Below are positions 1 through 64,000 of a DNA stretch of 64,000 bases, one piece after another. How positions within the stretch are numbered: the stretch's first letter is position 1; the number at the start of each line of letters is the position of its first letter. The DNA lies in the IMG/VR virus record IMGVR_UViG_3300021406_000010, positions 32,001-96,000 of that record. The stretch is one strand, 5' to 3'. This stretch comes from a virus. The notes beneath the pieces are model-generated. The model searched no databases. It worked only from the letters and a program-made list of their open reading frames with translations, and was not told where the DNA came from. The position numbers and the translations under genes were made by a program.

Positions 1-23
1 CGCGCAGTGAGCAGCACCGGCCG

Positions 24-479
24 GTGAGCATGGCCGACCTGCTAGACCAGGCGGTGTTCTGGTGCACCAGCGAGGGCGGGATCATCCGGCTGGCCGACAT
101 GAGCCACAAGTACCTGGGCAACGTCCGCCGGTGGCTGACGGGCAACGCCGGCACCGTCCAGGAGCAGGTCGCGGCCGAGCTGTCCCGGGATGAGAACGCC
201 GCCGGGGACAAGGCTTCCGAAGCGGGCATGCGACTCTACCTGATGGGCCAGTACGGCGACCCCCGAGGATGGATGGACGACCAGCCGCTGGCGCGGGAGA
301 TCGACCGGCTCACGTCCGCCGAGGCGCAGGAGTCCAGGCAGGGCCGCGAGGAGCAGGTGACCGAGATCAGGGCCTGTCCCCAGTGCGGGGCGCAGCCGGG
401 CCAGCAGTGTGTCTCGCTGTCGTCCATGAGAGGCCGCGTGCTGAACCACCCGCACGCGGCCCGGATGAGGCAGCCGTGA
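24..479 (+). CDS. Hypothetical protein with C-terminal zinc finger
   Basis: 151 aa ORF; CPQCGAQPGQQC...HPHAAR motif; GTGA overlap with next gene. Confidence 0.7.
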   Translation: MSMADLLDQAVFWCTSEGGIIRLADMSHKYLGNVRRWLTGNAGTVQEQVAAELSRDENAAGDKASEAGMRLYLMGQYGDPRGWMDDQPLAREIDRLTSAEAQESRQGREEQVTEIRACPQCGAQPGQQCVSLSSMRGRVLNHPHAARMRQP

Positions 480-718
480 GCGGTCGTCCGCAGTGGGAGC
501 CCGGCATGAGGGTCGAGCTGGTCGAGCATGTCGATGCCACCAGGCAGCCCCGCGAGAACGGCCGGGTGATCCCCGGCGAGGTCACCGAGGTGACCAGCCT
601 CTACGTGATCGTGCGGCACGAACTGTCCAGGCGCCCGGACCCGTTCTTCGCGGACTCCGGGTGGCGGGCCTGGGACGGCATGTTCAGCTGGCGGCTGCGC
701 CCGGCGGTCACGCCATGA
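476..718 (+). CDS. Hypothetical protein (80 aa)
   Basis: GTG at 476 overlaps upstream stop; ATGA coupling to next gene. Confidence 0.65.
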   Translation: MSGRPQWEPGMRVELVEHVDATRQPRENGRVIPGEVTEVTSLYVIVRHELSRRPDPFFADSGWRAWDGMFSWRLRPAVTP

Positions 719-1053
719 GCGCCCGCCGGTGCCCCGCCTGCGGGTACACGGACCCGCACCCGGTAGTCACCCACCAGGAGTGCAGGAAGCGGGCCAGGGA
801 GGCCGCCCTGCAGCGCGCGCTGGATGATGGCCGCCCGCTGGACAGGAAGTGCCCGTCCTGCGGGCGGCTTGACGTGGAGTACAACGGCAACTACTGCTGC
901 CGCTCCTGCGACTGGGGGCTACCAGAGGACGGCGACGTGCAGCCGTGGCTGCGCAGCCTGATCAGGCTGCGGAGGTCAATGGGGAAGGACACCGCATGGG
1001 AGGAGCAGTACCTCGACTCGCCCATGCCAGGACGGCGGGGAGGAAACCGGTGA
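715..1053 (+). CDS. Cys-rich zinc-binding hypothetical protein
   Basis: ATG 715; CPACG, CPSCG, CRSC motifs; coupled on both sides. Confidence 0.65.
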   Translation: MSARRCPACGYTDPHPVVTHQECRKRAREAALQRALDDGRPLDRKCPSCGRLDVEYNGNYCCRSCDWGLPEDGDVQPWLRSLIRLRRSMGKDTAWEEQYLDSPMPGRRGGNR

Positions 1054-1610
1054 GCGCCAGGGACGAGTGGAGGTCAGCCCGCACCCTGGAGGACCTGGGC
1101 GAGCTGACGGCCAGGTGGCTGGAGGGCAGCCTGGATTCGGTGCCCGGCCACTCAGGACCGCCAGCGGATGAGACGCGCTGCATCGCGCCCACTCTGGCCG
1201 TCCTGAACAGGGCGGGGTACGTGACTACGTCCTCCCAGCCGGGACTCACCTCCTGGGAGGACGGCTGCCAGTGGCGGCAGCGGGCCTTCGTCACGGGCCT
1301 GACGGGCTACCGGGCAGCGGTGGCCATGAGCAACGCGATGCTGCCGCTTGGGTACTGGGTCATCGTGAGCCATACCCCCCGCCGGGGGCGCCCTGGCAGG
1401 GACCTCCCCGTGACCTGCCAGGGCGACCGGGAGGTCACCGGCGCGGGCCGCGCCCGGTCGCTGGGCGACCTGCGGAACTGGCACACGGGATTCGGGCGGT
1501 GCCACCCGGACGCGGTGGCCGCCGTCGCCGGCGCGCTGCAGGTGACGGTCATCGACCGCGAGTGGGGCAGCAACCTCATGTGGGACCGCCTCACCGCCGT
1601 CGTTGCGTGA
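1050..1610 (+). CDS. DUF6919-like protein
   Basis: WRSARTLEDLGELTARWLEG...ET...LAVLNRAGYVTTSSQPG...QRAFV pattern recalled from actinobacterial mobile elements. Confidence 0.65.
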   Translation: MSARDEWRSARTLEDLGELTARWLEGSLDSVPGHSGPPADETRCIAPTLAVLNRAGYVTTSSQPGLTSWEDGCQWRQRAFVTGLTGYRAAVAMSNAMLPLGYWVIVSHTPRRGRPGRDLPVTCQGDREVTGAGRARSLGDLRNWHTGFGRCHPDAVAAVAGALQVTVIDREWGSNLMWDRLTAVVA

Positions 1611-1632
1611 ATACAGCTTTTCTTGCTATAGT
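1610..1632 (+). promoter_or_regulatory. Conserved promoter/operator motif copy
   Basis: AATACAGCTTTTCTTGCTATAGT; ends in TATAGT -10 hexamer; related copies elsewhere in the window. Confidence 0.75.
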
Positions 1633-1668
1633 GGACCTGTAGGCCACCAGCGAGGGGAGCACCCGACG

Positions 1669-1836
1669 ATGAGCAGGGAAACGGCGCGAAGGATCGCCAG
1701 GAGCCTGGACGTGATAGCCCGCAAGCCCGGCGGCGCAGACGGCGCGGACCTTTCCTTCATCAGTGACTTCTACTACCGCCTGAGCGCGGCCGACGCCCGG
1801 AAGGTCTTCCGCTACACCACGGCGTTCCCGTCATGA
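1669..1836 (+). CDS. Hypothetical protein (55 aa)
   Basis: ATG 1669 after GAGGGGAG RBS and promoter motif. Confidence 0.65.
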   Translation: MSRETARRIARSLDVIARKPGGADGADLSFISDFYYRLSAADARKVFRYTTAFPS

Positions 1837-2705
1837 CGCCGCGCGAGCACGACGAGAAGCAGGCGGCGCTGGATGGCGACCTCGGCATGGCCCTGGCACG
1901 GCGGACGACGGCCCGCAATGCCGTCCACCGGCTGGCCGGCGACAAGCTGCGCTGGCACGGCCGCGTCCAGGAGTGGGGGATGAGCTACGACGGGGCGCTC
2001 ATGGCCGTGGCGGGGACCGCCCGGGAGGGCGTGGACCCGGTGGCCGTCACCGCCGCCAGGACGCTGGCCGATGCGGAGTTCTGGAGCAAGAGCGTTGCGG
2101 CCCTGAAGGACAAGATCTCGGTCATGGAGGCCGTCTACCGCAAGGACCCGTGGCCCCGCTACTTCCCCTGCCTCAACTCCGACGGCCACGTCCACCGCTC
2201 CGAGCGCGGCTGCAGCACCCTCCGCTACGACACCGCGATGGGGTGGGACACCAGCCTGTCAGGGCAGCCGGTCGAGGCGTGCATCGCGAAGCTGGGGCCG
2301 CGCCTGTGCTCGGTGTGCTTCCCCGACGCCCCGGCCGAGCACTGCCGGTCGCTGAGCGACATCACCCGCGCCGACCGCGAGGCCGCCAGGGCGGCCCGGC
2401 AGGAGGCCAGGTACGCCAAGCGGCTCCGCGATAACGAGCGGTTCCGGGAGACTGCCCATCCCCAGTGGTGCGAGACCGTGGCCCGCTGCAAGGAGATCCT
2501 GCGCGATGAGGTCGAGTACCGCGACTACTACGGGCGCGGCGAGCACTCCAGTCACGCCGCCTCGGTAACGGACGCGGCCAGGGCCGCCGAGGTGCTGCTG
2601 GCCCGCGAGGCCGCCATCCCGGGCACCGGCGCCACCCAGGACGAGATCGACCGCATCATCGCCAGCGCGGTGAAGAGGAACCGGAAGGACGGCGCGAGGA
2701 TCTGA
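1833..2705 (+). CDS. Conserved actinophage hypothetical protein, Cys/His motif
   Basis: 290 aa; WPRYF...GHVH...CSTL...LSG...CSVCFPDAP. Confidence 0.75.
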   Translation: MTPREHDEKQAALDGDLGMALARRTTARNAVHRLAGDKLRWHGRVQEWGMSYDGALMAVAGTAREGVDPVAVTAARTLADAEFWSKSVAALKDKISVMEAVYRKDPWPRYFPCLNSDGHVHRSERGCSTLRYDTAMGWDTSLSGQPVEACIAKLGPRLCSVCFPDAPAEHCRSLSDITRADREAARAARQEARYAKRLRDNERFRETAHPQWCETVARCKEILRDEVEYRDYYGRGEHSSHAASVTDAARAAEVLLAREAAIPGTGATQDEIDRIIASAVKRNRKDGARI

Positions 2706-2920
2706 TGACCGATGAGGAGCGGGCCGCGCTGCATGAGATGGCGCGGCCCGAGAACCAGTCCAGCGACGCGGTCCGGTACCGCATCGCCAGGAACGAGTGC
2801 GAGATCGAGCGGCACCTCGGGACGGCGGCCTGGCATGAAGCCAAGGCCCTGGAGCTGCAGGACGAGAACGAGCACATGCGAGCCGTGCTGGAGGCCAGGA
2901 AGGAAGGGGCGGGGACCTGA
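2705..2920 (+). CDS. Hypothetical protein
   Basis: 71 aa; TGATG coupling on both sides. Confidence 0.6.
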   Translation: MTDEERAALHEMARPENQSSDAVRYRIARNECEIERHLGTAAWHEAKALELQDENEHMRAVLEARKEGAGT

Positions 2921-3111
2921 TGATGTACGTGATCAGCTTCAGCGCCAGGGTGAGGCCGAACGACCGCGAGCGGACCGAGTTCCGCGAGGAGGTCGACGCC
3001 CACAACCAGCAGGTCGCCCTGCTGAAGGCCGGGATGGCGATCGCCGGGCGCGGCGAGTCGTTCATCGGCTCCAGCATGCAGGGCCTGGCCATCAGGCGGC
3101 GGTCGTGGTGA
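2920..3111 (+). CDS. Hypothetical protein
   Basis: 63 aa; coupled start/stop. Confidence 0.6.
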   Translation: MMYVISFSARVRPNDRERTEFREEVDAHNQQVALLKAGMAIAGRGESFIGSSMQGLAIRRRSW

Positions 3112-3494
3112 GCGGCCGGGAGCCGTGCCGGGGCGACGACGGCCTCGTCCGGCTGCTGGTCAGGCCGTCAAGGGGCGCCGCCACGATCAGCAGCCGGCTG
3201 CTGGCGCGGCTGCGCGCCGAGCTCAGGCCGCTCGGGGTAATCATCCCCGAGGGCGCCGGGCCGCGCCGCGTGAACGCCAGCGCGGCGGACCGGTGCAACG
3301 GGGCGTGGTCCTGGTGCATGGAGCCGGCCCTGTGGCCCGACGGCTCCACCGTCGGCTCCAACTACCCGATGGGCGTGATGGCGAGGTGCGCGGCATGGCG
3401 CGTCTCCCGGATAAGCCAGGTGGGCAGCTACGGAGACTTTTACGTGGACCCGTGCGACGCCTGCATCACCCGGCACGGCCGGGTCAGGTTCTGA
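3108..3494 (+). CDS. Hypothetical protein (128 aa)
   Basis: GTG 3108 overlapping upstream TGA. Confidence 0.6.
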   Translation: MSGREPCRGDDGLVRLLVRPSRGAATISSRLLARLRAELRPLGVIIPEGAGPRRVNASAADRCNGAWSWCMEPALWPDGSTVGSNYPMGVMARCAAWRVSRISQVGSYGDFYVDPCDACITRHGRVRF

Positions 3495-3775
3495 TGGCGT
3501 CCTGGAAGACGATCGCGGGCATCCTGGCCGCCCGCATGGCGGAGACGGAGGGCGTCGCCGGCGGCTGCCCCCAGCACGGGAGCGCCTGGCGCGAGCACCA
3601 CCGGGACTGCGCCTACTGCGAGGACCAGCGGGCGTACTCCGCCTGGCTGGAAGCCGGCGGCCATGACTTCCGGGAGCCGCCGTACGAGGGCAAGTCAGTA
3701 TCGGTGCTTGACCTGCTGCCCAGGCACCAGGCGGCAACCAAGGAGAAGGACGGTGAGTGCATCGATGACCAGTGA
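3494..3775 (+). CDS. Hypothetical protein (93 aa)
   Basis: ATG 3494 in TGATG; CPQH...CAYC. Confidence 0.6.
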   Translation: MASWKTIAGILAARMAETEGVAGGCPQHGSAWREHHRDCAYCEDQRAYSAWLEAGGHDFREPPYEGKSVSVLDLLPRHQAATKEKDGECIDDQ

Positions 3776-3935
3776 CCGCAGGCGCAAGCAAGCCATCCGC
3801 CAGCGGATGGCGGAAGCCGGCGAGCCGTACTCGGTCGCCGCACGGCACGTTGACGAGGAGCGCGCCGCGAGGCGGCAGGCCTCGGCAGGGCCAGCGAGTG
3901 AAGCGGAGGAGGACGGCGATGAGCTACGGGACTGA
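3765..3935 (+). CDS. Small hypothetical protein
   Basis: MTSDRRRKQAIRQRMAEAGEPYSVAAR, an N-terminal motif common in actinobacterial elements. Confidence 0.6.
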   Translation: MTSDRRRKQAIRQRMAEAGEPYSVAARHVDEERAARRQASAGPASEAEEDGDELRD

Positions 3936-4065
3936 GCCAGGGCTCGTGACCGTCACGTTCGACCCCCGGGACCCGGTCAGCGTCCTGCGGGCGCTGCGCG
4001 AGGCCGTCGGCCGCGACGTGCTGAAGGTCGTCGCGGACGCGGAGGCGCTCCGTGGCGAAGGCTGA
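3919..4065 (+). CDS. Small hypothetical protein
   Basis: ATG 3919 after GGAGGAGG RBS. Confidence 0.5.
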   Translation: MSYGTEPGLVTVTFDPRDPVSVLRALREAVGRDVLKVVADAEALRGEG

Positions 4066-4267
4066 AAGCGACCGGGAGCGCAGCCCGGCGGTGCGCCGTG
4101 CCCTGAACGAGCTGCGGCTGCTGCGGTCCCGGGAGGAGCTGGCCAGGAGGCAGAAGCAGTATTACGAGAAGGCAGTCGCCGCGCTGAGCCCGGAGGAGCT
4201 AGACCAGTACCTGCGCATCGCCTACGCGCAGGGCGCGCCGGCGATCCCGGAGTGCCCCTGCCAGTGA
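4052..4267 (+). CDS. Hypothetical protein
   Basis: 71 aa ORF ending just before a hairpin. Confidence 0.55.
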   Translation: MAKAESDRERSPAVRRALNELRLLRSREELARRQKQYYEKAVAALSPEELDQYLRIAYAQGAPAIPECPCQ

Positions 4268-4275
4268 CCAGGCCC

Positions 4276-4310
4276 GCGAGGCCCGTGCCGCGACCCGGCG
4301 CGGGCCTCGC
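4276..4310 (+). terminator. Putative intrinsic terminator hairpin
   Basis: GCGAGGCCCGTGCCG / CGGCGCGGGCCTCGC 15-bp stem (one G-U pair), 5-nt loop, directly after a stop codon. Confidence 0.6.
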
Positions 4311-4352
4311 GTCATCCCCTCCTAATGGCAAGCAATCCTGTATTCTGAGGGC

Positions 4353-4529
4353 ATGAAGCTGCCATCCATCCTGACCCGGCGCGGATTCGCCTGGTACGCC
4401 CTCCTGGCGTTCACCATCTGGTGGTGCTCCCGCAACCCGCATGACGCCGCCGCCGCCGGGCGCAACCTGCTCCGCTTCACCGCCTATGCCGTCGGCCAGC
4501 TCTCGGTGTTCGCCCGGAAGGCAGCATGA
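4353..4529 (+). CDS. Small membrane protein, likely leaderless (58 aa)
   Basis: MKLPSILTRRGFAWYALLAFTIWWC...; TATTCT 6 nt upstream of ATG; below the ORF-track cutoff. Confidence 0.55.
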   Translation: MKLPSILTRRGFAWYALLAFTIWWCSRNPHDAAAAGRNLLRFTAYAVGQLSVFARKAA

Positions 4530-4656
4530 TGAGGCTGCGAGCACGCAATGCGCTCTGGCGGCTGTCTGACTGGCTGTGCGCACACAAGGCGACCTTCGGG
4601 CTAGGGCACCAGGTCGGCGAGCTCGGCTGGAAGCTGCGACGCCCCGGGGACCGGGC

Positions 4657-5142
4657 GTGAGCCCCGTCGTCATCGCGGAGGCCGCCACCGGGGCGGTCGC
4701 CGTCATCGCGGTCGCCGCGCCGCTGCTGGGCCTGATGGCGGCCGAGTCCGTCATGCTGCTGGTGCCAGCCGGATGGCGGGCCAGGAGGCGGCACGGGCGC
4801 CCCCGGCCCGCCATTCCCGCCCGGCTGCGGCGCATCATCGGCTCCGCTGACCGGCACCGGTGCTGCTACTGCCACTCGCGACACGAGCCGCAGGTGGACC
4901 ACATCCGGCCGTGGTCACTCGGGGGCCTGTCCGCCGCGTGGAACCTCGCCATCCTCTGCGGCCACTGCAACCGGGTGAAGAGCGACTACTGGCGGCACCG
5001 GGACGGGGACGTGCACTACAACCCCTGGGAAGGGCACGGCGACATGCACCTGGCGGCCATGATCCTCGCCCGGGAGCTGCGGCACCGGCGCAGCCCGCTG
5101 CGGTGGGCGCGGCTGGCCATCGCGGCGTGCGCCGTACGGTAG
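4657..5142 (+). CDS. HNH endonuclease with hydrophobic N-terminus
   Basis: CCYC...VDHIRPWSLGG...NLAILCGHCNRVK. Confidence 0.85.
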   Translation: MSPVVIAEAATGAVAVIAVAAPLLGLMAAESVMLLVPAGWRARRRHGRPRPAIPARLRRIIGSADRHRCCYCHSRHEPQVDHIRPWSLGGLSAAWNLAILCGHCNRVKSDYWRHRDGDVHYNPWEGHGDMHLAAMILARELRHRRSPLRWARLAIAACAVR

Positions 5143-5166
5143 CGCGGGCGCCGGCCTCTCTTGGTG

Positions 5167-5189
5167 AATACAGCTTTCCTTGCTATAGT
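5167..5189 (+). promoter_or_regulatory. Conserved promoter/operator motif copy (leaderless)
   Basis: AATACAGCTTTCCTTGCTATAGT, 6 nt before ATG 5196. Confidence 0.75.
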
Positions 5190-5195
5190 GGGGTC

Positions 5196-5453
5196 ATGAG
5201 CACAGCAGCTGGGACCGGGACCGTGATCGAGGTCCGGCGCGCGGAGGCCCGCTTCCCCGGGCAGCGCAGCCGGGCGTTCACCTACAGCTGGAAGGCCATC
5301 GCGGACGAGGACTTCCCGCGCCCTGACGGCACCGTCTTCCACCGCCCGGCGGGCACCTGGGTCGAGCACGGCACCAGCATTGTCGCGCTGCGGGACACGC
5401 TGCGGCGCAAGTTCGGGCGCGGCATCACGATCAGCGAGGACTGGAAGCCATGA
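5196..5453 (+). CDS. Hypothetical protein (85 aa)
   Basis: ATG directly after promoter motif; ATGA coupling downstream. Confidence 0.65.
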   Translation: MSTAAGTGTVIEVRRAEARFPGQRSRAFTYSWKAIADEDFPRPDGTVFHRPAGTWVEHGTSIVALRDTLRRKFGRGITISEDWKP

Positions 5454-5620
5454 GCGGGGAGATCACCGCCAGCCAGGTCGGGGCCCTCCGCGACGAGGCC
5501 GGGCAGCATGGCGACCTGGAACAGGCCGCCATCTGTGAGCAGGCCCTCGGCGGGGACTTCACCGCGTGGGCCATCTGCGTGGAAGTCATCAGCTACGCCG
5601 CGAGGGAGAGCCGGCCATGA
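5450..5620 (+). CDS. Small hypothetical protein (56 aa)
   Basis: MSGEITASQVGALRDEAGQHGDLEQAAICEQALGGD...; ATGA overlaps at both ends. Confidence 0.6.
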   Translation: MSGEITASQVGALRDEAGQHGDLEQAAICEQALGGDFTAWAICVEVISYAARESRP

Positions 5621-6123
5621 GCACGCGGAAGAACATGATCGCCCGCGCCAGCGACGGCACCGAGGTCGTCCTGCGGACCGCCGGGGGATACGACACGGCG
5701 GGCCTGATCCGGCGGCCCGACGGCACCTGGTACATCGCGGCGCAGGGGAACTCGGCGGAGTCAGTGCGCAAGCGCACCCGGGCGGCCGTGAACCGCTACC
5801 ACGGGGGCAGCGCCCCCATCGAGGTGCGCCCCCTGCACGAGGAGACCGCGCCGATGGTCCGCGACTACTTCGGCACCCACGACGTCAGGATCACCAGCTG
5901 CTTCTCCGAGGGCCAGTGGCGCCTGGTGCTGACCTCGTCCGGCCAGCCAGGATCATACCGGGGGGACCGGACGATGCTGCGCAGGCTGGCGCTAGCGGGC
6001 GTGGAGGCCGTTGCCGTGACCGGGCAGCGGCCGGGCGAGGACCGCCAGCGGACCGCTGACTTTCAGATGGACGAGATCGCCCGGAGCTGCGGCTTCCGGC
6101 TACCGCAGCGGGCCGCGTCATGA
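5617..6123 (+). CDS. Hypothetical protein (168 aa)
   Basis: ATG 5617; coupled to neighbours. Confidence 0.65.
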   Translation: MSTRKNMIARASDGTEVVLRTAGGYDTAGLIRRPDGTWYIAAQGNSAESVRKRTRAAVNRYHGGSAPIEVRPLHEETAPMVRDYFGTHDVRITSCFSEGQWRLVLTSSGQPGSYRGDRTMLRRLALAGVEAVAVTGQRPGEDRQRTADFQMDEIARSCGFRLPQRAAS

Positions 6124-6491
6124 CCACCGAGGAGTGGCAGGCCCTCCAGGACGAGCTGTACGACAGGTTCTGCCGTAAGGAGCTGGACCCCGGGGAGTAC
6201 TGCGAGGCGTCCCTCGGCCTGGGCCCTGCTGCCGTCGCCATTAACGAGGAACGCAGGCGGATCGTGGAAGCCGGCGGGCGGATCGGGGTCGCCAGGGTGC
6301 CCCACGCGGACAGCACCCGCGTGGGGCACTACGGCGTGTACGGCCTGCCCGACGACGGCCACGTGGTCATCGAGTACGAGGGCTACGAGCAGGACGGCGT
6401 CCAGCACGGCATCGGCGGGCGCAGGAGGCCGGTCCGCTACAAGGCGCTGCGCGACGGCCTGGACATCACGATCTTCGGGGAGGGGCAGTGA
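6120..6491 (+). CDS. Hypothetical protein
   Basis: 123 aa; coupled. Confidence 0.65.
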   Translation: MTTEEWQALQDELYDRFCRKELDPGEYCEASLGLGPAAVAINEERRRIVEAGGRIGVARVPHADSTRVGHYGVYGLPDDGHVVIEYEGYEQDGVQHGIGGRRRPVRYKALRDGLDITIFGEGQ

Positions 6492-6784
6492 GCGGCAGGC
6501 AGCTGAGCGAGCGGGAGACCCTCCTGCTGCGGGTGATCTTCAAGAGCATGCCGGATGGCATCAGCCGTGACCAGCTGGCCGAGGAGATGCAGTTCATGAC
6601 GGGAAGCGCTACCCAGGCTGGCATCACGCGGACAGTCGGCTGCCTGTGCCGCAAGAATCTGGCCTGGCAGGCCGTTCACGTCCACGCCGGCCGCAAGGCA
6701 CAGTTTTACAGGATCACCGATACGGGCCGTGATGCCCTGAAAGGCGACATGTCCGGCCAGTGGATCGCGAGGAGGAAGCGGTGA
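6488..6784 (+). CDS. Putative winged-helix DNA-binding protein
   Basis: LSERE..LL...ISRDQLAE...ITRTV..L...YRITDTGR, MarR-like wHTH pattern. Confidence 0.55.
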   Translation: MSGRQLSERETLLLRVIFKSMPDGISRDQLAEEMQFMTGSATQAGITRTVGCLCRKNLAWQAVHVHAGRKAQFYRITDTGRDALKGDMSGQWIARRKR

Positions 6785-7023
6785 AGGTCATGACCATGAG
6801 GATCGCGGGAAGCGAGGTCAGGGTGGGGGACGACGTCATCTTCCTGGGCACTCCGCACCACGTCACGTCCGTCGAGCCGTACTCCCACCCGGTGGCCACG
6901 GGGGGCGAGCAGTGGGCCATCGCCTACGCCGCCACCCCGGAGCGGCCGGCGAAGGGGAACGCCTGGGCGATCACCCTGGAGCCGCACTGCGACTATGACA
7001 TCACCCGGGTGGTAGCGCCATGA
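6781..7023 (+). CDS. Hypothetical protein (80 aa)
   Basis: GTG 6781 after GAGGAGG RBS. Confidence 0.6.
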   Translation: MKVMTMRIAGSEVRVGDDVIFLGTPHHVTSVEPYSHPVATGGEQWAIAYAATPERPAKGNAWAITLEPHCDYDITRVVAP

Positions 7024-7289
7024 TCATCGACGGCCTGACCGCCCGCGAGGCGAGGGCGCTGGCAATCCTGGACGAGCAGCACGGCCCGGTCACGGTGGAC
7101 GCCCTGCACGCGGCGATGACGCGGAACGCCACATGGCTCACCCTGGGGGCCGTGAGGATGACGGGGGAAATCCTCGCGGGGCAGCAGCTGGCCGCCCGGC
7201 GGGCCGACAGGCGGTACGTGATAACCGAGGCAGGGCGCGAGTGGGTGAGGCGGAACCGCAGCGCCCTGGACGAGATCACCCGGTCATGA
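7020..7289 (+). CDS. Putative winged-helix DNA-binding protein
   Basis: LTARE..AL.IL...GPVT...YVITEAGR pattern. Confidence 0.5.
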   Translation: MIIDGLTAREARALAILDEQHGPVTVDALHAAMTRNATWLTLGAVRMTGEILAGQQLAARRADRRYVITEAGREWVRRNRSALDEITRS

Positions 7290-7474
7290 GTGAATTCCTG
7301 CACCACGTCTCCAGCCAAGACAGGATCGAGTTCAAGGAACTTCCGGGCGGCATGGTCAGGATCTTCATCCTCGGCCCGAGGGGCGGCGTGCGGGCGAACA
7401 TCACCGTGCGCCGGAGCAGCCTGGAGACCCTGGCCATCCGGATACTGGCGAAGAAGGAGAACCGGGGCGAATGA
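7286..7474 (+). CDS. Hypothetical protein (62 aa)
   Basis: ATG 7286; ILGPRGG motif; coupled. Confidence 0.55.
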   Translation: MSEFLHHVSSQDRIEFKELPGGMVRIFILGPRGGVRANITVRRSSLETLAIRILAKKENRGE

Positions 7475-7902
7475 GCGAGACTGAGTCGCTGACCGATGAG
7501 CAGCTGGACTGGCTGGAGCGCCGGTACACCCCGGCGGAGGACCAGAAGTGCGTCGTATGCGGGGCGCCCCTGCGGTTCTCCCATTCCGAGTCAGGGGAGA
7601 AAGCGGTGTACAACTGCTCCAGCGACGCCGTAAGCCCGCTGCGCAGCACCCTGCCGTTGCGGGAGCGGATCGAGCATTACCGGCGCAGCGCCTGGTACGA
7701 CCAGGGAGAGGCCAGCGTCGTGGTGGTGGCCGTCCGGGAGCTGCGGCAGTGGCGCGAGCACGCTAAAGGGCGCGAGAAGGCGGCGGTCCGCGACGAACTG
7801 GACGACATCGCCGCCGACATCGCCCTCCGCATGAAGAACGCGGCACGCGCCGACGCGCTAGCCATCGTTGCCGCGTTCAGGCAGCGGAACGAGGCCCGGT
7901 AG
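7471..7902 (+). CDS. Ead/Ea22-like protein
   Basis: ERRYTP...CVVCG...YNCS...EHYRRS...VREL resembles the P22 Ead N-terminal pattern. Confidence 0.5.
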   Translation: MSETESLTDEQLDWLERRYTPAEDQKCVVCGAPLRFSHSESGEKAVYNCSSDAVSPLRSTLPLRERIEHYRRSAWYDQGEASVVVVAVRELRQWREHAKGREKAAVRDELDDIAADIALRMKNAARADALAIVAAFRQRNEAR

Positions 7903-7904
7903 CC

Positions 7905-8360
7905 ATGGCCGAGCAGGTGCTGACGGGCAACGCCGGCGGCGAGCGGCGCTGGGCATTCATGGAGGGCCTGGACATCGGGGCGGACGGCGACCCGTACCTG
8001 GACCGGCTGCGCATCGTGCAGACGCCATGGGCGAGCCTCTACCTGCACCACATCCACCGGCCCGACCGGGACCACGACCCGCATGACCACCCGTGGGCGT
8101 TCATCTCGCTGGTGCTGGCGGGCGGCTACACCGAGCTGGCGTGGCGGGACAAGGAGCGTCCCTCCTCATTCCGGACCCGCGAGCGAAGGCGCTGGTCGGT
8201 CGCTCGCACCCGGCGGTCCTCGGCGCACGTCATCACCGGCATCGAGGGACCGCTGTGGACGCTCGTCATCACCGGCCCGAGGCGCGCGGAATGGGGATTC
8301 TGGAGGCTCGGGGAGTTCATTCCATGGCGCGAGTACACCAGCCGGGCCGAGGACTCATGA
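7905..8360 (+). CDS. Cupin-fold (dioxygenase-like) phage protein
   Basis: LYLHHIHRPD.D.DPHDHPW.FISLVL.GGY.E...AH...WTLVITGP...WGF. Confidence 0.75.
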   Translation: MAEQVLTGNAGGERRWAFMEGLDIGADGDPYLDRLRIVQTPWASLYLHHIHRPDRDHDPHDHPWAFISLVLAGGYTELAWRDKERPSSFRTRERRRWSVARTRRSSAHVITGIEGPLWTLVITGPRRAEWGFWRLGEFIPWREYTSRAEDS

Positions 8361-8503
8361 GCATCCCCTCGAATTCCTGCGAGGACAACGGGTGCCCGGC
8401 CTGCGGGTCCGACGACTACAGCACGGAGCCAGGGGACGACGGCACCCCAGACTACGAAAACGGCCTGAAGACCTGCGATGAGTGCGGGGAGTCCTGGATA
8501 TGA
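8357..8503 (+). CDS. Small zinc-ribbon protein (48 aa)
   Basis: CPACGS...CDECGESW; ATGA overlaps at both ends. Confidence 0.55.
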   Translation: MSIPSNSCEDNGCPACGSDDYSTEPGDDGTPDYENGLKTCDECGESWI

Positions 8504-9525
8504 CCACCGTCCTGGAGATCTGCGGCGGCGGCGGCGGGATGGCCCTCGGGCTGGAGCAGGCCGGGTTCGAGTGCGCCGCGATCGCGGAGATCGACCATGA
8601 CGCCTGCGACACGCTGCGCGCCAACCGTCCCGGCTGGAAGGTCATCGAGGGCGACGTCCGCGACCTGGACGGGAAGCAGTTCGACGGCATCGACCTGGTC
8701 GCGGGCGGGCCGCCTTGTCAGCCCTTCTCCGTCGGCGGCATGCAACTGGGGGAGGGCGACGAGCGGGACCTCTTCCCCGAGGCGCTGCGAATCGTCGGGG
8801 AAGCCCGGCCGCGCATGGTGATGCTGGAGAACGTCAAGGGCCTTTCCCAGAAGAGGTTCCTCGGTTACCGGGCCCAGGTCATCAAGAGCCTCTGCAAGAT
8901 GGGATACCGGAGCATCCGGTGGCGGGTAGTTAATGCCAGCTCGTGGGGGGTTCCCCAGCTCCGGCCACGGATGGTCCTCATCGCCGGGCGTAATCCCTCC
9001 TCCCTTTCCCTCGCCGGCGTCGGTGCTGACGGATCGCTGATCACTGACCTGCACGCAAGGGTGCCGTGGGCGCTCAGCATGCCTGGCGCGTCGTCCATGG
9101 CACCGTCCGTTGGCACGACCCTGCATGACCTCATGGCGTCCCGGGGCTGGCCCGGCGCATATGACTGGGCGATCAAGGCCAATGACATCGCCCCGACGAT
9201 CGTCGGGGGAAGCAAGAAGCACGGCGGCGCCGACCTCGGCCCGACCCGGGCGAAGGAGGCATGGCGGCGACTGAGGGTCGATGGCATGGGAATAGCCGAT
9301 GAGGCCCCCGGGCCGGACTTCCCCGTGGACGGGCTGCCAAGGCTCACCCTGCGGATGGTGGCACGGCTCCAGGGCTTCCCCGATGACTGGCTGTTCTCCG
9401 GCCGCAAGACGTCGGCCTACCGGCAGCTCGGCAACGCGTTCCCCCCGCCAGTCGCCAGGGCCTTCGGCGAGTCGATGGCGGCGGCGCTGCGGGGCAATCC
9501 GGCTTGCCCCGGGTTATGCTCGTAA
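8500..9525 (+). CDS. DNA (cytosine-5) methyltransferase, NaeI/NgoMIV-like (GCCGGC predicted)
   Basis: Motif I EICGGGGG, GGPPCQPFS, ENVKG, PQLRPR, RLQGFPD, YRQLGNAFP; TRD APTIVGGSKKHGGADLGPTRAK. Confidence 0.92.
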   Translation: MTTVLEICGGGGGMALGLEQAGFECAAIAEIDHDACDTLRANRPGWKVIEGDVRDLDGKQFDGIDLVAGGPPCQPFSVGGMQLGEGDERDLFPEALRIVGEARPRMVMLENVKGLSQKRFLGYRAQVIKSLCKMGYRSIRWRVVNASSWGVPQLRPRMVLIAGRNPSSLSLAGVGADGSLITDLHARVPWALSMPGASSMAPSVGTTLHDLMASRGWPGAYDWAIKANDIAPTIVGGSKKHGGADLGPTRAKEAWRRLRVDGMGIADEAPGPDFPVDGLPRLTLRMVARLQGFPDDWLFSGRKTSAYRQLGNAFPPPVARAFGESMAAALRGNPACPGLCS

Positions 9526-9552
9526 GTGCCGCCGACCCCCCGTAGGCGGCAC
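9526..9552. terminator. Hairpin between convergent transcription units
   Basis: GTGCCGCC...GGCGGCAC 8-bp stem. Confidence 0.4.
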
Positions 9553-9629
9553 AGGGCGGCGATGCCCCCGTCTCGCCGGCCCGTCAAGGCGGCTCTTCGG
9601 CACCAGCAACCGAAGGGCCGCCGCCCTTT

Positions 9630-10610
9630 TCAGAGGGCGAGCAGCGGGGCCGCCTCGGCCAGCTCCCCGGCGCCAGCAGCGGCGCCGCCGCCTCCCATGC
9701 CGGGCAGCAGCGACCGGAGGCCCTGCCCCTCGAGCATGTGCGAGGCGGCACCGCCGCCGTGGTCGCCCCCTTGCGGCGCGGCCGGGCCAGGGCCGGCCGG
9801 GGTGTCGGAGATGACCTGGGACGACAAGTCCGTGGCGGCGGTCAGGTAGCGGCCCACCACGGCGCGGGCGATCCGCCCGCACTCCGGCTCCGGCAGCCCG
9901 GGGTTGGACCGGGAGATCATGGCCTCCACCCGGATGACCTCCCGCAGCACCGGGTCGGCGGAGGCCTGGCGGGGCGGCAGCGGCCCCTCCCCCGAGCCGG
10001 CGGGGAGGGTGGGCGCCATGCCGCCCATCTCAGGCGACGGGACGCCGGTTTCCAGCGACCCCGGTCCCGTCCCGGTTTCCGGCGGGGTGAAGGCGGGCAT
10101 CATCGCCGACTCGGGCATGGCGTCGGCCTGGCGGCGCAGCGACCCGGTGGCCTGGGTCACCGGTCCCGCGTACGGCGGCCGGGGCCTGGTGACATCCGGG
10201 GAAGGGCCGCCGGGGGCGCCCTGCGGCACCTCGGCGTAGGAGCCGGAGAAGTCCGGCCCCTCGTCGTGCTCGTCAGGCTTGGCGGGGCCGGACCCGTAAC
10301 CGGACCCGTTGCTGGCCAGCCCCGCCACCTCCTCCGCCGGGTCCTGCCCCTCGGCGAGGGCCTCGCGGCACAGCTCATAGCGGCGCCGGGCGGTGGCCAT
10401 CAGGTCTTCGGGATCGAGATCGCAAGCGTGCGCGATGGCGGCGATGGAGCCCTGCGCGAGGGCGCTGCGGTGCGCGTACTCCTGCGGGGAGCGGGCGGCC
10501 AGCAGGAACGGCATCACCGTCTCCAGGTGCGCGTCGGCCAGGTCGAGGGCCGCCTGCCGCCGCCCGAGGTCGTGCTCGGCCCAGCTGCCGTCCCACAGGT
10601 CGTCGCTCAC
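9630..10610 (-). CDS. Putative head-associated/virion protein
   Basis: 326 aa; Pro/Gly-rich; RQA/TAA-type linkers; shares the GSGPxKPDEH...SYAEVP motif with 12364-13761. Confidence 0.6.
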   Translation of the reverse strand: MSDDLWDGSWAEHDLGRRQAALDLADAHLETVMPFLLAARSPQEYAHRSALAQGSIAAIAHACDLDPEDLMATARRRYELCREALAEGQDPAEEVAGLASNGSGYGSGPAKPDEHDEGPDFSGSYAEVPQGAPGGPSPDVTRPRPPYAGPVTQATGSLRRQADAMPESAMMPAFTPPETGTGPGSLETGVPSPEMGGMAPTLPAGSGEGPLPPRQASADPVLREVIRVEAMISRSNPGLPEPECGRIARAVVGRYLTAATDLSSQVISDTPAGPGPAAPQGGDHGGGAASHMLEGQGLRSLLPGMGGGGAAAGAGELAEAAPLLAL

Positions 10611-12367
10611 TGCGCCCCTCCTGCCATCGCCCGTGCCCCGTGCTGGACGCGGGCCCGGAATGCCGCCAGCCGCTGGCTGGCCACCCGGTCGGTGCCCCGG
10701 TCGCCCTCATACGCGGGCTTGTTAGAGTACCCGGGCTGATTGGCGGAGTTGGGGGCGACGGGGGCCAGGGTGGCGTTCTCCGGGTGCGCCCCGGAGAAGG
10801 TCTGGGTGAACGGGCCGTCCGGCTGCTCTGGGCGCTGCGGCTTCCCCATCACGTCATCGGGGACCACCGGCCCGCCGGACAGCGGCGGGGCACCCTGGTA
10901 GGGCGGCGCCCCGCCGGGGGCAGCCGCCTCGGTGAGGCCGCCCATCGGGGGTTGGGTGCCAGGGCCGTTCAGGGGGGTGGCGCCCATGGGGTCCGGGGAG
11001 GTTCCCGGACCGTCGGTGATCAGGTCGGTGGAGGTGGCCGCCTGGCGCTGGACGTACGCCCCGGTGGCCTGGATTCCGGCCCTGCGGGCGTGCTTGCGGG
11101 TGAACGAGACGTGCCGCTCGATCCGGTGCGCCAGGTCTGGGTGGGTGCCCATCGCGTGCGCTGCCAGCCACTCCTGCTGGGCACCCGGGGCGTCGGTGAT
11201 GCCGGAGTACAGGCCCGCCTCGAACCGGGCGCTGCCCTGGGACACGAGCCGCTGCCCGGGTTGCCACCGGGTGGCGAACAGGTACCCCTTGCGGAAGTCC
11301 GGGTCATCGAAGAGGGCGTCGGGGGCGAACGTGGCCGACGCGCGGCGCAGCGACGCGGTCCTCGACGCCTTCGACACCTGGAAGGCCCGCTGCGCCTCCT
11401 GGGCGTTCGCCGCCTGGCCGGAGTCACCTCCCAGGGAGCGGGGCGCGTCCATGGGGCCGGCCGGGGCCTGGGCGCCCGCGTACCCCTCGGAGTAGCCCTT
11501 CACGTAGGGGGAGACCCCAGGGGAGGAGTCGGCGAACGCCGGCCGCTCGCCTGATGCCCGGTCGGCGCGGCCGGCCTTCTCGCCCGCCGCGTAGTCCGCG
11601 CCGCCCGGCTGGTCCGGGGGGGTGGTCTGCGGCGAGTTGTACGGGGGGTGCAGGTCGTCGGTGGTGGAGCGCGGCTGGGACCATGCGTCGGCAGTGTGCA
11701 GCGCCGCCGTGGTGCCGCGCTGCTCGGCGTACAGCAGCGTGCCGGGCGCGGTGTGCATCTTGCGGCCCTCGGCGTAGGCGGCGAGGTACTCGCCGTGCAG
11801 GTCGCGACGGCCGGTGGACTTCTCGTACTCGTCGGCCGTCATGGGGGCGCGGCCCACCATGCCGTGCATCAGCCCGGCCGTCCCGTTCCAGCCGCTCAGG
11901 TAGCGGCCGTGCTGGATCTTGGAGTGCCCGAAGTCCTCCTGGTGGCGGGGCTTGCGGCCGTCGAGGGCGTCGGCGTGGCCCATCATCCGGGCGCCCTGCG
12001 GCGGCAGGTCGGACTTTGCTCCCTGGCGCGCCTTGGGGCGCGGCCCGGCGGGGCTGGTCACCCACTGCTCCCCGAGGGAGTCCCCGAGGGGGAAGGCGAC
12101 CCCCTCGGGGAGCTGGTCGTCCTCCGGGGACGGGACGTTATCCGGGTCGGTCACCTGCTGCACCTGGTCCAGGCCGGAGGCGGCAGTATGAGCGTTGCCC
12201 CCGTTAGCAGGAGCCTTGTCCTCGGTGCGGTGCTTAATCTCCCCGCAGTATGATGACGGGTCTCGTTTTTCGCTGTTCCGGGCGACGCAGTCCTCGAAGT
12301 CCCGGTACCCCGCGAACGGGGCGCCCTTCCGGAGCGAGGCAGTGAGGCCGTCCTCCACGGCGGTCAC
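10607..12367 (-). CDS. Putative head-associated/virion protein (586 aa)
   Basis: GTG 12367 overlaps upstream TGA; segments separated by HTAA/RTAS/RQAA; ASGLDQV...DPDN motif shared with neighbour. Confidence 0.6.
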   Translation of the reverse strand: MTAVEDGLTASLRKGAPFAGYRDFEDCVARNSEKRDPSSYCGEIKHRTEDKAPANGGNAHTAASGLDQVQQVTDPDNVPSPEDDQLPEGVAFPLGDSLGEQWVTSPAGPRPKARQGAKSDLPPQGARMMGHADALDGRKPRHQEDFGHSKIQHGRYLSGWNGTAGLMHGMVGRAPMTADEYEKSTGRRDLHGEYLAAYAEGRKMHTAPGTLLYAEQRGTTAALHTADAWSQPRSTTDDLHPPYNSPQTTPPDQPGGADYAAGEKAGRADRASGERPAFADSSPGVSPYVKGYSEGYAGAQAPAGPMDAPRSLGGDSGQAANAQEAQRAFQVSKASRTASLRRASATFAPDALFDDPDFRKGYLFATRWQPGQRLVSQGSARFEAGLYSGITDAPGAQQEWLAAHAMGTHPDLAHRIERHVSFTRKHARRAGIQATGAYVQRQAATSTDLITDGPGTSPDPMGATPLNGPGTQPPMGGLTEAAAPGGAPPYQGAPPLSGGPVVPDDVMGKPQRPEQPDGPFTQTFSGAHPENATLAPVAPNSANQPGYSNKPAYEGDRGTDRVASQRLAAFRARVQHGARAMAGGAQ

Positions 12368-13761
12368 TTGCCGCCCACGGGCGCTGCCCCGTACTCCCTC
12401 GCCATCTCGCTGAGGTACTGCACTACCTTGACGTGCGGATCGCCGGCGGCGGCGGTCTTGCGGCCAGGGTGCCCGCAGGAGCACGAGCCGCCCGCGCAGC
12501 CGCCGCAGTCGCCGCCGGAGCAGGCCCCGCACCGCTGGGACTCGGCGAGCACCGGGCGGACGATCGCGAGGAAGCCGTGCAGCACGGCGGAGTCCTCGGC
12601 GGTGCGGTCAGAGGATCCCCACCCGGCCGTCACCCGGTTGTGCCAGGCGCCCAGGTCAGCCGGCCCCCGGGAGGCGGTGACGGCCCGCAGTCCCTCGGCG
12701 GCGCCGATCCGCTCGCACCGGGCAGCGCGGCGGGCCTGGTCGTAGTCCATCAGGTAGCCGACCGCGACCGACGCGGTGTGCGACCTGTCCCCGCAGCAGC
12801 CCTCGTCGGGCCAGTGCGCGGATCCGCAGCGCTCATGGAACGGGTGCATCACCTCCCGCTGCATCGCCCACCGGTAGCCGAACGGGTCGGGCAGCGAGTA
12901 GCCGTCGACCGAGGCCACCACCGGGCGGCGGTCCGCCCCGGCGTCCTGCGGCTGCCCCTGGATCGGCGTGGGCGCCGTGGGAGCGGACGGCCCCTGCCCG
13001 GGGGCCGCAGTGGGGATGGTCCCCGGCGGGCCGAGCGGCACCTCGGCGTAGGAATCTGCGGTGTCGAAGGCCGTGGTGTGCTCGTCCGGCTTCTCCGGCC
13101 CCGACCCGAACCCGGATCCCGAGTTCTCCTGCCGGTTGATCAGGCCCAGCATCGGCGCACCGGTGCTGGCGGCCTGCGAGTCGTGGCCGTCGCCCTCCAC
13201 CTGATTGAACGGGTCCTGCTCCTCCCCGAAGGTATCGAACACCTCGGTGGGGTACGGGGTGGCAGACGGGGCGTTGTCGGGGTCAACCGTCTGGTCGACC
13301 TGCGGCAGGCCGGAGGCTCCCTCGCGGGAGGACAGGTAGCCGACGACCGACAGGAACTCGGCCTCGGCGGCAGGCGCCTGGGCGCCGTGCGCGGAGGCCA
13401 GCGACCGGGCGCGGCCCCGGGCCTGCTCGGCCAGCTCCCCGCCGTCGCGGCGGACGGCCGGGTCCAGCGACCGGTACCACGACGACGCCTGGGCGATCAT
13501 GGCCTCCCGGTACCCGGCTCGGGGCTCCTGCCAGTCGGCCAGCCAGTCGGTGGCGGCGGTGTGGTGCTCGTGCAGCGGGACGGGAGTGAGCCGCTGGGCG
13601 GCCAGCCGCGCCCCCAGGTCGGACTCCCGCTCCCCGGCCGCCTGCGCCGCGCGCTGCCGGTCCCAGGAGTCCAGCGCGGCGACGGCCCGCGCGAGGTCCT
13701 GCCCGCTGCCACGGGCGTGGGCGGCTGCGACGGCCTGGGCCAGGGCAGTGCGGTCGGTCAT
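12364..13761 (-). CDS. Putative head-associated/virion protein (465 aa from ATG 13761)
   Basis: GGAGG RBS before ATG 13761; HHTAATDWL and ASGLPQVDQ..DPDN motifs; frame stays open upstream to 14292. Confidence 0.6.
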   Translation of the reverse strand: MTDRTALAQAVAAAHARGSGQDLARAVAALDSWDRQRAAQAAGERESDLGARLAAQRLTPVPLHEHHTAATDWLADWQEPRAGYREAMIAQASSWYRSLDPAVRRDGGELAEQARGRARSLASAHGAQAPAAEAEFLSVVGYLSSREGASGLPQVDQTVDPDNAPSATPYPTEVFDTFGEEQDPFNQVEGDGHDSQAASTGAPMLGLINRQENSGSGFGSGPEKPDEHTTAFDTADSYAEVPLGPPGTIPTAAPGQGPSAPTAPTPIQGQPQDAGADRRPVVASVDGYSLPDPFGYRWAMQREVMHPFHERCGSAHWPDEGCCGDRSHTASVAVGYLMDYDQARRAARCERIGAAEGLRAVTASRGPADLGAWHNRVTAGWGSSDRTAEDSAVLHGFLAIVRPVLAESQRCGACSGGDCGGCAGGSCSCGHPGRKTAAAGDPHVKVVQYLSEMAREYGAAPVGGK

Positions 13762-14292
13762 CGGGGTGTCCCTCCGCTTTGGTCTCCTGACCCTTCTGCG
13801 GCCCGTGACGTCACGGGCAGGTAACGGTAACGCGGTGATAACGGCCACGACGAGCCGCAGGTCACGGTGCCGGACCGGCGGGAGCCGCCCGGCCTCCAGG
13901 AAGTCCGTCCACATGCCCGCCACCTCGTCCGCGTCCAGCCCGGCCGCCACCCGCGCCGCCGACCACCCGGCCAGCTTGCCGTGCCAGCGCTGCCTGGTGC
14001 CCTGGTCGGGCCTGCGGACCGGGACGAGGCCCCTCTGGACGGCCATGTCCACCAGGGCGCGGAGCTGGCTGCGGGTGAGGACCGCCCGGCCGCCGGCGCT
14101 GACGAGGCGGCAGGCCACCTCCAGGACGTCCTCCCCCTCCCCGGCGGCGACCCTGCGCGCTGCGGCGTCAGCGGCGGCGCAGGCGGGGTGGAGCTTGGCG
14201 CCGTGCCAGAACATGACGTCCTCGCCCAGCGTGAACTCGAGCTGGCACCCGCCGCAGGTGAGGCCAGCCTCCCAGGCCGTGATCGTGGACAA
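13762..14292 (-). CDS. Hypothetical protein or N-terminal extension, in frame with the downstream gene
   Basis: TTG 14292 after GGGAGGGAG RBS; CGGC...HPAC motif; no stop before ATG 13761. Confidence 0.45.
13801..13818. promoter_or_regulatory. Perfect 18-bp palindrome
   Basis: GCCCGTGAC|GTCACGGGC, 40 nt upstream of ATG 13761. Confidence 0.5.
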
Positions 14293-14323
14293 CGCTCCCT
14301 CCCGGACCTTCCGGGGGGAGGAG

Positions 14324-14566
14324 TCACTGGCCCGGCTGCTCCGGCGGGTAGGCGGCGAGCACGGCCGCCGCGAGCAGTGCGCGGGCCTGCTCCTTCAGCG
14401 CCGACAGCAGCATGGACGCCTCCTGGTGGGAGGATCCCTTCAGGGCGGCCTGCACGTCGGCGATGGCCCTGATGTCCTCGACGTGCCCCCAGATGTTCTC
14501 GCGATGGGGCCAGTCGCGCGGGTCGGGGCCATCGACGACGACCTCCTGCGGCTCGTCAGGAGTCAT
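14324..14566 (-). CDS. Hypothetical protein (80 aa)
   Basis: ATG 14566 after GGAGGA RBS. Confidence 0.6.
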   Translation of the reverse strand: MTPDEPQEVVVDGPDPRDWPHRENIWGHVEDIRAIADVQAALKGSSHQEASMLLSALKEQARALLAAAVLAAYPPEQPGQ

Positions 14567-14750
14567 CGCCGTCGTCCTCCAGCTCAGGCTCGCCACGGTG
14601 TACGCGCGTGCACCGCGCCGCGCCGCGCTCGGACAGGTGATGGCCTCCGCTAGCGCACACCCACATCGTGACCGGCCTGCTCTCTCGCGGCTCGGTCAGC
14701 CACTTGAGCGTGCTCTCCCTGGACTCGGCCAGCCGCCTGATGAGCCCCAT
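14556..14750 (-). CDS. Hypothetical protein
   Basis: 64 aa ORF filling the operon gap. Confidence 0.5.
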   Translation of the reverse strand: MGLIRRLAESRESTLKWLTEPRESRPVTMWVCASGGHHLSERGAARCTRVHRGEPELEDDGDDS

Positions 14751-14751
14751 G

Positions 14752-15378
14752 TCATCCCTCCAGGACCGAGCGGAACGCGGCCACCGTCGAGGCGCGCATC
14801 TGCGCCCGCGTGGCGCCGACGGCGTGCAGGATGGCGGACGGGTGGTAGACGGGCAGCAGCAGCCACGGCCCGGCGTCGTCCCGCAGGCGCCCGCGCCACT
14901 CGGGGAGGCTCCCGGGGTCGCCGGTGACGCAGTTCCAGGCGGGCGTCCCGCAGGTGATGACCACCTGCGGCCCGGTCAGGCCGATCTCGGCCAGCACCCG
15001 GCCGCGCGAGGCCTGCACCTGGAACGGGTAGGGGGTGCGGTTGCCGGGCGGGCGCCACGGCAGCACGTTGGTGACGTAGCACTCCCCCCACGGGATTCCC
15101 GCCTCGCCGAGCATCTTCTGCAGCAGCCGGCCGGCGGGTCCCACGAAGGGGGCGCCCGCTTCCTCTTCCTCCTTGCCCGGGGCCTCCCCGACGATGACGA
15201 CGGGGGCGTTCGGCGGCCCGCAGCCGCGCACCAGGCGCTTCCCGTCCGCTGCCTGCCGCAGGACCGGGATGGCCGCGTACCGCTCCCACAGGGCGTCCAT
15301 GGCCTCCTCGCGGGTGGTCACGCACTTCTCCAGGGCGTATTGCTCGTACGGCTCCACGAGCGACTCCCCGCCGTTCAC
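14752..15378 (-). CDS. Uracil-DNA glycosylase, family 4-like
   Basis: VGEAPG.EE...G.PFVGPAG.LL, YVTNV..WRPPGNRTP, YHPSAIL. Confidence 0.9.
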   Translation of the reverse strand: MNGGESLVEPYEQYALEKCVTTREEAMDALWERYAAIPVLRQAADGKRLVRGCGPPNAPVVIVGEAPGKEEEEAGAPFVGPAGRLLQKMLGEAGIPWGECYVTNVLPWRPPGNRTPYPFQVQASRGRVLAEIGLTGPQVVITCGTPAWNCVTGDPGSLPEWRGRLRDDAGPWLLLPVYHPSAILHAVGATRAQMRASTVAAFRSVLEG

Positions 15379-15632
15379 GTGCAGTCCAGGCCGCAGCCAT
15401 TGCAGGCGAGGATGGTGCCGTCGTCGTTCCAGGTGGTCGCGAGCGGGTCCCCGGCGGCCGTGCAGGTCCTCGGGGTGCAGGGCCAGTTGCCGGGCTGGAC
15501 CTTACGGCCGCCGTCGGCGTGCCCGGGGAGGTGGCCGATTCCGAACGCCGCGCTCAGCGGCCAGGGCACGTCGCCGAGCCGCACCGGGTTTCCGTCAACG
15601 TGCACGATCTCGTCGGGTGATCGCCGTTCCAT
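15375..15632 (-). CDS. Cys-rich hypothetical protein
   Basis: 85 aa; GGAGG RBS; ends LACNGCGLDCT. Confidence 0.6.
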   Translation of the reverse strand: MERRSPDEIVHVDGNPVRLGDVPWPLSAAFGIGHLPGHADGGRKVQPGNWPCTPRTCTAAGDPLATTWNDDGTILACNGCGLDCT

Positions 15633-15648
15633 GGTGGCCTCCCTGCAG

Positions 15649-16002
15649 TCATTCCCATGATAATGCAGGGTTGCTTGCTAATGAAACCCGGTCCGGGGAG
15701 CTGTCCACGATGACGGTGCCCCGGACGTCCAGCACGAGCCACCTGTCGGGGATGGCGCAGCCCACGACGCAGTCCGGGCCGTGCTGGTGGCGGTCGTACT
15801 CCCCGCCGATCAGCTCCCAGTCCCGCAGGTCGGCCGCCGTCCGCCACAGCTGCCAGCCGGCCGTCCGGTCGCACTGGACCTGCAGCCCAACCTGCAGCCC
15901 GTAGGGAAGGTCGAACAGCCGCGTGCGGGGGATGCCCGGTGCCGTGACGTGCAGGTCGTGGTAGGAGGGAGGGCCTCCGGGCGGGTAATCCCTCACGGCC
16001 AA
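15649..16002 (-). CDS. Hypothetical protein
   Basis: About 117 aa; start uncertain. Confidence 0.5.
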   Translation of the reverse strand: MAVRDYPPGGPPSYHDLHVTAPGIPRTRLFDLPYGLQVGLQVQCDRTAGWQLWRTAADLRDWELIGGEYDRHQHGPDCVVGCAIPDRWLVLDVRGTVIVDSSPDRVSLASNPALSWE

Positions 16003-16271
16003 CGGCCCTCATGACCTCGTCCTTCCAGGCGATCCCGGCGGTGCCCGACCACTGCATCAGGCCGTGCAGGAACCGCATGGCCCCCTCGTCCCAGCGGGAC
16101 TCGTCCCCGGTGACGGACAGGAAGCCGCGCTCGTCCTCGGTCATCACCAGCAGCTCGGTGCCGTCGGCGGCCGGGATGACGATGCGGAACCGGGAAAGTT
16201 GCGGGATGTTGCTCGCGACGATGGCCCCTGGCGGCGCGGTTACCCTGCCTGGCAGCCGGGCGGTCATGTGG

Positions 16272-16532
16272 TCACGGGGGTCCGGCTGCACCGGGGCCTC
16301 CCTTCAGCTGGGCCTCCAGCGGGGCAAACGGGTCATCGGAGGGGACGGCCGACTCCCAGCCGGGATTCGCTGCCTCCCACGCCTCCCGGCGGTCTATGGC
16401 CGCCCGTAGCGTCCTGGGGCAGCACGGGCCAGGGTGCAACTCGGGAAGCGAGCAGTGATGGTCGATGAGGCCGTCCTCGGACTGGGCGAGGCGGCAGGAC
16501 CGCTGCGGGTGCTCGGCGAACTTAGCTGTCAT
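16272..16532 (-). CDS. Hypothetical protein (86 aa)
   Basis: ATG 16532 overlapping upstream stop; C...CSLPELHPGPC. Confidence 0.6.
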   Translation of the reverse strand: MTAKFAEHPQRSCRLAQSEDGLIDHHCSLPELHPGPCCPRTLRAAIDRREAWEAANPGWESAVPSDDPFAPLEAQLKGGPGAAGPP

Positions 16533-16813
16533 ATGCCCGTCACCACCAGGCGGAATGAGCGCTTCACCATCAGGCCGAGTATCTCGTCCAGCTGCCACCG
16601 GGTGGCGGCCGGGACGTCAAGCGCCAGCGGCGGGAGCGCCCCCGGCAGCGCGGACGCGGCCAGGACCACGCCGCTGAATCCCTCCAGGCAGGGAGTCTCC
16701 TCCACCCGCAGGAACTCCTCGCCCCGGTCGCGCAGGATGCGCTCCGCCTGCTCCCTGAGGCCGGGCGCGCAGAACGCCATCGGCGGCGGGACCGGGTCAT
16801 CGGGGCTGGTCAT
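16529..16813 (-). CDS. Hypothetical protein (94 aa)
   Basis: ATG 16813 in ATGA overlap with the stop of the giant ORF. Confidence 0.6.
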   Translation of the reverse strand: MTSPDDPVPPPMAFCAPGLREQAERILRDRGEEFLRVEETPCLEGFSGVVLAASALPGALPPLALDVPAATRWQLDEILGLMVKRSFRLVVTGI

Positions 16814-19800
16814 GGCAAGGATCCTCCTCCCAGCGGGAAGCCTACATCGTCCTTGCCACGGCGCACCCGCAGCTCGGCGAACCGCACCCCCACCGGAGGC
16901 CGGGCGGCCGACATGTCCTCGCCATCTTCCAGGAACCCGAGCGTCATGTGCGGCTTCCACTGCCGGTGCTCACTGGCCGACAGGTCTTCCAGGGCCTCCC
17001 GCAGCGCGGTGATGCCAGGCGCGTGCACGTGGGTGAACGCCGGGACCTTGCCGTCGTCGCCCGGCGGGAAGGACCCGACCCCCTGCAGCACCGCGTCCAT
17101 CGGGGGATGCGCGGCGGCGGCGGTCCTGGCCCGGTCGCAGGCGGCGGCGTACGCCTCGTCGCTGACGTCCGCCCCCAGGTAGACCAGGGTGACGTGCTGG
17201 TGGTCGACGGCGCCCGGCAGCGGCTCGACCAGGCCGCTGGGGACGGGCAGGTAGATCATCCCGGAGCGGGGCTTCAGGTCATAGCCGGAGGCGGCGGTGA
17301 CCGGCGGGAGCTGGTGGACGCGCCTGCGGTAGTTGCTGACCAGCGCCATGGCGTCGGCATGGTGGCGCAGGAAGTCGCCACCCGATCCCGGCTCGATCGC
17401 GTCGAGGGCGGTGGCGTAGTGCCGGGCGAACTCCGGGCCGTGCATTACCTCGTCGGGGAGCCTGGCCAGCGGGTCCAGCCCGGCATGGTGGATGTGCAGC
17501 AGGTGCCCCGCCTCGTGGGCGACGGTGCCCCGGCGCCAGTGCTCCGGGTACAGCAGCGCCACCCCGGGGTGCCCGTCGATGAGCGCCACGCTGGAGGCAC
17601 CGCGTCGCGGGTCCTGGTGGGCGATGACGGAAGCGCGGGCCGCCTTGGCCGCCGGGTAGCCGCCAGCCGCCAGGGCGTGGCGCAGGATGGCCGACCCTGC
17701 CTCGCTCGGCATGCCCAGCAAGCCGCTGAAGTCGTCGGGGTCTCGGTCGTCGAGCGGGGCGGCGAGGGCGGGATGGTCAGCGTAGGCGCGATCCTGGGCG
17801 ATGCGGATGACGGCCTTGTGCGGGCGGTCGGCCGCCCAGGCGCTCAGCGGGCTCCACGCTCCACCGCGCGCTGACTCCCGGCGGCGTGGCTCCAACGATG
17901 AGGCCGTCCTGCTTGGAGGCTCATGCGGAACCCTGCTCGCGATCTTGCCCTGGTTCAGGATGATGTGGCCGACGAAGTCCTTGGGCGGGTGGAACTCCAG
18001 CACGTCGGCGCCGGCGTCCCTGGCCTGCTGCACGCTGTCCACCATTGCCTTCAGGCTAGAAAGGCCAGCCTTCCGGACCACGGCGTCTGGCGCCATCTCG
18101 ATGCGGTCCACTTTCGGCCCGTAGAGCCTGGCGACCTCAGGATCGTGGGACACGAACAGCCCGGCGTTGTCCCAGGCGTCGATGCCCGTCAGGGCGCGCT
18201 CCTTGCGCCCGTAACCGTGGTAATAGACGCGAGGGCGGACTGGCTTCCGCGCTGCCCCTGACTTGCGCACCTTCTCCCACGACGCGGCGAATCCCGGGTG
18301 CAGCGGCAGTCCCTTCATCTCCCCTGGGGTGAACCACCCGTGGCCGGAAGACTCCCAGTCGGCGTCCGGGTCGCCGCCGCGCGGGGCGAACCGGGAGGGG
18401 GAGTCCATCACCACGGTCGAATAGGCCCATCCGCCATGATCGTCAGTGTGGGTCCGGACGTGCCGCAGGCCGCCCGGCAGCGGCCCCAGCTCCTCCTCGG
18501 CCTCCCGCCGCGCCCCTTCCTCGGGGGACTCGCCGCGTCGCAGCGCCCCGCCGGGCGTCGACCAGGTGCCCCCGTGCTGGACGTAAGGGGAGCGGTGCTG
18601 CAGGAGGTAGCGGTACTGGCCGTCATCGCCCCGGTGGCGGACGAGCAGCCCGGCCGCGCCCGCCGTGCCCCAGTGGGAATGGCCCTGGGCGCAGGTGGTG
18701 TAGTCTTCGGTGTCGCCCTCGTCGTCATCCTCGCCTGGCATCGAGGTGACTTCCATGCCGATCCGGCGGATGACCCGGACGGGGTGCTTGCTGGTGAAGG
18801 TGCTTGCGTTGAAGTCGTGACGGTAGGGACCGAGCGGCTCTACCTCGTAGACGTACGCCTGCTCTCCCGGTCGCCCGGGACGGCCGAAGGCGGGGATCGC
18901 CCCGGTAGCCAGCTCGGCGAATGTCCGGGCCGATGACTCACGATCGGTGAAGTACACGCTGCCTGGGTCACTCCCCTTCATCGTCCTCTCGTGAGACTGC
19001 GCGGGGTCCAGGACGTGGCCGGGATCATAGGGCTTGTTCGTGCCGTGGAAGAAGCGCTGTGGCTCCTCCTCCAGCGCCGACGTGACGTCCATGCCGTGGC
19101 TGAGGCGATGATGCGTCCAGGCGGGGTCATCCTTCAGGCGCGTCCTGGCCTGGTGATCCGGGGGCGCCCAGGAGATGCCCATCAGCCGGACGGGAGCGCC
19201 CTTGCGGATCGGCACCTCGGCGTGATCCTCGTGCCCCCTCTCGTCATAGCGGGTAGTGCCCAGCTCGTCGAGGACGCCAGGGTCTTCCTCGATGTGCTCG
19301 CGGGCAGGCGCCTGGGCGTGCAACATGACCGGAGTGGCCCCCGGCACGGGCCTGGTGATGAGGTTCCCCTCGGCATACCCCTTGGCCGTCTCCCGGTTCC
19401 CGGACCAGTTCACCCCCGTGCCCTGGCCGACGTGGCGCAGCAGCAGCCGCGCCCGCTGGCGCACCGGCAGGGACTCATCGTGCACCTGCTCATGGACGCC
19501 GGGCGGCAGCAGGACGCTCAGCCCCCGGTGCACCTGGGCTGGCAGCCTGACGTGCTCCCACTCGGTGATCGCCGGGTGCTCGTAGCGCCACATCCGGTGG
19601 TCGGCCTCGTGCCGCCCGCTGCCGCCGTCGTTACGGTCGCTTCCGCAGTAAGGGCACGGGTCCGGCTCGTCTTCGTCGCCTAGCGCTGCCTCGGCCTGCA
19701 GGCCGCCGCCGGTCATGTCGCGGGAGGCAGTGCGGCCTGGCAGGTTCCGCTGGTGGCTCTCCCAGTCGCCGTAGGCGCCCCCGAGGGTCTCGTCTTCGTC

Positions 19801-22713
19801 CCACAGGCGCCTCGGGATGGGCATCAGGTCAGGCTGGCGCCCTAGCGGCACCTCGCGCACGACGCGCAGCGGGTGGCGCGACATCCAGGAGTTCGGGGCC
19901 GGGCCGAACTCAGGGTCGTGCCCGCTGACCTCCTCCCTGTCAGGGAGCACGGGACCAGTCGGCTCGACCTCGAAGACGCGCCCCTGGTGGGGGGTCTTGG
20001 CCTGTGCGGCGAAGTCTGCCGCCTCGTCCCGGTCGTCGGTCGCGTAGACGTGCTCGCGCTTCCTGTCCCAGGTCCTGTCCGGGGAGTTGCTCGGGTGACC
20101 GGGGCTGATCAGGTCGCCTGGCCTGAAGGGGAAGCGGGCACCGTGGTAGATCGGCACGCTCTCGTCGCGGGCGGCCGTGTGCTGCCCGGCCGGCGGCCCG
20201 TCGCCGATCATGTCCCTGAACCGCTGGTGGTGGTAGGTGAAGTCGTCCCCGGCGTGCTTCGAGATCTTGTTGAGCACCGCCCCGTAGGCCCGCGCCCACT
20301 CCGGCCCGTGGGACTCCTCGTCCGGCGCGTGCTCGTTCGGCTTCCGGCCATGGGCGAGCAGGACGACGTGGTGGGCGCACTCGTGGGCGGCGGTGCCGTA
20401 GTCCCACATCTGCGGGTGCAGGGTGACGCCGGGATGGCCGTCCAGCCACGCGGGGTTGGACGTCTTCCGCTCCGGGTGCGGGTGCCGGGAGACGAACGAC
20501 CCTTCCGTCAGCTCGGCCGGGTACCCGGCGTGCCGCAGGAGGTGGCCCACCATCTCATCGCCCTCGTCGCCCGTGGGGAAGGGCATGCCCAGCCTCGGGT
20601 GCTGCCGGCGGACCTCCTGCTGGGCCAGGGCAGTAGCGGCGTGCCACGGCTCGTGCCCGCGCAGGCCCCACTCATCCATCTCCCGGTCCAGGTCGGCGGC
20701 GTCGCGGATAAGCGGCTCGTCCTCGGGGACGTGCGCGGCGGTCTTCCCGAACGGGTCGTCGGCCTCCCCGCGCCGCATGTAGGCGTCATACTCGGCCGGG
20801 ACGGCCTTCCGGTGCTCGCGCCAGTGCCGGTAGCTGGCGAGGTAGTCATCCCCCGGCTGGTAGTCGCCGTGCTCCTGGGTCCGGACGTACGGCACGGGAA
20901 CACCAAGCCGCCAGGCGACCGCCGCCCGGTGGTGGCCGCCTCCTACTTCCCAGGCGCCCTCGTCATGGTGGGCGACCTCAACCGGGTGCTCGAAGCCGTG
21001 CTCGCGGACGTGTGCCTCCAGGTCTGCCATGTAGCGCGGCTCGCGGCGCAGCAGGTCAGCAGTTACCCCGGCGATGTCATGGTGAGGGTAGTCCGTGAAG
21101 GTCAGCCGACTGAGGTCGCCAGGGTGCAGGACGCCAGACTCTGCCTCATCCTCGTCGTCTAGCGCGGCGGTCTTGGGCGCGTGGGCCAGCTCCCGGATGC
21201 GGTGCAGCACCCCGCCCGGAGCGTATGCGACGTACTTTTCTGTCACGTTTGAAACGTCGTCCCAGCCGGTGCCATCCGGCCCGAACGCCATGTCGCGGCC
21301 CGCGTGCAGCCGGTCCCACAGCGCCCTCGCCTCGCGGGTGCGCAGCGGCTCCTCCAGCCGCAGGATGGCCCGCGCCTCGGCCAGCACCGCGCGGGCCTGC
21401 GCCAGGACGGCCGGGGGAAAATCGGCGAGCGAGTGCTGCGGGAGGTGCGGCGGGGAAACGCTCCAGCGCATGGCGGTGACGTCGTAGGCGGCGTAGGGCC
21501 TGATGGCGGTGACGCCGTCCTCGCCGCCGCCGATCGCCTGGTTGCAGTAGGCGGTGAGCGACCAGGCACCCCCGAACGGCGGGTGCCAGTCCGGGTCGTT
21601 GAACCGGGCGCGGAGCACCGCGTTCAGGGACTGCGTGACCTGGTCATCGCTCATGGCCGACAGGGCGGGTGAATGGGACCGGGCGCAGTCATAGTCCGCG
21701 CCTATGAGCACGTCCAGGTCCTGCGCCTCGTCGTTGGGGCGGCTGCCCGCCCACTCCGACGCCGACCCCCCGGCTATGTAGACCCGCAGCCAGGACTGCC
21801 AGTCGCTGCTCGCGATGCCGGAGTCCGCCCGCAGTGCCTGGTCCAGGCGGGTCATGATGGCCTCGCGGACCTCCGGGCGAAGCTGGCGGTCCTCATCGAA
21901 CAGGCGGGGGTCAAGGCCGGTGGTCGCCGAGAAGATCCCGGAGGAGGGCGACCAGCGGGCTGCTGCCGTCCTGTGCCGGTGCAGCTCCGGCATCAGGCAA
22001 CCCCGCGCCCTGGTCACCCGGACCTCCTCCAGCCCGGCATCCCGTGCCGCCATGTAGCGGTGCTCGCCGTCTTCCAGGATGGTCCCGTGCGAGCAGGTTA
22101 CGAGGGAGCCGGGGACCGTGCCATGGTCCTCGGCGTAGCCGCGCAGGGCCGCCTGCTCCCGGGCAGCCCCTGCCGCTGCTTCGTCACCGTATCTCTTCTG
22201 CGGCTCGTCCTCGGGATGGCGGTACTCCCACACGTCGCCCAGGGTCATCCCCGGGTGGTTCATCGAGGCTACGCCGTGCAGGTCATCAAGCGGCACCATC
22301 GCGCCCCGGTCCTGCGGGCCGGGGCCTTCCGCCGCCCCGGTCACGCTTTTGGGCGGAACGTGCTCCCGCAGGACGCGCACGGGATGCCTGGAGCGGTACG
22401 CCTCTGGCTCGATGCCGCCTTCCTGCAGCTCCGGGTCGGGCTCCATCGGCCCGGTGGGCTGGACCACATACACGCGAGGGGTACTCCCGGGGTTCGCGCG
22501 CACCGCCTCGTCAGCGAAGAAGTCCGCCATCTCGTGCGTGGTGGAGGCGTAGACGTGCTCCCTGGCCCCGCCCTCGCCGATGGCCCCGAGGTCATCGTTC
22601 GCGGGAAATCCGGGAGCGACCAGGTCACCGCGCCTGAGCTTGCGGTGTGTGCCGTGATACCAGGGGCCGCCCGCGTCCGCCCCCCCGGTCACGCTTTTGG
22701 GCCAGGCTCCCAT
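16810..22713 (-). CDS. Giant polyvalent protein B (1967 aa): Arr-like ART, ParB-like, nucleotidyltransferase, ParB-like, zincin, Arr-like, ART-like, Arr-like, Nudix, ART-like, zincin, 2H phosphoesterase
   Basis: Motifs in order: WYHGT..VYVVQPTG; DGEHR; GGSAS..DLDV; GGHHR; HECAH..HGPEW; IYHGA..VFEVEPTG; VHRG..AEVP; FFHGT..VYEVEPLG; GGALRRGESPEEGARREAEEELG; YYHG..GLFVS; HEAGH..HGPEF; HVTL..HMTL. Confidence 0.88.
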   Translation of the reverse strand: MGAWPKSVTGGADAGGPWYHGTHRKLRRGDLVAPGFPANDDLGAIGEGGAREHVYASTTHEMADFFADEAVRANPGSTPRVYVVQPTGPMEPDPELQEGGIEPEAYRSRHPVRVLREHVPPKSVTGAAEGPGPQDRGAMVPLDDLHGVASMNHPGMTLGDVWEYRHPEDEPQKRYGDEAAAGAAREQAALRGYAEDHGTVPGSLVTCSHGTILEDGEHRYMAARDAGLEEVRVTRARGCLMPELHRHRTAAARWSPSSGIFSATTGLDPRLFDEDRQLRPEVREAIMTRLDQALRADSGIASSDWQSWLRVYIAGGSASEWAGSRPNDEAQDLDVLIGADYDCARSHSPALSAMSDDQVTQSLNAVLRARFNDPDWHPPFGGAWSLTAYCNQAIGGGEDGVTAIRPYAAYDVTAMRWSVSPPHLPQHSLADFPPAVLAQARAVLAEARAILRLEEPLRTREARALWDRLHAGRDMAFGPDGTGWDDVSNVTEKYVAYAPGGVLHRIRELAHAPKTAALDDEDEAESGVLHPGDLSRLTFTDYPHHDIAGVTADLLRREPRYMADLEAHVREHGFEHPVEVAHHDEGAWEVGGGHHRAAVAWRLGVPVPYVRTQEHGDYQPGDDYLASYRHWREHRKAVPAEYDAYMRRGEADDPFGKTAAHVPEDEPLIRDAADLDREMDEWGLRGHEPWHAATALAQQEVRRQHPRLGMPFPTGDEGDEMVGHLLRHAGYPAELTEGSFVSRHPHPERKTSNPAWLDGHPGVTLHPQMWDYGTAAHECAHHVVLLAHGRKPNEHAPDEESHGPEWARAYGAVLNKISKHAGDDFTYHHQRFRDMIGDGPPAGQHTAARDESVPIYHGARFPFRPGDLISPGHPSNSPDRTWDRKREHVYATDDRDEAADFAAQAKTPHQGRVFEVEPTGPVLPDREEVSGHDPEFGPAPNSWMSRHPLRVVREVPLGRQPDLMPIPRRLWDEDETLGGAYGDWESHQRNLPGRTASRDMTGGGLQAEAALGDEDEPDPCPYCGSDRNDGGSGRHEADHRMWRYEHPAITEWEHVRLPAQVHRGLSVLLPPGVHEQVHDESLPVRQRARLLLRHVGQGTGVNWSGNRETAKGYAEGNLITRPVPGATPVMLHAQAPAREHIEEDPGVLDELGTTRYDERGHEDHAEVPIRKGAPVRLMGISWAPPDHQARTRLKDDPAWTHHRLSHGMDVTSALEEEPQRFFHGTNKPYDPGHVLDPAQSHERTMKGSDPGSVYFTDRESSARTFAELATGAIPAFGRPGRPGEQAYVYEVEPLGPYRHDFNASTFTSKHPVRVIRRIGMEVTSMPGEDDDEGDTEDYTTCAQGHSHWGTAGAAGLLVRHRGDDGQYRYLLQHRSPYVQHGGTWSTPGGALRRGESPEEGARREAEEELGPLPGGLRHVRTHTDDHGGWAYSTVVMDSPSRFAPRGGDPDADWESSGHGWFTPGEMKGLPLHPGFAASWEKVRKSGAARKPVRPRVYYHGYGRKERALTGIDAWDNAGLFVSHDPEVARLYGPKVDRIEMAPDAVVRKAGLSSLKAMVDSVQQARDAGADVLEFHPPKDFVGHIILNQGKIASRVPHEPPSRTASSLEPRRRESARGGAWSPLSAWAADRPHKAVIRIAQDRAYADHPALAAPLDDRDPDDFSGLLGMPSEAGSAILRHALAAGGYPAAKAARASVIAHQDPRRGASSVALIDGHPGVALLYPEHWRRGTVAHEAGHLLHIHHAGLDPLARLPDEVMHGPEFARHYATALDAIEPGSGGDFLRHHADAMALVSNYRRRVHQLPPVTAASGYDLKPRSGMIYLPVPSGLVEPLPGAVDHQHVTLVYLGADVSDEAYAAACDRARTAAAAHPPMDAVLQGVGSFPPGDDGKVPAFTHVHAPGITALREALEDLSASEHRQWKPHMTLGFLEDGEDMSAARPPVGVRFAELRVRRGKDDVGFPLGGGSLP

Positions 22714-25700
22714 GACCCTTCCGGGCCGTCGCCCGCCGCCGCGATCACCCGCAGCGCCAGGTCATGCACCGCCTCGGCGACCTCCCGGGCGACCGGGGCG
22801 TCCTCCAGCCTGACGGCCACCGCCAGCAGCCGCTCCCCGGTGAACCGCAGGAACCCCGGGATGGCGGCGAGCAGCTCCCGTGCCTCGTCCGCAGCAGTGC
22901 CGGCGGTGATGGCGGCCGGGACCACGTCGGCGACGGGGGAGATGACCATGCCCTGCGAGGCGGACTCCTCGTTGTCGCCGACCCGGCGGATGACGCGCAG
23001 CGGATGCGCGGACTTCCACTCATCGCCGTTGTAGCCGCCCTTCACCTCGCCGGTCGGCGCCACCTCGTAGACGTGGCCGCCAGCGTCCCGGGCGTAGTCC
23101 CGCGCCCCGGTCAGGTCGGTGGTGAAGTGGTTGAACTGCGAGCGCGGTCCCTCGTCGCCCCACGCGTTGGTCGGATGGCCGACAGTGACCTGGCTGCCCT
23201 CGCGCAGCCGCTTCGACCGGCTGCCATGGTAGAAGGGGCCGGTGACCTGCTGCTCCTTGCTGACGTAACCGCCCTCCGGGCCGTGCGTCTGGTACCGCCA
23301 GGTGAACGACGGGGGACCAGGTGGCTCCAGGGCGGCCTCGTGCCGGGAACCGCCGTCGTCCTCGTCCGGCTCGTGCAGGTGCCGGTACTCCTCCGGGACC
23401 GGCATCTCCCGCTTGACGTCGAACCCGGCGCGGCTGCGCACGTCATCGTCGTTGTTGCCGCGCGGCCACCCGTCCTTCAGGTAGAACGGGTCCTTCTCCA
23501 GGTCATCGGCCTTCGGCGTCACCTGGTAGACGCGCGGCGGACGGCCGAGCGTCAGGCTGGCCTTCTCCGCGTAGCCCCAGGCGTGCGCCAGGCCCGCCGT
23601 GGCGTACCCGTGCGTGCCCTCGTGGTCCATCCCGAAAGCGCGGCCACGGCCGGGAGTGACCTCCTGCAGGCCCTCCTCGGTGGTGCCATGGTAGTAGGGG
23701 CCCCTCGCGGGCAGCCCCTGCCGGTGGCGCTCGACGTTCTCGTCCAGGCGCGCCTGCCTGCCTGCAGCCGCCTCCGGGCTGACGTCGAAGGCGTGCGAGC
23801 AGTTAGCGCAGGTGGCCGTGCTCCCGCGACTGCCCGGCTGCCGCTCGCGGCTCCCGCACTGAGGGCACCTCTCCTGCGTCATCAGGGCCAGCTCGCGCTC
23901 GAACTCCGGGGATCGCCTGACCGGCTGGTGCCCCTCCCCGGGGAAGTGATGGACGGGGGCCTTGTGGCTGTCTGAGCAGTTCACGCAGAAGGGGGCCTCA
24001 CCGGGAACGCGCTCCTCGGCCCCGGACGCCTCATCGCGGTGGCGCGCCCACAGGAACCCGTCCAGGTCGCGCTCTGGCGCGATCCTGGTGTGCGGGCCGC
24101 CTTTGGTGGCGGCCGTCACCTCATGCCCCTCCCCGAAGTGCGCCTCCAGCTCCCGGGCCGCCGTGTGCTGCCGTGGCTCGTCCGCGTCAGCGGCATGCGG
24201 GAACCCCGGGTAGGAGGTCCGCTTCCGCTCGCCGCTCGGGTAGTTCAGCGGGGCGGGCCGGTCCTGCGCCTCCGCGCCGTGGAACGGCCCCCTGCGCCCG
24301 TCGGCGAACGGCTCGTCCTCGTGCGGGGAGTAGGCGACGTAGGCGCGGATGCTGGGCCAGTGAGCCGCGTTGGCGCCGTTCGCCCGGTGGTGCCCGTCGG
24401 CCACCTGGAACACGCCGTGGCGGTGCACCAGGACCACCGGGGGAACCTTGTCGCGCTGCCGGTGGTCCCTGAACCCGTCGGCGGCGCGCTTCACGCGGGG
24501 GTCCCACGGCTCGGCCTTCATGTAGTCGATGCGGCTGGTGTCCACCGTGCGCGGGCGGAACCGGATCTCTGACCCCGGGTAGCCGGTGAGCGGGTGCAGT
24601 TCACCGGTGGACTCGGCATAGGGATGTCCTGGCCGGTCGTGGTACAGCTCGGCAGCAGCATCGCCGATGTCCCAGCCGTATCCGTTGCCCGTGTCCGGCC
24701 CGAATCCCTCAGGCGCCCCGTGGACTTCAGGGTCCCCGTACAGGTGCGGGTGCCGCCTCCCGATCTCCTCCCAGGTGAGACCGTCATCGTCTCGGCCAGC
24801 CTCCAGGACGGCCTGGCGGTGCTGCGGGGTGCCCCCCAGCTCGGTCAGCGGCCTGCGGCAGTAGTGGCAGCGCAGCTCCGCCGACGGGTCGCGGACCTCG
24901 TACCGGCCCGAAGACCGGCCAGCAGGCTCCCCGAAGGGGCCGTTCAGCTGGGGCATGTCCCCGCCGGGGAAGATGCCGTGCTCGTCGTGCTCCGGCTCGC
25001 CCTCGGCGAACGTGTGGTGCACCCCGATGCCATGGGCGCGGTCCTCAGCGTGCGACTGCTCGCAGGTGAGGTTGCAGTACCTTCCCTGGTCGTACTCGCC
25101 CCGGTCCCAGCGCTCGTCCCGGGCGCGGTCCCGGGCCAGGGCCGCCTCCACCTCCGGGGAGTGGCCGTCCTCCGGCCAGTGACGCACCTCGGCGCCCTCG
25201 CGGCGGGAGCAGTGCAGGCACTGCGGCACCTCATCTGGGTCGCGCTCGGTGATACCGTCGTCCTCACCCCTGCGCATGGCCCAGGCGAAGCCATGCTCAT
25301 CCTGCTCAGGCGGCATCCGCCGGTAGGACTGATGGTCCTCGTCATCCATGTCGTCCCAGGGCTCGCCATCGTCGTCCTCGCCGCTCGCGGCAGCCTCCAG
25401 GGCGGCAGTGCGCCCGTCGTCATTGCCCTCCAGGTAGCGCATGGCCTCGTCGTGCCCCGGCCCGGCGAACATCCGGTCGATATCGCGGCCGGCATCCCGC
25501 CCGGCCCTCTCGCGGCCCGCCAGCTCGTGGTGCTCGGCCAGCGCCGCGTGCCAGTCGTCGGAAGTGCCCCAGCGGTAGTGGTGCCGGGTGCTATCCGGCG
25601 TGAACGGCTGGTCGCCCTCCACGTGCGGCGGCGTTCCCGGGTCGAGTTCCTTGTGCCGCCAGGCGTCCTCGGTGACCTCCGTCGGGCCGGAGCGCGAGGT

Positions 25701-26460
25701 GACCTTCCCGTGCAGGATGTCCGCCATCGATGACGGGCACTCGGCGCTGTCCGTGCACTCCGCCTGGGTGTGGGGACGCGGCCAGGTCAGCCGGTCGTTG
25801 CAGTACTGGCACTCCTCGCCCCGCACCGGGTCGCCGTACCGGCGCATCCGGCCCCAGGAGGCCCCCTCCATGTCGGAGACGTCCTCCCGGGCCTCGTGCT
25901 CCCACCAGTTCTTGCACGACGGGCACGAGTAGCCTCCCTCGCCCGACCAGGCGTAGCGCGCGTCGTCCGGGCCGCTGACCGCCTCCATCCGGGCGACGGC
26001 CCGCTCGTGCTCGCCGGTGCGGGCGTGCTCCGCCTCGATCCTCGGCCGCAGGTCATCCCAGTACGTCTTGCCCTCGCCGCCAGCGGCCTCGTCATTTGCG
26101 GCAGCAGCTTCCAGGGCGGCCGTGTGCCCGCGCAGGTCGGGAACCTCGCGGATCACCTCGGCAGGATCCTGGGTCGCCCAGTCATGCCCTTGCGCGTCGC
26201 TGCGGTGGCCGATCCAGCCGACCGGCCGTACCTCGTAGACGTGGCGCCCGTACCCCCTTGCCCCCTTGCCGTGCCCGCCGGGCCCCCAGTCGTCCTCGGG
26301 GTGCTCCGTCATGTAGACGTGCTCCAGCGGCTCGTCGGTGAAGTTGCCGGGGTGCCCTGGCTCGACGTGGCCGCCGGGCGCGATCTCGTGCCTGGTCCCG
26401 TGGTAGAGCGGTCGCGGGGCGTCCAGCGGGTGCCGGTGGTCCTCCAGGCCAGAGTCGCTG
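22689..26460 (-). CDS. Giant polyvalent protein A, C-terminal part: Arr-like, Zn-binding modules, ParB-like, Arr-like x2, TraA-like tail (probably continuous with the upstream ORF via a frameshift)
   Basis: LYHGT..VYEVRP; multiple CxxC; VADGHHR; YYHGT..VYQVTP; FYHGS..VYEVAPTG..HPLRVIR; no credible start of its own. Confidence 0.8.
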
Positions 26461-29400
26461 GGTAGTAGCGGTCCTGCGCGCCTTCCGGCCCCCGGGCGTG
26501 GATGACGCCGTAGGTGCCGTGGTTGTAGCTCCACCCGGCCGGGGACGGGGGCGTCCATTCCGGTTCGCCGTTCTCCTCAAAGTGGGCGACCACCGGCGGG
26601 AGGTGCAGGCTGCTCTCGCTCGGCGTCAGCGGCCGGAACGGCCTGCTGGCCTCCGGGTCGTGCAGCACGCGCTCGAACTCCCCGTTCCTCCTGGGAGTGC
26701 CGCCGAAGAAGTCGGTGTGCTCCGAGAGCTGGAAGACGTCCGGCCACTGCCGCTCGCCGGGGAGGCCGCGCTGGGTTTCGTGCTGGTGCGTCGAGTTGGT
26801 GCGCTGGTGCTCACCGGCGTGCCACCGCTCCTGGTTCTTCGGGGACATGTGCAGGTCGGAGGTGCGGGAGTCCATCCCGTGCATGTGGTGCATGTGGTCG
26901 CGCAGCTCGCCCTCCCTGGGCGGCTCCACGTAGGGCAGCGCCGCGCGCCTGGCGGCCTCCGCCGCCGCCTGGCTCCTCTCGTACGCGTCGTCCTCATCCT
27001 CGGTGTCGCGGCCTTCATCATCGTCATCCTCGTGGCCACCCTGGATGTCGTCGTCCCAATCGTCCTCGTCCATGGCAGTGGCTTCCAGGACAGCCTCGTG
27101 GTGGCGGCCCTCCTCGTCGAACAACGGGTCCATGTGCCGCTGGCCGCCGGGCCACTGGCGCTGCGCCTCGTCCTCGGGCAGGCACTCGGCGCCGGTGTGC
27201 CGCTGGGTGACGTCCACCTGGTCCTCACCGAAGGCGATGGCACACCGGTTGGCATCCTTCTCCGAGCTGAGGCCATCACACGGCGACTTCTCGAAGGCGT
27301 TCCCGTACACGATCCCGTCATGGCCCTGAGACCGCAGGTGGGCGATATGCCGCTGGGCTATCTCGTACTTCTCCGGGTGGGCGTTCAGCCAGCCGGTCGC
27401 GTACGGATGCACCTGCCGGTGCTGGCGCATGTAGTGCTCGCTCGGCTCGTCCTGGCGGCGCATCCGCTCGCCGTCGTCGGCGTAGTCGTAGGCCACCCCG
27501 ACGTCAGACCCTTCGTCGTGGTACTCCTTCAGCTCCGGGTCCAGGTGCCGCTCGATGTGGTTGCCGGCCTTCCACTCCCGCTCGTATGCCTCCTGGTCCA
27601 TGTCGTGCTCGGAGGCGTAATGCTTCGGGCTCCTCATGAGGAGCCGGGCGTGGATGACGTTCTCCTGCGGGCCGCCCTGCGGGAAGCCGCCGGATGGGTG
27701 GTCGCCGTGGGCGAACTGCTCGGCCACCTTGTGGCAGGCGGTGAAGTGGTGGCCCAGCAGCGTGTTCCAGTGCGACGTGTCGTCGGGGTCGTCCTCGTAC
27801 TCCAGGTCGCTGTACGGCCGGTCGCCGCCGAAGTCCCCGAACCGGTGCGGGGAGCCGTGGAACCACTCCAGTCCCCGGGTGTGCGGGTTCGGGTACGGGG
27901 CGCGGCCCGGTGCGGGATCATGGAGATCATGGCGCTCGCCCTCCGAGGCGAGCGAGGATCGCAACGGGTACGCGGCTGCCGCTGCGGTCACCGGCCTTGT
28001 CCTTCCCGTGCTGGGGCGCGCCGCGACGGCCTCGCGCCGGGCGGGGGCCGAGGGAGGCCCCTCCGGCGGGTCGCGGCGCTCGCGCCCCTTCAGCCCGCGC
28101 GCCCACTTCTTGCCCTGTTCCGTCTGGTCCTTCGAGTGCCTCGCCTTCGGGGACATCTCCTGCGACCAATCCCACATCGCGGTGGCCAGGCCCCGGGCCT
28201 GGTGGTCGCGCCCGTCGCCGAGCAGGGACCCCCTGGCGGTGTCGTCCTCGTCGCCGGCCACGTCCATGTGGTGGACCCAGCCGGTGGCGCCGAACCAGTT
28301 CAGGCGGCCGACGACACGGCCCTCGGGGGTGTGCGCCTCGATGAAGTGGCGGGGCTTACGCTCCCCCATGTCCTCCGTGCGGTAGCGCAGCGTGTAGTAC
28401 CCGAAGGGCCGCTCATCGCCGTCCCGCTGGCGCGAGGCGCGCTTAGGCGACAGGGGCGGCTCCTCGTGCGGTGCCACGATCGCGGGCGGCTCGTCGCGGG
28501 CCGCCTCCCTCGGCGGGACGCGCATCTTGTGGCTGCAGTACTCGTGCATGTGCAGGGCCTCGCGCGGCTCGCCCCAGTAGCCCCACTCCTGCAGGTCGTC
28601 GCCGTTCCCGTTGCGGACGTCCTGCGCCCGGACGGTGGTGCCCCAGATGTGGTACCTGCCAGGGTGGTCAGCGGGCAGGCTGCCCGACGGCGGGTCGTTC
28701 ACCTCGGCGGCAGTCTGCTCGGCGTACTTCCGGTTCAGGGCCACCCAGTCGCCTGGGTTGAACTGGCCCCGCTTGGCGTTGCGGGACTCCGGGTTGAGCG
28801 CCGGGGCGGCCCGCCAGATGCGGACCTTCGCGCCGGGCTTGCCGCGCGCCCTGCGGATCATGCGCAGGTGGTCATGGCCGAACTGGCCCTCGCCGAAGTC
28901 ATACCACTCAGGGTGGTCGTAGACGTCGGCGGGGAAAGTGTCGCCCTGCGTCAGGTCGTGCAGCGGCGCAGCCTCGTCGTTCGGGCGGTGGCTGACGCCG
29001 TAGTCCTCCGGGGTGGCCGCCGCCTCGAAGTGGGCCACCACCTCCGCCACCGGGGCGGCGGGCGGCTCGGCCGCCGCCTGGTGCCGCTGCTTCCACCGCC
29101 GGATGCGCGGGTCCTCCTGCTCCAGGTGCTCGCGCGTGCCGCCCGCCTCGCCATGCCAGGCGTTCAGGGCCTCCTCCACGTGCCGGGGACCGACGTGGGC
29201 GGCCAGCTCCCCGGTCTTGGGGTCGGTGTCCAGCCCGGTGACGTCGTGGGCGTACTCCCCGGTGGCCTGGTGGTGCAGCTGCAGGTACATGCCGCCGAAG
29301 CTGCGGCCCGTCCAGCCGGACGGCCTCCCAGACGGAAGGCGGTGCTCCAGTTCGTAGTACGGCTCGCCGTCGTCCCTGAACCTGATCTTGCCGCGCCCGC

Positions 29401-30820
29401 CCTCGTAGCGGGTCATCAGCTCCTGGCCGTTGCGCAGCGCCCGGTCGGACTGGCGGGACTCCTCGGTGCCGCCGGGGTCCTCGATGTCCTGGACCTTCCT
29501 GAACAGAGCATCACCGAACGCCTTCCCCGCCTCCTGGGACTGGCGCTTGTGGTCGATGTAGTCCCGGCTGGCCTCGGCCTGGTGCTGGGTCTCGAAGCCC
29601 CGGGCGTTGCCGGTCATCGCGTGGCGGCCCGCGTTGTCGACGACGTGGAAGCGATTGGTCTGCGGGTGGCGGACCACCTCGTACGGGCCGTGCCACTCCT
29701 CGCTAGGGCTGTAGCCCTGCGGCTCGTGCACGCGCGGCTCCGGCCGGGCGGCCAGCTCCAGGTCATAAGCGCTGACCCGGGAGTGCGGGAACTGCGGCGG
29801 GTTGCGGCGCAGGTGCTCCCGGTAGGCCTCGTGCAGCCCGACGGCGTCGACCTCTCCGGGATGCGTGCGGCGGACCTCGTCCGGCTCGCGACGGGTGGTC
29901 AGCCGGTACCAGTCCTGCATGGCGCTGCTGTTGCCGGAGAACATGCCACGGCTGCCGTCGTAGGCGCCCTCGTTCGGGTGGGTGGACCTGCCCTCGCGGT
30001 CCACGACGTGGTAGGTGGCGTTGCGCTCCCGCTCGCTGTAGTCGCGGCCCTTCTCGCGCTCCGGGTCCCGGGTCACGTAGTAGGGGCCGTGGTCGGGGGC
30101 GGTCAGGTGCGGGTGCTCCTCCAGCCTGCGGTTACCCGGGTCGCGCTGGCCATCGCGCATCCGGGCCAGGAAGTGCCCCGCCACCGGGGACTCGCCCGTG
30201 GGGGTGGCGAACACGTCCTCGCTCTCGGGAACATCGGCGGCTGCCTCGAAGTGGCCGAGCAGGTCATCGCCCGCGCTGGCCTTGCGGAGTTGCCGCTGAT
30301 GCGCTTCCATGCGCTCATAGTCCTCACGCGTGAAGTCCCAGTCCGGCCCCCATCCGTGCGGGCTGCCCAGGTAATGCCTGCCCTCCTGGTAATCCCCATG
30401 GTCGCCGCTCCACTCCTCGTGCAGCCTGACGACGCGCAACGGATGATCAGTAATCCGCGATCCACCGTGTCGCAGCTGGCCCCGCCTGGTGCCCCCAAGG
30501 TTCTCCGGGTCATGCATGTGCGGGCCTGTCGGCTCTACCTCATAGACTCGCGCTCGCCCGGACTCCCCGTACCGGTCAGCTCCTGGCGGCTCGTGGGCAC
30601 CGTCAGCGAACCAGCGAGCCTGGCCGGGGTTGACCGACATGTAGAGGGGCTTGCCTGTCACTGACTGCCACTTCGGCAGCCTGCCCACGTGCTCGTAGTT
30701 CCGGTGCGCGGCGGCTTCCTCGCCAGTCAGCAGGTCCCCGGGATGCAGTTCGTACCGCGTGCCGTGAAAGAAGGGGCCGCGCTCCTCGTCGAGGAAGCCT
30801 GCCCGCCGCTCATCGCCCAT
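26309..30820 (-). CDS. Giant polyvalent protein A, N-terminal part: Arr-like ART, unknown repeat domain, ART-like, GNAT, PolyVal-type ART, His-rich module
   Basis: FFHGT..VYEVEPTG..HPLRVVR; IWRA..GDWV..YA..EWGY; HQARGLATAMWD..HS..QT..G..WA; WFHGS..GHHFT..GHDGIVY.N..E; ATG 30820 lies 7 nt after a -10 box. Confidence 0.85.
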   Translation of the reverse strand: MGDERRAGFLDEERGPFFHGTRYELHPGDLLTGEEAAAHRNYEHVGRLPKWQSVTGKPLYMSVNPGQARWFADGAHEPPGADRYGESGRARVYEVEPTGPHMHDPENLGGTRRGQLRHGGSRITDHPLRVVRLHEEWSGDHGDYQEGRHYLGSPHGWGPDWDFTREDYERMEAHQRQLRKASAGDDLLGHFEAAADVPESEDVFATPTGESPVAGHFLARMRDGQRDPGNRRLEEHPHLTAPDHGPYYVTRDPEREKGRDYSERERNATYHVVDREGRSTHPNEGAYDGSRGMFSGNSSAMQDWYRLTTRREPDEVRRTHPGEVDAVGLHEAYREHLRRNPPQFPHSRVSAYDLELAARPEPRVHEPQGYSPSEEWHGPYEVVRHPQTNRFHVVDNAGRHAMTGNARGFETQHQAEASRDYIDHKRQSQEAGKAFGDALFRKVQDIEDPGGTEESRQSDRALRNGQELMTRYEGGRGKIRFRDDGEPYYELEHRLPSGRPSGWTGRSFGGMYLQLHHQATGEYAHDVTGLDTDPKTGELAAHVGPRHVEEALNAWHGEAGGTREHLEQEDPRIRRWKQRHQAAAEPPAAPVAEVVAHFEAAATPEDYGVSHRPNDEAAPLHDLTQGDTFPADVYDHPEWYDFGEGQFGHDHLRMIRRARGKPGAKVRIWRAAPALNPESRNAKRGQFNPGDWVALNRKYAEQTAAEVNDPPSGSLPADHPGRYHIWGTTVRAQDVRNGNGDDLQEWGYWGEPREALHMHEYCSHKMRVPPREAARDEPPAIVAPHEEPPLSPKRASRQRDGDERPFGYYTLRYRTEDMGERKPRHFIEAHTPEGRVVGRLNWFGATGWVHHMDVAGDEDDTARGSLLGDGRDHQARGLATAMWDWSQEMSPKARHSKDQTEQGKKWARGLKGRERRDPPEGPPSAPARREAVAARPSTGRTRPVTAAAAAYPLRSSLASEGERHDLHDPAPGRAPYPNPHTRGLEWFHGSPHRFGDFGGDRPYSDLEYEDDPDDTSHWNTLLGHHFTACHKVAEQFAHGDHPSGGFPQGGPQENVIHARLLMRSPKHYASEHDMDQEAYEREWKAGNHIERHLDPELKEYHDEGSDVGVAYDYADDGERMRRQDEPSEHYMRQHRQVHPYATGWLNAHPEKYEIAQRHIAHLRSQGHDGIVYGNAFEKSPCDGLSSEKDANRCAIAFGEDQVDVTQRHTGAECLPEDEAQRQWPGGQRHMDPLFDEEGRHHEAVLEATAMDEDDWDDDIQGGHEDDDDEGRDTEDEDDAYERSQAAAEAARRAALPYVEPPREGELRDHMHHMHGMDSRTSDLHMSPKNQERWHAGEHQRTNSTHQHETQRGLPGERQWPDVFQLSEHTDFFGGTPRRNGEFERVLHDPEASRPFRPLTPSESSLHLPPVVAHFEENGEPEWTPPSPAGWSYNHGTYGVIHARGPEGAQDRYYPATLAWRTTGTRWTPRDRSTTGPGTRSRPAATSSQGTPATSPTSRWSTST

Positions 30821-30827
30821 GCCCTCA

Positions 30828-30850
30828 ACGATAGCAAGAAAACCTGCATT
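30828..30850 (-). promoter_or_regulatory. Conserved promoter/operator motif copy (leaderless, upstream of polyvalent gene A)
   Basis: AATGCAGGTTTTCTTGCTATCGT on the - strand. Confidence 0.7.
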
Positions 30851-30904
30851 AGTCATAGCCGCCTCCCGCAACTTCCGGGCGGGAAGAATAGCGGGAGGCG
30901 GGGC

Positions 30905-31129
30905 CTAGGAGGCGACGGGCATGGCCTGCGCCAGGAACTCCTGGCAGGGGCCGCCCTCGGGGCCCGCCGTGCAGGCGAACGCCCGGCACGCGGTGGTGCC
31001 GTTGGAGTGCAGGGCGTACGGGTGCCGGCACCGGGCACAGGGGCCGGAGCGAGACCGGGAGGCCTGCGGGACCAGGGTCTTCTCCTGGGGGAAGGGAGCC
31101 TCGCGCGTCATCGTCTCTCCTTCCGTCAC
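30905..31129 (-). CDS. Small Cys/His-rich protein
   Basis: CARCRHPYALH...CRAFAC...CQEF. Confidence 0.55.
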   Translation of the reverse strand: MTEGETMTREAPFPQEKTLVPQASRSRSGPCARCRHPYALHSNGTTACRAFACTAGPEGGPCQEFLAQAMPVAS

Positions 31130-31189
31130 GTGGCAATCATCCTGTCCAGGATACCGTGATGATCACCAGCGGCTGAAGGGGGCGCGCCG

Positions 31190-33310
31190 TCAGGACCGGT
31201 GCCGCCGCATGGCGGCCGGGGAGCGGCCGAGGCCCGGCGGCATCCGGGACCCGGGGACGGGGCGGGTGCCACGGGACAGGCCGCCCCGGCCGGTCATCCC
31301 GCCGAGGGACGTGGCGTAGGGGTTCTGCGCCTCCGGGTTGAACCGCTGCAGCGCGTCGTAGTCGCCCATCGCCGCGTGCGGGCGCAGGGACCGCAAGTCA
31401 GAGCTGATGTAGGCCTTCATCTGCTCGCCCAGCAGCCGGGCCACGGTAATCGAGCAGGCGTCGGCGATGTCCTTGGTCCGCACCGGGCCGGAGTCCGCGC
31501 ACACCACCTTCGCCTGGCCCTCCGGCTTCTGCACGAACCGGAGCTCGTCCCGCAGCTCCCCGTGCGGGGGGCAGTGCGCCAGGCCCATGTTGAGGCACGC
31601 CTTGAACGTCTCCCAGGTCGCCCAGTTCAGGGCGGCGGTCGCGGTCCGCTCCCACACCATCACGTTCTTCTGGAGATGGGCGCGGCGGACCATCTTCTGC
31701 AGCGCCTGGACCGACGCGGCGGCGTTCCACTGGTCGAAGGACAGCTGGCCCGGCTGGAACGGCAGGACGACGTTGGCCATGATCCAGTCGCGGACCTCGT
31801 CGTAGTCGATCGTGTGGCCCTCGAAGTCGGCCGGGTCCCAGAAGTGCACCAGGTCGATGACCGCGTGGGCCAGCTGCGGCTCGCCCGGCACGGGGAGGCC
31901 CGGCTCGGCGTGCGCCACCACCAGGCCGAACCGGCAGTTCACCGACGACGGGTCACCGTGCGCGGTGTAGGAGACGGACAAGGGGCCGCGCGCCTGCATG
32001 ACCAGCTCGGGCCGTCCCCAGGCGGGGTCGCGGCCCTGCCACGGGGCGAACATGTCGTCGATCCGGGCGGCGTTCAGGTAGGCGTCGAGGGCAGTCTGCC
32101 AATCCGATCGCCTCTCGACGGCGAACGCGTCAGGGTTGGCCTTCTCCTCCCGCGCCATCTCCTCGTCATAGGCCTGGATGGCACCCCGCAGGGACTGCAG
32201 CACCGGCAGGCGCTCCGGGTCATGCTCACCGAGGTCGCCAGTGAAGCCCTCCGGGAACAGCGGCAGCAGGTGCGCCCGCTCCCAGTCCTCGTAGATCGCC
32301 CAGGACTCCAGCTGGACCATCAGCTTGGTCGGGTAGGCGGGCATCACCTCGCCCGGCTCGGGGGCGGGCTCGGACTGCAGGGAAAGGTTCCACAGCTCGT
32401 AGAAGCCGCCGGTCATCTCCCAGGTGGACGAGGGCAGCACGATGAACCCGTCGGTGCCGAACTGGTCGAGCGACGGCCGGGCGGCCTGGTAGATGACCTT
32501 GAACTCCCGCGTCACTCCCGCGTTCTTGACGTGGGCCGCCTCATCAAAGCCGAGGATGCAGCCGGCCGGGCCACGGGGGGCCAGCGGGGTCGACTCGCGG
32601 GGCACGATCCGGAAGGTGGCCGCGTCGCGGGACGAGTCGATGCCTCGCCGGGCCAGCTCGTGCATCCGGACGAAGTCGTACGGGGCGTAGACGGTCAGCG
32701 ACTCGGCCTGCGCCTCGGAGATGTAGGGGGTGAAGCACGGCGCGGTGGTGATCACCGAGTACAGGTCGCCCCACAGGTTCTCCTTCGCCTGCTCGCGCTT
32801 CCCGGCGAAGCAGGCGACGGCCAGCGCCTTCTCCTGGGAGATGCCGTAATGGGCCTGGGGGTTGCCGAGGGACAGGTAGTTCCACAGCACGTACGACATG
32901 CACAGGGCCGAGAAGTACCCCTTGGAGCCGCGCCGGCCGAACGCCAGGATCAGCTCGGGGAACCACCGGTAGCCGCGCTTCTTCAGGTAGGCGATCCGCT
33001 CGTAGAGGTCAGGCTGGATGCCCTTGGTGCGGGCGGAGAACTTCCCGTCGGCGGCGTCCGGGTTGGTGTCGCGGAACCGCTGCTGCCACTCCGCGATCAC
33101 CCGCCGGTCGTAGTCGGTGAACAGGTCATCGCGCAGGAACGCGATCTTGAGGAGGGTCGACTGACGGGGGTACAGGCCCGGCTTGGCCAGCCACTCCTCC
33201 CCCGTCACGAACGTGACCGGGTCCGGCACCGGCGGCCCGTCGTACCACCCCAGCATGTCCAGCGGGCCGACGGCGGTGGTGTCAGGCGCCTGCCAGCGGC
33301 TGATCGCCAC
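31190..33310 (-). CDS. terL: Terminase large subunit
   Basis: LYPRQ adenine motif, GRRGSKG Walker A, ILGFDEAAH Walker B, nuclease acidic motifs HGDPS / FDQWN / KDIADA. Confidence 0.85.
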   Translation of the reverse strand: MAISRWQAPDTTAVGPLDMLGWYDGPPVPDPVTFVTGEEWLAKPGLYPRQSTLLKIAFLRDDLFTDYDRRVIAEWQQRFRDTNPDAADGKFSARTKGIQPDLYERIAYLKKRGYRWFPELILAFGRRGSKGYFSALCMSYVLWNYLSLGNPQAHYGISQEKALAVACFAGKREQAKENLWGDLYSVITTAPCFTPYISEAQAESLTVYAPYDFVRMHELARRGIDSSRDAATFRIVPRESTPLAPRGPAGCILGFDEAAHVKNAGVTREFKVIYQAARPSLDQFGTDGFIVLPSSTWEMTGGFYELWNLSLQSEPAPEPGEVMPAYPTKLMVQLESWAIYEDWERAHLLPLFPEGFTGDLGEHDPERLPVLQSLRGAIQAYDEEMAREEKANPDAFAVERRSDWQTALDAYLNAARIDDMFAPWQGRDPAWGRPELVMQARGPLSVSYTAHGDPSSVNCRFGLVVAHAEPGLPVPGEPQLAHAVIDLVHFWDPADFEGHTIDYDEVRDWIMANVVLPFQPGQLSFDQWNAAASVQALQKMVRRAHLQKNVMVWERTATAALNWATWETFKACLNMGLAHCPPHGELRDELRFVQKPEGQAKVVCADSGPVRTKDIADACSITVARLLGEQMKAYISSDLRSLRPHAAMGDYDALQRFNPEAQNPYATSLGGMTGRGGLSRGTRPVPGSRMPPGLGRSPAAMRRHRS

Positions 33311-33593
33311 CGGATGCCCCCGTCGACTGGGTCACCGTGACGATGCCCCGCCAGTCAGGGCGCCCCGTTAGCTCCCAGGCGATGAACCAGACCATGGCCT
33401 CATATCCGGCATTGTGGGACTCCCAGCCGCGCTTGCCCTCGACCTCGTCCCACAGGTCCTCGGCGTCCATGCCGAGGACGGCGGCGACGGCGGTCACCAC
33501 CGGGGGACACTCCGGCTCCTGCCATGCCTCCTCGGCCGCTCGCAGGGCCGTGCCGTAAGCGTCCCACATGAGGCTGATCACGCCAGTCTCCAC
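33282..33593 (-). CDS. Hypothetical protein
   Basis: 103 aa ORF in operon. Confidence 0.55.
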   Translation of the reverse strand: METGVISLMWDAYGTALRAAEEAWQEPECPPVVTAVAAVLGMDAEDLWDEVEGKRGWESHNAGYEAMVWFIAWELTGRPDWRGIVTVTQSTGASGGDQPLAGA

Positions 33594-33889
33594 TGATGGC
33601 CCTCGTCGAGGTAGCCATGCCAGCCGTCGTCGGTGGCCGGGTCACCGCCGATCATGGAGCCGATGCTGTTCCTTACCTCCAGCGAGCCGTCGGGGCACTC
33701 CCTGAACAAGTGCGGCGGGGAGCAGACGTGCTGGACGCTGCGCGCCCTGGGCGGGACGCCGGGGTCCCTCGCGTTCGGCTTGAGGAAGAACACCGCCGGG
33801 ATCCCGTTCGTGTAGCCGCCCGTTGGCCCGAAGTAGTCGCCTGGCCGCTCGATCTCCCCCATCGAGGCGACGCGGCGGCCCGTCAGCAT
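33578..33889 (-). CDS. DUF6527-like protein
   Basis: H...E.PDGSLEVRNSI...WHGYL..G.W pattern. Confidence 0.5.
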   Translation of the reverse strand: MLTGRRVASMGEIERPGDYFGPTGGYTNGIPAVFFLKPNARDPGVPPRARSVQHVCSPPHLFRECPDGSLEVRNSIGSMIGGDPATDDGWHGYLDEGHQWRLA

Positions 33890-33933
33890 CGCGCCTGCTG
33901 GACACCGGCAATGATGCTTGCCATCCTGTGATC

Positions 33934-34098
33934 ATGTCGACGTACGCGGTGGCCTTCTTCCTCGGGGGCCTCCTGGCCGGATACCCCTGCTACCTGTTCG
34001 GGGTGCACCGGGCGCTGCGCCACCTCGGGTCGGCCGAGTACCGCAAGCGCAAGGAAGAGATCGAGGCCGAGCGGGCCAGGACCCGGCTGCACCTGTAG
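33934..34098 (+). CDS. Small membrane protein on the opposite strand (54 aa)
   Basis: Hydrophobic N-terminus; CATCCT 6 nt upstream of ATG within a degenerate motif copy. Confidence 0.5.
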   Translation: MSTYAVAFFLGGLLAGYPCYLFGVHRALRHLGSAEYRKRKEEIEAERARTRLHL

Positions 34099-34199
34099 CC
34101 GGGCATGAGAGCCCGGCGGCAGGCCGCACCGCCCGCAGGGCACCAAGCCGTTCTCGTCGTACGCGCCCAGGCCGTTGCGGCTCCAGGGATGCGGGACCA

Positions 34200-34958
34200 T
34201 CATCCTGGACTCACGGGAGGCAACGGCGCGAGGCCGGCCCGGATCTCGGCGGCAGTAGGCTCCTTGACGTCTCCCCGGAAGCTGGTCCGCCGGTCAGTGG
34301 CAGTCCGCTCCACGGTGGGCAGGTACGGGTCCCATCCTGGGCCATGGTTCGGCGAGAAGGGCCGCCACAGCTCCGCCATCTCGACTCCGGTATCGAAGGC
34401 GAAGTCCTCCATGCATTCATGCCGGTCCACATCGGACAAACGGTCGAACAACCACCGCGTCCAGGACTGCTCGTTATAGGTCGCGGCCGGGACGGGGAAG
34501 TAGTGGTTGACCCGCATCTGCTCGTCATGGCGGTAGGAGTTGGGGCCGTGCCGCTGGACGATGAGGGTCAGGCCGCGCGCCTCGCCCTTGTGCCTGCCGG
34601 GCTTGTCGCGCTGGCAGTCATCCTCCAGCCACACCCGCCAGCCGAGGTGCCGCCGGTACCGGAGGCGATCAACCAGGCCCGCCAGTTCATCCGGGTAGGG
34701 GGCGACCTGGCGCATGAGCGGGGGAGGCTCATCATCCTCCAGCCCGAAGGCCTCCCCTATGCCAAGGCGAAGCGCCAGCTCGTAGTTCCTGGCCGGGGTC
34801 CCCGGCTCCGCTTCGCCGTCCAGGGGGAGGCCGGCCTTAACGCAGGCGGCTTCCAGCACGGCCCGCAGCAGGCCCTCCGCCGCCCTCTCGCCGAGGGCGC
34901 CAGTCGCCTCGTCAATGGACGCGCTGTCGCCGGGGTTCTTCCCGAATGCGCCGCTCAT
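34200..34958 (-). CDS. Conserved actinophage hypothetical protein
   Basis: VNHYFPVPAATY...WTRWL...HE...PNHGPGWDPY. Confidence 0.7.
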   Translation of the reverse strand: MSGAFGKNPGDSASIDEATGALGERAAEGLLRAVLEAACVKAGLPLDGEAEPGTPARNYELALRLGIGEAFGLEDDEPPPLMRQVAPYPDELAGLVDRLRYRRHLGWRVWLEDDCQRDKPGRHKGEARGLTLIVQRHGPNSYRHDEQMRVNHYFPVPAATYNEQSWTRWLFDRLSDVDRHECMEDFAFDTGVEMAELWRPFSPNHGPGWDPYLPTVERTATDRRTSFRGDVKEPTAAEIRAGLAPLPPVSPG

Positions 34959-34977
34959 GGTCGGCCCTCCTAAGACT

Positions 34978-35370
34978 TCAGTGCTGGTGCCCGTGCCCTC
35001 GGCTGCCGTCGAGGAAGTTCCGCAGCGTGTCCTTGTCGGTGTGGATCCAGCCTTCCTCGCCGATGCCGAGGACGTCGTGGACCGCCTCGTGGACCCTCTT
35101 GTCGGGGTCGAACGGGGGACCGCCGGGGACCCGGCCGGTGATGGTGACCTCCGGCATCGCGCCGTCCTGCAGCTGGCCGGCCGCCGCGAACCGGTACCAG
35201 TTCACGTCCACCGTGAAGCCGATCGCGGCGAACCGGTCGCGGATCTCGCGCTCGAAGTCCGGGTAGTTGTGCCGCTTGGCGGCAGCGCGCTGGTTCAGCT
35301 CAGCGTGCAGGGCGATGACCTGAACGACTTCCGAATCGAGCAGGTCAAGAACGTTCCCGTCATCCGTCAA
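34978..35370 (-). CDS. Hypothetical protein
   Basis: 130 aa ORF in operon. Confidence 0.65.
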   Translation of the reverse strand: MTDDGNVLDLLDSEVVQVIALHAELNQRAAAKRHNYPDFEREIRDRFAAIGFTVDVNWYRFAAAGQLQDGAMPEVTITGRVPGGPPFDPDKRVHEAVHDVLGIGEEGWIHTDKDTLRNFLDGSRGHGHQH

Positions 35371-35980
35371 GCTGTCCTCCCTGCGGCGCCTCCCCCGCCA
35401 GCACCGCCCGGATCTCCGGGGAGGCGTACACGTCGGCGGTGAACGCCTTCCACTGGGCCGGGGACAGGTGGCGGCGGACGATGGCGAAGAATGACATAAA
35501 GGCTCCCTGCCACGCGGAGGCCTCCACCCCTTCGCCCTTCCGGTCCCGCTCCAGCTGCGCCAGCAGCCGCATCGCGGCCACCATGTCGCGGGGGGCGACG
35601 TCGCCCTCCCCGTGGACGAGCCGCTCGGTACCCCGGGCGATGATCGCGGCGAGGGCGTCCTGCGGGCGGGCCGAGGTGACGGCGGTGTCGTCGCCCCGGG
35701 CGGCAGCCGCCTCCTCGAGCGCGAGGCGGGCCTTGCGGTGCGGCTCGGCGAGGTGCGCGACGTGGGCGCGAAGCGACTCCTCCTCCGGGACGGCGGGGCT
35801 CAGGCCGGCCAGCAGGCGGCGCACCTGGCGCAGCGAGTACCCCTCGGCGAGGGCGGAGTCGATGGAGCGCAGGTGCGGGGACCGGCACGCGGGGCACAGC
35901 GGGTCCCACGGCTTGTCGTGGGCCTGGCCGCCGATGACGACGCGGCGCAGCGGCAGCGGGCCGCTAGTCGTCCCCGTCAC
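35360..35980 (-). CDS. Zn/HTH protein, possible terminase small subunit
   Basis: CPACRSPH...ID.AL..G.S.RQV...LRAH..H; upstream of terL; function tentative. Confidence 0.45.
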   Translation of the reverse strand: MTGTTSGPLPLRRVVIGGQAHDKPWDPLCPACRSPHLRSIDSALAEGYSLRQVRRLLAGLSPAVPEEESLRAHVAHLAEPHRKARLALEEAAAARGDDTAVTSARPQDALAAIIARGTERLVHGEGDVAPRDMVAAMRLLAQLERDRKGEGVEASAWQGAFMSFFAIVRRHLSPAQWKAFTADVYASPEIRAVLAGEAPQGGQLDG

Positions 35981-36281
35981 TGCCGTCGTCGCCGGTGTAG
36001 GTGTCCAGGCCGTCCTGGGCGCGCCTGACCGGGTACCAGCCGTCGCGGGAGTTCAGGTGCGGGTACTGGGAGTTCCACGCCCTGGAGAACTGCCCCCGGC
36101 GGACGGCCGGGTCGGCGGTGCCGGAGGCCGGGTAGACCTCGTGGTTCCACCTATCTTGTTGTTTCCATTCTGTCAGGATGTCCGACTTGGCCGCGCGGGA
36201 CGTCACCCCCGCTAGGGACGCCTTGATGAGCGCGTCCGCCTGCGCCTCAAGCTCCCTGCAGACCCCGAACCGCATCCGCAC
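35964..36281 (-). CDS. Hypothetical protein
   Basis: 105 aa; GGGAGG RBS. Confidence 0.6.
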   Translation of the reverse strand: MRMRFGVCRELEAQADALIKASLAGVTSRAAKSDILTEWKQQDRWNHEVYPASGTADPAVRRGQFSRAWNSQYPHLNSRDGWYPVRRAQDGLDTYTGDDGSDGDD

Positions 36282-36597
36282 CAGCCCCGCCTCCCTCCCA
36301 TGCCGCCAGCAGCTGTTCCAGGCCCTCGTCGGCGCATGCCGCGATCAGGGTGCCTGACGGCAGGCCCACGGCGGCGGCGGCGTCAGGCTCGCGCATGTCA
36401 CGGTAGAGGAGCATCTCGATGGCCCTCGCGCGCAGTGGCGGCAGGACGCTCGCCCGGCTGGCGTACATGGCCCGCAGGTCAAGGACGGAGTACTGGGTCC
36501 CGTCCGGGGCGGTGATCATCTCCGTTCCCTCAGACAGGTAGAGGGACTCGATGGCCTGAAGGTGCCGGAACAGCTCCCTCAGGTGCGTGAGGTCAAT
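36247..36597 (-). CDS. Sigma-70 region-4-like HTH protein; probable ATT start
   Basis: LPPLRARAIEMLLYRDMREPDAAAAVGL HTH pattern; AGGAGGAGG precedes an in-frame ATT at 36597; first ATG is at 36519. Confidence 0.6.
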   Translation of the reverse strand: MDLTHLRELFRHLQAIESLYLSEGTEMITAPDGTQYSVLDLRAMYASRASVLPPLRARAIEMLLYRDMREPDAAAAVGLPSGTLIAACADEGLEQLLAAWEGGGAGADAVRGLQGA

Positions 36598-36710
36598 CGC
36601 CCCTCCTCCTCTCAGAGTGCCGGCAGGAAGGCCCGGGGACTAAAGCTCCCTGGCGCGATCATAAGCCATGGAAGGGAGAAGAGGGCATCCCTGGAGGGCC
36701 CGCGCGCAGG

Positions 36711-37409
36711 TCAGGGGGTGCCGATGCCCTCCAGGAACCGCTGCATGCCCTTCATCGACCAGACCACGGCGTCGGCCCGCTTCGAGAGGGAGGCGCGGAA
36801 CACGGCGAAGTAGCGTTCCTCGATCGCGTAGCTCACGCCGTACTGGGTGCGGTCCTCAATCGTCGGCCTCCCGGCCGCCTCATGGCCGGGCATCACCCGG
36901 AACCCCCGGGAGAACCGCTCCTCCCATTCCGCCTTGGCGAACATGGAGTCCGCCCAGATGGAGGCGGCGGCCAGCTCCCACTCGTACATGCGGGTGAACA
37001 TGACGCCAAGCAGGTTCCTGCGGTCCCGGTCCGACAGCCTTCCCCAGTCCTGGACCGGGACGCCGAGCTCGTCCTTCTCCCACATCGGGGAGCCGTCCTC
37101 GTAGCACCTCACCTCGCCGGTCTCCGGGTCCGACAGCGGGACCTGGACGTGCCGGTTGACCCGCTCCAGGACGGCGAACGCCACCGCGAACCGGTCCCGG
37201 ATCATCCCCGCCGCCAGGGCCTCCAGCTCTGCCAGGGCCTGGCGCTCCGCCTGCGGCCAGTCGCGGCGGATCCGGGCCAGCCCGGTCCCCTTGAAGGTGC
37301 GCGCCCGGTCGGGGGCCGTCTCGATCTCCATCGGCTTCTCGTCGCCGGGTTCCAGCGGCCGGTCCATGTCCCGCAGTGCCCGCTCGGCCTGCTCATGCAC
37401 GTCGCTCAC
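36711..37409 (-). CDS. Hypothetical protein (232 aa)
   Basis: GTG 37409 overlapping upstream stop. Confidence 0.7.
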   Translation of the reverse strand: MSDVHEQAERALRDMDRPLEPGDEKPMEIETAPDRARTFKGTGLARIRRDWPQAERQALAELEALAAGMIRDRFAVAFAVLERVNRHVQVPLSDPETGEVRCYEDGSPMWEKDELGVPVQDWGRLSDRDRRNLLGVMFTRMYEWELAAASIWADSMFAKAEWEERFSRGFRVMPGHEAAGRPTIEDRTQYGVSYAIEERYFAVFRASLSKRADAVVWSMKGMQRFLEGIGTP

Positions 37410-37585
37410 CGCTGCTCCCCCAGTAGCCCCCTGCTGGAAGCGCGGGCGATCCGCGCCTCGTGGACCATCGCGTCCCCGGCGGGCACCAGCGGCCCCGCCA
37501 GCTCGTCGCACTCCCCCTGGCTGCCGCACCAGCACTGCCCGCAGTCGGCCAGCAGCACCCGCCGCGCCAGCTCGGCACCCGTCAT
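37406..37585 (-). CDS. Small zinc-finger-like protein
   Basis: CGQCWC...C...HEAR; coupled. Confidence 0.5.
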   Translation of the reverse strand: MTGAELARRVLLADCGQCWCGSQGECDELAGPLVPAGDAMVHEARIARASSRGLLGEQR

Positions 37586-38190
37586 GGCGCCGCCTGGGCC
37601 TTCAGGTCCCAAAGCCACGTCACTCCAGTAGCGATCGAATCGCGGATGTGCTCGTTGTAGCCCCGCCCCGCCGCCTCCGGCACCAGCTCGATGACGGCCG
37701 CGCGGATCCTCTTCTTCCGCTCGTCGCTGCGCACCCGGGCGTCGCCCAGCATGACCGCCGACACGCGGGTGGCGGACACGTCATGGCAGTTGCCAGGGTC
37801 CATGGACCACACCATGAAGCCGGCCATCAGGCTGGACTCGACACGGTACCCGCCGCCCACCGACGGGGCCTCCAGGACCACGTCGGCCGGCCTGACCCGG
37901 TCAGTGACGGCGCTGATGGCGTCGCGCAGCTGCGTGGCCTTGTCCCAGGTGCCCCGGTAGCCGGTCAGGGCGGTGCGCGGTCGGATGGTGCCCTTCTCGT
38001 AGATGACCACGCCGTCCCCGCCCGCCGCCATCAGCGCCCACGCGCAGTTCGTGAGGGTCGCGTCCCAGGCGAGGACCGGGCGGCCCGGCTCCAGGTCCCG
38101 TGCTGTCGGCGGCCTCCACGGCGGGGGCGCGGGCTGCTCCTTCAGCCTGGCCCGCAGCCGCGTGCGGGACTGCTCCACGACGGCGCTCAA
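37582..38190 (-). CDS. RuvC-like Holliday junction resolvase
   Basis: LAWDATLTNCAWA, VVLEAP, K.RI, EHIRDSIATG; TTG 38190 overlaps upstream stop. Confidence 0.75.
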   Translation of the reverse strand: MSAVVEQSRTRLRARLKEQPAPPPWRPPTARDLEPGRPVLAWDATLTNCAWALMAAGGDGVVIYEKGTIRPRTALTGYRGTWDKATQLRDAISAVTDRVRPADVVLEAPSVGGGYRVESSLMAGFMVWSMDPGNCHDVSATRVSAVMLGDARVRSDERKKRIRAAVIELVPEAAGRGYNEHIRDSIATGVTWLWDLKAQAAP

Positions 38191-38963
38191 GCGATGATCT
38201 CCACTCCGCGCTCGTAGTGCGACAGCACGGCCCGGTACTTCGCGGCCACGCCCTCGGCGAACTCCTCGTCGTAGCCGAAGTGAAACTCCCGGGTGTCCCA
38301 CGGCATGCCCATCGTCAGGAAGAACACGATGTACTTCCGCAGGCCGGACAGCCTCATGCACTCCTGCATCTGCGCCCAGTACCTCGGCCACCGCTCCCGG
38401 AACTGGGCGGAGTCCATGTCCCGGATGGCCGGCCGGTCCCTCGTCGCCTTGAAGCCGAAGACGTAGATCGACTTGAAGTCAAAGCCCAGCGGCCCCTCGC
38501 CGCCCAGGTCGAGGATGGCGTCCAGGTGGCAGCGCGACCGGGTCTCATGGTCAGCGAACCCGTGCTCCGTGCAGTACTTCTCCGGGTCGGGCCGGGCGCG
38601 CAGCATCCTGCGTGGCCGGCCGCAATTGGGGCAGCAGGTGGCGGGCAGCGGGACCGAAGCCCCCATCCAGTCGAGGAACGACTCGATGATCGCGTGCCCG
38701 AGGGAGCCGAACATGACGCTCATCATCGACTGGTAGTCCATGTCCTCCGGCCCGGCCTGCCCGGTGAGCCACAGCCACAGCTCGCGGTCGGTGGCCAGGG
38801 GATGCTGGGAGGCGTGGAACCAGCCGTCCGGCTCGCGCCGCACCGGCCGGGACACCATCAGGTTCAGCGTGGCGGGAGCCTCCCGGAGGATCCAGGAATA
38901 GAACAATGGTTTAATCAGGCATCCTTCGGCAGCCATATCGCCAATCCCAGTGATAATTGGCAT
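38187..38963 (-). CDS. Cas4/RecB-like PD-(D/E)XK exonuclease
   Basis: FHASQ...GSLGH...HLDAIL...FDFKS...YWAQMQ. Confidence 0.75.
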   Translation of the reverse strand: MPIITGIGDMAAEGCLIKPLFYSWILREAPATLNLMVSRPVRREPDGWFHASQHPLATDRELWLWLTGQAGPEDMDYQSMMSVMFGSLGHAIIESFLDWMGASVPLPATCCPNCGRPRRMLRARPDPEKYCTEHGFADHETRSRCHLDAILDLGGEGPLGFDFKSIYVFGFKATRDRPAIRDMDSAQFRERWPRYWAQMQECMRLSGLRKYIVFFLTMGMPWDTREFHFGYDEEFAEGVAAKYRAVLSHYERGVEIIA

Positions 38964-39521
38964 CTACGTCACCAACCCCCGGTGAGTCGCATAATAGCTA
39001 CGATTATAATCCCGCTGACAGATGATGCACCGCCTGCCTTTTCCGTTGGATCTGCTATGCGTACTTTCGTCAGTAAACTCATGTCCATTATCGCAGTGAG
39101 TGCGATTGGCTAGCGGGTGATGTCCATTGCGTACGTAGTCATTCATGTTCTGCTGGTGGGTGCCGTAGTACAGGTTGGTGCAGTGATTATTGGAAGGAAC
39201 GTCATCCAGGTGGCAGACTTCAGTGTGGTCAGGGGCTGGCCCGATGAACGATGCCGCGACTAGTTGGTGAACATAGAATCGCCTGACCAGCAGCTTCCCG
39301 GAACCGTCCTTGCCTCCTTCATAAAGACTGACCATCGGATGCCCGCTCTTTGGGTGTACTGGCGTTTTGAGTAGGCCACCACGAGACCCCTGACGCTTCG
39401 CACTTTGCATTCTGCCGCACGAAGAAATTGCGTAAAATCCGTAACCTTCAATGGAAGACCACTCCTCTGAAGCACAGCAGCCGCTGTTGGCCATGTCCCC
39501 TATCCCGGCGATGACGGGCAT
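38964..39521 (-). CDS. NUMOD4-HNH homing endonuclease (185 aa)
   Basis: EEWSSIEGY..YAISSCGR (NUMOD4); VHQLVA..FIGP..VCHLDD..NN..NL.YGT..QN; THCDNGHEF; markedly lower GC. Confidence 0.88.
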   Translation of the reverse strand: MPVIAGIGDMANSGCCASEEWSSIEGYGFYAISSCGRMQSAKRQGSRGGLLKTPVHPKSGHPMVSLYEGGKDGSGKLLVRRFYVHQLVAASFIGPAPDHTEVCHLDDVPSNNHCTNLYYGTHQQNMNDYVRNGHHPLANRTHCDNGHEFTDESTHSRSNGKGRRCIICQRDYNRSYYATHRGLVT

Positions 39522-40045
39522 CAGCGGCCTCCCGCGATGAGCTTGCTGGGGTATCTCTCGATGCGCCCCTGGTAGGGCGGGGTCACGCAGTGCCACTGGG
39601 AGAAGTTCCCGGCCGTCCTGCTCATCCGGATCGCCTGCCAGGTCCCGCTGCGCCTCGACCTCGGATCGCGCTCAGGGTAGGCGGGGAAGCCGAACACGGC
39701 GGTGGCCTCCGCGACGAGCCGGGCGTTGCGGTCCTCGTAGGTGGTGCCAGGCGGCATCTCGATGACGGTGACGCGGCCCGGAAGGCCGTCCAGCGCGGGG
39801 TCCTCCCACCAGGGGTCCACCCGGCTGCGGTCAGCGGGGACGATGACCACGTGCTCCGCCCCGGGGCGGTTCACGTAAAGCCACCGGCCGATGGAGGCGT
39901 CCCCGCCGGTGCAGCCTCCGGTCAGGTAGCGGTCAGCGTGCGGGACATGGACCGTGAGCACGTTGGTAACAACGCCCTCGGCTGCCTCGTCGCTCAGGCT
40001 CCTGGCGGCGGTGAAGGACACCGTGGCCAGGCTGGCGGGAGTCAC
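39521..40045 (-). CDS. SLOG/DprA-like nucleotide-binding protein
   Basis: TGGCTGGD, YEDRNARLV, SGTWQAIR; GTG 40045. Confidence 0.65.
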   Translation of the reverse strand: MTPASLATVSFTAARSLSDEAAEGVVTNVLTVHVPHADRYLTGGCTGGDASIGRWLYVNRPGAEHVVIVPADRSRVDPWWEDPALDGLPGRVTVIEMPPGTTYEDRNARLVAEATAVFGFPAYPERDPRSRRSGTWQAIRMSRTAGNFSQWHCVTPPYQGRIERYPSKLIAGGR

Positions 40046-40887
40046 CCGACCTCGATCGACGGATCGGACGCGCACACCCGGACGACCAGCTTCCCGTCCG
40101 CGTACAGGTCGCCGTCGGGGACCCGCAGGTCGTTGACGACCAGGCGCGGCCGGTTGGACGAATCGGGGGACCGCTCGACGCGCACCGAGCTGACCCCGAA
40201 GAGAAGCTGGTGGCCCTGCTCGTCGTAGGCGATGCCGGACCGGACCAGGCGGTCCGGCACCTGCACTGATTCTGGCACCCGCGCAGAGTGGATAACGCGC
40301 CATGGCAGCCGGGGTATGTACGGCGGAACCTCGGGAGCTCCTTCGCGGGCCTCGGCCAGGGCGGCAAGGGCCTCGGCCAGGGCGTCGGACAGCTTCCTGG
40401 CAGCCTGTTTTGCCGCGTCCGCCCTGGCGTTGGCATTCTCCAGGCGCACCTCAGCCGTGGCGACCTCGGCCCGCATCCGGTCCAGCTCCTCGCGAAGCTC
40501 GGGGAGGGTGCTGAGGGAGGCCTCGACCTCCTCCCACTTGCGCGCCGCCTCCAGGATCTCGGACAGGTCCACGTCCCGGATGGCGACCAGGTCCCAGGCG
40601 ACCTCGGTCAGCTTGCCGTTGGCGTACCACCGCATCGGCAGCGCGATCCGGTCTCCCTGCGCCTGCTCGTTCAGCTTGTCGAGCATCTTCCGGGTGATGG
40701 TGATTGACTCGCCCAGCGTCGACTTCCCGTCCCACCGGAAGGTCCACTGCCCGCCTAGCGGCGTGTGCCCGTCCAGCTGGTCGTCCCACTGGTTGCCGCT
40801 GCTGCCCGTCTTCTGGCCGCCGAGCACCCGGGCGGTGTGCAGCTCGTGCAAGCGCCCCATCTCGGCCGTGGGGGAAGTCCCCGTCAT
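40042..40887 (-). CDS. Hjc-like PD-(D/E)XK nuclease with coiled-coil and C-terminal extension
   Basis: HE...A..LGG..T.SSG...DG...WDGKST...SI.I. Confidence 0.6.
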   Translation of the reverse strand: MTGTSPTAEMGRLHELHTARVLGGQKTGSSGNQWDDQLDGHTPLGGQWTFRWDGKSTLGESITITRKMLDKLNEQAQGDRIALPMRWYANGKLTEVAWDLVAIRDVDLSEILEAARKWEEVEASLSTLPELREELDRMRAEVATAEVRLENANARADAAKQAARKLSDALAEALAALAEAREGAPEVPPYIPRLPWRVIHSARVPESVQVPDRLVRSGIAYDEQGHQLLFGVSSVRVERSPDSSNRPRLVVNDLRVPDGDLYADGKLVVRVCASDPSIEVG

Positions 40888-41951
40888 GGCGTGCCTTCCT
40901 CGTCTTCGTCCTCGTCCTTCGGGTCCTCGAAGGGGATCGCGGCCCGCACCTCGTCACGCGCCTCCTGGCTAGCCCGCAGCCTGGTCAGCACGGCGGCCTC
41001 GCCATGGAGCCGGTCGCCGCCTGGCATCACGTAGTAGCCGCCGGGCTGCTGGTCTATCGCCTTCAGCCGCACCCCCAGCTTCAGGTGCTCGTGGGCGGAA
41101 TCGATGCCCTGCGGACCATGCTCCTCGGTCGCCTGGCTGTTGATCCAGAACTCGGCCACCCGGGACGAGGCGCCGGTCTTCAGCCGGGAGACCCGCGCCC
41201 GGCTCAGCCGACCGGTTACCTCCTCCTCGCCCCAGTAGGCGCCCTTGCGCTGGCTGCCCTGCGCGAATACCTGCGCCATCTCGATCTTGGCGGTAGTCGC
41301 GTGCTGCATCGCCTTCGGCCCGGCCGACACGTCACCGCTCATCATCGATCCTGGATTGGCGCGGTACTGGTTGACCAGCAGGATGGTGACGCCATTGTCC
41401 CGGGCGAGGGTGGCGAGGTGCTTGGACATCCTGGTGATCACCTGGGCGTTCTTGCCGACCAGGTCCTTCTCCGCGTCCTTGTCCAGGGCCTTCTTGCTCT
41501 CCAGGCCGCCTATCGAGTCGACGATGATCAGCGACGCGAGGCCGCTGGCGCACCACTCCCGGGCCATGTCGCTGGCCGTCTCGGAGTCCGGCGGGAAGGG
41601 ATGGTTCCAGCGGCCCGCCTGGCGTGCCCGCTTCGAGCAGTCCACCCCGATGGCGGTAGCCCAGGCGGGCTTGAAGGTGCCCTCGATGTCCTCGTAGACG
41701 ACCCCCAGGTCCGGGAACATTCGCTGGTAGTTGACGGCGGCTGACAGTACCAGGGAGCTTTTCCCGGCGTCCTTCACGCCGACCAGCTCGTAGATGCGGC
41801 CCCGCCGGAATCCGCCCTCGCGCAGCGCCCAGTCCACGGCGATCGACCCGGAGGGAACTATCTCGGCAGCAGGCCGGACCAGCCCCGCCTGGCGCTCCCC
41901 GTAGGACCTCCCCATCTTCGCGGCGAAGGCCGCAAGCTGGCGGGCGGTCAC
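40884..41951 (-). CDS. recA: RecA-like recombinase
   Basis: SGSIAVDWAL..GG..RGRIYELVG..AGKSS; IIVDSIGGL; LLVNQYR. Confidence 0.9.
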   Translation of the reverse strand: MTARQLAAFAAKMGRSYGERQAGLVRPAAEIVPSGSIAVDWALREGGFRRGRIYELVGVKDAGKSSLVLSAAVNYQRMFPDLGVVYEDIEGTFKPAWATAIGVDCSKRARQAGRWNHPFPPDSETASDMAREWCASGLASLIIVDSIGGLESKKALDKDAEKDLVGKNAQVITRMSKHLATLARDNGVTILLVNQYRANPGSMMSGDVSAGPKAMQHATTAKIEMAQVFAQGSQRKGAYWGEEEVTGRLSRARVSRLKTGASSRVAEFWINSQATEEHGPQGIDSAHEHLKLGVRLKAIDQQPGGYYVMPGGDRLHGEAAVLTRLRASQEARDEVRAAIPFEDPKDEDEDEEGTP

Positions 41952-42193
41952 GACAGCCGCCTGCGCCGCAGGCCGCGCCGGTAGAGGCGCGCGGACTCAG
42001 CCGTCCAGGATGCGACGACGTACGCGAAGCAGGCGTTGCCGAGCAGGAACTGCGACGGGTTGAAATGGATCGAGGCGTCGCCGTAGATGGCGAAGAGGAA
42101 CTGGAGGAAGAAGGCGAGCCACCGCTGGCCGAGGGGCCTGCACCAGTACCGCGCGAAGGGCAGCGCGTGCGCGGCCGCCTGCCTGAGGATCAT
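41948..42193 (-). CDS. Small membrane protein
   Basis: 81 aa, two hydrophobic segments; coupled. Confidence 0.55.
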   Translation of the reverse strand: MILRQAAAHALPFARYWCRPLGQRWLAFFLQFLFAIYGDASIHFNPSQFLLGNACFAYVVASWTAESARLYRRGLRRRRLS

Positions 42194-42408
42194 GGCTGGC
42201 CCGCCCGGTGCTTCTTAACCCACGAGCGATGGCGGCCAGTCCAGGCGAAGGCCTCGCTGCGCGCCTCCTCGCCGCTGCCCACCCGCACTCCTATGCGCCA
42301 GGAGGCGATCCACACCCGGAAGAACGGCCACCAGGCGATGTCCTTCGCCTTTGCCCGGTCACGCCGGTAAGAGCGCGCCAGCCTGCGTGGTCCTGGGTAC
42401 CGGCTCAT
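42190..42408 (-). CDS. Small basic hypothetical protein
   Basis: ATGA overlap downstream; AT-rich promoter-like stretch upstream. Confidence 0.5.
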   Translation of the reverse strand: MSRYPGPRRLARSYRRDRAKAKDIAWWPFFRVWIASWRIGVRVGSGEEARSEAFAWTGRHRSWVKKHRAGQP

Positions 42409-42479
42409 GTCATCGCCTGCTCTCAATAGCTTGAAACATTGTATTCGACGCGGGCACCCCGCCGCTAGTGAAGGAGGGG

Positions 42480-45400
42480 TCAGTCCCCGATGGGGGTAAT
42501 CCCCGCCAGCCGCCAGCCGGTGCGCACGCCCCGGCCGGGCACCGCGTAGGAGCGCCGCTCCGCGTCGGCGAGGACCAGGGTGCCAGGCCGGATGCGCCGC
42601 AGGTCGCCGGGGACGTCCGGCTCGTCGTCGCGGCGGGGGGAGAAGCAGGCCATGGACAGCGACGACACCTCCGTGTCAATCGCCGCCCACCACATGGTGG
42701 TGCCGGCGCGGGTCAGGGCGGGATGCCACTCGGCGAGGATCCCCGCGATCGGGAAGGTCCCCGCCCGCGCCGCCGAGGCCGCCAGGGCGATCTCCCGCGC
42801 CTGCTGGCGGGTGCCCTCCCCGTGCCGGTCCAGCTGGGCGAACGGCAGGGGCGACATCCAGGTGCCATAGGCCTCCCGGTCCTGCCGGTACAGCTCCGAG
42901 GCCCGGTACTCGGCGGCGGCGGCGGGGTCCGCCGAGGGCGGCGGAGAGTACTGGCGGCAGGCGACCGTGCACCGCTTCGGGGGGCCCTTGACGGCGAGCT
43001 TCAGCGCCCGCTTCCCCGCCGCCATCCGCTCCGCGTTGACGGCCGCGTTGCGCTCTCCCTGGAGCGCCGCCTCGGCCTGCCAGTCGTACGCGCACGGCAG
43101 CCCGCCGGGGCCGCTGGCGGCGGGGTCCTTGTGCTCGCAGCGGGTCGCGGTGCCGTCGCGGGCGCCCTGCAGCAGCAGGGCGATCCCCCGGCGGGAGGGA
43201 ATGATCGCGTCGAGGGCGCCGGCGGAGACCAGGGCGCGCAGGACGTCGGCCCTTGCCCCTGACCGGGACCGGAAGTCATCCCAGGACGAGTACGGCTGCC
43301 CCCTGGTGATCGCCTTGACGGCGGCGTCCCCGACGCCCCTGACCGACTTCAGGCCATAGGTGACGCTCAGCGGCCCGCACGTGAAATCGGCGCCTGAGAA
43401 CCTCACGTCCGGGGGGAGGACTGAGATTCCCCTGCGGCGGGCGTTGACCGCGAACGGGGCCATCCGGTCCATCTCCTTGAGGGTGGACAGGATCGAGGCG
43501 GTCATCTCGACCGGGTAGTGCGTCATCAGCCAGGCAGTCCAGTAGGACAGCACGGAGTAGCACCAGGCGTGGGCCCTCCCGAACGCGTACTTCCCGAACT
43601 CGGCCATGGCCGACCACAGCTCGCGGACCTGGTCCTCGTCGTGCCCCCGCTCCGCGCACCGGCGGATGAACTCTTCCCCTGCCGCCTCGATCTTCTCGGT
43701 CAGCTTCTTCCCCATCATCTTGCGGACGCCGTCGGCCTCCAGGTCGTCATACCCGGCCACGATCTTGCAGGCCATGAGGATGTCCTCCTGGTACGCCATC
43801 AGCCCGTAGGAGCGCTTCAGGTGCTCCTCCAGCAGCGGGTGCGGGTAGGTGACCGGCTCGGCCCCGGAGCGCCGCCGCAGGTAGGCCTCGGCGGCGCCCG
43901 AGTTGCGGGGCCCAGGCCGGATGATGGTGGTCAGGTCCGACAGGTCGCTGATGGAGCCGGGCTTCATCCGCTCGCAGTAGTCGCTGCACAGCGGGGTTTC
44001 CAACTGGAACATCCCGAGCGTCTGGCCGGTCCCGATCTCGTCGTACACCTGCGGGTCCAGGTGCTCTTCCTCCCAGCCGCGCAGGTCCAGCGCGATGCCG
44101 GCGCGCGCCTCGATCAGCTCGACCGCCCTGGCGATCGAGTCGAGGTTGCGCAGCGTCAGCATGTCGACCTTCATGTAGCCGAGGGCCTCCACGGACCGGA
44201 AGTCCCACTGGGTGACCATCAAGCCCTTTCCGCCCTCCTCGCGGCGCATCGGGATCCTCCCCGCCAGCGGGACGCCGGGGGAGATGACCAGCCCGGCGGG
44301 ATGCTGGCCGAACGCGTACACCCGGCCGGACAGGGCCTGGGCGACCTCGAACAGCTGCGGGTACCGACCCGCGTACCGGGCGATCTGCGGGTCGGTGACG
44401 AGCTCGTCCCATGGCAGCCCCAGCCCGGCGGTCCCGGCCTCGGCCTCCTCGATCAGCCCGGAGACTACCTTCATGTCGCCCACGGCCTCGTCGGGCAGGA
44501 TCGCGGCCATGACGGTGGCGAGCTTGGCCAGGCTGCGCTTCATCCCGCCCCGCAGGACGGTCCCTATCCGGACGACGTGCTCCTCGCCGTACTTCCCGAT
44601 GGCGTAGTCCTGCGCCTGCCCGCGCCTGCTGGAGGGCAGGTCCAGGTCGAAGTCGGGCAGCTCCCTGCGGCCCTCGGTGAGGAACCGCTCGAACATCAGG
44701 CCCGCCCTCAGCGGGTCGACGCTGGTGATCCCGGTCAGGTGGCTCATCAGCGACCCGGCCGCCGACCCCCTGCCGGGGCCGACGAGGATGCCCTGCGACC
44801 GGCACCAGGAAACAAGGTCCGCGACGATCAGGTAGCAGCCCGCCAGGCCCTTGCGGGCGACCATGGCGAACTCGCGGTCCTCCCGGTCGCGGTACTCCCG
44901 GGTACCGGGCACCTGGTGCCAGCCGGCCTCGCACAGCTGCCGCAGGGCCCGGGCGTCATCATCGGGGGTGCCGCCGGGGGTGAACACCGGCGGCTCGACG
45001 TGGCCGCCGACCCTCGCGGTGCACCGGTCCGCGATCTCCAGGGTATTGCGGAAGGCCGCGTCCAGCATGTCGCGGTCCAGGTAGCCGAGCAGCTCGCGGG
45101 CGCGGTCCTCGGAAAGCATTCCGCTGAAGTTCCAGTAGTTCTCCTTGGACTTCCCCGCCTGGCAGGCCATCCACAGCCTGTGCAGCCCCTCCTCGGCGGG
45201 CGACGGGTAGTGGGCGTCGGACGCGGCGACAATCGGCAACCGGTACTCCCGGGCGATGTCCTGCAGCATCAGGTTGAGGCGGCGCTGGTCGGGGATCTCG
45301 TTGGGTTGCACCTCCAGCATCAGCCGACCGGGGAACAGGGCGCGGAGCCGGTCCAGGGAGTCCAGGGCCTCGTCCACCCGCCCTTCCAGGAGGTCCTGCG

Positions 45401-45938
45401 ACAGGACGCCGCCCAGGCAGGAGGTGGTGGCGATCAGGTCGCTCCCGTAGCGCTCCAGCAGCTCCCAGTCGACCCGGGGGCGCCCGTAGAAGCCGGTAGC
45501 GAAGGACTCGCTGGAGGCCGCCCACAAGTCGTGCAGGCCCCTGTTGCCCTGCGCGATGAGGATGAGGTGGTCGCCGTTGACCAGCTGCTTCTGGGCCGCC
45601 TTAGCCGCCTGCACCTCGGCCTCAAGGCGGCGGATCTCCGGCGTGACGATGGTGCCGTCGCCATCCGCGAGGGCGGCCAGCCGGGCACGCTGCCCGGCGG
45701 TGTCCGGCGGGCGGGCGAGGCGGTCGGGCCGGAAGTAGGCCTCCATGCCGAGCAGTGGCTTGATCCCCGCCTTGTCGCACTCGGCCTGGTGCTGGACGTG
45801 CACGGCGGCGTTCCCGTGGTCGGTGCACGCGACGGCGGGGATCCCGAGGCTGGCGGCCATCGCGGCGACCTCGGCGGGAGTCTGCTCGCCGTCGAGGACG
45901 GACAAGTCGGTGTGGCAGTGCAGGTCGGCGTACGTCAT
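42480..45938 (-). CDS. dnaE: DNA polymerase III alpha subunit
   Basis: PHP domain LHCHTDLSVLDG / TDHGN / SDAHY; GPGRGSAAGS; FERFL..R..LPDFDLD; KVDML.LRNL; GMFQLE; IRPGP; YQED; ATG 45938. Confidence 0.95.
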   Translation of the reverse strand: MTYADLHCHTDLSVLDGEQTPAEVAAMAASLGIPAVACTDHGNAAVHVQHQAECDKAGIKPLLGMEAYFRPDRLARPPDTAGQRARLAALADGDGTIVTPEIRRLEAEVQAAKAAQKQLVNGDHLILIAQGNRGLHDLWAASSESFATGFYGRPRVDWELLERYGSDLIATTSCLGGVLSQDLLEGRVDEALDSLDRLRALFPGRLMLEVQPNEIPDQRRLNLMLQDIAREYRLPIVAASDAHYPSPAEEGLHRLWMACQAGKSKENYWNFSGMLSEDRARELLGYLDRDMLDAAFRNTLEIADRCTARVGGHVEPPVFTPGGTPDDDARALRQLCEAGWHQVPGTREYRDREDREFAMVARKGLAGCYLIVADLVSWCRSQGILVGPGRGSAAGSLMSHLTGITSVDPLRAGLMFERFLTEGRRELPDFDLDLPSSRRGQAQDYAIGKYGEEHVVRIGTVLRGGMKRSLAKLATVMAAILPDEAVGDMKVVSGLIEEAEAGTAGLGLPWDELVTDPQIARYAGRYPQLFEVAQALSGRVYAFGQHPAGLVISPGVPLAGRIPMRREEGGKGLMVTQWDFRSVEALGYMKVDMLTLRNLDSIARAVELIEARAGIALDLRGWEEEHLDPQVYDEIGTGQTLGMFQLETPLCSDYCERMKPGSISDLSDLTTIIRPGPRNSGAAEAYLRRRSGAEPVTYPHPLLEEHLKRSYGLMAYQEDILMACKIVAGYDDLEADGVRKMMGKKLTEKIEAAGEEFIRRCAERGHDEDQVRELWSAMAEFGKYAFGRAHAWCYSVLSYWTAWLMTHYPVEMTASILSTLKEMDRMAPFAVNARRRGISVLPPDVRFSGADFTCGPLSVTYGLKSVRGVGDAAVKAITRGQPYSSWDDFRSRSGARADVLRALVSAGALDAIIPSRRGIALLLQGARDGTATRCEHKDPAASGPGGLPCAYDWQAEAALQGERNAAVNAERMAAGKRALKLAVKGPPKRCTVACRQYSPPPSADPAAAAEYRASELYRQDREAYGTWMSPLPFAQLDRHGEGTRQQAREIALAASAARAGTFPIAGILAEWHPALTRAGTTMWWAAIDTEVSSLSMACFSPRRDDEPDVPGDLRRIRPGTLVLADAERRSYAVPGRGVRTGWRLAGITPIGD

Positions 45939-46006
45939 GGGCGGCCTTCCGGGGACAGGCCGGCCGTGCCACCCCGGGGAAAGTGGCACGGCCGGAGATC
46001 GGGTGG

Positions 46007-47038
46007 CTAGAAGGCGGGCGCCATGTCTTCCTGGTCGTCCTGGGGCGCCTGCGCGGCCTCGCGCTCAGCGAAATCGCGGTCGCCGTCCGCCGCCGGGGCG
46101 CGCTTCTTGACGCGGTCCCGGAACTTCTGGGCCGCCGGGGCGTCCACGGTGGGGGCAGAGGCGGAGGCAGTCTCGCTGGCGGCCTCGCCGTCCTCGTCCT
46201 CGCCGTCCTGGCCCTTGCGTCCGTAGCCGCCCTCGGGCTCCTCGCCCTCGATGAACCAGCGGCGGTAGTGGTCGAGGGTCGAGTGGTCCAGCAGGTATGT
46301 CTCCAGGTCGAAGCCGATCAGCTCCAGGGTGCTAGTGTAGGCCTCCCATGCTTTGGTGCCCGGGGCCAGGTCCGGGGTGGGCCGGAGGGTGGCGACCGTG
46401 TACTCGTTCTCCTTGCGGGTGACCTTGACGTCGGCGTCGGACCAGGTGCCGGTGATGTACGCGGACGCGGCCGGGGCGGCCCAGAACGTCTCGTAGTTCA
46501 TCGCGACGATGACGAGCTGCGGGACCTGGTGGACGTTGCCGTCCTTGTCCTTGTGCTCGGTCATCTTGTCCCGGAGGCCGACGGGCTTGCCGGTGGCGGG
46601 GTCCTTGACCAGCTCGCGGACGGCGGCGATTCCGTACGTGAGGTACCGGGTGCGGCTCATGTCCTTCTTGAACTTCGGGTCGGGCACCCCGGCCCACCTG
46701 TCGTGCAGGTAGCAGACACCGTCGTAGCCGTCCTCCCATCCTTCGAGCGGCATCCCGTCCGGGCCGCCCAGCCGGAACTGGCGGTCCTTGCGGCAGACGC
46801 CCCACATCTTGTCCGGCCACTTGTCGCCCTTGAAGCCCTCGGGCTGGGGCTTGGTCGGCATGTAGGAGTGGACCTCGAACGAGTAAACGTCGGCCTTGTC
46901 GGTGATAAGGCGGAGGTACACGGGGTCGTCCCCGTCCTTGATGATGAGCTGGTCCAGGCGGCCGAATGACCTCTTGCGTGCCCTGGCGATCTCGTCGGCG
47001 ATCTTCTCGGCGGCTTCCGCGCCCCTGCTGAGTGGCAC
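46007..47038 (-). CDS. Putative single-stranded DNA-binding protein
   Basis: 343 aa beside dnaE; aromatic-rich core, acidic tail ending PAF. Confidence 0.55.
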   Translation of the reverse strand: MPLSRGAEAAEKIADEIARARKRSFGRLDQLIIKDGDDPVYLRLITDKADVYSFEVHSYMPTKPQPEGFKGDKWPDKMWGVCRKDRQFRLGGPDGMPLEGWEDGYDGVCYLHDRWAGVPDPKFKKDMSRTRYLTYGIAAVRELVKDPATGKPVGLRDKMTEHKDKDGNVHQVPQLVIVAMNYETFWAAPAASAYITGTWSDADVKVTRKENEYTVATLRPTPDLAPGTKAWEAYTSTLELIGFDLETYLLDHSTLDHYRRWFIEGEEPEGGYGRKGQDGEDEDGEAASETASASAPTVDAPAAQKFRDRVKKRAPAADGDRDFAEREAAQAPQDDQEDMAPAF

Positions 47039-47058
47039 TGAGTGCCCCTTTCTCCCTG

Positions 47059-47964
47059 CTAGGTGACCTTCCGGGCGATGACCGTGCTCACGGCGTATCG
47101 TGCCATCTCGCTGGTCGCGCGCCCTGCTCCTGTCATGAACACAATACAGCCTTCATTGCTATCACGCCACACCCTCGGGCCGTCGCCCGGCCACGCCCCC
47201 ACGGCGAAGCGCATGAAAACCCCACGGGAGGAGAGCTCGGCCGCGATCATGCCCTGCCACCGCGACAGCTCCCCCCTGCCGGGCCAGGAGGAGGCCCCCT
47301 GGGGGTCGCGCATGCTGTACCACCCCCACTCCCACCCCTGCCGGGGCGGCGGCTCCTGCGGCCCCGGCGGGGACGCGGGGACGTGCATGAAGCCCCACTC
47401 CTGAAGCACCTGCTCCTGGGTCACCGTCACCCGGCGCCCCGCCAGCCACGCCCGCGCCCGCAGCGCGGCGGCCCGCAGCGCGGCGGCGCGCTCGATGCCC
47501 TCCCGGTTGTCCCGGTCGAGGAACAGGCCGCCCTCCGGCGTCAGGTCATAGGCCCGGCGGGTGGCCGGGTCGAGCAGCTGCAGCAGCGCGTAGCGCAGCC
47601 CCTCGTCCCTCGCCATCGGGTCGAGGGCCAAGTAGGCGAGGCGCAGCTCCCGGGTGGTGGCCCGGGTGGGCACGCCCAGCCTGCGGTAGTAGCCGCGCAC
47701 GTCGCGGACGGTCCAGGGGACCAGCTCCTGGCAGGACGACGCAAGGAAGACCGGGCCGCCCTCCCTGGCGACGCTCCAGCCGTCATCGGTAATGCGCTCC
47801 CCCGGCTCTGCCGTCCAGGCGGCGGGCTCCGCCATGGCGGACTGGGCCTCGGCGAACTCCCGGGAGGCCGAGGACAGGACCCTGGTGTAGTGCAGGACGC
47901 AGCGGGCGCCGAGGACCTCGTCCAGCCGCAGGTCCCCGCTGTCGCCGGTGAAGGGGCTACTCAC
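47059..47964 (-). CDS. DnaJ-like (degenerate J-domain) protein
   Basis: GYYRRLGV...ATTRELRLAY...QLLDPATRRAYD; no HPD. Confidence 0.6.
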   Translation of the reverse strand: MSSPFTGDSGDLRLDEVLGARCVLHYTRVLSSASREFAEAQSAMAEPAAWTAEPGERITDDGWSVAREGGPVFLASSCQELVPWTVRDVRGYYRRLGVPTRATTRELRLAYLALDPMARDEGLRYALLQLLDPATRRAYDLTPEGGLFLDRDNREGIERAAALRAAALRARAWLAGRRVTVTQEQVLQEWGFMHVPASPPGPQEPPPRQGWEWGWYSMRDPQGASSWPGRGELSRWQGMIAAELSSRGVFMRFAVGAWPGDGPRVWRDSNEGCIVFMTGAGRATSEMARYAVSTVIARKVT

Positions 47965-48400
47965 CGTCCTCCTGGTCCGGGCCGGGGGCCGCGCGTTCCT
48001 CGCCCGCAGCTTCGCCGACTTCCGGGGGCGGGTCCGGCAGCGGGACGTCCTCGGCATACACGGGCCGCAAGGCGCCGCTGCCCGCCTCGATGCCAGTGAC
48101 GCGGCCCGTCACCGCGCCGGTCTTCCTGATGCTCATGCCGTCCGTCCTCTCGTCGCCTTCCCCTAGCGTGCCACCTTCCGGCGGCCGGGTGGCCGGCTCC
48201 TCCGTCCACTGGCAGCCGCACGCCCGGCACCTGATGCACAGGTGCGGCCCGGCGCCGGGGTCCTCCTCGCAGGGGAACCCCGGCAGGGGCCCGAAGGTGA
48301 GCAGCGGGACCTCCTCATGGAAGGCGACGCTGGCGTCCTCCGCCCCGCAGGCGGGGCAAAGGTGCTGCGGATCGTGCGGGCGCAGGCCGTAGGGGCTCAC
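47957..48400 (-). CDS. Zn-ribbon hypothetical protein (possibly two genes; second start ATG 48136)
   Basis: CPACG...CRACGCQW; GTG 48400. Confidence 0.5.
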   Translation of the reverse strand: MSPYGLRPHDPQHLCPACGAEDASVAFHEEVPLLTFGPLPGFPCEEDPGAGPHLCIRCRACGCQWTEEPATRPPEGGTLGEGDERTDGMSIRKTGAVTGRVTGIEAGSGALRPVYAEDVPLPDPPPEVGEAAGEERAAPGPDQEDGE

Positions 48401-48750
48401 CCCGGGCCCCGGCCTAGCGCGGCGCTCATCGAGGCGACCGCCTCCGGGTTCAGCGCGCGCCATGGCGCCCACGAGTCGTCGTCCAGCTTGTGCTCCATCC
48501 ACCCCGGGACATCCGGCGTCGGCTCGAACGACGGCTCGCCCGCCGCGCACCGCTCGCACTGGTAGCCCAGGTGCTCAGCGCAGAAGTACAGCCCGCAGCC
48601 GTCCTCGCCGCCGAGCGGCACCTCCCCGGCGCAGACGAAGGCCAGCCCCCGGTCAATCGCCGCGCCGCAGCCGGCACGGTCGCACGTCGCGGGCACCCCG
48701 TACCCGATGTCCCGCTGCCACCTGGCGTCGTACCCTACTGCCCAGCTCAC
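48397..48750 (-). CDS. Conserved phage Cys-rich protein
   Basis: RDIGYGVPATCD..GC...IDRGLAFVC...GCGLYFC..H. Confidence 0.7.
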   Translation of the reverse strand: MSWAVGYDARWQRDIGYGVPATCDRAGCGAAIDRGLAFVCAGEVPLGGEDGCGLYFCAEHLGYQCERCAAGEPSFEPTPDVPGWMEHKLDDDSWAPWRALNPEAVASMSAALGRGPG

Positions 48751-48769
48751 GGAATGCTCCTTTCGCCCT

Positions 48770-48917
48770 ACAGTGCAGTTCGCTTCCCGTGTCCCCGCAA
48801 TCCGATCTGCACTTGTGCACTATCAGCCTGTCAGCGAGTATTTCCGATAGTAAGTTCTGCACTGGTATCTGCACTTCAGTGCACATCTTCTGCACTCACT
48901 CCCCCGGAAGTGCACTG
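48770..48917. repeat. TGCA(C) repeat cluster, putative replication origin
   Basis: About 8 CTGCAC/GTGCAC copies in about 145 bp of lower-GC DNA at the 3' end of the primase-helicase gene. Confidence 0.55.
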
Positions 48918-51307
48918 CCGGAGAACGGCAGGCGCACCTGCAGGCCGGGGAAGCCCGCCCAGCCGTTGCCCCGGTAGTACTCGTGCTCCTTGCGCAGGCT
49001 CGCCGTCAGCCACCTCTGCGCCCGGGGCGGCATGTGCCCCTCGCGCTTGCACCACGCCGCGTACGAGGTCCAGATGTCAGCGCAGCTGCGGCTGACCGCG
49101 TACCTCTCGGGCGGGACGACCTCCAGGCAGTCCTCGGCGAACTGCGCCACGATGTCCTCGTCCTTGCGGTAAGACTCGGCGGCCTCGACTGCCGCCCCGG
49201 GCACCTGCAGGCCCCGCCGCCGCCATTGCACGGCTCCCTCGATGATCCAGGCGAGGATGCCCTCCCCCTCCTCGCGGACCAGACGGCGCTGCAGGTCCCG
49301 GTCGCGGTGCTCCTCGGGGATGACCACCGGCCAGGTGATCAGCCGGACGCGCCGCCAGGTGGCGCCGTCATCAGAGACGCGGGGCAGGTGGTTGGTGGTC
49401 AGGTGTATTTTGCCGACCGGCTTGAACTCGAAGAAGTCGTTGCGCATGAAGCGGGCCGCCACGGCGTCCTCGCCGGTCAGCTGCTTCAGCTTCTGCTCGT
49501 CGAGGCTCTTCCCGGCCTTGGTCTCGCTTGCCCCCAGCCAGCGGCGGCCGACCATCCTGGCCACGTCATTCGGGATCCGGCCGTCAATGGAGGACGCCAT
49601 CAGGGTCTCGACCGGGAGGGTCTGGGAATAGCTGCCCAGCAGGTGGCTGATGACGTTGTGGAAGACGCCCTTGCCGTTCGCGCCGCTGCCATGATGCAGG
49701 AAGAAGACCTGCTCCGAGGTGTCGCCAGTCGCGCAGTAGCCGGCGATCAGCTGCAGGTAGAAGCGGATCGTCGGGTCCGGCTGCACCGTGGCGAGGAACG
49801 CCTCCCACTGCGGCGCCCTCGCCCCCGGCCGGTAGGCGGCCATGCACTGCAGCGTCATCCGGTCCTCGGGATCGTGCGGGCGCCGCTCCCCGGTGGCCAG
49901 GTCCACCACCCCGTCGGTGACGTTCAGGGCCATCGGGTCGGCGTCGAATGTCGCCTGGTCGATCTGCATCAGGGGAAGGCCGCGCGCCAGCTTGTTGGCG
50001 ACGTTAACGGCCTTAGCGGTCTGCTGCTTCTTGACCCATTCCAGGAAGCGGTCGCGGGGCGACGGCAGGACGGTACCGTCGGCGGCCACGTCCGCCTCGT
50101 CGTCGAAGGACATCGCCTCCGTGTCCGCCAGGGTCCGCAGCATCACCTGGGCGGCCCACTCCCCTGCCTCCGGCACGTCGGTGACCCACACGCCGGCCTT
50201 GTAGCGCATCCAGGTGCGCTGGGTGGGGTTCCACCGCAGGGTATCCCCGTAGCGGTCGGCCATCCGGTCAGCCAGCCCGAACTCATTCTGGGGCCGGGCC
50301 GGCCAGTCGGCCTGGGTGGCCTGCCACTGGATGACGCGCGGCTCGGCAAGGCCCTTGCGCCACCCGCTCGTGAACGTCCGGTTGGCCTCCCCCTCGCCGA
50401 GGCCAGCCGCGCGGGCCGCGTCGCACAGCGCGGCCCGCGCCTCCGCCTCCGACAGGATGCCCGCCCCGCCGAGGGTGCCGAGGGAGAAGGCGGCGGCGTT
50501 CAGCGTGTCGTTGCGCTCGCCGGACGGGGCGTCCCGGACCCGGGCGGCCTCGGCCCGCAGCGCGGCCTCCGCGTACCGGCGGGTCGACCCGGCCGCCTCG
50601 GCGGGGAACGCGCCGGCGAGCGCGCTGCCGTTCTGCACCCTGTCGTGGCCCCGCAGCAGGTCTATGAGCCAGCCAGGCGCCTCGGCCGGGTCGATGTCAT
50701 GGGCCGGGCTGAGCTCGTAGGCGCCCTTCGCCGAGACGGATGGCGGCGCGACGATGAAGCCGTTCTCGCCGCGCACGTCCAGGCCCCTGCCGAGGGCCTT
50801 CCCGGCGGAGTTGCGGATGTCGAAGCCAGGGTGGGCGAACAGGTAGTGCACGCCGCCGGAGCCGGTATGGTGCACCCGGGTCTCCGGCAGCGGGCCGTGG
50901 CGGCGCTCGTAGCCGGCCAGCGTGGGATCTCCCCCGTTGTAGGTGTCGACGTCCATCGCGAAGATCCCGGACCGCCGGCCGGTGACGATGCCGATGTTGG
51001 CGTAGGGCCACCACTCCGTGGCGGGCATCATCGCCTCCGGCCGCCACCAGCCGGCGACCTCATCGACGTCGCTGCTGGCGAAGTCAGGCCATGACTGGTG
51101 CACCGGGTGCTTGCCTGGGCTGGCGCACTGCGCCCCGGCATGGCAGGAGCAGTGCCCGTCAGGGCCTATCCAGCGGACCGGCATGACCTGCCAGCCGCGC
51201 CGGGCGTACGACAGGGCGGAGTCCAGCAGCTCCTGACGGCGCTCCTCGTCAGGGGCGTCCAGGACCGGCGGGAGGGCGCCGCCGGGGGGGTCGTCCTGCG
51301 CCGTCAT
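48896..51307 (-). CDS. Bifunctional primase-polymerase fused to a P4/D5-family SF3 helicase
   Basis: GKHP, NIGIVTG..SG...DVD, TGSGGVH, LDVRG..GFIVAPPS; RNDTLN; GSGANGKG; LTGED.VAARF; WRRV. Confidence 0.92.
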   Translation of the reverse strand: MTAQDDPPGGALPPVLDAPDEERRQELLDSALSYARRGWQVMPVRWIGPDGHCSCHAGAQCASPGKHPVHQSWPDFASSDVDEVAGWWRPEAMMPATEWWPYANIGIVTGRRSGIFAMDVDTYNGGDPTLAGYERRHGPLPETRVHHTGSGGVHYLFAHPGFDIRNSAGKALGRGLDVRGENGFIVAPPSVSAKGAYELSPAHDIDPAEAPGWLIDLLRGHDRVQNGSALAGAFPAEAAGSTRRYAEAALRAEAARVRDAPSGERNDTLNAAAFSLGTLGGAGILSEAEARAALCDAARAAGLGEGEANRTFTSGWRKGLAEPRVIQWQATQADWPARPQNEFGLADRMADRYGDTLRWNPTQRTWMRYKAGVWVTDVPEAGEWAAQVMLRTLADTEAMSFDDEADVAADGTVLPSPRDRFLEWVKKQQTAKAVNVANKLARGLPLMQIDQATFDADPMALNVTDGVVDLATGERRPHDPEDRMTLQCMAAYRPGARAPQWEAFLATVQPDPTIRFYLQLIAGYCATGDTSEQVFFLHHGSGANGKGVFHNVISHLLGSYSQTLPVETLMASSIDGRIPNDVARMVGRRWLGASETKAGKSLDEQKLKQLTGEDAVAARFMRNDFFEFKPVGKIHLTTNHLPRVSDDGATWRRVRLITWPVVIPEEHRDRDLQRRLVREEGEGILAWIIEGAVQWRRRGLQVPGAAVEAAESYRKDEDIVAQFAEDCLEVVPPERYAVSRSCADIWTSYAAWCKREGHMPPRAQRWLTASLRKEHEYYRGNGWAGFPGLQVRLPFSGSALPGE

Positions 51308-51615
51308 GGCGCGTCATCGCCCCGCGCCTCGGCGAGGAGGGGAAGCGCGAAGAACGAGTCGTGTCCCGGGCCGAACCGGGCCACGGTGACCGGGGCGCCG
51401 CGCCAGTAGCCGCCGTGAGGCCCGAACGCCTGGCGGCACACGGCCATGGCGTCCCCGGGGCCGAAGCGCTCCAGGAACCCGCCCGTCACCTCCCGGGCGC
51501 GGAAGTGCGGCAGGTGGGGACCGCAGCAGCGGGTGATCTCCGCGATCACGTAGTCGTGGAACTCAAGGTGGGCAAGGGTCTGACGGGATGCGAAATCCGG
51601 TGACGTGGTCACCAT
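51304..51615 (-). CDS. Hypothetical protein
   Basis: 103 aa; coupled to primase. Confidence 0.65.
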   Translation of the reverse strand: MVTTSPDFASRQTLAHLEFHDYVIAEITRCCGPHLPHFRAREVTGGFLERFGPGDAMAVCRQAFGPHGGYWRGAPVTVARFGPGHDSFFALPLLAEARGDDAP

Positions 51616-51665
51616 GGAGGGACACCTTCCGGGGTTTTGAGGATCCGTCGTGAAGGCCGTGCACG

Positions 51666-51684
51666 CTGGCCCCTGAGGGGCCAG
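51666..51684. terminator. Hairpin
   Basis: CTGGCCCC-TGA-GGGGCCAG after the exonuclease stop. Confidence 0.4.
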
Positions 51685-51695
51685 GCACTACCGGG

Positions 51696-52580
51696 TCACT
51701 GCCAGAGCGCCCCCCTCTCCGCCCGCGCGGCGAGCGACGACAGCTCGTAGCGCCGCAGGAAGCCGGTCAGGCCCCCGGTGACGGCGCCCTCCCACCTGGC
51801 AGCCTCCCAGAAGCCGTCCCCGGAGGGTACCCCTGGCTGGCGCGGCGGGTCGGCCAGCTCCATGATGTCCTTCCATGCCTCCACCGGGGCTTCCGGGTCG
51901 CCCAGCGTGGCCCTGTCCAGCGCGGGCAGCGGCCAGCGGAACCCCGACCCGGCCAGCGCCTGCACGGCGCGGGCCGGGCCGATGCCGCGCACCCCGGGAA
52001 TGCCGTCGGACGCGTCCCCCGCCAGGGCCCGTAGGCACGGCAGCAGGCGGGGGTGCGCGCGCCACCTGCGCTCGACGTCCACGTCCCGGTCCGGCGGGAC
52101 GCCCCGCAGCGTGGCGCGCTCAGTGCGGCCGTCAAGCAGCTGCAGCAGGTCATCGTCGCAGGACCAGATGACGATGCGCTCGCCGGGCAGGCCCCGGGAG
52201 GCAGCCCGCCACAGGGCCGCGATCACGTCATCGGCCTCAAACCCGGGCACCGTCACCTGGGGGATCCCGGCGGCATCGACCAGCTCGCGGGCCTGGGCCT
52301 CCTCCAGGCCGCCATCGCGCGCCCGGGGGCGACGGCCCCGCTTGTACGGCCCCCACAGGGACCGGCGCCAGTCCAGGCCGCCGGGGCCGTCCCACGCGAC
52401 CACGACCCGGCCAGGGCGCGTCTCGCGCACCCGCGCGGCCAGGGTCCCGGCGAGCATCATCAAGGTGGCGGTGGGCGTCCCGTCAGCGGCATGAAGCCCG
52501 CTGCCCCGCGCGGCGCGGCTGCACCTGACGAGCAGCCCGGTCCCGTCCGCCAGCAGGACGGGGCCGTCAGGCGCGGGCAC
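51696..52580 (-). CDS. 5'-3' exonuclease (PolI N-terminal / FEN-like)
   Basis: LLADG, VVAWD, YKRGR, FEADDVIA, DDDLLQL, LAGDASDGIPGVRGIG; GTG 52580. Confidence 0.88.
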   Translation of the reverse strand: MPAPDGPVLLADGTGLLVRCSRAARGSGLHAADGTPTATLMMLAGTLAARVRETRPGRVVVAWDGPGGLDWRRSLWGPYKRGRRPRARDGGLEEAQARELVDAAGIPQVTVPGFEADDVIAALWRAASRGLPGERIVIWSCDDDLLQLLDGRTERATLRGVPPDRDVDVERRWRAHPRLLPCLRALAGDASDGIPGVRGIGPARAVQALAGSGFRWPLPALDRATLGDPEAPVEAWKDIMELADPPRQPGVPSGDGFWEAARWEGAVTGGLTGFLRRYELSSLAARAERGALWQ

Positions 52581-53007
52581 CGCTGGCCTGCCGCGCCGCT
52601 GGCGCGTCCTCGCCGAGGCCGTACAGGATGGTGACGGCCCTGACCACGCCGAGGACCTCCTCCAGCCGCTGGTCCGCCGCCGTCCTGGCATCCGGCCCCG
52701 TGCCGTGGAAGGCGCCGAGGGCATGCAGGCTCCGGGCCATCGGCTCGATGTCGGCAAGCGAGAACAGCCGGGCGGAATCTGCCTTGTCGGGGTCGGAGCG
52801 GAGGAACTCCATCGGGGTGCCGTCAGGGCTGACGAACCAGGTCAGCGGGTGATCAGGATCCGGGGAAAGCTTGCCGCGCAGCCAGGAGGCGCTCTTGCCG
52901 AAGAACGTGCGGGCGGCCTCGTCCACCCGCCACACGGGCGTCTGCTTGCGGTGCCAGTCCCGGCTGGCGATCGCTTCCCTCGTCACGATCGGCTGGCGCA
53001 CTGCCAT
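52567..53007 (-). CDS. Putative MerR-like HTH protein
   Basis: VDEAARTFFGKSASWLR...ARLFSLADIE. Confidence 0.55.
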   Translation of the reverse strand: MAVRQPIVTREAIASRDWHRKQTPVWRVDEAARTFFGKSASWLRGKLSPDPDHPLTWFVSPDGTPMEFLRSDPDKADSARLFSLADIEPMARSLHALGAFHGTGPDARTAADQRLEEVLGVVRAVTILYGLGEDAPAARQASGARA

Positions 53008-53030
53008 CTGTCCCTGTCCTCCTCAGTCAG

Positions 53031-53069
53031 CGGCGCGGCCCCGCCGGTTGCCTCCCGGGGGCCGCGCCG
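53031..53069. terminator. Hairpin
   Basis: CGGCGCGGCCCC...GGGGCCGCGCCG 12-bp stem, intergenic. Confidence 0.5.
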
Positions 53070-53087
53070 TCTCTCGCCCTCTCAGGC

Positions 53088-53816
53088 TTACTTCTTCGGT
53101 GCGTGCAGCGACGCCGTCGGCGCGCTGCGGGTGGTGATCGCCGCGAGGATCTGAAGTCCCCGCAGCGGGTGGCGCCGGATCCAGTGCGCCATCTTGACGT
53201 GGTCCAGCACCCGGACGGACCGGGTAAGCCCGTTGTACTCGGCCTGGGTGACCTTGCCGTCGGCCAGCAGCCTTAGCAGGACTGCCCCCGCCGGCTCGGC
53301 CTTGCCCTTGACGTACCTCTGCTGCCATGCGTCCTGGTAGCCCTCGACGGGCACCTCGAATGGCTTTTCCGGCTGGGCGGCGAGCAGGTGGCCCTTGCCC
53401 TTGCCGGACTCGATGACGGTGACGGGAAGGCCCGCCTCGCGGGCGAGGTGGTCCTGGTGGACTCGGATCATCTCCTGGACGGCGGTGCGCCGCTTGCCGA
53501 TCTCGTCGTTCACCGCGTCGATGGCGCTGACTTCCTCGGTCAGCGCCTTCACCTCGGCGGCCTCCAGCCGCCTTGCCTCGGTCGGGCTCACCCTCCCGAA
53601 CACCTCGGGCAGGTGGCGCAGCGCCCCGAGCAGGCCCTCGGTCAGCGGGACCTGCTCGACGGGGTCAGGCGCCGGGGGAACCTCGGGGGCCGCCGCCGGG
53701 CGGGCGAGAAGGTCGGCGAGCTTCTCGATGGTCCAGGGCTTGTCTCCCTGGACCATCGACAGGACGCCGGGGGCTACTGCCTGGTCGAGGGCAGTGCTCG
53801 CGGTCGCTTCAGTCAT
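53088..53816 (-). CDS. Hypothetical protein (242 aa)
   Basis: ATG 53816 after GAAGGAAG and a promoter motif. Confidence 0.7.
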   Translation of the reverse strand: MTEATASTALDQAVAPGVLSMVQGDKPWTIEKLADLLARPAAAPEVPPAPDPVEQVPLTEGLLGALRHLPEVFGRVSPTEARRLEAAEVKALTEEVSAIDAVNDEIGKRRTAVQEMIRVHQDHLAREAGLPVTVIESGKGKGHLLAAQPEKPFEVPVEGYQDAWQQRYVKGKAEPAGAVLLRLLADGKVTQAEYNGLTRSVRVLDHVKMAHWIRRHPLRGLQILAAITTRSAPTASLHAPKK

Positions 53817-53852
53817 GATGCTTCCTTCGGGTCGGGTGTTGCTGTCGTGCCG

Positions 53853-53875
53853 ATGATAGCAAGAAAACCTGCTAT
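53853..53875 (-). promoter_or_regulatory. Conserved promoter/operator motif copy
   Basis: ATAGCAGGTTTTCTTGCTATCAT on the - strand, heading the replication block. Confidence 0.7.
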
Positions 53876-53888
53876 CAGGCAACCAGGG

Positions 53889-54248
53889 CTAGTCGTCCCC
53901 GCCGGGGTCGACGTTCCAGGCCGGCTCGTTGCGACGGGGCTCCTCGTGCCGCCTGATGTCGTCCTCGTGGGAGGCGTAGAACTTGTCGGCCACCTCCTGC
54001 GCCACGGCGGACAGCCCGCCGATGGTGGCCGCGAACTCCTTCAGCTCCTCCGCCGGCGGATCGTTGACGGGTGCCTCCTCGACACGGGCCACGATGCCCG
54101 TGAAGTCCTCCGCGAGCCCCTCGAACAGGGCCGGGAGGCCGGCGAAGAATCCCATGATCGACGCGGCGTTGTCGAACTGGATCCCGCTGAGGACCTCGGA
54201 GACGTGGTCCTTCAGCTCCGTGAGCGCCGGTGATGGTGATGGTGCCAT
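53889..54248 (-). CDS. TraA-like plasmid transfer accessory protein (119 aa)
   Basis: AGGAG RBS before ATG 54248; LPALF...PV...HEDDIRRHEEPR.NE..WNV resembles actinomycete plasmid transfer proteins; in frame with the upstream ORF. Confidence 0.5.
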   Translation of the reverse strand: MAPSPSPALTELKDHVSEVLSGIQFDNAASIMGFFAGLPALFEGLAEDFTGIVARVEEAPVNDPPAEELKEFAATIGGLSAVAQEVADKFYASHEDDIRRHEEPRRNEPAWNVDPGGDD

Positions 54249-55661
54249 GTCGTGCTCCTCTGATGGTGACGGGGGCGGCGGGCGGTCACCGCCCGGTCCG
54301 TGCCCGGGGTCAGGCCGGGCCCTCCTGGACTCGTAGGTGACCTCCGGCCCGGGGTCATCCACTGGCGATGTTAGCAAGGAAAGCCTCATCCCGCGAACAA
54401 GCCGGAACAGCCGGCGCAGGCGGTGCTTCCACCTGCGGTACAGGCGCCCGACCAGCCGGACCAGCCGGAAGTCCCCGTTCCCGCCGGCCCGCCAGGTCAT
54501 CAGCTCCGGGTCCGGGCGCGGCGGCGAGGGCCGGAACCGGAGCCTCGGGCACGGGATGGCGCCCCGCCGGCGCCACGACCACCGCAGCCCGCGAGCGCCT
54601 CCCCGGGCGGCACCGCGAGCCGCCGTCCAGGGCAGCCTGCGCCACCGCACCCTCGCCGCCCCCCTCCTGGCCCAGTAGAGCGGGGACAGCGGGGGGACCC
54701 ACCCCAGGCCGCGCGGGCGCGGCGGGCGGCCGGGCATGCCACCCCGGCCGCCAGGCGGGCGGAACGCCGCCCCGGAGCGGGAGGCGCCCCGGGACCGGGC
54801 GCCGCCAGCCCGGGGCACGCCGCCTGGGCGGCGCCCGGTCCCGCCGGGATGGCGGCTCCCCCCGCCGGGGATGCCCCGGGACCGCCCGGCCGCCATCCCC
54901 GGGAGGCGGAATGACGACGGGCGGGACCCTCCGGGCATCCTGCCCCGCGCCGGGGCGCCCCAGCCGGGCACCCCGGAGAGGCGCGCCCCGCGAGCGGAAC
55001 CGCGCGAGGGACTCGCCCCGGCGCGGGGACGCGCGCCCCCCGGCCAGGGCAGGTGCATGCCCCACGGGCGCAGGCTTCCCGCGCGAAACGGGTGCGCACT
55101 CCCCGTGCGGAATGAGTGGCCGCCTCCTGCACGGGAGAGCGCCGCGCCCCCTGTGCGGAAGAAACGTGCACCCCCCGCACGGGAAGAGGCCGCACCCCCT
55201 GTGCGCACCCCCCTGTGCGCACCCCCGTGCGCGGCGCTACCCCCCGGGGGTAGCGCGCCCCCCGGGCCGCGCCGGCGCGAGCTGCCCGCACCCCCGGAGA
55301 ACCGCGCCGGCGCGCTCTGGGCGGCCATGCGCAGCCAGGGCACGCGCCGCGCGATGCGGGGCGCGCCGCTCATCAGCGCACGCGCCAGCGAAGCGCCCCC
55401 CTGGCGCACCCCCCGGGGGCCGCGCCGGCGCGGCATGCCGCCGCCTCGCCAGTTCCGGGGGTGCAGCCGGCGCAGTACCGCGCCGGCGCGGCGCAGCCTG
55501 CGCCGCACGTGCCGCAGGACGCGGGGCGACACCGCGACGCCGCCGCCCGCTGCCAGGCCAGCCCCCCAGCCGGCCAGCCGCGCGGTGCCTGCCGCCGCCA
55601 GGATGGCCAGGAAGACCACGATGGCGGCCCTCCTGGCCCGGACGGCGTCCCACTTACCCAC
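54249..55661 (-). CDS. Membrane-anchored Arg/Gly-rich protein of the transfer module
   Basis: N-terminal TM segments then low-complexity R/G; reads through in frame into 54248. Confidence 0.45.
55085..55415 (+). repeat. GCACCCCC(T/C)GTGC-type repeat cluster
   Basis: e.g. CGCACCCCCTGTGCGCACCCCCCTGTGCGCACCCCCGTGCGC at about 55191-55232. Confidence 0.6.
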
Positions 55662-56769
55662 GAGCGCCCGCTCCTCCCGGGAGCTGGCCGGCCGGGGCGG
55701 CGATCAGCCCTGGCTGGCGTCCTGCCCTGGCCAGCCGGGGAGTGGCCCGGCGCTCTTCCAGCAGCGTCCGCGCGACGCGGCGCCGGTCCCTCCCCGTCGG
55801 GTCCAGCTCCCGGGACAGCTGGTTGATGGACGGCAGCCTGGATTCGGGCAGCCCGGCCAGGCGCTGCCGGGCCCCCTCAATGACCTCCTCCGCAAGGGCG
55901 GGAGCAGTCATGGACGGCACGGCGTGCAGGGTCGCGGAGCCGCGCACGACCTGGGGGTGCACAGGCGGCGCGCTCTCTTCCTGCACAGGGGGTGCGCCGT
56001 CCCCGTGCACAGGGAGTGCGCTCTCCTTGGCGCGGGGGGTGCGAACGGGGGGTGCGGCCTCCTCCTGCGCGGGGTGCACAGGGGGTGCGCCATCGGGCAG
56101 CGCGGGGGGTGCGGCGCTCGCCTGCACAGGGGGTGCGGGGATCTCGCGCACGGGAGGCGCGCTGTGCACCGTGCGCAGGGCGCGCGCACGGCCGGCGCGG
56201 CGCTCGTCGACCCAGGCGATCGCGCGGGCGGGGCTGCTCTCCCCGACCCAGGCGGCATGGGAGGTAGCGCGCAGCGAGAGCAGCGGGTGCCACATCCAGC
56301 GCGCCGGGCCAAGCCGCACGGCGTGCTCCTCGACCAGGCCGAGCTCCATCAGGCGGTCGCGGCTGACACGCCGGGAGTGGATGCCCCATAGCCAGGGGGA
56401 TAGGGCGCTCATCATGAGCATCCCGACCGCCATCACGGTCGGGCGCCAGTGCACGGCGGCGAAGTGGCTGTAGTTCATTGCGCCTATGACCAGGCCGAAC
56501 GCGTAGCTGGCCAGCCGCAGCCGCATCGAGGAGTCGTTCTTCATCTGCGCCGCGTGGGCGTGAAAGGCCAGGTAGACGGCGATGGACTCCAGGGCCAGGG
56601 CGACGAGGACCTGGCCCCCGACCGGCCAGGGCACGTGCTGGCGCAGGTAGGCGAGCTGCCCGATGAACGCCGTGGCGTTCACCAGCACGACGGGAACGGC
56701 GGCGGTGACGGCCAGCGCGCGGCTGCCAGCGGGCGCGGCCGGGCGATCCGCCAGTCCGGTAGGTGTCAC
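55654..56769 (-). CDS. SpdB/DUF2637-like multi-pass membrane spread protein
   Basis: Four TM segments, then APPV[HQR] repeats and a C-terminal HTH-like PSINQLSREL; divergent from traB-like gene. Confidence 0.6.
   Translation of the reverse strand: MTPTGLADRPAAPAGSRALAVTAAVPVVLVNATAFIGQLAYLRQHVPWPVGGQVLVALALESIAVYLAFHAHAAQMKNDSSMRLRLASYAFGLVIGAMNYSHFAAVHWRPTVMAVGMLMMSALSPWLWGIHSRRVSRDRLMELGLVEEHAVRLGPARWMWHPLLSLRATSHAAWVGESSPARAIAWVDERRAGRARALRTVHSAPPVREIPAPPVQASAAPPALPDGAPPVHPAQEEAAPPVRTPRAKESALPVHGDGAPPVQEESAPPVHPQVVRGSATLHAVPSMTAPALAEEVIEGARQRLAGLPESRLPSINQLSRELDPTGRDRRRVARTLLEERRATPRLARAGRQPGLIAAPAGQLPGGAGARG
55950..56165 (-). repeat. GCACAGGGGGTGC-type repeat cluster (inverted relative to 55085-55415)
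   Basis: About 9 degenerate copies. Confidence 0.6.
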
Positions 56770-56803
56770 GGGGAGCCTCCTCGGGGGAGCGGTAAGTTGC
56801 CCT

Positions 56804-56826
56804 ACAATACCAAGAAAGCCTGTATT
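56804..56826 (-). promoter_or_regulatory. Conserved promoter/operator motif copy
   Basis: AATACAGGCTTTCTTGGTATTGT upstream of the spd-like gene. Confidence 0.7.
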
Positions 56827-56902
56827 CGGTACACTGGCCCTGGGGGGCCGTGGGTGACGGCAGGGTCACACGTCACACTTTTCGCCCCCTGGCCTGCGGA
56901 AA

Positions 56903-56975
56903 CGTGAAGTGTGACCCTCGCGGGGTGTGATCCTGGCATGGCAAGGATCATTGCCCGCGAGGGTCACACTTCACG
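56903..56975. repeat. Perfect 22-bp inverted repeat with nested inner stem
   Basis: CGTGAAGTGTGACCCTCGCGGG (56903-56924) / CCCGCGAGGGTCACACTTCACG (56954-56975); inner TGATCCT/AGGATCA. Confidence 0.85.
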
Positions 56976-57025
56976 GCCCGCAACTCACACTCCGCTGGCA
57001 AGGAAAGCTAACATTGGAACTCGTG

Positions 57026-59086
57026 ATGGATCACATGGATCACAGTGCGCGCGTGCGGGTCGTCACCTCCCGCGCGGACCCGGGCGCGGGACAGCCCGTC
57101 GCGGCAATGACGCCGCCCGGCGCCGCGCCGCCGCACAGGGCGAGGGCATGGGCGCACGCGGCCGAGACCGCCTTCGCCGCCGCGCTGGCCGTCACCGCCG
57201 CCACGGTCATCGCGCCGCGCGCCGGGGCCCCCGGCTGGGCGGTCCCGCTGGTCTCCGAGCTGACCGGTCTCGTCATCGCGGTCATCGCGCGCAGCCAGCG
57301 GCGCAGCGCGCTGGCAGGCTGCTGCGCCGCGATGGGAACGTTCCTCGCCACGTGGGGAGGTCTGGCCGGAGCCGACCCGTGGCGGTCCCCGCTGCTGATC
57401 GCCTGGCTGGCCGGGATGGCGGTCCTGGTGCCCGCCGTCGCCAGCGTCGCCCGCCGCCGGGACCGCGACCCGGAGCCGGCCATCACGCCGCCCACCCCGG
57501 AGGACGAGCACGACGCCGAGATGCGCAAGTTCGAAGCCATGCTCGCCGACCACGGGTGCGAGGTCCGGGTGCTCACCCTGTCCGAGGGACGGGCAGGGCG
57601 GGTGCTGCAGCTGGAGCTGCCCCTGTCGGGGAAGGTGACCCTGGGCCACCTGGAGTCGATCGCCGTCAACATCGGCGTCAGCCTGCGGCTGCGCCACGGG
57701 GCGGTCGAGTTCGCGGCGGGCGCCCACTCCGGCCTGGTGACCATGAGGCTCCGGGAGCGCAACGTCCTCGCCGAGGTCCCCGTGCTGACGCCCGAGCTGC
57801 GGGCCAGGACGGTGAACAGGCCCTTCGCCGTCGGCATCAGGGAGGACGGCCCGCCGCACTGCATCACGGTGCGGGAGCTGAACTGGCTCGTCGTCGGGAC
57901 CCTGGGGGCAGGCAAGTCGACGTTCCTCAACACGGTCATCCTCCAGCTGGCGTCCTGCCCGGACGCGGTCCTGTGGGGCATCGACCTGAAGGGCGGCCGG
58001 ACGATGAGGGCCTGGCTGCAGGCGTGGGCCGAGGGGAAGGCCCCCTTCCCGGCGCTCGACTGGATCGCCACCACCCGGGCGGAGGCGAACCTCATGACCA
58101 TCGCCTTCGAAGCAGTCTGCAACGCCCGGATGAACAGCGGCCGTGGCGGCAGCAAGATAGCCCCGAACCGCAACATGCCGCAGGTCGTGCTGTTCAACGA
58201 GGAGGCATCCTACCTGTACTCGACCGACCGGGGGACCCGCAAGGAGCTGATCATGGAGCTGGGCGAGGAGGAGGGCGCGAAGGCCACGTCGAACACGGAA
58301 TTCATCGCGCGGGCCAAGCGCACCAACCCGGGAACCCGGTCGGAGGCGGCGACCTACTTCTGGGCCACCCAGCGGGGGACCGCGTCGATGGGCGGCAGCG
58401 CCGACCTCAAGGCCCTCACCCGGGGCCGGGTCGCCCTCGGCGTGACCACTGAGGGCGAGCTGCAGCACGTCATCCCGGGAGTGCGGGCCGGCCGCAAGAC
58501 GCTGGTGGCGCTGGGCGCCCCCGGGGTGGGGATGACCGCCGTCGGCACCGACAGCAGCGGCCTGGTGAAGTTCTTCCCCACCGACCACGTCGCTGGACAG
58601 TGCAGCGAGAACGGCAACGACGGCTGCGTCCCCGCCTGTCCCATCTACGCGGCCAGCATCGAGGTCGGCCCGGTCCGCCCCCCGCTGGACGAGGTTACGG
58701 CCGCCGGGGTGGAGGAAGCGCTGGCCGCCGCCGGGCACCCGGGCGCGTACGCCCGCCGCTGGGACCGGGCCGCCGCGATCCTCGGCCCGATGGCCGCCGG
58801 CCGGAGCGAGTCGCCCGGGAGCGCGGACAGGGCGCGCGAGGTGGCCAGCCGGGCCCCGGAGCGGGTGCACCCGGCCAGGATCCGGGCCCGGAACATCCTC
58901 GCCTCCCGGGGGGTGGAAGGCGGGACCACCAAGTACCTGATGGACCGGATCAGGGACGAGGGCATCCCGCTGGTAGAGCGCGAGACCTTCCAGCGGTGGC
59001 TCGCCGCCGATGACGAGGCGGGCATCATCCACCACGCGAGGTTCAACCGGTGGGTGACCGGCCCGGCACCGGAGAAGAAGGACTAG
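57026..59086 (+). CDS. FtsK/SpoIIIE-family TraB-like conjugative DNA translocase
   Basis: N-terminal TM helices; GTLGAGKS Walker A; IDLKGGR; VVLFNEE Walker B-like; ATQRGT; C-terminal wHTH-like tail. Confidence 0.8.
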   Translation: MDHMDHSARVRVVTSRADPGAGQPVAAMTPPGAAPPHRARAWAHAAETAFAAALAVTAATVIAPRAGAPGWAVPLVSELTGLVIAVIARSQRRSALAGCCAAMGTFLATWGGLAGADPWRSPLLIAWLAGMAVLVPAVASVARRRDRDPEPAITPPTPEDEHDAEMRKFEAMLADHGCEVRVLTLSEGRAGRVLQLELPLSGKVTLGHLESIAVNIGVSLRLRHGAVEFAAGAHSGLVTMRLRERNVLAEVPVLTPELRARTVNRPFAVGIREDGPPHCITVRELNWLVVGTLGAGKSTFLNTVILQLASCPDAVLWGIDLKGGRTMRAWLQAWAEGKAPFPALDWIATTRAEANLMTIAFEAVCNARMNSGRGGSKIAPNRNMPQVVLFNEEASYLYSTDRGTRKELIMELGEEEGAKATSNTEFIARAKRTNPGTRSEAATYFWATQRGTASMGGSADLKALTRGRVALGVTTEGELQHVIPGVRAGRKTLVALGAPGVGMTAVGTDSSGLVKFFPTDHVAGQCSENGNDGCVPACPIYAASIEVGPVRPPLDEVTAAGVEEALAAAGHPGAYARRWDRAAAILGPMAAGRSESPGSADRAREVASRAPERVHPARIRARNILASRGVEGGTTKYLMDRIRDEGIPLVERETFQRWLAADDEAGIIHHARFNRWVTGPAPEKKD

Positions 59087-59754
59087 GACGGCGGCGGGAC
59101 CGCCGCCGCGACGGCCCGGTCAACGTCATCCTCGAGGGGGCCGCGCTCTTCCTCCCCCGCCACCAGCTGGCCGGTCAGGTCATGGATGGCGGAAAGCCGC
59201 CGCAGGGTGTCGGCGTGCCGGCCCGCGATGGCCTCCAGGCGGCGCCCGGCGACCTCGCTGACCGCCGTGGCGCGGGCGGTCGCCTCGTCGGTCACCCTCT
59301 TCGCCTCCTCGCGGGCGCCGGCGAGCACCACGTCCGCCTGCTGCCGCGCCCCGGCCGTAAGGGAGTCCGCCTCCCGGGCGGCCTCCGTGACCGACTGGCG
59401 GCCCCGGGCGGTGGCGTCCGCGAGGATCTTCTCCGCGTCGGCGAGCGCGGCTGCCCGGTTGCCCTCGATCTCGGCCGCCGCTGTCCGCAGCACGTCCTCG
59501 ATCAGCTGCTGGCCCTGAGGGCTCTCCGCTCCCCGCAGGAGGGCTCCCCCCGCCTCCCTGACGGCCCTGGCGGCCCGCTCCTCGGCGGCCCGGACCCTTT
59601 CCAGCAGTGCCAGGATGACGCGGTCCACCTGGCCGGGATGATAGCCGTCGGGAACCCGGTCGAAGCGGCGCGGGTCGGGGGCGAGCGCGCCCGGCGGGGG
59701 AGCCGCCGGCTGGGGGCCTGTCCGGCCTTGCCTGGGAGCGGGGGGAGTGGCCAA
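59083..59754 (-). CDS. DivIVA-domain coiled-coil protein
   Basis: RRFDRVPDGYHPGQVDRVI matches the DivIVA F..GY...VD motif; long Ala/Glu/Arg coiled coil. Confidence 0.65.
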   Translation of the reverse strand: MATPPAPRQGRTGPQPAAPPPGALAPDPRRFDRVPDGYHPGQVDRVILALLERVRAAEERAARAVREAGGALLRGAESPQGQQLIEDVLRTAAAEIEGNRAAALADAEKILADATARGRQSVTEAAREADSLTAGARQQADVVLAGAREEAKRVTDEATARATAVSEVAGRRLEAIAGRHADTLRRLSAIHDLTGQLVAGEEERGPLEDDVDRAVAAAVPPPS

Positions 59755-59955
59755 CGGGTCCTCCTGATAACGGCCCGCTGTACGTCCCGGGCTCTATCGC
59801 CGGGACCGTCACCAGCGGCCCCGGGACGACGGGGCCGCGAGGGGCGGGGGTGCTGCACTGCACCCTACCGGGGAACACCAGGATCCGCTGGGCTTGCGTG
59901 AAGCAGGCAAGGACGGGACTGGCGGCGAGGGCCGCCGACGCCAGCTGGACGGCCA

Positions 59956-60213
59956 TCAGGACGTCATCAGGCTCCCCGTCGCGACCTGCGCGGCGGTCAG
60001 CGTGTACGTCAGGTCGGCGAGGCCGTAGTCAGTGCTGCCTGACGGGACGTTCGCCAGTCCCCGGGCCACCTGGCACTGAGCGTGGCTCCCGAGCAGGTCG
60101 AACCCGGCCATGGTGACGGTGAGGGGGCCGATCACGACGGTGGAGCCGTTGGCGGTCAGGGTGGAGGAGGACGCGTTGCCGGCGTAGCTGAGGTTAGTCG
60201 GGGACTCGGCCAT
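59956..60213 (-). CDS. Hypothetical (possible virion) protein
   Basis: 85 aa Thr/Ser/Gly-rich; GGAAGGAG RBS. Confidence 0.55.
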   Translation of the reverse strand: MAESPTNLSYAGNASSSTLTANGSTVVIGPLTVTMAGFDLLGSHAQCQVARGLANVPSGSTDYGLADLTYTLTAAQVATGSLMTS

Positions 60214-60227
60214 TCAGGCTCCTTCCG

Positions 60228-60488
60228 TCACGCCTTCCGGGGCAGGCCGTAGCGCTCCCTCACCGCCTGGTACTCCGGGGTGCCGATATACCAGGCGACC
60301 ACCTCACTGGCCACGTCTCCCTCGTCGCGCCCGGTCAGGAGGATGTAGGCCTGCTTCAGCCCGTCGTACCTGCCCACAGCCTGAGCGCTCCTGTCGGGGT
60401 CGGATCCGTATGGCTCGGCGTCCATAGCCGCGTAGGCGGCCTTCAGCTCCCGCATCAGTGCCACGGCTGCGCTCTTCCTCGTCCTCAT
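60228..60488 (-). CDS. Hypothetical protein, leaderless
   Basis: ATG 6 nt after TATCGT. Confidence 0.65.
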   Translation of the reverse strand: MRTRKSAAVALMRELKAAYAAMDAEPYGSDPDRSAQAVGRYDGLKQAYILLTGRDEGDVASEVVAWYIGTPEYQAVRERYGLPRKA

Positions 60489-60494
60489 GGCAGC

Positions 60495-60517
60495 ACGATA
60501 TCAAGAAAGCCTGTATT
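60495..60517 (-). promoter_or_regulatory. Conserved promoter/operator motif copy
   Basis: AATACAGGCTTTCTTGATATCGT. Confidence 0.72.
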
Positions 60518-60529
60518 GAGATAGCCTGG

Positions 60530-61354
60530 TCAAGAGACGGGGTCCGCGATCGGGACCGCGACCACGTCGTGCGAGCCGCAGGTGCGGCACTGGAAGACCG
60601 CTCCGCTGCCGTGGTTCCCCTGCCGGAGCTGCAGGTTCGACAGGCTGTTGTCGTGCTTCTTCCTGTTGTCCTTGTGGTGAACCGTTTCGTAGTCAGTAAG
60701 CGGGCGGCCAAGGGCCTTGGCCATCACCAGGCGGTGCTGCATCACGTAGCCGTTGACGCCCGGCGGGCACAGCAGGGCTTCCTCCGGCGAGGGCATGACC
60801 ATGGTGTATCCCTCGACGATCCTGATCCCTCCCTTCCAGTTGTGGTGGTCCTCCCTGGCCCTGTACCGGTTTGACCTGGTGTCCACCCCGGCTCGCCGCA
60901 GGGTCCCCCTGATCGTGATCGGGTTACCGCCGTGCTTCCTGGCTAGTTCGGCTAGGGAGGTCCCGGCCTTGAACTCCTCTGCCAAGACAGCAGTCTGCTC
61001 CTCGGTAAAGCGGTGGTGCTTGCCTCCCAGGCGGGGCGTGATCCCGGCCTCGCGCAGCACCAGGGAGACGGTGGTGTCCCTGGCGTGGACCAGGGCGGCG
61101 GTGTTCTTGACGCTAGTGCCCTCGTGCCAGAGCCGGATGATCTCGGCCCGGTTCTCCGGGGTGTCGTGCCAGTTGTACTCGGCACTGGGACGGCCCCGGC
61201 GTTCGATTCCCAGGCGCTTGAGGGCTGCGATGACCGGCACGGGAGAGGTCCCGTAAATGTCGGCGACCTGCTGAAGCGTCTTGCCGGCCTGATAGTGGCA
61301 GGCAATCTCGGCGTCCTGCTCGGGTGTGAAGAGTGGTTTTTTCCCTCTTGGCAT
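60530..61354 (-). CDS. HNH homing endonuclease with three N-terminal HTH repeats
   Basis: G.[TS]L..[VL]A repeats; HHNWKGG; GYVMQHRLVMAKALGRPL...ETVHHKD...DN...NLQL. Confidence 0.85.
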   Translation of the reverse strand: MPRGKKPLFTPEQDAEIACHYQAGKTLQQVADIYGTSPVPVIAALKRLGIERRGRPSAEYNWHDTPENRAEIIRLWHEGTSVKNTAALVHARDTTVSLVLREAGITPRLGGKHHRFTEEQTAVLAEEFKAGTSLAELARKHGGNPITIRGTLRRAGVDTRSNRYRAREDHHNWKGGIRIVEGYTMVMPSPEEALLCPPGVNGYVMQHRLVMAKALGRPLTDYETVHHKDNRKKHDNSLSNLQLRQGNHGSGAVFQCRTCGSHDVVAVPIADPVS

Positions 61355-61485
61355 GCCTTAACTATATTAAGACGACACTATCGCTGTCAGGGAGAATCGC
61401 CTCGAACTTACAGCTTTAACTGCCCCTGACGGATCGCCCGAACTAGGACAATCACATCCGAAGCGTATGTAGTCGACTATACTCT

Positions 61486-61878
61486 TTAGGCTGCGAGCGT
61501 GAGCGACCCGCTGGCGATCGTGAAGGTGTCGCCGGAGTTCGTCGTTTTGGCCGCCGTCAGCGGCCCCCACCACAGCCGTACCGGGGTTCCCGAGGCATCC
61601 CACAGCTCGATCCCGTTGATGGTGGTGGCGGGCATGTTGGTGACCGTCACCGCGACGTTGGAGGCCTTGGAGCCAGCCGAGGCCGCCGCGAACGTGACGG
61701 TCGGGGCGCCCGTCCCGGCGGTGTAGCCGCCGGAGGTGGCCAGCTCGGTGCCGTTGGCGGTGTTGGTGCCGTTGGCGGTCATCAGGCGGCAGGTGAGCGG
61801 CGTCACCGGCGGGGTGAACGAGCCGCCGCAGCTGGCGTCCAGCAGCCTGTTGGAGAAGGTCTGGTCAAGGCTAGACAC
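61486..61878 (-). CDS. Minor tail / tail-fibre-type structural protein
   Basis: EL..SGGY...VTFAAAS.G...SN...LWDA...WWGPL...KT.NSGDTFTI..GSLT. Confidence 0.65.
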   Translation of the reverse strand: MSSLDQTFSNRLLDASCGGSFTPPVTPLTCRLMTANGTNTANGTELATSGGYTAGTGAPTVTFAAASAGSKASNVAVTVTNMPATTINGIELWDASGTPVRLWWGPLTAAKTTNSGDTFTIASGSLTLAA

Positions 61879-62068
61879 CGGACTGTGCTCCCGTCATCGC
61901 GTCGCAGGTCCCGTCGGGGCACCCGGCCGCCGCGCAGCAGGCGAAGTGGCGGCCGACCGTCACCAGCCCGTCGTCGCCGGGCACCACCACCTGGTGGTGC
62001 GGCTGGTCGTCCACCTGGTGGCAGCCGTCGCACTCGCGCAGCTCCCGGGGCGGCTCCGGGGCGGTCAT
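61871..62068 (-). CDS. Small Cys-rich protein
   Basis: CDGCHQVDDQPHH...HFACC...GCPDGTC. Confidence 0.6.
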   Translation of the reverse strand: MTAPEPPRELRECDGCHQVDDQPHHQVVVPGDDGLVTVGRHFACCAAAGCPDGTCDAMTGAQSGV

Positions 62069-63360
62069 AGGTCCCTCACGCTCCTTCCGGGGCCGGCGTG
62101 GCAATCACCGTGCGCACCGAGAAGAGAATGGCGCATGAGCATCAAGCTCCTGCGCCGCCGAAAGCGCAGATGGCTGTGTCCCTTCTGCGGTTCCCCGTTC
62201 TTTGTCATCACTGCGGGGCTAATACGCAAGAGAAACCATCTGCCTGGACTCACGAGCATCGACGGGCTGCTTACCTGCGCGGAATGCGGCCTCGGCGTCG
62301 GATACGAGGATTTGGTGCGGCTAGAGCGCACCGGGAGATTAGCGAGCCCAGGTAACCACGTGCACCAGCAGGCCGAGGCGGCGCAGCCCTGCTTGGAGTC
62401 CAGCCGCCGCAGCTCCACGACCGTGACCTGGCCCCACGGGACGAGGGGGACGACCGGGACGGAGACGCCCGTCCGCAGCGCGACGGTCACGGTCCGCACG
62501 GCCTTGCCGGAGCGGTAGAAGGTCACCTGCACCGCCGCCCCGTCATCCCCCGCCAGGGACAGCAGGCACCCACGGGGCGCCGCCAGGACCGGGACGGCTA
62601 CCGGGCCGCCGCCAGGCGGCAGCTGGACGAGGGCCTCCATCTCCGGCGCGGCGGGCAAAACCGGGGGAACAGGGACAGGAGGAGGCGCGGGGGCGGGGAC
62701 CGGGGCCTTCGGGGGCGCGGGAAGCGCGATGCCGGCCAGCTGGGCCGCCGACCCGTGGAACGCCGAGCAGTCGACCGGGCCGGAGATCCCGGCGATAGAC
62801 GCCGAGGGGGTGAACTGCAGCAGCGCCGGCGACCGGCCACCGTACGGCGCCCACCAGGAGGCCGGGACCCTGCCGTAGAGGGCTGCCGGGTCGCCCGAGC
62901 CGCTGACGTACTCGCTGGCCCACAGCCAGTCGGCAAACGTCAGGTCCATCCCCGCCGTGTACCAGTGCGGGGCGTAGGCGCCGATGCGGTGGCCCGGGTA
63001 GCAGTGCCGCAGCCGGGCGGCGGCGTCGACCGCCTGCTGCCGGGTGGGCGGCCCGTCGGGGGCGCGCTCGTAGTCGATGACGACCCCCCAGCCCGCCAGG
63101 TCGCCGGCCACGTCCGCGAAGTGCTGCGCCTGGTCCGCGCCCGCCCCGGAGGCATCCAGGAACAGGTAGGCGAGCGGGATGAACCCGTGGCGGGCGGCGG
63201 CGGCCATCGACGTCCGGGCGGCTGCCCACCTGGGGTTGACGTAGCCGGTGCCCTCGGTGACCTTCTCGGCCCCGCCGCCGCAGGTCGCGGCCACCCGCCC
63301 CCAGTCGGGGGCGCCCTGCCAGGAGGAGCAGTCGACAAGGTACGTAATGGATCCGGTCAC
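62065..63360 (-). CDS. Endolysin, GH25 muramidase with Pro-rich linker and C-terminal domain (true 3' end uncertain)
   Basis: VDCSSWQG, KVTEGTGYVNP, AYLF, VIDYE (DxE), LWASEY, LQFT...VDCSAF. Confidence 0.85.
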   Translation of the reverse strand: MTGSITYLVDCSSWQGAPDWGRVAATCGGGAEKVTEGTGYVNPRWAAARTSMAAAARHGFIPLAYLFLDASGAGADQAQHFADVAGDLAGWGVVIDYERAPDGPPTRQQAVDAAARLRHCYPGHRIGAYAPHWYTAGMDLTFADWLWASEYVSGSGDPAALYGRVPASWWAPYGGRSPALLQFTPSASIAGISGPVDCSAFHGSAAQLAGIALPAPPKAPVPAPAPPPVPVPPVLPAAPEMEALVQLPPGGGPVAVPVLAAPRGCLLSLAGDDGAAVQVTFYRSGKAVRTVTVALRTGVSVPVVPLVPWGQVTVVELRRLDSKQGCAASACWCTWLPGLANLPVRSSRTKSSYPTPRPHSAQVSSPSMLVSPGRWFLLRISPAVMTKNGEPQKGHSHLRFRRRRSLMLMRHSLLGAHGDCHAGPGRSVRDL

Positions 63361-63378
63361 GTACCTTCCGTGGAAAGA

Positions 63379-63681
63379 TCAGGAATGCGCCTCCGCGTCG
63401 GCCTGGGCGTACAGCTCCCGGACGGCCGCGTCGTACGCGGCCTGCGGGGAGGACGGGTCGAACGCGTCGCGGGCGATGACCAGGGCCCAGTCGTCGGCCG
63501 TGCCGGGGACCCGGACCCCGACCATGAGGAAGAACCCGACGGAGGCACTCCCCGGGCCACGGGGCATCGCCGCCGAGGGGAGGGCGTCCCACAGGACGGC
63601 GTCCCGGACCGCCTGCAGGACTGGCAGCGCCCGGACGGCCGCCTCCATCCGCCCCGTCACGACGTCAGAGATCCTCGGCAT
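63379..63681 (-). CDS. Hypothetical protein
   Basis: About 100 aa; start uncertain. Confidence 0.5.
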   Translation of the reverse strand: MPRISDVVTGRMEAAVRALPVLQAVRDAVLWDALPSAAMPRGPGSASVGFFLMVGVRVPGTADDWALVIARDAFDPSSPQAAYDAAVRELYAQADAEAHS

Positions 63682-63995
63682 CGGCCTGCCATCCCCTTCC
63701 TGAGTGACCGCCATCTTCTCCTGGCCCGGTACCACGGCCACGCCGCGCACCGCATCCAGAGGTGCCTCGCCCTCGCGCCGAGGGGGTACCTGCCATGCCC
63801 GATGTGCAGGTGCGGGGGAGCCGTCCTGCCCGCCTTCCAGTCCGGGCCCCACGTGCACGCGTAGGGCTGCAGGGAGTCAATGCCCCGCTGACGGAGCCAG
63901 ATGCGGGCTATCGCGGCCCAGGCACGCGGCCTGGTCCGGTACTTTCGCTTCCCGCAGTGCTGGGCGCGCCACTGCCGGAACCCGTTCCGGCTCAC
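63657..63995 (-). CDS. Hypothetical basic protein
   Basis: CGKRKY...PYAC...HLHIGH. Confidence 0.5.
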   Translation of the reverse strand: MSRNGFRQWRAQHCGKRKYRTRPRAWAAIARIWLRQRGIDSLQPYACTWGPDWKAGRTAPPHLHIGHGRYPLGARARHLWMRCAAWPWYRARRRWRSLRKGMAGRCRGSLTS

Positions 63996-64000
63996 CGCCT

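Follow-up and report, generated by a model that had tools for sequence, protein, structure and literature searches.

A junction tag shared by two giant multi-module proteins and the head proteins of an uncultured actinophage

The terminase-proximal locus

The window is a stretch of 64,000 nucleotides (positions 32,001 to 96,000 of IMG/VR record IMGVR_UViG_3300021406_000010) from the circular, 166-kb genome of an uncultured soil virus of actinobacteria, with a GC content of 71%. The kin of this phage are Myrna/Bxz1 and RedWattleHog and, more distantly, phage G. Positions below are those of the window unless the genome is named.

31190..33310, minus strand, large terminase, directly upstream of polyprotein A on the same strand
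22689..30856, minus strand, polyprotein A, one gene of 2722 aa with 13 modules, frameshifted in this contig only
26455..26465, minus strand, a one-base deletion that other assemblies of this phage lack, either an assembly error or private variant
16810..22713, minus strand, polyprotein B, 1967 aa with 12 modules, its start overlapping the end of A
9630..14292, minus strand, three acidic, Pro-rich genes downstream, carrying the same tag as the polyproteins

In this contig polyprotein A is split into two ORFs (26309-30856 and 22689-26558). Codon-model scoring places the change of frame near 26460, and the homolog in a relative reads through it. Since intact, near-identical copies of 2722-2725 aa are present in independent Logan, ENA and JGI assemblies, A is a single gene with one base missing here. 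Programmed recoding is out, as the site has no slippery heptamer or TTA and intact copies exist. The initial annotation described two giant coding units of 1967 aa and about 2710 aa; the first stands at 16810-22713, while the second corresponds to the two ORFs and truly measures 2722 aa, its start codon being the ATG at 30856, not 30820. A promoter and terminator scan gave nothing informative. A family search with the three genes at 9630..14292 found no match; by eye they are like Myrna gp87 and RedWattleHog gp5/gp8 (terminase-portal region).

Module architecture of the polyproteins

A and B together comprise 25 modules (13 and 12) of 92-396 aa each, which agrees with the initial estimate of about 25. 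Enzyme-like folds are seen in about 20 of the 25, so that the description as enzyme modules fits most but not all of them; 11 are ADP-ribosyltransferase (ART)-like, five have no assignment and four to five are weak. Module ends are set by homology, and the A8/A9 boundary alone is defined by the motif only. The modules of polyprotein A are as follows.

30797..30856, minus strand, N-terminal leader with an N-T-G-F-L-like stretch, seen in several relatives too, ending in the variant tag RRAG
30287..30796, minus strand, A1, Arr-like ART (Pfam PF12120 5e-7; alignment)
29084..30271, minus strand, A2, about 390 aa, preceded by KAS and LLGHFE; homologs in relatives, including protease-scaffold fusions
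28511..29071, minus strand, A3, ART-like by motif only; phrog_2579; homolog of the Myrna gp78 C-domain
28037..28435, minus strand, A4, GNAT-like acetyltransferase, weak (Pfam Acetyltransf_1 E 0.077 in one homolog)
27101..27979, minus strand, A5, ART-PolyVal-like (PF18760 in 3/12 homologs, best 3e-4); VTAA before
26594..27088, minus strand, A6, acidic and His-rich module, present also in the Myrna-gp96-like protein of relatives
26127..26575, minus strand, A7, Arr-like ART, within which the frameshift falls
25413..26114, minus strand, A8, Cys-rich module; HTAA before
24819..25400, minus strand, A9, Cys-rich module; RTAA before
24168..24806, minus strand, A10, ParB/sulfiredoxin-like (DGHHR)
23343..24107, minus strand, A11, zinc ribbon and Arr-like ART; HTAA and VTAA before
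22974..23330, minus strand, A12, Arr-like ART (PF12120 7e-4); HEAA before
22692..22967, minus strand, A13, C-terminal helical domain, a candidate anchor

The start of A3 is preceded by HQAA and VVAHFE. An ESM Atlas search with A2 found no match, and PDB profile searches with the A3, A5 and B7 module families found no sequence match. By eye, A13-like tails close polyprotein A in relatives; BLAST gave no match. Polyprotein B has the following modules.

22354..22692, minus strand, B1, Arr-like ART
21973..22338, minus strand, B2, ParB/sulfiredoxin-like
21175..21960, minus strand, B3, Pol-beta-type nucleotidyltransferase-like, with invariant G, S and D-x-D; RTAA before
20746..21162, minus strand, B4, ParB/sulfiredoxin-like; KTAA before
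20182..20733, minus strand, B5, zincin-like HExxH metallopeptidase (SprT-like E 0.007 and motif); KTAA before
19735..20169, minus strand, B6, Arr-like ART (PF12120 8e-15); HTAA before
19087..19722, minus strand, B7, zinc ribbon and ART-like; RTAS before
18751..19074, minus strand, B8, Arr-like ART (PF12120 2e-7); variant VTSA before
18268..18738, minus strand, B9, NUDIX hydrolase (PF00293 7e-13); variant VTSM before
17911..18246, minus strand, B10, ART-like by motif only; homolog within the protease-scaffold protein of a relative
17302..17898, minus strand, B11, second copy of the zincin-like HExxH metallopeptidase (SprT-like E 0.056 and motif); RTAS before
16813..17289, minus strand, B12, 2H phosphoesterase (PF13563 6e-12); VTAA before, one interior RTAA in a helix

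Fold matches of B3 are weak (E about 0.01, Z 5.6), and a homolog exists alone in Streptomyces phage BRock. The Atlas neighbours of B7, namely DUF4765, DRAT, NarE and Arr at 0.85-0.92, serve as a lead. Since profile-versus-profile comparison among the ART-like families is not significant, A3 and B10 are called ART-like from motifs only. The seven Arr-like copies across A and B share 30-43% identity. The PF12120 match identifies them as Arr-like ART modules and does not fix the acceptor; macromolecular acceptors may be as plausible as rifampin.

The tag at module junctions

The modules are interchangeable units, shuffled among relatives and joined at a protein-level tag, [K/R/V/H]-[T/E/Q]-A-[A/S]. 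All 13 linker examples quoted in the initial annotation occur in A and B, and its statement that nearly every boundary is tagged holds if variants are counted: among 23 internal boundaries, 14 carry a strict tag and seven a one-residue variant, while two have none. The untagged and variant boundaries count against a reading of the chains as cut cargo. Strict matches number 17, of which 15 lie at boundaries and two are interior.

The core tag, [KRH]-T-A-[AS], occurs 10 times in A and B against 0.5 in shuffles (19-fold), 30 times against 3.1 in the polyproteins of 17 relatives (9.5-fold) and six times against 6.1 in 215 other proteins (1.0-fold). The broad motif, [KRHV][TEQ]A[AS], is 2.2-2.7-fold above shuffles even in non-head proteins; it is therefore partly Ala-helix background, with specificity in the core only. 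Among relatives, where neither the sequences nor the BLAST matches count as independent samples, the tag lies deep within BLAST matches in 15% of cases, against 76% under circular shifts (0/500), a result robust to masking. A motif-blind scan returns TA, TAA, KTA and RTA as top boundary words, with KTA found 20 times near module ends and never inside; AA[AS] alone is mildly enriched at boundaries. Enrichment at module boundaries beyond chance thus holds, also in held-out relatives. LEA is rejected as a general linker element, at 0.96-fold in relatives.

The tag is kept as protein, not as DNA. Every synonymous codon for Thr and for Ala occurs, no DNA word is dominant, and internal junctions of divergent relatives show synonymous change, with 61 different 12-mers in 90 tag sites. 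A DNA pattern scan for the tag junction in metagenomes found no match. A recombination scar, or mere Ala-rich linker background, would fit the high GC content, the broad-motif excess in non-head proteins and the mild AA[AS] signal, but is very improbable and largely refuted by the core ratio (1.0 in other proteins versus 9-19 in polyproteins), the free use of codons and the absence of KTA from interiors. The P3 position accepts K, R and V, which argues against a cut after Lys/Arg. A second element, LLxHF, is found at the start of proteins as well as of internal modules.

The head protease and tagged head proteins

The tag is not peculiar to genes A and B, but is a lineage-wide head-protein signal. 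A prohead protease, which the initial annotation suggested seeking elsewhere in the genome, is found at 158775-162770 of the genome (phrog_18299 1e-20). The predicted model of its protease domain (pLDDT 91.5) has an assemblin-type barrel fold, with T4 gp21 as the best match (Z 10.6, rmsd 2.7 over 127 residues), followed by the proteases of VZV (Z 9.7) and HCMV (Z 7.5) and by the next unrelated fold at 5.9. Foldseek alone gives a weak match (E 0.01), and a PDB profile search with the protease family found no sequence match. His59 and Ser117 are invariant in 51 sequences and, from their position, would be the catalytic pair of a clan SH protease; the third catalytic position looks acidic in the sequence, not His. 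The modelled fold does not set the cut specificity; its top match, T4 gp21, cuts after Glu. From the position of the tag, the protease is predicted to cut at x-T-A-[A/S].

A like tag flanks this clan SH protease and sits in the capsid N-arm and the scaffold region. Most of 22 relatives have K/R-x-A immediately ahead of the protease domain, again shortly behind it, and also in the capsid N-arm; in phage G it lies beside the protease. The protease-scaffold proteins of relatives contain 50 core tags against 3.6 expected from shuffles, and those of L019, L020 and L021 contain modules of A and B. Counts are 13 versus 2.6 in Myrna head proteins and 12 versus 1.4 in RedWattleHog gp8/9/12, while the other proteins of either phage are not enriched. 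Three points count against the cut-cargo reading: the four annotated head proteins of this genome, taken alone, have two core tags against 0.4 (8/200 shuffles), those of RedWattleHog, also four, have none, and the nine-protein head set was chosen partly after the tags were seen. Erwinia phage Yoloswag, which has the same protease family, has no tag, so the tag is not universal in the family.

Alternatively, the embedded zincins B5 and B11 could process the chains, either in cis or once injected, as has been suggested for polyvalent proteins; two HExxH modules are present, and a model of MPTase autoprocessing is published (PMC5512222). This is improbable, since several polyproteins of relatives have tags but no HExxH, and since tags lie on either side of the serine head protease and in the capsid and scaffold proteins of Myrna, RedWattleHog and phage G.

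The tag could instead serve for docking or targeting and be left uncut, or cut only in part, or it could be a relic of once stand-alone cargo with a tagged propeptide that was later fused, the chains being packaged and injected largely whole. N4 virion RNAP, ArdC and TraC1 do travel at full length (PMC5512222), the distribution of LLxHF is what fused former genes would show, and tags are degenerate or missing at some boundaries. Such a reading is nevertheless rather unlikely, since internal-junction tags survive synonymous change in divergent relatives and also occupy the release-site position between protease and scaffold, where herpes proteases cut.

Proposed processing of the chains

A and B are best explained as late, head-associated polyvalent proteins of a Myrna/RedWattleHog-like actinophage. 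The tag also flanks the phage's own head protease, so that splitting of the chains into individual enzymes inside the head is probable. On balance the evidence favours, with reasonable confidence, head cargo that the prohead protease cuts, probably after Ala, and that is injected as separate enzymes. The prohead would take up the chains, perhaps via the N-terminal leader, the LLxHF element or the C-terminal helix. During head maturation the protease would cut the tags, most likely after Ala (P3-x-Ala/small), leaving folded domains of 12-45 kDa in the head. Ejected with the DNA, these domains would act early by ADP-ribosylating, acetylating, nucleotidyl-transferring and degrading nucleotide signals. 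A single long gene would give many enzymes per targeting event and allow swapping by recombination.

Two points from the literature count against this cut-cargo reading: no proteomic or biochemical work was found on any phage of this lineage, and in SPN3US about 80% of the remaining head proteins are uncut, with cuts that mostly strip propeptides (PMC10052503). The cutting may also be real but serve assembly, the acidic chains filling the prohead core until, like scaffold, they are cut up and expelled, with enzymes that act in the producing cell or hitch-hike. Asp plus Glu is high (14-18% in the polyproteins of relatives), tags are crowded in head proteins of low complexity and scaffold-like character, and SPN3US heads are mostly cleared of cleaved propeptides (PMC10052503). 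There is, however, one tag per folded domain with interiors avoided, unlike dense degradation sites; module content varies strongly among relatives, as is typical of conflict effectors, and catalytic-type motifs are retained. A filler is unlikely.

A wider form of the cut-cargo reading is plausible but tentative. The head protease would be a true polyprotein processor that reads a portable grammar of an LLxHF-type loading element plus an x-T-A/A cut site. Enzyme cassettes would be recombined into giant cargo chains or into the protease-scaffold protein, and each virion would inject some 20 separate effectors. Such a strategy is otherwise characteristic of RNA viruses.

Comparison with known systems

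Packaging and proteolytic release of domains have already been proposed for polyvalent proteins (Iyer et al. 2017, PMC5512222), a class that A and B fit, so that the initial label of a new system is too strong. ARTs in virions have also been described (PMC9503650). Polyvalent proteins, like A and B, have many small domains per chain (ART, zincin, GNAT, Pol-beta NTase, ParB, NUDIX, 2H) and are encoded beside terminase and head genes. The 13 and 12 homology-delimited modules lie within the 2-15 distinct domains per phage polypeptide of that class, and the shuffled architectures and head/packaging context, with the terminase adjacent, also agree. ART, NUDIX and 2H domains score above the Pfam cut-off, ParB-like domains are recognised via a PDB profile and ART-PolyVal in homologs; support for GNAT, NTase and zincin domains is weak. 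MuF, a common but not universal virion anchor, has no match in A or B in Pfam or PHROGs, and no ArdC-N domain is detected in them; the leader of A and its C-terminal helix could fill the anchor role. For the published polyvalent proteins processing is assigned mainly to the MPTase, no junction motif is named and the word 'linker' is absent (PMC5512222), whereas the repeated tag in A and B would link every module, in trans, to the prohead serine protease. It is also unusual to find seven Arr-like ART copies.

Prohead-protease maturation, as by T4 gp21 (with Alt and the IPs), phiKZ gp175 and SPN3US gp245 (PMC10052503), involves the same protease fold and a short P3-x-P1 motif common to protease, capsid, portal and ejection proteins; in SPN3US this motif is A-X-E (PMC10052503). 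In those systems the cut follows Glu and for the most part takes an N-terminal propeptide off a protein with a single function, whereas A and B are predicted to be cut after Ala, each chain giving about a dozen products. Herpesvirus assemblin/UL26 (PMC4498786) likewise has this fold, a protease-scaffold fusion with a site right after the protease, and x-x-Ala/small sites, such as YLQA-T and VQA-S predicted in pseudorabies virus (PMC4498786). It differs in the domain of its host and in the His at its third catalytic position, and its sites free scaffold rather than the enzyme cargo predicted here.

A further likeness is to cluster C/AA/CX-type actinophages, which have the same tag (Myrna gp78, gp87, gp96, gp97; RedWattleHog gp8, gp9, gp12, gp13) and homologous terminase, portal, protease, cement and capsid proteins. 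Myrna gp78 joins two module types of A and B by R-S-A-S. These cultured relatives lack enzyme chains of 2000-2800 aa, and the tag is unannotated there; a literature search with thin coverage of subscription papers found no description of the tag, nor of cleavage sites for cluster C phages or phage G.

Implications

How polyvalent proteins are loaded, and whether they are cut at all, has been an open question since 2017, and a readable cut code makes it testable. The tag gives exact bounds of about 25 effector domains, 11 of them ART-like and five unassigned, for anti-defence screens in actinobacteria. From it follows a predicted specificity for an uncharacterised clade of prohead proteases, among them those of cluster C mycobacteriophages and phage G, and the tag could also be used to load proteins into phage heads.

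Genome context and the two giant genes

Bases 32001-96000 belong to a single virus record of 166,488 bp with a GC content of about 71%. The ends of the record share a 144-bp overlap, so the genome is circular and probably complete. Two features anchor the region:

Window 16810-22713, minus strand: polyprotein B, a single ORF of 1967 aa
Window 31190-33310, minus strand: terminase, nearest to those of Gordonia phage RedWattleHog, Rhodococcus phages Finch and E3 and cluster C mycobacteriophages (30-33% identity)

Also on this strand, outside the window, are the genes for the portal, head protease, cement and major capsid proteins; the last of these has a match in phage G gp27. Ten related contigs were examined, and eight of them likewise have chains of about 940-2800 aa after the terminase, usually two per contig. 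In the relative G004 (L059:58359-61379), the terminase is interrupted in frame by about 330 additional codons, probably an intein. A uracil-DNA glycosylase family gene (window 14752-15378) separates polyprotein B from the head-region genes. Motifs suggest a C5 cytosine methyltransferase-like ORF at window 8500-9525 (plus strand) and a DNA polymerase III alpha subunit-like ORF at 42480-45938 (minus strand).

Both giant coding units of the initial annotation are real, although polyprotein A appears in this contig as two ORFs in different frames, with a switch at about 26460 in the codon model. A relative's homolog runs uninterrupted through this point, and the protein collection holds same-cluster proteins of 2722-2725 aa from independent Logan, ENA and JGI assemblies, which differ from the read-through of A at the break alone or at a few further residues. 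Polyprotein A is therefore one gene of 2722 aa with its start codon at ATG 30856; a single base is missing from this contig. Polyprotein B and its relatives open with P-K-S-V/L (window 22690-22713), words that reappear after module B1 (window 22340-22365).

Module composition

BLAST comparison with relatives delimits 25 modules. Seven Arr-like ADP-ribosyltransferases, NUDIX and 2H phosphoesterase modules and three ParB/sulfiredoxin-like domains are firmly assigned. Weaker assignments are one ART-PolyVal-like domain, one ART-like module placed by language-model neighbours, two putatively ART-like by motif, a GNAT module, a Pol-beta nucleotidyltransferase and two HExxH zincins; 5/25 have no family assignment. 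The proposed number of modules thus stands, while about 20 of the 25 are enzyme-like, part of them on weak assignment. Streptomyces phage BRock gp39 (L069:19965-20954) is a free-standing homolog of the nucleotidyltransferase module B3, and the match spans almost exactly the tag-delimited extent of B3.

By domain set, shuffling and context, A and B are polyvalent proteins (PMC5512222). Packaging and proteolytic release, with the zincin as chief agent, have been proposed for such proteins, and that work names no junction motif (PMC5512222). NUDIX and ART domains are also known fused to portal, MuF and capsid peptidase (PMC9503650).

The junction tag

Every linker quoted in the initial annotation is present in the sequence. 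The core tag, [KRH]TA[AS], occurs 10 times in A and B against 0.5 in shuffles, and the 17 polyproteins taken from relatives, sequences outside the view of that annotation, have 30 occurrences against 3.1; the remaining 215 proteins encoded by the genome have 6 against 6.1. The broad pattern, [KRHV][TEQ]A[AS], is 6-fold enriched in A and B yet also 2.2-2.7-fold in unrelated proteins, so an alanine-rich background accounts for part of the broad signal, whereas the core tag stands above shuffles.

With ends of BLAST matches as boundaries and rotated tag positions as control, the core tag avoids match interiors: the share of cases deep within a match is 15% for relatives (76% with rotation; 0/500) and 35% for this genome (76%; 1/500). 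The effect persists with tags masked, and in a motif-blind comparison the top boundary words are TA, TAA, KTA (20 versus 0) and RTA. Since BLAST matches are not independent, these counts overstate precision, not direction. By our tally, 14 of 23 boundaries carry a strict tag, 7 a variant and 2 none; "nearly every boundary" holds only when variants are counted. Across 90 sites the DNA encoding the tag takes the form of 61 different 12-mers, and every synonymous Thr and Ala codon is in use, which indicates selection on the peptide. The feature is real.

The head protease and its proposed substrates

The prohead protease that the proposed cleavage at the linkers calls for is encoded elsewhere in the genome:

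Genome 158775-162770 (L001:3776-7771): protease-scaffold gene, beginning with a head maturation protease

Its protease domain is predicted at a pLDDT of 91.5, and the likeness to the herpesvirus protease was checked by folding: the modelled fold matches T4 gp21 (Z 10.6) and herpesvirus assemblins (Z 9.7 and 7.5). His and Ser are invariant. Most of 22 relatives have a K/R-x-A word directly before the protease domain, often with tandem copies after it, and most also have one in the capsid protein N-arm; in phage G gp19 such words lie on both sides of the domain. In the protease-scaffold proteins of relatives, the core tag reaches 14-fold enrichment. A weak point of the protease link is that the core tag is found only 2 times versus 0.4 when the count is confined to the four head proteins annotated in this genome. 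In cultured Myrna and RedWattleHog the tag is enriched in head-region proteins and not in their other proteins; RedWattleHog's four annotated head proteins contain none in the core form, a further weak point.

In three relatives, homologs of A1, A2, A3, A5 and B10 lie between protease and scaffold in one polypeptide, a position necessarily inside the prohead and adjoining the protease. This arrangement is the most telling point for the protease link. Homologs of A6 and B7 occur in the neighbouring Myrna-gp96-like protein.

Erwinia phage Yoloswag, with a distant protease homolog, shows no K/R-x-A enrichment, likewise a weak point; its head and scaffold proteins (L072:13758-19672) contain Ser-Glu-Ser words, a pattern picked post hoc, 7 times versus 1.7. 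These words are possibly a different cut code, and the comparison suggests a clade-specific specificity for small residues.

Other modular head proteins

Cargo modules (phrog_3666, DUF7178) are also present in the protease-scaffold protein itself, with the same tags at their borders; across relatives this protein ranges from 260 to 3240 aa. A gene of about 1500 aa crosses the contig junction outside the window (genome 165495-166488 plus 1-about 3600, minus strand); it is a homolog of Myrna gp96 and RedWattleHog gp12 and, with ParB-like and GNAT-like inserts by motif, would be a third modular head-region protein. Upstream of the portal (genome 12450-15321, L002), seven small paralog-like genes form a run, possibly a small head-cargo family; two begin with LIRHFA, an element also present at polyprotein starts. 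T4 has a capsid-targeting sequence; by analogy, the LLxHF(E/A) element, about 50-100-fold enriched and located at module starts and many protein N-termini, may be a loading signal.

Proposed mechanism

The modules shuffle at a peptide tag common to protease flanks, capsid and scaffold proteins. In the proposed pathway, the chains would be loaded into the prohead and cut at the tags by the head protease; the domains would be retained in the head, ejected into the host and become active there. The cut would fall after the Ala, because the first tag position tolerates K, R, V or H whereas Ala is invariant, and because enzymes of the same fold recognise P3-x-P1 words: the SPN3US protease word is A-X-E (PMC10052503), and predicted pseudorabies virus sites are YLQA-T and VQA-S (PMC4498786). 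That the tag is a head-protease site is likely; we lean towards both chains being packaged and cut to single domains, and consider it an even call whether the products function as injected effectors.

In T4, phiKZ and SPN3US, head cargo is known to be matured by proteases, chiefly through propeptide removal. The literature searched contained no description of a repeated head-protease tag dividing enzyme chains, and no cleavage motif for this phage lineage. Myrna gp78 (L070:12942-14375), annotated 'ParB C-terminal domain', is a two-module mini-polyprotein whose halves resemble the ART-like modules A3 and B7, joined by R-S-A-S. With two module types shared with A and B, it offers a direct test of this reading in a cultured phage.

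Follow-up and report, generated by a model that had tools for sequence, protein, structure and literature searches.

Polyvalent proteins carry unrelated enzyme domains in one chain and are encoded by terminase-portal phages in the context of head genes (Iyer et al., 2017, PMC5512222). They comprise 2–15 modules, including ADP-ribosyltransferases (ARTs, among them ART-PolyVal), GNAT, Pol-beta nucleotidyltransferase (NTase), ParB-like, zincin and 2H domains; ARTs may be repeated, with a 12-copy case described, and MuF is common, not obligatory, in the class. T4 Alt, an ART, the T4 internal proteins, and the ejection proteins of SPN3US and phiKZ are packaged in the head, processed by the prohead protease and injected (PMC9503650, PMC10052503). 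The rifamycin ADP-ribosyltransferases (Arr-ms, Arr-2/3, Arr-X; PF12120, NF033144) have a C-terminal capping helix (PMC8120803), and solo Arr-family ARTs, which are single small genes, are carried by Microbacterium/Gordonia phages and Sinorhizobium phage PBC5 (PMC9503650). Frameshifts to -1 just before a stop codon give C-terminally extended virion proteins in Lactobacillus phage A2, T3/T7 and Listeria phage A118, the extensions being single Ig-like domains (PMC5009743).

The window, a stretch of 64,000 nucleotides (positions 32,001 to 96,000 of IMG/VR record IMGVR_UViG_3300021406_000010), belongs to the 166-kb genome of an uncultured, Bxz1/E3-related myovirus of actinomycetes from soil. As judged from its sequence, one locus on its minus strand, where all features given below are located, probably encodes a polyprotein of many effectors that is packaged in the head and in which the Arr-like modules do not act as rifamycin-resistance enzymes (probability about 0.68). 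The original prediction had noticed the Arr-like domains but missed that they all belong to one polyprotein, punctuated by linkers and encoded next to the terminase gene, which changes their meaning.

The locus consists of the giant ORFs A (26309–30871), B (22689–26558) and C (16810–22713), the last encoding 1,967 aa and lying in frame -1 with respect to B. The gene for the terminase large subunit (31190–33310) lies directly upstream, and the polyprotein directly follows the terminase in relatives as well. A and B form a single gene of 2,725 aa (22689–30856) in a 99.9%-identical contig, L102; a one-base deletion relative to L102 (26459–26463), which may be an assembly error or a strain variant, separates them here. 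ORF C is probably a frameshift extension of B, which may be translated from its own ATG as well, and the A+B+C product would probably be a polyvalent-type polyprotein in which roughly 25 modules, more than described for the class, are strung along about 4,700 aa.

Apart from the Arr-like domains, these modules include several candidate ARTs. PF18760 (ART-PolyVal) was matched by 13 of 24 members of the family to which the module at 27167–27874 belongs, the best match having an E of 2.2e-7; the copy in the window gave no match. A probable further ART-like module (28547–29008) was recognized by inspection from its R...WV...EWGY pattern and conservation, and a short YYHG ART-like module (17920–18240) by inspection. 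The module at 19099–19566 (HRG...HWS...EVP) is probably of the R-S-E type, with DUF4765 and DraT as putative leads. Weak matches point to a GNAT-like module (28067–28408), related to a module of E3 gp70, an annotated structural protein that also carries the linkers described below, and to ParB/Srx-like modules with GHHR (24174–24785, with two more at 21988–22311 and 20749–21156). Two SprT-like zincin (HExxH) modules (20188–20730 and 17314–17841) score below cut-off, and a Pol-beta-like NTase module (21178–21960) was identified by inspection of its GS and DxD motif; the latter has solo homologues in Streptomyces BRock-like phages. NUDIX hydrolase (18274–18696; E 7e-13), 2H phosphoesterase (16828–17286; significant Pfam match) and Arr-ms all exceed Pfam cut-offs within one ORF. 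The upstream polyprotein ends in a conserved helical module of no known family (22689–22946). Like polyvalent proteins, the locus belongs to a terminase-portal phage and lies in the context of head genes. Of the domains shared with that class, 2H is significant, and zincin, GNAT, ParB and NTase are weak matches or were recognized by motif. Neither MuF nor another known head-targeting or virion structural domain was detected in the polyprotein with Pfam and PHROGs. Repeated ARTs are common to both; those repeated here are of the Arr clade, and the text of PMC5512222 contains neither "rifamp" nor "frameshift". The locus further differs from polyvalent proteins in a recurring linker common to head proteins and in a conserved -1 slippery site.

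Seven Arr-like stretches had been predicted in the locus, and all are present, as internal modules of giant ORFs and not as seven genes. They are A1 (30420–30780), B1 (26130–26410), B2 (23400–23700), B3 (22975–23240), C1 (22360–22665), C2 (19850–20155) and C3 (18760–19060), with the first aromatic codon of the [FWYL][FY]HG motif at 30772, 26408, 23696, 23234, 22662, 20151 and 19053, respectively. The recurring pattern by which they were found is seen in seven copies, those of B1 and B3 being incomplete. Arr-ms (PF12120) stretches number one, three and three in ORFs A, B and C, with whole-protein scores above the 25-bit Pfam cut-off, and NCBIfam rifampin_ARR matches all seven domains (E 7e-14 to 9e-4). 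An AlphaFold model of C1, one of the seven, has a pLDDT of 86.5 and matches three Arr structures, 2hw2 (E 1.6e-8, TM 0.79), 9iaf and 9iba, with E values up to 3.2e-7 and TM scores of 0.76–0.79, in agreement with the predicted Arr-type fold. The resemblance of the seven domains to Arr is far beyond chance. In the alignment, the catalytic triad His19/Tyr49/Asp84 is represented by His in 7/7, Tyr in 6/7 and Asp in 5/7 domains, and is complete in five (A1, B2, C1, C2, C3). B1 keeps His and Tyr and has neither an aligned Asp84 nor the A..[FY]A helix pattern; in B3, a member of the most conserved phage subfamily, His replaces the catalytic Tyr and an equivalent of Asp84 is absent. The divergence that had been proposed is borne out by identities of 32–45% to the first domain and by the placement of several domains in separate subfamilies.

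Membership in the rifamycin Arr family proper is not supported. The rifampin_ARR scores of the seven domains (19–52 bits) are far below the equivalog cut-off of 130 bits (NF033144), whereas an Arr-3 control scored 222 bits. Three signatures of the cleft and cap, each shared by 90% or more of 76 bacterial Arr sequences (W-G-A-E-L, D-D-P-N-x-T-x-K-x-F-P-G-N-x-T and the C-terminal W-x-G-H), are absent from 18/18 aligned phage domains, as are T95, K97, T104, H125 and the capping helix. Phage domains retain 14–27 of 47 Arr-invariant positions, and a bacterial control 42; PBC5 orf74, one of the solo phage Arr-family ARTs, retains 18 and likewise lacks the signatures. In a quick tree, based on a short alignment of 111 columns and with many open forks, the bacterial Arr are united in a single branch (SH-aLRT 97) containing none of the seven, several of which group with separate subfamilies of other phages and not with each other. 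Compared with Arr, the domains here share the fold and, in five cases, the triad, but lack the cleft motifs and cap, and are embedded in a polyprotein; compared with the solo phage ARTs, they are seven modules of one putative cargo protein. They are probably not rifamycin-resistance genes. Rifamycin, suggested earlier as a substrate, is very unlikely to be one, and host proteins or nucleic acids are plausible candidate targets.

ORF B ends in a -1 slippery heptamer, C CCA AAA (22695–22701), in phase and one codon before the stop. The frameshift site of phage A2 is CCCAAAA. At 8 of 9 B-C type junctions examined C CCA AA(A/T) is found in phase, and in each case the ORF upstream stops one codon later; the junction of the relative G002 has no heptamer and consists of separate overlapping ORFs. 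The codons involved are rare (CCA 4.6%, AAA 3.6%, AAT 6.6%), and the heptamer occurs only four times in the 166-kb genome. Among 15 database polyproteins with the terminal helical module, the last residues are PKA or PNR in 11, and in two more the frame stays open past this point. A hairpin is predicted about 6 nt 3' of the heptamer (22660–22689); its z is -0.5 here, which is not significant alone, -0.3 in relative G003, and -4.0 and -4.5 in G001 and G005, and across these two and an internal copy the range of -2.9 to -4.5 is significant. That copy, a second in-frame heptamer with hairpin (22316–22354), belongs to a 39-nt direct repeat (85%) that with the first copy brackets C1. Joining of B and C by -1 frameshift to give about 4,700 aa is the probable reading. 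The predicted product resembles those of A2, T3/T7 and A118 in that a slip just before the stop would extend a putative virion protein, but the extension would comprise about 1,960 aa and a dozen enzyme modules.

Between the modules of the polyprotein (16810–30856) recur linkers of the forms [KRH]-T/E/Q-A-[AS] and V-T-[AS]-[AS], with first bases for example at 29083, 28510, 27991, 26126, 25412, 24167, 24119, 23342, 21972, 21174, 20745, 20181, 19734, 19086, 17910 and 17301. Leader-like [LV]-x-x-H-F-[EG] sequences have their His at 30253, 29032, 26584 and 24140. Three downstream proteins (642, 586 and 326 aa; 9630–14292) carry the same linkers. For the motif [KRH]TA[AS], chosen on this genome before its testing, 10 occurrences were observed in the polyproteins versus 0.57 in shuffled sequences (17-fold), 7 versus 0.63 in portal, protease, capsid and these three neighbours (11-fold), and 6 versus 6.25, i.e., chance, in the remaining 40,233 aa of the proteome. 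In 63 other polyproteins, which are related and thus non-independent samples, RT, KT and HT are the dipeptides most enriched before A[AS], and of 170 motifs, two fall within annotated module cores, where 57 would be expected, and 168 elsewhere; as the annotation covers about a third of the sequence, "elsewhere" includes unannotated modules. The related [KRH]TA[ASG] is enriched in head-module proteins of the phages RedWattleHog (13 versus 0.59) and E3 (5 versus 0.57), but the strict motif is absent from 3,502 aa of RedWattleHog terminase, portal and capsid. The genome encodes a head maturation protease (phrog_18299, E 1e-20), in which a His and a Ser are conserved and whose domain is immediately followed by a linker in 3/3 phages (this phage, RedWattleHog and E3). 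T4-type prohead proteases cut after Glu, and sites of herpes assemblin are Ala/Ser; the basic-x-Ala-[Ala/Ser] motif is closer to the latter.

In the proposed scheme, expression starts from the single A+B gene with C next in the -1 frame. At C CCA AAA, some ribosomes would probably slip to produce the long polyprotein and others would stop after the helical end-module, which would set the ratio of short to long product. The polyprotein would then probably be loaded into the prohead, in the manner of the T4, SPN3US and phiKZ cargo; the linkers and GNAT-like module shared with E3 gp70 point to this indirectly. Cleavage by the head maturation protease at the basic-x-Ala-[Ala/Ser] linkers, a step only somewhat favoured, would release domains of roughly 100–400 aa to be ejected with the DNA. 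Many enzymes would thereby arise from a single chain, unlike in the case of T4 Alt, which is one R-S-E ART. Once in the host, the domains with the Arr fold would probably either modify various host macromolecules with NAD+ or consume NAD+, and together with the other ARTs, GNAT, NTase, NUDIX and 2H they would disarm early defence.

Several steps have alternatives. Some domains might ADP-ribosylate rifamycins or other phage-blocking actinomycete small molecules, as their nearest solved structures are Arr and the host is an actinomycete; the idea has been raised for solo phage Arr-family ARTs (PMC9503650), and the cleft varies among active Arr-X enzymes (PMC13246000). This is unlikely in view of the signatures and capping helix missing from every aligned phage domain and of scores under half of the equivalog cut-off, and a few packaged copies would be better suited to macromolecular targets. 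Similarly, ORF C could be translated from its own overlapping start, CCCAAA merely coding for an N-terminal P-K-S. The ATG at 22713 is preceded by an SD-like GGAAGG, in relatives gene callers have the ORF begin several codons ahead of PKS, and G002 has overlapping ORFs and no heptamer. However, the Lys codon is always AAA although AAG usage is 96%, the following Ser codon can be either AGC or TCG with CCCAAA unchanged, the position of the stop is fixed, and natural in-frame fusions exist. Independent initiation is thus possible but doubtful as the sole route, and both it and the favoured frameshift may operate.

With regard to cleavage, the polyprotein could be packaged or active uncut, like the N4 virion RNAP, which is packaged unprocessed (PMC5512222), the Ala-rich motif being a flexible linker or a recombination joint for module swapping. 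Module order is indeed shuffled among relatives, and because the 39-nt repeat flanks C1, modules can be inserted with linker DNA as the joint. Yet the motif is sequence-specific with a basic first residue, control motifs ([DEG]TA[AS]) show no depletion in module cores and no positional bias, and it is common to the protease-scaffold and neighbouring head proteins of three distant phages, so an uncut polyprotein is the less probable account. Cutting by the embedded zincins instead of the head protease has been proposed for polyvalent proteins generally (PMC5512222), and ORF C contains two such modules; but no zincin is detectable in 51 of the 63 other polyproteins, polyproteins that have one and those that lack it carry linkers at a similar density (1.7 versus 1.4 per 1000 aa), and the linker proteins of RedWattleHog and E3 contain no HExxH. 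Cutting by zincins, which could also act in trans, is quite improbable. For processing by the head protease, the preferred reading, the linkers define a predicted site and enzyme for polyvalent-protein maturation, and as the motif is present in the cultured phages RedWattleHog and E3, the cleavage code is testable now by virion proteomics.

With these results, phage "Arr" matches read as probable anti-host effectors and no longer as antibiotic resistance, a shift relevant to the annotation of resistance genes in phage genomes; the results may also bear on the role of Arr before rifamycin. As a tentative extension, a widespread clade of large actinophages might make polyproteins of 4,000–6,000 aa by programmed -1 frameshift, load them into heads and cut them at basic-Thr-Ala-[Ala/Ser] into ~25 effectors; the Arr fold would then mainly represent a family of phage effectors that has diversified towards several target specificities not yet described, and rifamycin-inactivating Arr would be one specialised branch of it. 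Many small, divergent candidate NAD+-using domains are at hand in 2,545 profile matches, and 66 of the best 150 of these are proteins of at least 800 aa. The extension gained by the frameshift, if true, would be unusually large for a recoding event, and the corresponding ORF C-type extension reaches 2,880 aa in relatives.

The seven Arr-like ADP-ribosyltransferase domains of the original prediction are borne out by motif inspection and by Pfam and NCBIfam matches at 30420-30780 (module A1), 26130-26410 (B1), 23400-23700 (B2), 22975-23240 (B3), 22360-22665 (C1), 19850-20155 (C2) and 18760-19060 (C3). Rather than separate genes, they are modules of three giant minus-strand open reading frames (ORFs) that follow directly on the terminase gene: ORF A at 26309-30871, ORF B at 22689-26558 and ORF C at 16810-22713. 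The predicted structure of C1 (pLDDT 86.5) has Arr structures as its sole significant matches, in line with the anticipated ADP-ribosyltransferase (ART) fold. The source contig is viral, 166,488 bp long and about 71% GC, and the window covers its bases 32001-96000. Its terminase large subunit (31190-33310) shares about 30% identity with the proteins of Bxz1-like mycobacteriophages, Rhodococcus phage E3 and Gordonia phage RedWattleHog, and its major capsid protein shares 54-58% with the counterparts in RedWattleHog and Bxz1-like phages. The host is an actinomycete.

The earlier assignment to the rifamycin Arr family does not hold. The catalytic residues of Arr-ms are H19, Y49 and D84 (PMC8120803; PMC13246000), and in an alignment with 76 bacterial Arr the His is present in all seven domains, the Tyr in six and the Asp in five. 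None of the 18 aligned phage domains retains the W-G-A-E-L, D-D-P-N-x-T-x-K-x-F-P-G-N-x-T and C-terminal W-x-G-H motifs that are invariant in bacterial Arr, and the phage domains stop short of the C-terminal helix, which in Arr caps the rifampin site (PMC8120803). NCBIfam rifampin_ARR scores are 19-52 bits for the seven, against a cut-off of 130 and a score of 222 for Arr-3. Judged by sequence, the seven domains are not rifamycin Arr. In the proposed comparison with bacterial Arr, a quick, unrooted tree of 145 domains built on few columns and with no donor assigned, bacterial Arr form a single branch (support 97) containing none of the seven, and B1, B3 and C3 each group with other phages' domains with strong support (99-100). 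Because of this grouping, the domains look like old subfamilies collected in one polypeptide rather than a recent expansion. B3 has neither the Tyr nor the Asp, yet it falls in the most conserved phage subfamily, so its chemistry may differ or it may serve only in binding.

The three minus-strand ORFs also encode NUDIX and 2H domains, which pass the Pfam cut-offs, and an ART-PolyVal-family module, assigned through its family members. On weak matches or motifs only, they further contain two zincin modules, three ParB-like ones, and one each of GNAT-like and nucleotidyltransferase-like type. They also include several modules rich in Cys or His that have no assigned family. Three further ART-like modules are leads, since profile-profile comparison of the ART-like families gave no significant similarity; profile searches of the PDB with the R-S-E-like, PolyVal, ParB-like and nucleotidyltransferase modules gave nothing significant. 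In its predicted domains the set is the repertoire of polyvalent proteins, the multi-enzyme proteins of phages (PMC5512222). PADLOC found nothing beyond a weak match in the NUDIX region.

Five near-complete relatives have the corresponding locus behind terminase, with shuffled module order and Arr-like domains numbering from about one to five. A word-index homologue search with one Arr-like domain gave no matches; a profile search recovered 2,545 proteins at E values of 0.001 or below. Among the top 150 of these, 66 are 800 aa or longer (longest 3,995 aa; up to eight matches in one protein) and dozens are solo proteins of about 100-140 aa. Among the cultured phages of the collection searched, no Arr polyprotein of this kind was found. 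Many solo proteins of 100-130 aa begin with M-[ST]-A-x-D-[NH]-L-[SN]-x-x-Q-F, perhaps a packaging leader of a different phage group, and one short contig has solo Arr-like genes in tandem (L225:193-881). The polyprotein region is interrupted in relative G002, where an endonuclease-like ORF of lower GC overlaps it (L004:18026-18643), and in G004 about 500 nt split the nucleotidyltransferase module (L010:16339-16843); introns or mobile endonucleases are possible in both.

ORFs A and B belong to a single gene. The 2,725-aa database protein P0005 spans A at 99.8% and B at 100% identity and is encoded intact in one JGI and one ENA contig. Over 12 kb the JGI contig matches the window at 99.9% identity, the differences being two substitutions, an in-frame indel of 9 nt and an additional base in the JGI contig at about 26461, so the A/B break in the window is an assembly error or strain variant. 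A programmed frameshift at A/B was rejected, as the site has no slippery run or TTA and the ORF is intact in two other assemblies.

The 3' end of B reads GGC CCA AAA GCG TGA. A -1 slip on C CCA AAA (22701-22695, minus strand) would lead as P-K-S-V-T into frame C, which is open for 1,963 codons, and would yield a fused product of about 4,700 aa. At eight of the nine junctions with DNA, the heptamer C CCA AA(A/T) stands in identical phase, one codon ahead of the stop; its codons are rare in this genome, whose 166 kb contain it just four times, two of them at this locus. A 14-nt DNA pattern scanned across viral contigs gave over 100 matches. In a protein-level comparison, 11 of 15 polyproteins ending in the helical module, the conserved C-terminal end of B, have PKA or PNR as their last residues; a further eight database proteins have a few N-terminal residues followed by PKSV, PKSL or PKSI, and in two the helical module is internal with the next part in frame. 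A hairpin begins 5-7 nt 3' of the heptamer, significant in two relatives and not at this genome's junction. ORF C is possibly translated from its own ATG instead; from the heptamer, its phase and its conservation we infer slippage, and B and C are probably joined through a -1 frameshift.

A second, in-frame heptamer copy with a stronger hairpin lies 348 nt further on, and the two bracket C1, which suggests insertion of this module with target duplication. Two similar peptides, G-M-D-V-T-S and G-M-E-V-T-S, flank module C3 (18742-19096), which suggests another insertion, with linker duplication. The helical module has no match among cultured phages, in the atlas or in BFVD; a role as prohead anchor is unsupported.

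A basic-x-Ala-[Ala/Ser] or V-T-[AS]-[AS] word is present at the majority of module boundaries. Shuffling predicts 0.57 copies of the [KRH]TA[AS] linker in the polyproteins, which contain 10; portal, protease, capsid and three neighbours together have 7 against 0.63 expected, and the other 40,233 aa have 6 against 6.25. The motif was picked on this genome first; in 63 other polyproteins, relatives with common ancestry, the top dipeptides ahead of A[AS] are RT, KT and HT, and 168 of 170 linker motifs lie outside annotated module cores (57 expected inside). Acidic or reversed control motifs show no avoidance of the cores, and linker density is independent of an embedded zincin. The linker is also enriched in head-module proteins of the cultured phages RedWattleHog and E3, and in all three phages it follows the protease domain. 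The portal, capsid and head maturation protease (phrog_18299, E 1.2e-20) are encoded elsewhere on the contig, and the protease domain has no sequence match in the PDB. The protease-scaffold protein (1,331 aa; G000:C1:158775-162770, L002) has modules inserted between linkers, one matching phrog_3842. E3 gp70 (L101:29160-32319), annotated as a two-piece pseudogene yet a structural protein, shares a GNAT-like module with these polyproteins. Its final 217 codons are in a different frame; a cultured phage may here have another programmed frameshift in a head protein rich in linkers.

The word [LIVM]-x-x-H-F-[AEG], found inside the first 45 residues of 15 of the 63 polyproteins and opening three small genes near portal, might direct loading in the manner of the T4 capsid-targeting sequence. 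Beside the portal gene (G000:C1:12450-17007) lies a tandem family of about nine paralogues (85-167 aa) with the core (L/M)-x-[ST]-G-H-[HNKY], three of which start with the leader-like D/N-L-I-R-H-F-A; they are candidate internal head proteins.

The polyprotein is most likely a late-made, head-loaded, protease-cut and ejected enzyme cargo. The model is provided by T4 Alt and the SPN3US ejection proteins, which are head-packaged, protease-processed and ejected with DNA (PMC9503650; PMC10052503); here we infer packaging, cleavage and targets. The polyprotein would be produced late alongside the packaging genes, in short and long forms, enter the prohead, be cut into small domains by the maturation protease and be ejected together with DNA. 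The ART modules would then modify targets in host defence or expression, or deplete NAD+; nucleotide signals would be destroyed by the NUDIX and 2H modules. Each element is already known singly: polyvalent proteins, solo Arr-family proteins of phages, head cargo processed by a protease, and virion proteins extended by frameshifting. Limited literature searches found no paper on their combination. New here are the placement of the domains outside the rifamycin Arr family, the resolution of A and B as one gene, the conserved -1 site, and the linker motif test across other polyproteins and cultured phages.

A tRNA-Arg(GCG) predicted by ARAGORN at 54745-54833, with an odd anticodon and in a very GC-rich region, may be spurious. 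An FtsK/TraB-like gene (53889-59086) has its best matches mainly in plasmids of Streptomyces and other actinomycetes. A uracil-DNA glycosylase family gene (14752-15357) lies between the polyprotein and three linker-rich genes, an arrangement also seen in relatives.

Follow-up and report, generated by a model that had tools for sequence, protein, structure and literature searches.

A Tra/Spd-type transfer cassette in the genome of a contractile-tailed actinophage, with candidate DNA-loading repeats

Genomic setting of the cassette

The window analysed here is a stretch of 64,000 nt (positions 32,001–96,000 of IMGVR_UViG_3300021406_000010; all coordinates are those of the window) from the complete, circular assembly of a 166-kb contractile-tailed actinophage (myovirus) with a Bxz1/E3-like terminase. 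It contains a four-gene transfer cassette encoding a SpdB/DUF2637-like protein, a 590-aa tra-partner, a TraB-like FtsK translocase (traB) and a DivIVA-like protein (Table 1). A previous sequence-only reading had placed the module between the replication block and the tail/lysis genes, and this location is confirmed: the primase-helicase and 5'-3' exonuclease genes lie on one side, the gp80 and GH25 endolysin genes on the other, and tail sheath and baseplate genes are found farther along. The limits given there (53889–59086) were too narrow, as the cassette also takes in the DivIVA-like gene. The cassette site is a variable region among the relatives of the phage.

Table 1. Features of the transfer cassette and its borders
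Feature	Position	Strand	Description
Four-gene transfer cassette	53889–59754	both	SpdB/DUF2637-like, 590-aa tra-partner, TraB-like FtsK, DivIVA-like
Phage promoter, copy 2	53852..53875	-	ahead of orf243, a conserved core gene; marks the cassette's left border
590-aa tra-partner ORF	53889..55661	-	related to the gene that immediately precedes tra in pZL12 and others
119-aa C-terminal domain of the tra-partner	53889..54248	-	internal RBS and ATG at 54248; three-helix hairpin
8-mer GCACCCCC array, 14 copies	55168..56136	both	two opposed runs within both helper genes; clt/TRS candidate
SpdB/DUF2637-like membrane protein, 371 aa	55654..56769	-	conserved membrane domain, repeat-bearing linker
Phage promoter of the spd operon	56803..56826	-	TACAG box and extended -10, TG-n-TATnnT
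RTCACA repeat cluster	56865..56991	intergenic	kept in 10/10 phages; second clt or operator candidate
TraB-like FtsK/SpoIIIE translocase, 686 aa	57026..59086 (alternative start 57029)	+	motifs and predicted fold
DivIVA-like protein	59083..59754	-	N-terminal F-x-GY-x-VD motif and coiled coil

The TraB-like translocase

The N-terminus of the traB product forms four helices in the structure model, three of which exceed the hydropathy threshold, indicating a membrane anchor, and the motor adopts the FtsK/TcpA fold (Z 23–25 in the structure comparison to FtsK and TcpA), which bears out the proposed membrane-anchored FtsK-type ATPase. The motor exhibits Walker A (GTLGAGKS), Walker B (LFNEE) and TQR sensor motifs, as well as an arginine that aligns with the ARAAG arginine of FtsK, as expected for an arginine finger. 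It is followed by a C-terminal winged helix (residues 610–680), which aligns to ZBP1 Z-alpha (Z 9.5, rmsd 1.8, 64 residues) and to PadR. The unusual NEE in Walker B had been pointed out before, and LFNEE recurs in four traB variants from other assemblies; the variant comparison revealed one synonymous change in traB. EE is also the natural form in pJV1 TraB and several MAG homologues, so its presence is no sign of an inactive ATPase; nor is the long branch of the traB product (0.6–0.7), which matches that of the core genes of the phage, and a dead ATPase was rejected on these grounds. As judged from the sequence, the catalytic motifs of the predicted ATPase are intact.

The earlier label "Streptomyces-type TraB/Spd" is appropriate for a Tra/Spd-type module, but too loose for TraB: the traB product reaches 25.7 bits where the curated cut-off of the NCBIfam plasmid_TraB equivalog NF041214 is 800 (pZL12 Tra, at 20.2, likewise falls below it), and it lies closer to the Tra proteins of the pAGRA/pSQ10/pZL12 group and to homologues from Streptosporangiaceae. 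Chromosomal FtsK/SpoIIIE shares the motor fold and catalytic motifs, but is the most weakly matched in sequence (E 3e-4 to 2e-2) and forms a separate long-branch clade, and Pfam FtsK_gamma has no match in the traB product. In the phylogeny against TraB and FtsK that the sequence-only reading had called for, the phage ATPase groups with the Tra-type rows, all of which are separated from FtsK by a branch of 3.1 substitutions; attachment of FtsK beside the phage clade is not rejected by the AU test (p 0.40), hence the root is not fixed. The homologue search found the ATPase absent from isolated Mycobacterium, Gordonia and Rhodococcus phages. FtsK-like genes are also found on their own in lytic Streptomyces phages, e.g. 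Yaboi.

The helper genes

The earlier reading described the ATPase gene as divergent from Spd-like and TraA-like genes. The divergence and the Spd-like gene stand, while the "TraA-like gene" turned out to be a 119-aa domain ending the 590-aa frame. The 590-aa protein comprises one N-terminal hydrophobic helix, an Arg/Gly-rich linker and a conserved C-terminal tra-partner domain, whose profile matches pZL12 72c, pSQ10, pAGRA, Keanu gp93 and P1312 gp64 (E 1e-11 to 1e-19), and the frame is open for ~560–735 codons in nine relatives. The internal RBS and ATG could give rise to a short 119-aa product. This domain reaches only 0.79 with the TraA-like cluster of the Atlas, bears no more than a weak resemblance to canonical TraA of the pJV1/pSN22 type (E 0.008 and 0.34 among 23 proteins) and has no match in NCBIfam. 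Kinship to WXG100/ESX proteins was considered and set aside, since the fold searches returned generic hairpins and did not bear out the weak hints of it.

The Spd protein possesses a putative HTH-like motif at its C-terminus and is placed by the Atlas at 0.92 to the DUF2637 cluster and at 0.91 to the SpdB cluster. PF10935 matches three of eight Spd orthologues (best 1.4e-5), and plasmid DUF2637 proteins are among the homologues matched; the Spd protein of the window itself has no Pfam match and no direct match to pSG5/pJV1 SpdB2. A DUF2637/SpdB_N membrane domain is recognised in this protein on the basis of these matches. The DivIVA-like gene is present or absent jointly with the other three cassette genes.

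The phage promoter and the DNA repeats

The sequence-only reading noted the promoter motif of core phage genes ahead of the spd operon, and this is well supported (motif at 56807), with 25 copies genome-wide as against 0 in ten Markov simulations, and the motif also upstream of spd in nine relatives. The same promoter precedes many small non-structural genes, and the genome-wide motif scan revealed no full copy ahead of traB.

Two significant repeat sets are found near traB. The GCACCCCC copies (6 on the plus strand at 55168–55406 and 8 on the minus strand at 55457–56129) form the strongest 8-mer cluster genome-wide, and the array beats 300/300 selection-corrected synonymous shuffles, whereas the traB and primase controls do not; the shuffle support is weakest in L012 (14/300). 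An origin as a by-product of peptide repeats is ruled out by the use of several frames and both strands and by the shuffles. At the array position relatives carry CGTGCCAG or CGCGCCAG instead. The 8-mer shows no KOPS-like genome-wide polarity (6/8 and 6/6), and no co-variation with the TraB winged helix or the Spd C-terminus was seen in the lineage comparison. The RTCACA cluster contains an inverted repeat (56903–56975) with perfect 22-bp outer arms; these arms occur in this genome only, and the long hairpin was rejected as a conserved feature. The clt loci consist of 8-bp repeats (PMC4447253), and similar 8-mer arrays precede tra in Keanu, pAGRA and the NA02950 plasmid. Both the lineage-specific array within the two helper genes and the conserved RTCACA repeats before traB are new candidates for clt, the loading site.

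Conservation and integrity of the cassette

The search for the module in related phages, also proposed earlier, found the cassette in syntenic position in nine of them, with TraB identity of 37–46%, and mean identity of 32–61% across the ten phages for the three partners that accompany tra on plasmids, all of which are retained. TraB, Spd and DivIVA are absent genome-wide from two complete relatives; thus, the cassette is dispensable, and it comes or goes as one block. Within the sampling of each gene, the trees of TraB, Spd and DivIVA recover the supported clades of the core genes. Correlation of pairwise identities with core genes is weak (rho 0.20 for TraB and 0.06 for Spd, with core alignments that overlap partly), so it is the supported clades held in common that make the case for vertical inheritance. 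Scanning viral contigs on the basis of the primase yielded no finds.

An independent assembly is colinear with window positions 45654–63370 (99.9%, no indels) and another one exhibits the same gene order at the cassette, which rules out a chimeric assembly. The longest repeat shared by the cassette borders is 11 bp, the GC3 of the cassette matches that of core genes, integrase, att ends and a tRNA target typical of AICEs were not found, and none of the four cassette genes is a rep gene. The cassette is neither chimeric nor a recent insertion; of the alternatives that had been named as fatal to the initial proposal (a chimera, an att-flanked element, a dead ATPase) none was found, and the module is a stable part of the phage, with the spd operon, as then supposed, under a phage promoter.

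The alternative designation "phage-plasmid" is unsupported, since tyrosine integrase, resolvase, ParA and ParB were not found in the genome, with no match to AAA_31 or ParB_N among recognised families. There is also no TraR or GntR regulator beside tra. The known Bxz1/E3-like phages are lytic, and the family of large soil phages studied here is apparently lytic as well.

Comparison with known systems

There is precedent for a transfer module on a phage in pZL12 and Hiyaavirus. pZL12 of Streptomyces (phage ZL12, GQ919031; Zhong et al. 2010, cited in PMC3583192) is a tailed phage genome in which the FtsK-like tra (71c) is preceded by 72c, a long gene with the same C-terminal domain as the 590-aa protein, and by the membrane protein 73c. 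However, it is a 90-kb plasmid-phage whose genes all point the same way in a cluster headed by a GntR regulator, whereas our phage is a 166-kb myovirus with no partition genes, a divergently split operon, a phage promoter and an extra DivIVA-like gene; the ATPase cores are 21% identical. The long tra-neighbour is retained as in the pZL12/pSQ10 type of locus, but is inverted and parted from tra by spd. Transfer of pZL12 requires tra and two adjacent genes (PMC3583192), and the earlier premise that TraB alone suffices does not fit this group. The Hiyaavirus phages (Keanu gp91/93/94; Hiyaa, Galactica, Spocter) and the Thermobifida phage P1312 are isolated phages with tra-partner and FtsK-like genes, and Keanu also has a Spd homologue (E 1.5e-19) and an upstream 8-mer array; they differ by a single-direction operon, genomes of 60–83 kb and the lack of a DivIVA-like gene in the regions examined. 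No functional test of the Hiyaavirus/P1312 tra genes was found in the literature.

The nearest named homologues (E 1e-19 to 1e-31) reside on the Streptosporangiales/Streptomyces theta plasmids pAGRA3207_2, pSQ10 and the NA02950 plasmid, which share the long upstream gene and a repeat-rich upstream region, but are plasmid replicons whose examined regions showed no virion genes; pAGRA and pSQ10 have GntR regulators. The TraB-clt-SpdB2 systems of pSVH1, pSG5, pJV1 and pIJ101 (PMC4447253; NF041214) resemble the cassette in the membrane anchor, FtsK motor, winged helix, SpdB-family partner and 8-bp repeats; in contrast, the core identity is 18–21%, TraR is missing from the phage, and its repeats lie within coding sequence and point both ways. 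The Bxz1/E3/Finch/RedWattleHog-like actinobacterial myoviruses share the terminase (30–33% identical), contractile tail, large genome and the Gp80 and DUF7229 families, but no isolated member matches the ATPase or the Spd protein.

Possible functions of the cassette

We favour, with some reserve, the explanation that a phage clade captured an actinomycete Tra/Spd module and now spreads its genome across compartments of a filamentous host during lytic infection. The host would be a mycelial actinomycete, probably of the Streptosporangiales, and the spd operon would be transcribed from the phage promoter during genome replication. The membrane-anchored ATPase may then form a hexamer whose winged helix loads it onto either the 8-mer array or the RTCACA cluster, and together with the SpdB-like pore and the tra-partner pump phage dsDNA across cross-walls, perhaps into a touching hypha, while the DivIVA-like protein could help to position the machine at tips or septa; several compartments might be converted per infection before lysis. 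Consistent with this are the retention of the tra partners, the gain and loss of the cassette as a block, the recovery of core clades in the trees, the intact motifs and full TraB architecture, the 8-bp array beyond shuffles with its counterparts upstream of tra elsewhere, the absence of the ATPase from the isolated Mycobacterium, Gordonia and Rhodococcus phages, the lack of detected lysogeny or partition genes, and the suggestion that actinophages with SpdB2 homologues might use them to spread their DNA (PMC4447253). Against it speak the missing full promoter before traB, the two complete relatives that do without the cassette, the lack of co-variation between winged helix and 8-mer, and the need for a circular or long substrate, which we assume for the movement of 166 kb per lytic cycle. 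Moreover, model clt loci are short direct arrays, which the opposed and irregularly spaced repeats do not resemble.

Might the phage instead be maintained as an unintegrated replicon, in a carrier state or as a phage-plasmid, and pass from mycelium to mycelium by conjugation in the manner of pZL12? We regard this as unlikely: the three-gene kit is the same as in pZL12, the assembly is complete and circular, binning assigned one relative to an Actinomycetia MAG, and the genome encodes its own DNA polymerase and primase-helicase, but the partition, integration and regulatory genes are those not found above, and the terminase kin are lytic phages. Rather unlikely, too, is a motor repurposed within the infected compartment, which would move or anchor replicating phage DNA or clear it from septa, with no crossing into another cell. 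The operon is split and inverted relative to every plasmid and other phage examined, lone FtsK-like genes exist in phages such as Yaboi, and a DivIVA-like gene joined the cassette; however, the SpdB-like pore and the tra-partner are kept, and characterised relatives serve transfer or spreading (PMC4447253, PMC3583192). TraB is toxic when unregulated and SpdB2 is a pore former (PMC4447253), and the cassette adjoins lysis genes and uses a promoter common to many small genes, so that host manipulation or exclusion could be envisaged, with pores and a DivIVA mimic arresting tip growth, remodelling the envelope or blocking superinfection and DNA transport being secondary; this is improbable, as it leaves the conserved ATPase motifs, the winged helix and two DNA repeat sets unexplained. 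A separately inserted element such as an AICE or a plasmid remnant, a decaying passenger or a chimera, to which the variable site and the two relatives lacking the cassette might point, is largely refuted by the assemblies, borders, GC3 and synteny described above, and its probability is very small.

A more far-reaching version of the lytic-spread explanation can be put forward only tentatively: a strictly lytic myovirus with a captured conjugation machine, capable of virion-free movement across septa and even into touching hyphae regardless of receptors, with lineage-dependent loading sites in its helper genes and a DivIVA mimic of its own that targets the machine to tips or septa.

Conclusions

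Movement of phages between compartments without virions has been suggested (PMC4447253), and we found no demonstration of it for a lytic phage in the literature; the general idea has precedent, and the host is uncultured. The ten related genomes with the cassette and the two complete ones without it offer a natural comparison, for which candidate loading repeats and a phage promoter are now defined. If the module works, it would provide these phages with a second gene-transfer route and change the view of burst size, host range and containment of infection in mycelial soil bacteria. A septum-crossing lytic myovirus, if true, would offer a bacterial counterpart of plant-virus movement proteins.

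The cassette as a phage component

The sequence-only reading took the transfer genes to be carried by the phage, and this view is borne out by comparative analysis. The cassette genes recur in nine related phages (five of which are represented by contigs of 161-165 kb), with position and orientation conserved and TraB identities of 37-46%, and in 8/8 loci long enough to show it a DivIVA-like gene follows traB. The trees of TraB, Spd, DivIVA and flanking core genes share their supported clades, although deep branches lack support and the correlations of identity are weak. The flanking gene order is conserved in two complete relatives that are devoid of TraB, Spd and DivIVA genome-wide; therefore, the four-gene cassette occupies a variable slot. 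A chimeric assembly is contradicted by an independent assembly (L110), which runs colinearly across both borders (window 45654-63370, 99.9% match, no indels). An independent inserted element is opposed by the synteny in nine relatives, by GC3 equal to that of core genes and by the lack of att-like ends at the cassette borders. Judged from its sequence, the cassette belongs to the phage and is not an insertion.

An HTH-HNH endonuclease gene (window 60530-61354, minus strand) lies between the cassette and gp80; it is intact in one relative (L001), a remnant in another (L004) and missing from the others. A second DivIVA-like ORF (E-value 9.5e-6) was found outside the window (whole-record positions 150532-150885, plus strand), with none seen in four relatives searched.

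Features of the transfer cassette (window coordinates)
Feature	Position	Strand or orientation	Basis or detail
TraB-like FtsK-type ATPase	57026-59086	+	predicted fold, motifs
SpdB/DUF2637 group gene (spd)	55654-56769	divergent from traB	sequence comparison
590-aa frame with tra-partner end domain	53889-55661		open frame kept in relatives
8-mer array GCACCCCC	55168-56136	two opposed runs	14 copies
Phage promoter motif upstream of spd	56807	gene strand of spd	TACAG box, then extended -10

The ATPase

Structure prediction (mean pLDDT 82) revealed an FtsK motor preceded by four N-terminal helices and followed by a winged helix at the C-terminus; Walker A, the TQR sensor and the arginine aligned with that of FtsK ARAAG are intact. 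Walker B, initially read as NEE, is indeed LFNEE, as against xDE in the relatives; EE occurs also in pJV1 TraB, one NCBI-named TraB and several MAG homologs, and NEE is retained in four variants from other assemblies. The closest sequences are uncultured Actinomycetota/Streptosporangiaceae homologs (39%), followed by Tra of plasmids and phages of the pAGRA/pSQ10/pZL12 kind (E-values 1e-16 to 1e-31), canonical TraB (1e-6 to 1e-10) and, least similar, chromosomal FtsK (1e-2 to 1e-4). The latter forms a very long separate branch in the ATPase tree, and the AU test gives no rejection of its attachment next to the phage clade (p 0.40); because this attachment is not fixed, the TraB-type assignment is based on the similarity ranking together with domain architecture and genomic context. 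Like Tra of pZL12, the ATPase falls below the NF041214 cut-off, despite which it is predicted to act like TraB.

Helper genes and promoter

The gene described as Spd-like was placed in the SpdB/DUF2637 group. For the proposed "TraA-like" gene, the likeness to canonical TraA is weak, and the end domain matches the gene immediately upstream of tra in pZL12, pSQ10, pAGRA, Keanu and P1312. Gene callers report just the final 119 residues of this 590-aa frame; in nine relatives the corresponding frame stays open over some 560-735 codons. Wherever else tra, partner and spd genes were seen to co-occur, they point in one direction, in the order (spd)-partner-tra, whereas among the loci compared the helper genes are inverted only in the clade of the window phage. 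Of the 19 differences from L110, ten lie within the two helper genes (window 54731-56401), yet not one of the 14 repeat copies is altered.

The claim that the spd-side operon lies behind the promoter motif of core genes is supported by 25 genome copies of this motif (one at 53856, upstream of a core gene) versus none in simulations, and by its retention upstream of spd in 9/9 relatives. No full copy precedes traB, and no GntR/TraR gene was found in the cassette. Many copies genome-wide lie about 5-10 nt before ATG (e.g. window 5186 and 60498), which suggests leaderless mRNAs. Another, at 30831, precedes the last of three very large ORFs (1967, 1289 and 1520 aa; window 16810-30871, minus strand), which start with similar F/YHGT motifs.

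Repeats as candidate loading sites

No other 8-mer in the genome clusters as strongly as GCACCCCC. At the position of this array two lineages of relatives carry CGTGCCAG (9-18 copies, absent elsewhere in those loci) and other relatives CGCGCCAG. The copies are spread over several frames and both strands, and some lie between genes; the arrays exceed selection-corrected synonymous shuffles in 8/9 phages (at <=2/300), whereas the controls, traB and primase, do not. Upstream of traB, RTCACA occurs in 3-11 copies in 10/10 phages (expected <0.15). As clt loci are built from 8-bp repeats (PMC4447253), either the array or the RTCACA set could be a loading site. Further clusters outside the window, AGTGCACA and AGTGCAGA (whole-record positions about 106500-111500 and 139500-145000), are possibly peptide repeats in tail proteins.

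Precedents and related loci

Phages with Tra/Spd genes are already known (pZL12, Hiyaavirus, P1312), and SpdB2 homologs have been suggested to spread phage DNA (PMC4447253). What is new is a myovirus clade without recognizable lysogeny genes that bears such a cassette, the rearranged operon behind a phage promoter, the lineage-specific intragenic repeats, the co-travelling DivIVA-like gene and the cassette-free sister genomes. Five other large viral contigs (L017, L018, L020, L023, L024; 45-210 kb) carry close Spd homologs and tra in one direction, in four with the partner gene in between. The ATPases of these contigs group in a clade of their own, which suggests independent capture. The tra-partner domain is found also on >30 contigs of uncultured soil Actinomycetota/Streptosporangiaceae MAGs (L005:9636-11926 and L031-L067), mostly as a short gene (about 113 aa) directly upstream of the same ATPase, without Spd. 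The L005 pair is surrounded by ordinary metabolic genes, six MAGs have flanking genes in common, and several copies appear frameshifted; the pair is possibly a domesticated chromosomal translocase.

Possible function

The virus record (166,488 bp) shows a 144-bp overlap between its ends, with one mismatch, and the assembly is therefore complete and circular. It encodes a tail sheath, baseplate wedge, portal, major head protein, 1169-aa DNA polymerase and UvsX-like recombinase, and the terminase shares 30-33% identity with its counterparts in RedWattleHog, Finch, E3 and the Bxz1-like mycobacteriophages. A persistent replicon resembling pZL12, whose transfer requires tra plus two adjacent genes (PMC3583192), is an unlikely alternative; searches of the entire record for tyrosine integrase, resolvase, ParA, ParB and tRNA found none. 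A role confined to one compartment is slightly less probable still, and manipulation of the host by the cassette is improbable. An inserted or decaying element is nearly excluded.

The sequences establish the anatomy of the cassette; we infer host morphology, expression, binding and transport, and somewhat favor the following scenario: while the phage grows lytically in a mycelial host, the cassette would pump replicated phage DNA through cross-walls, and perhaps also into touching hyphae.
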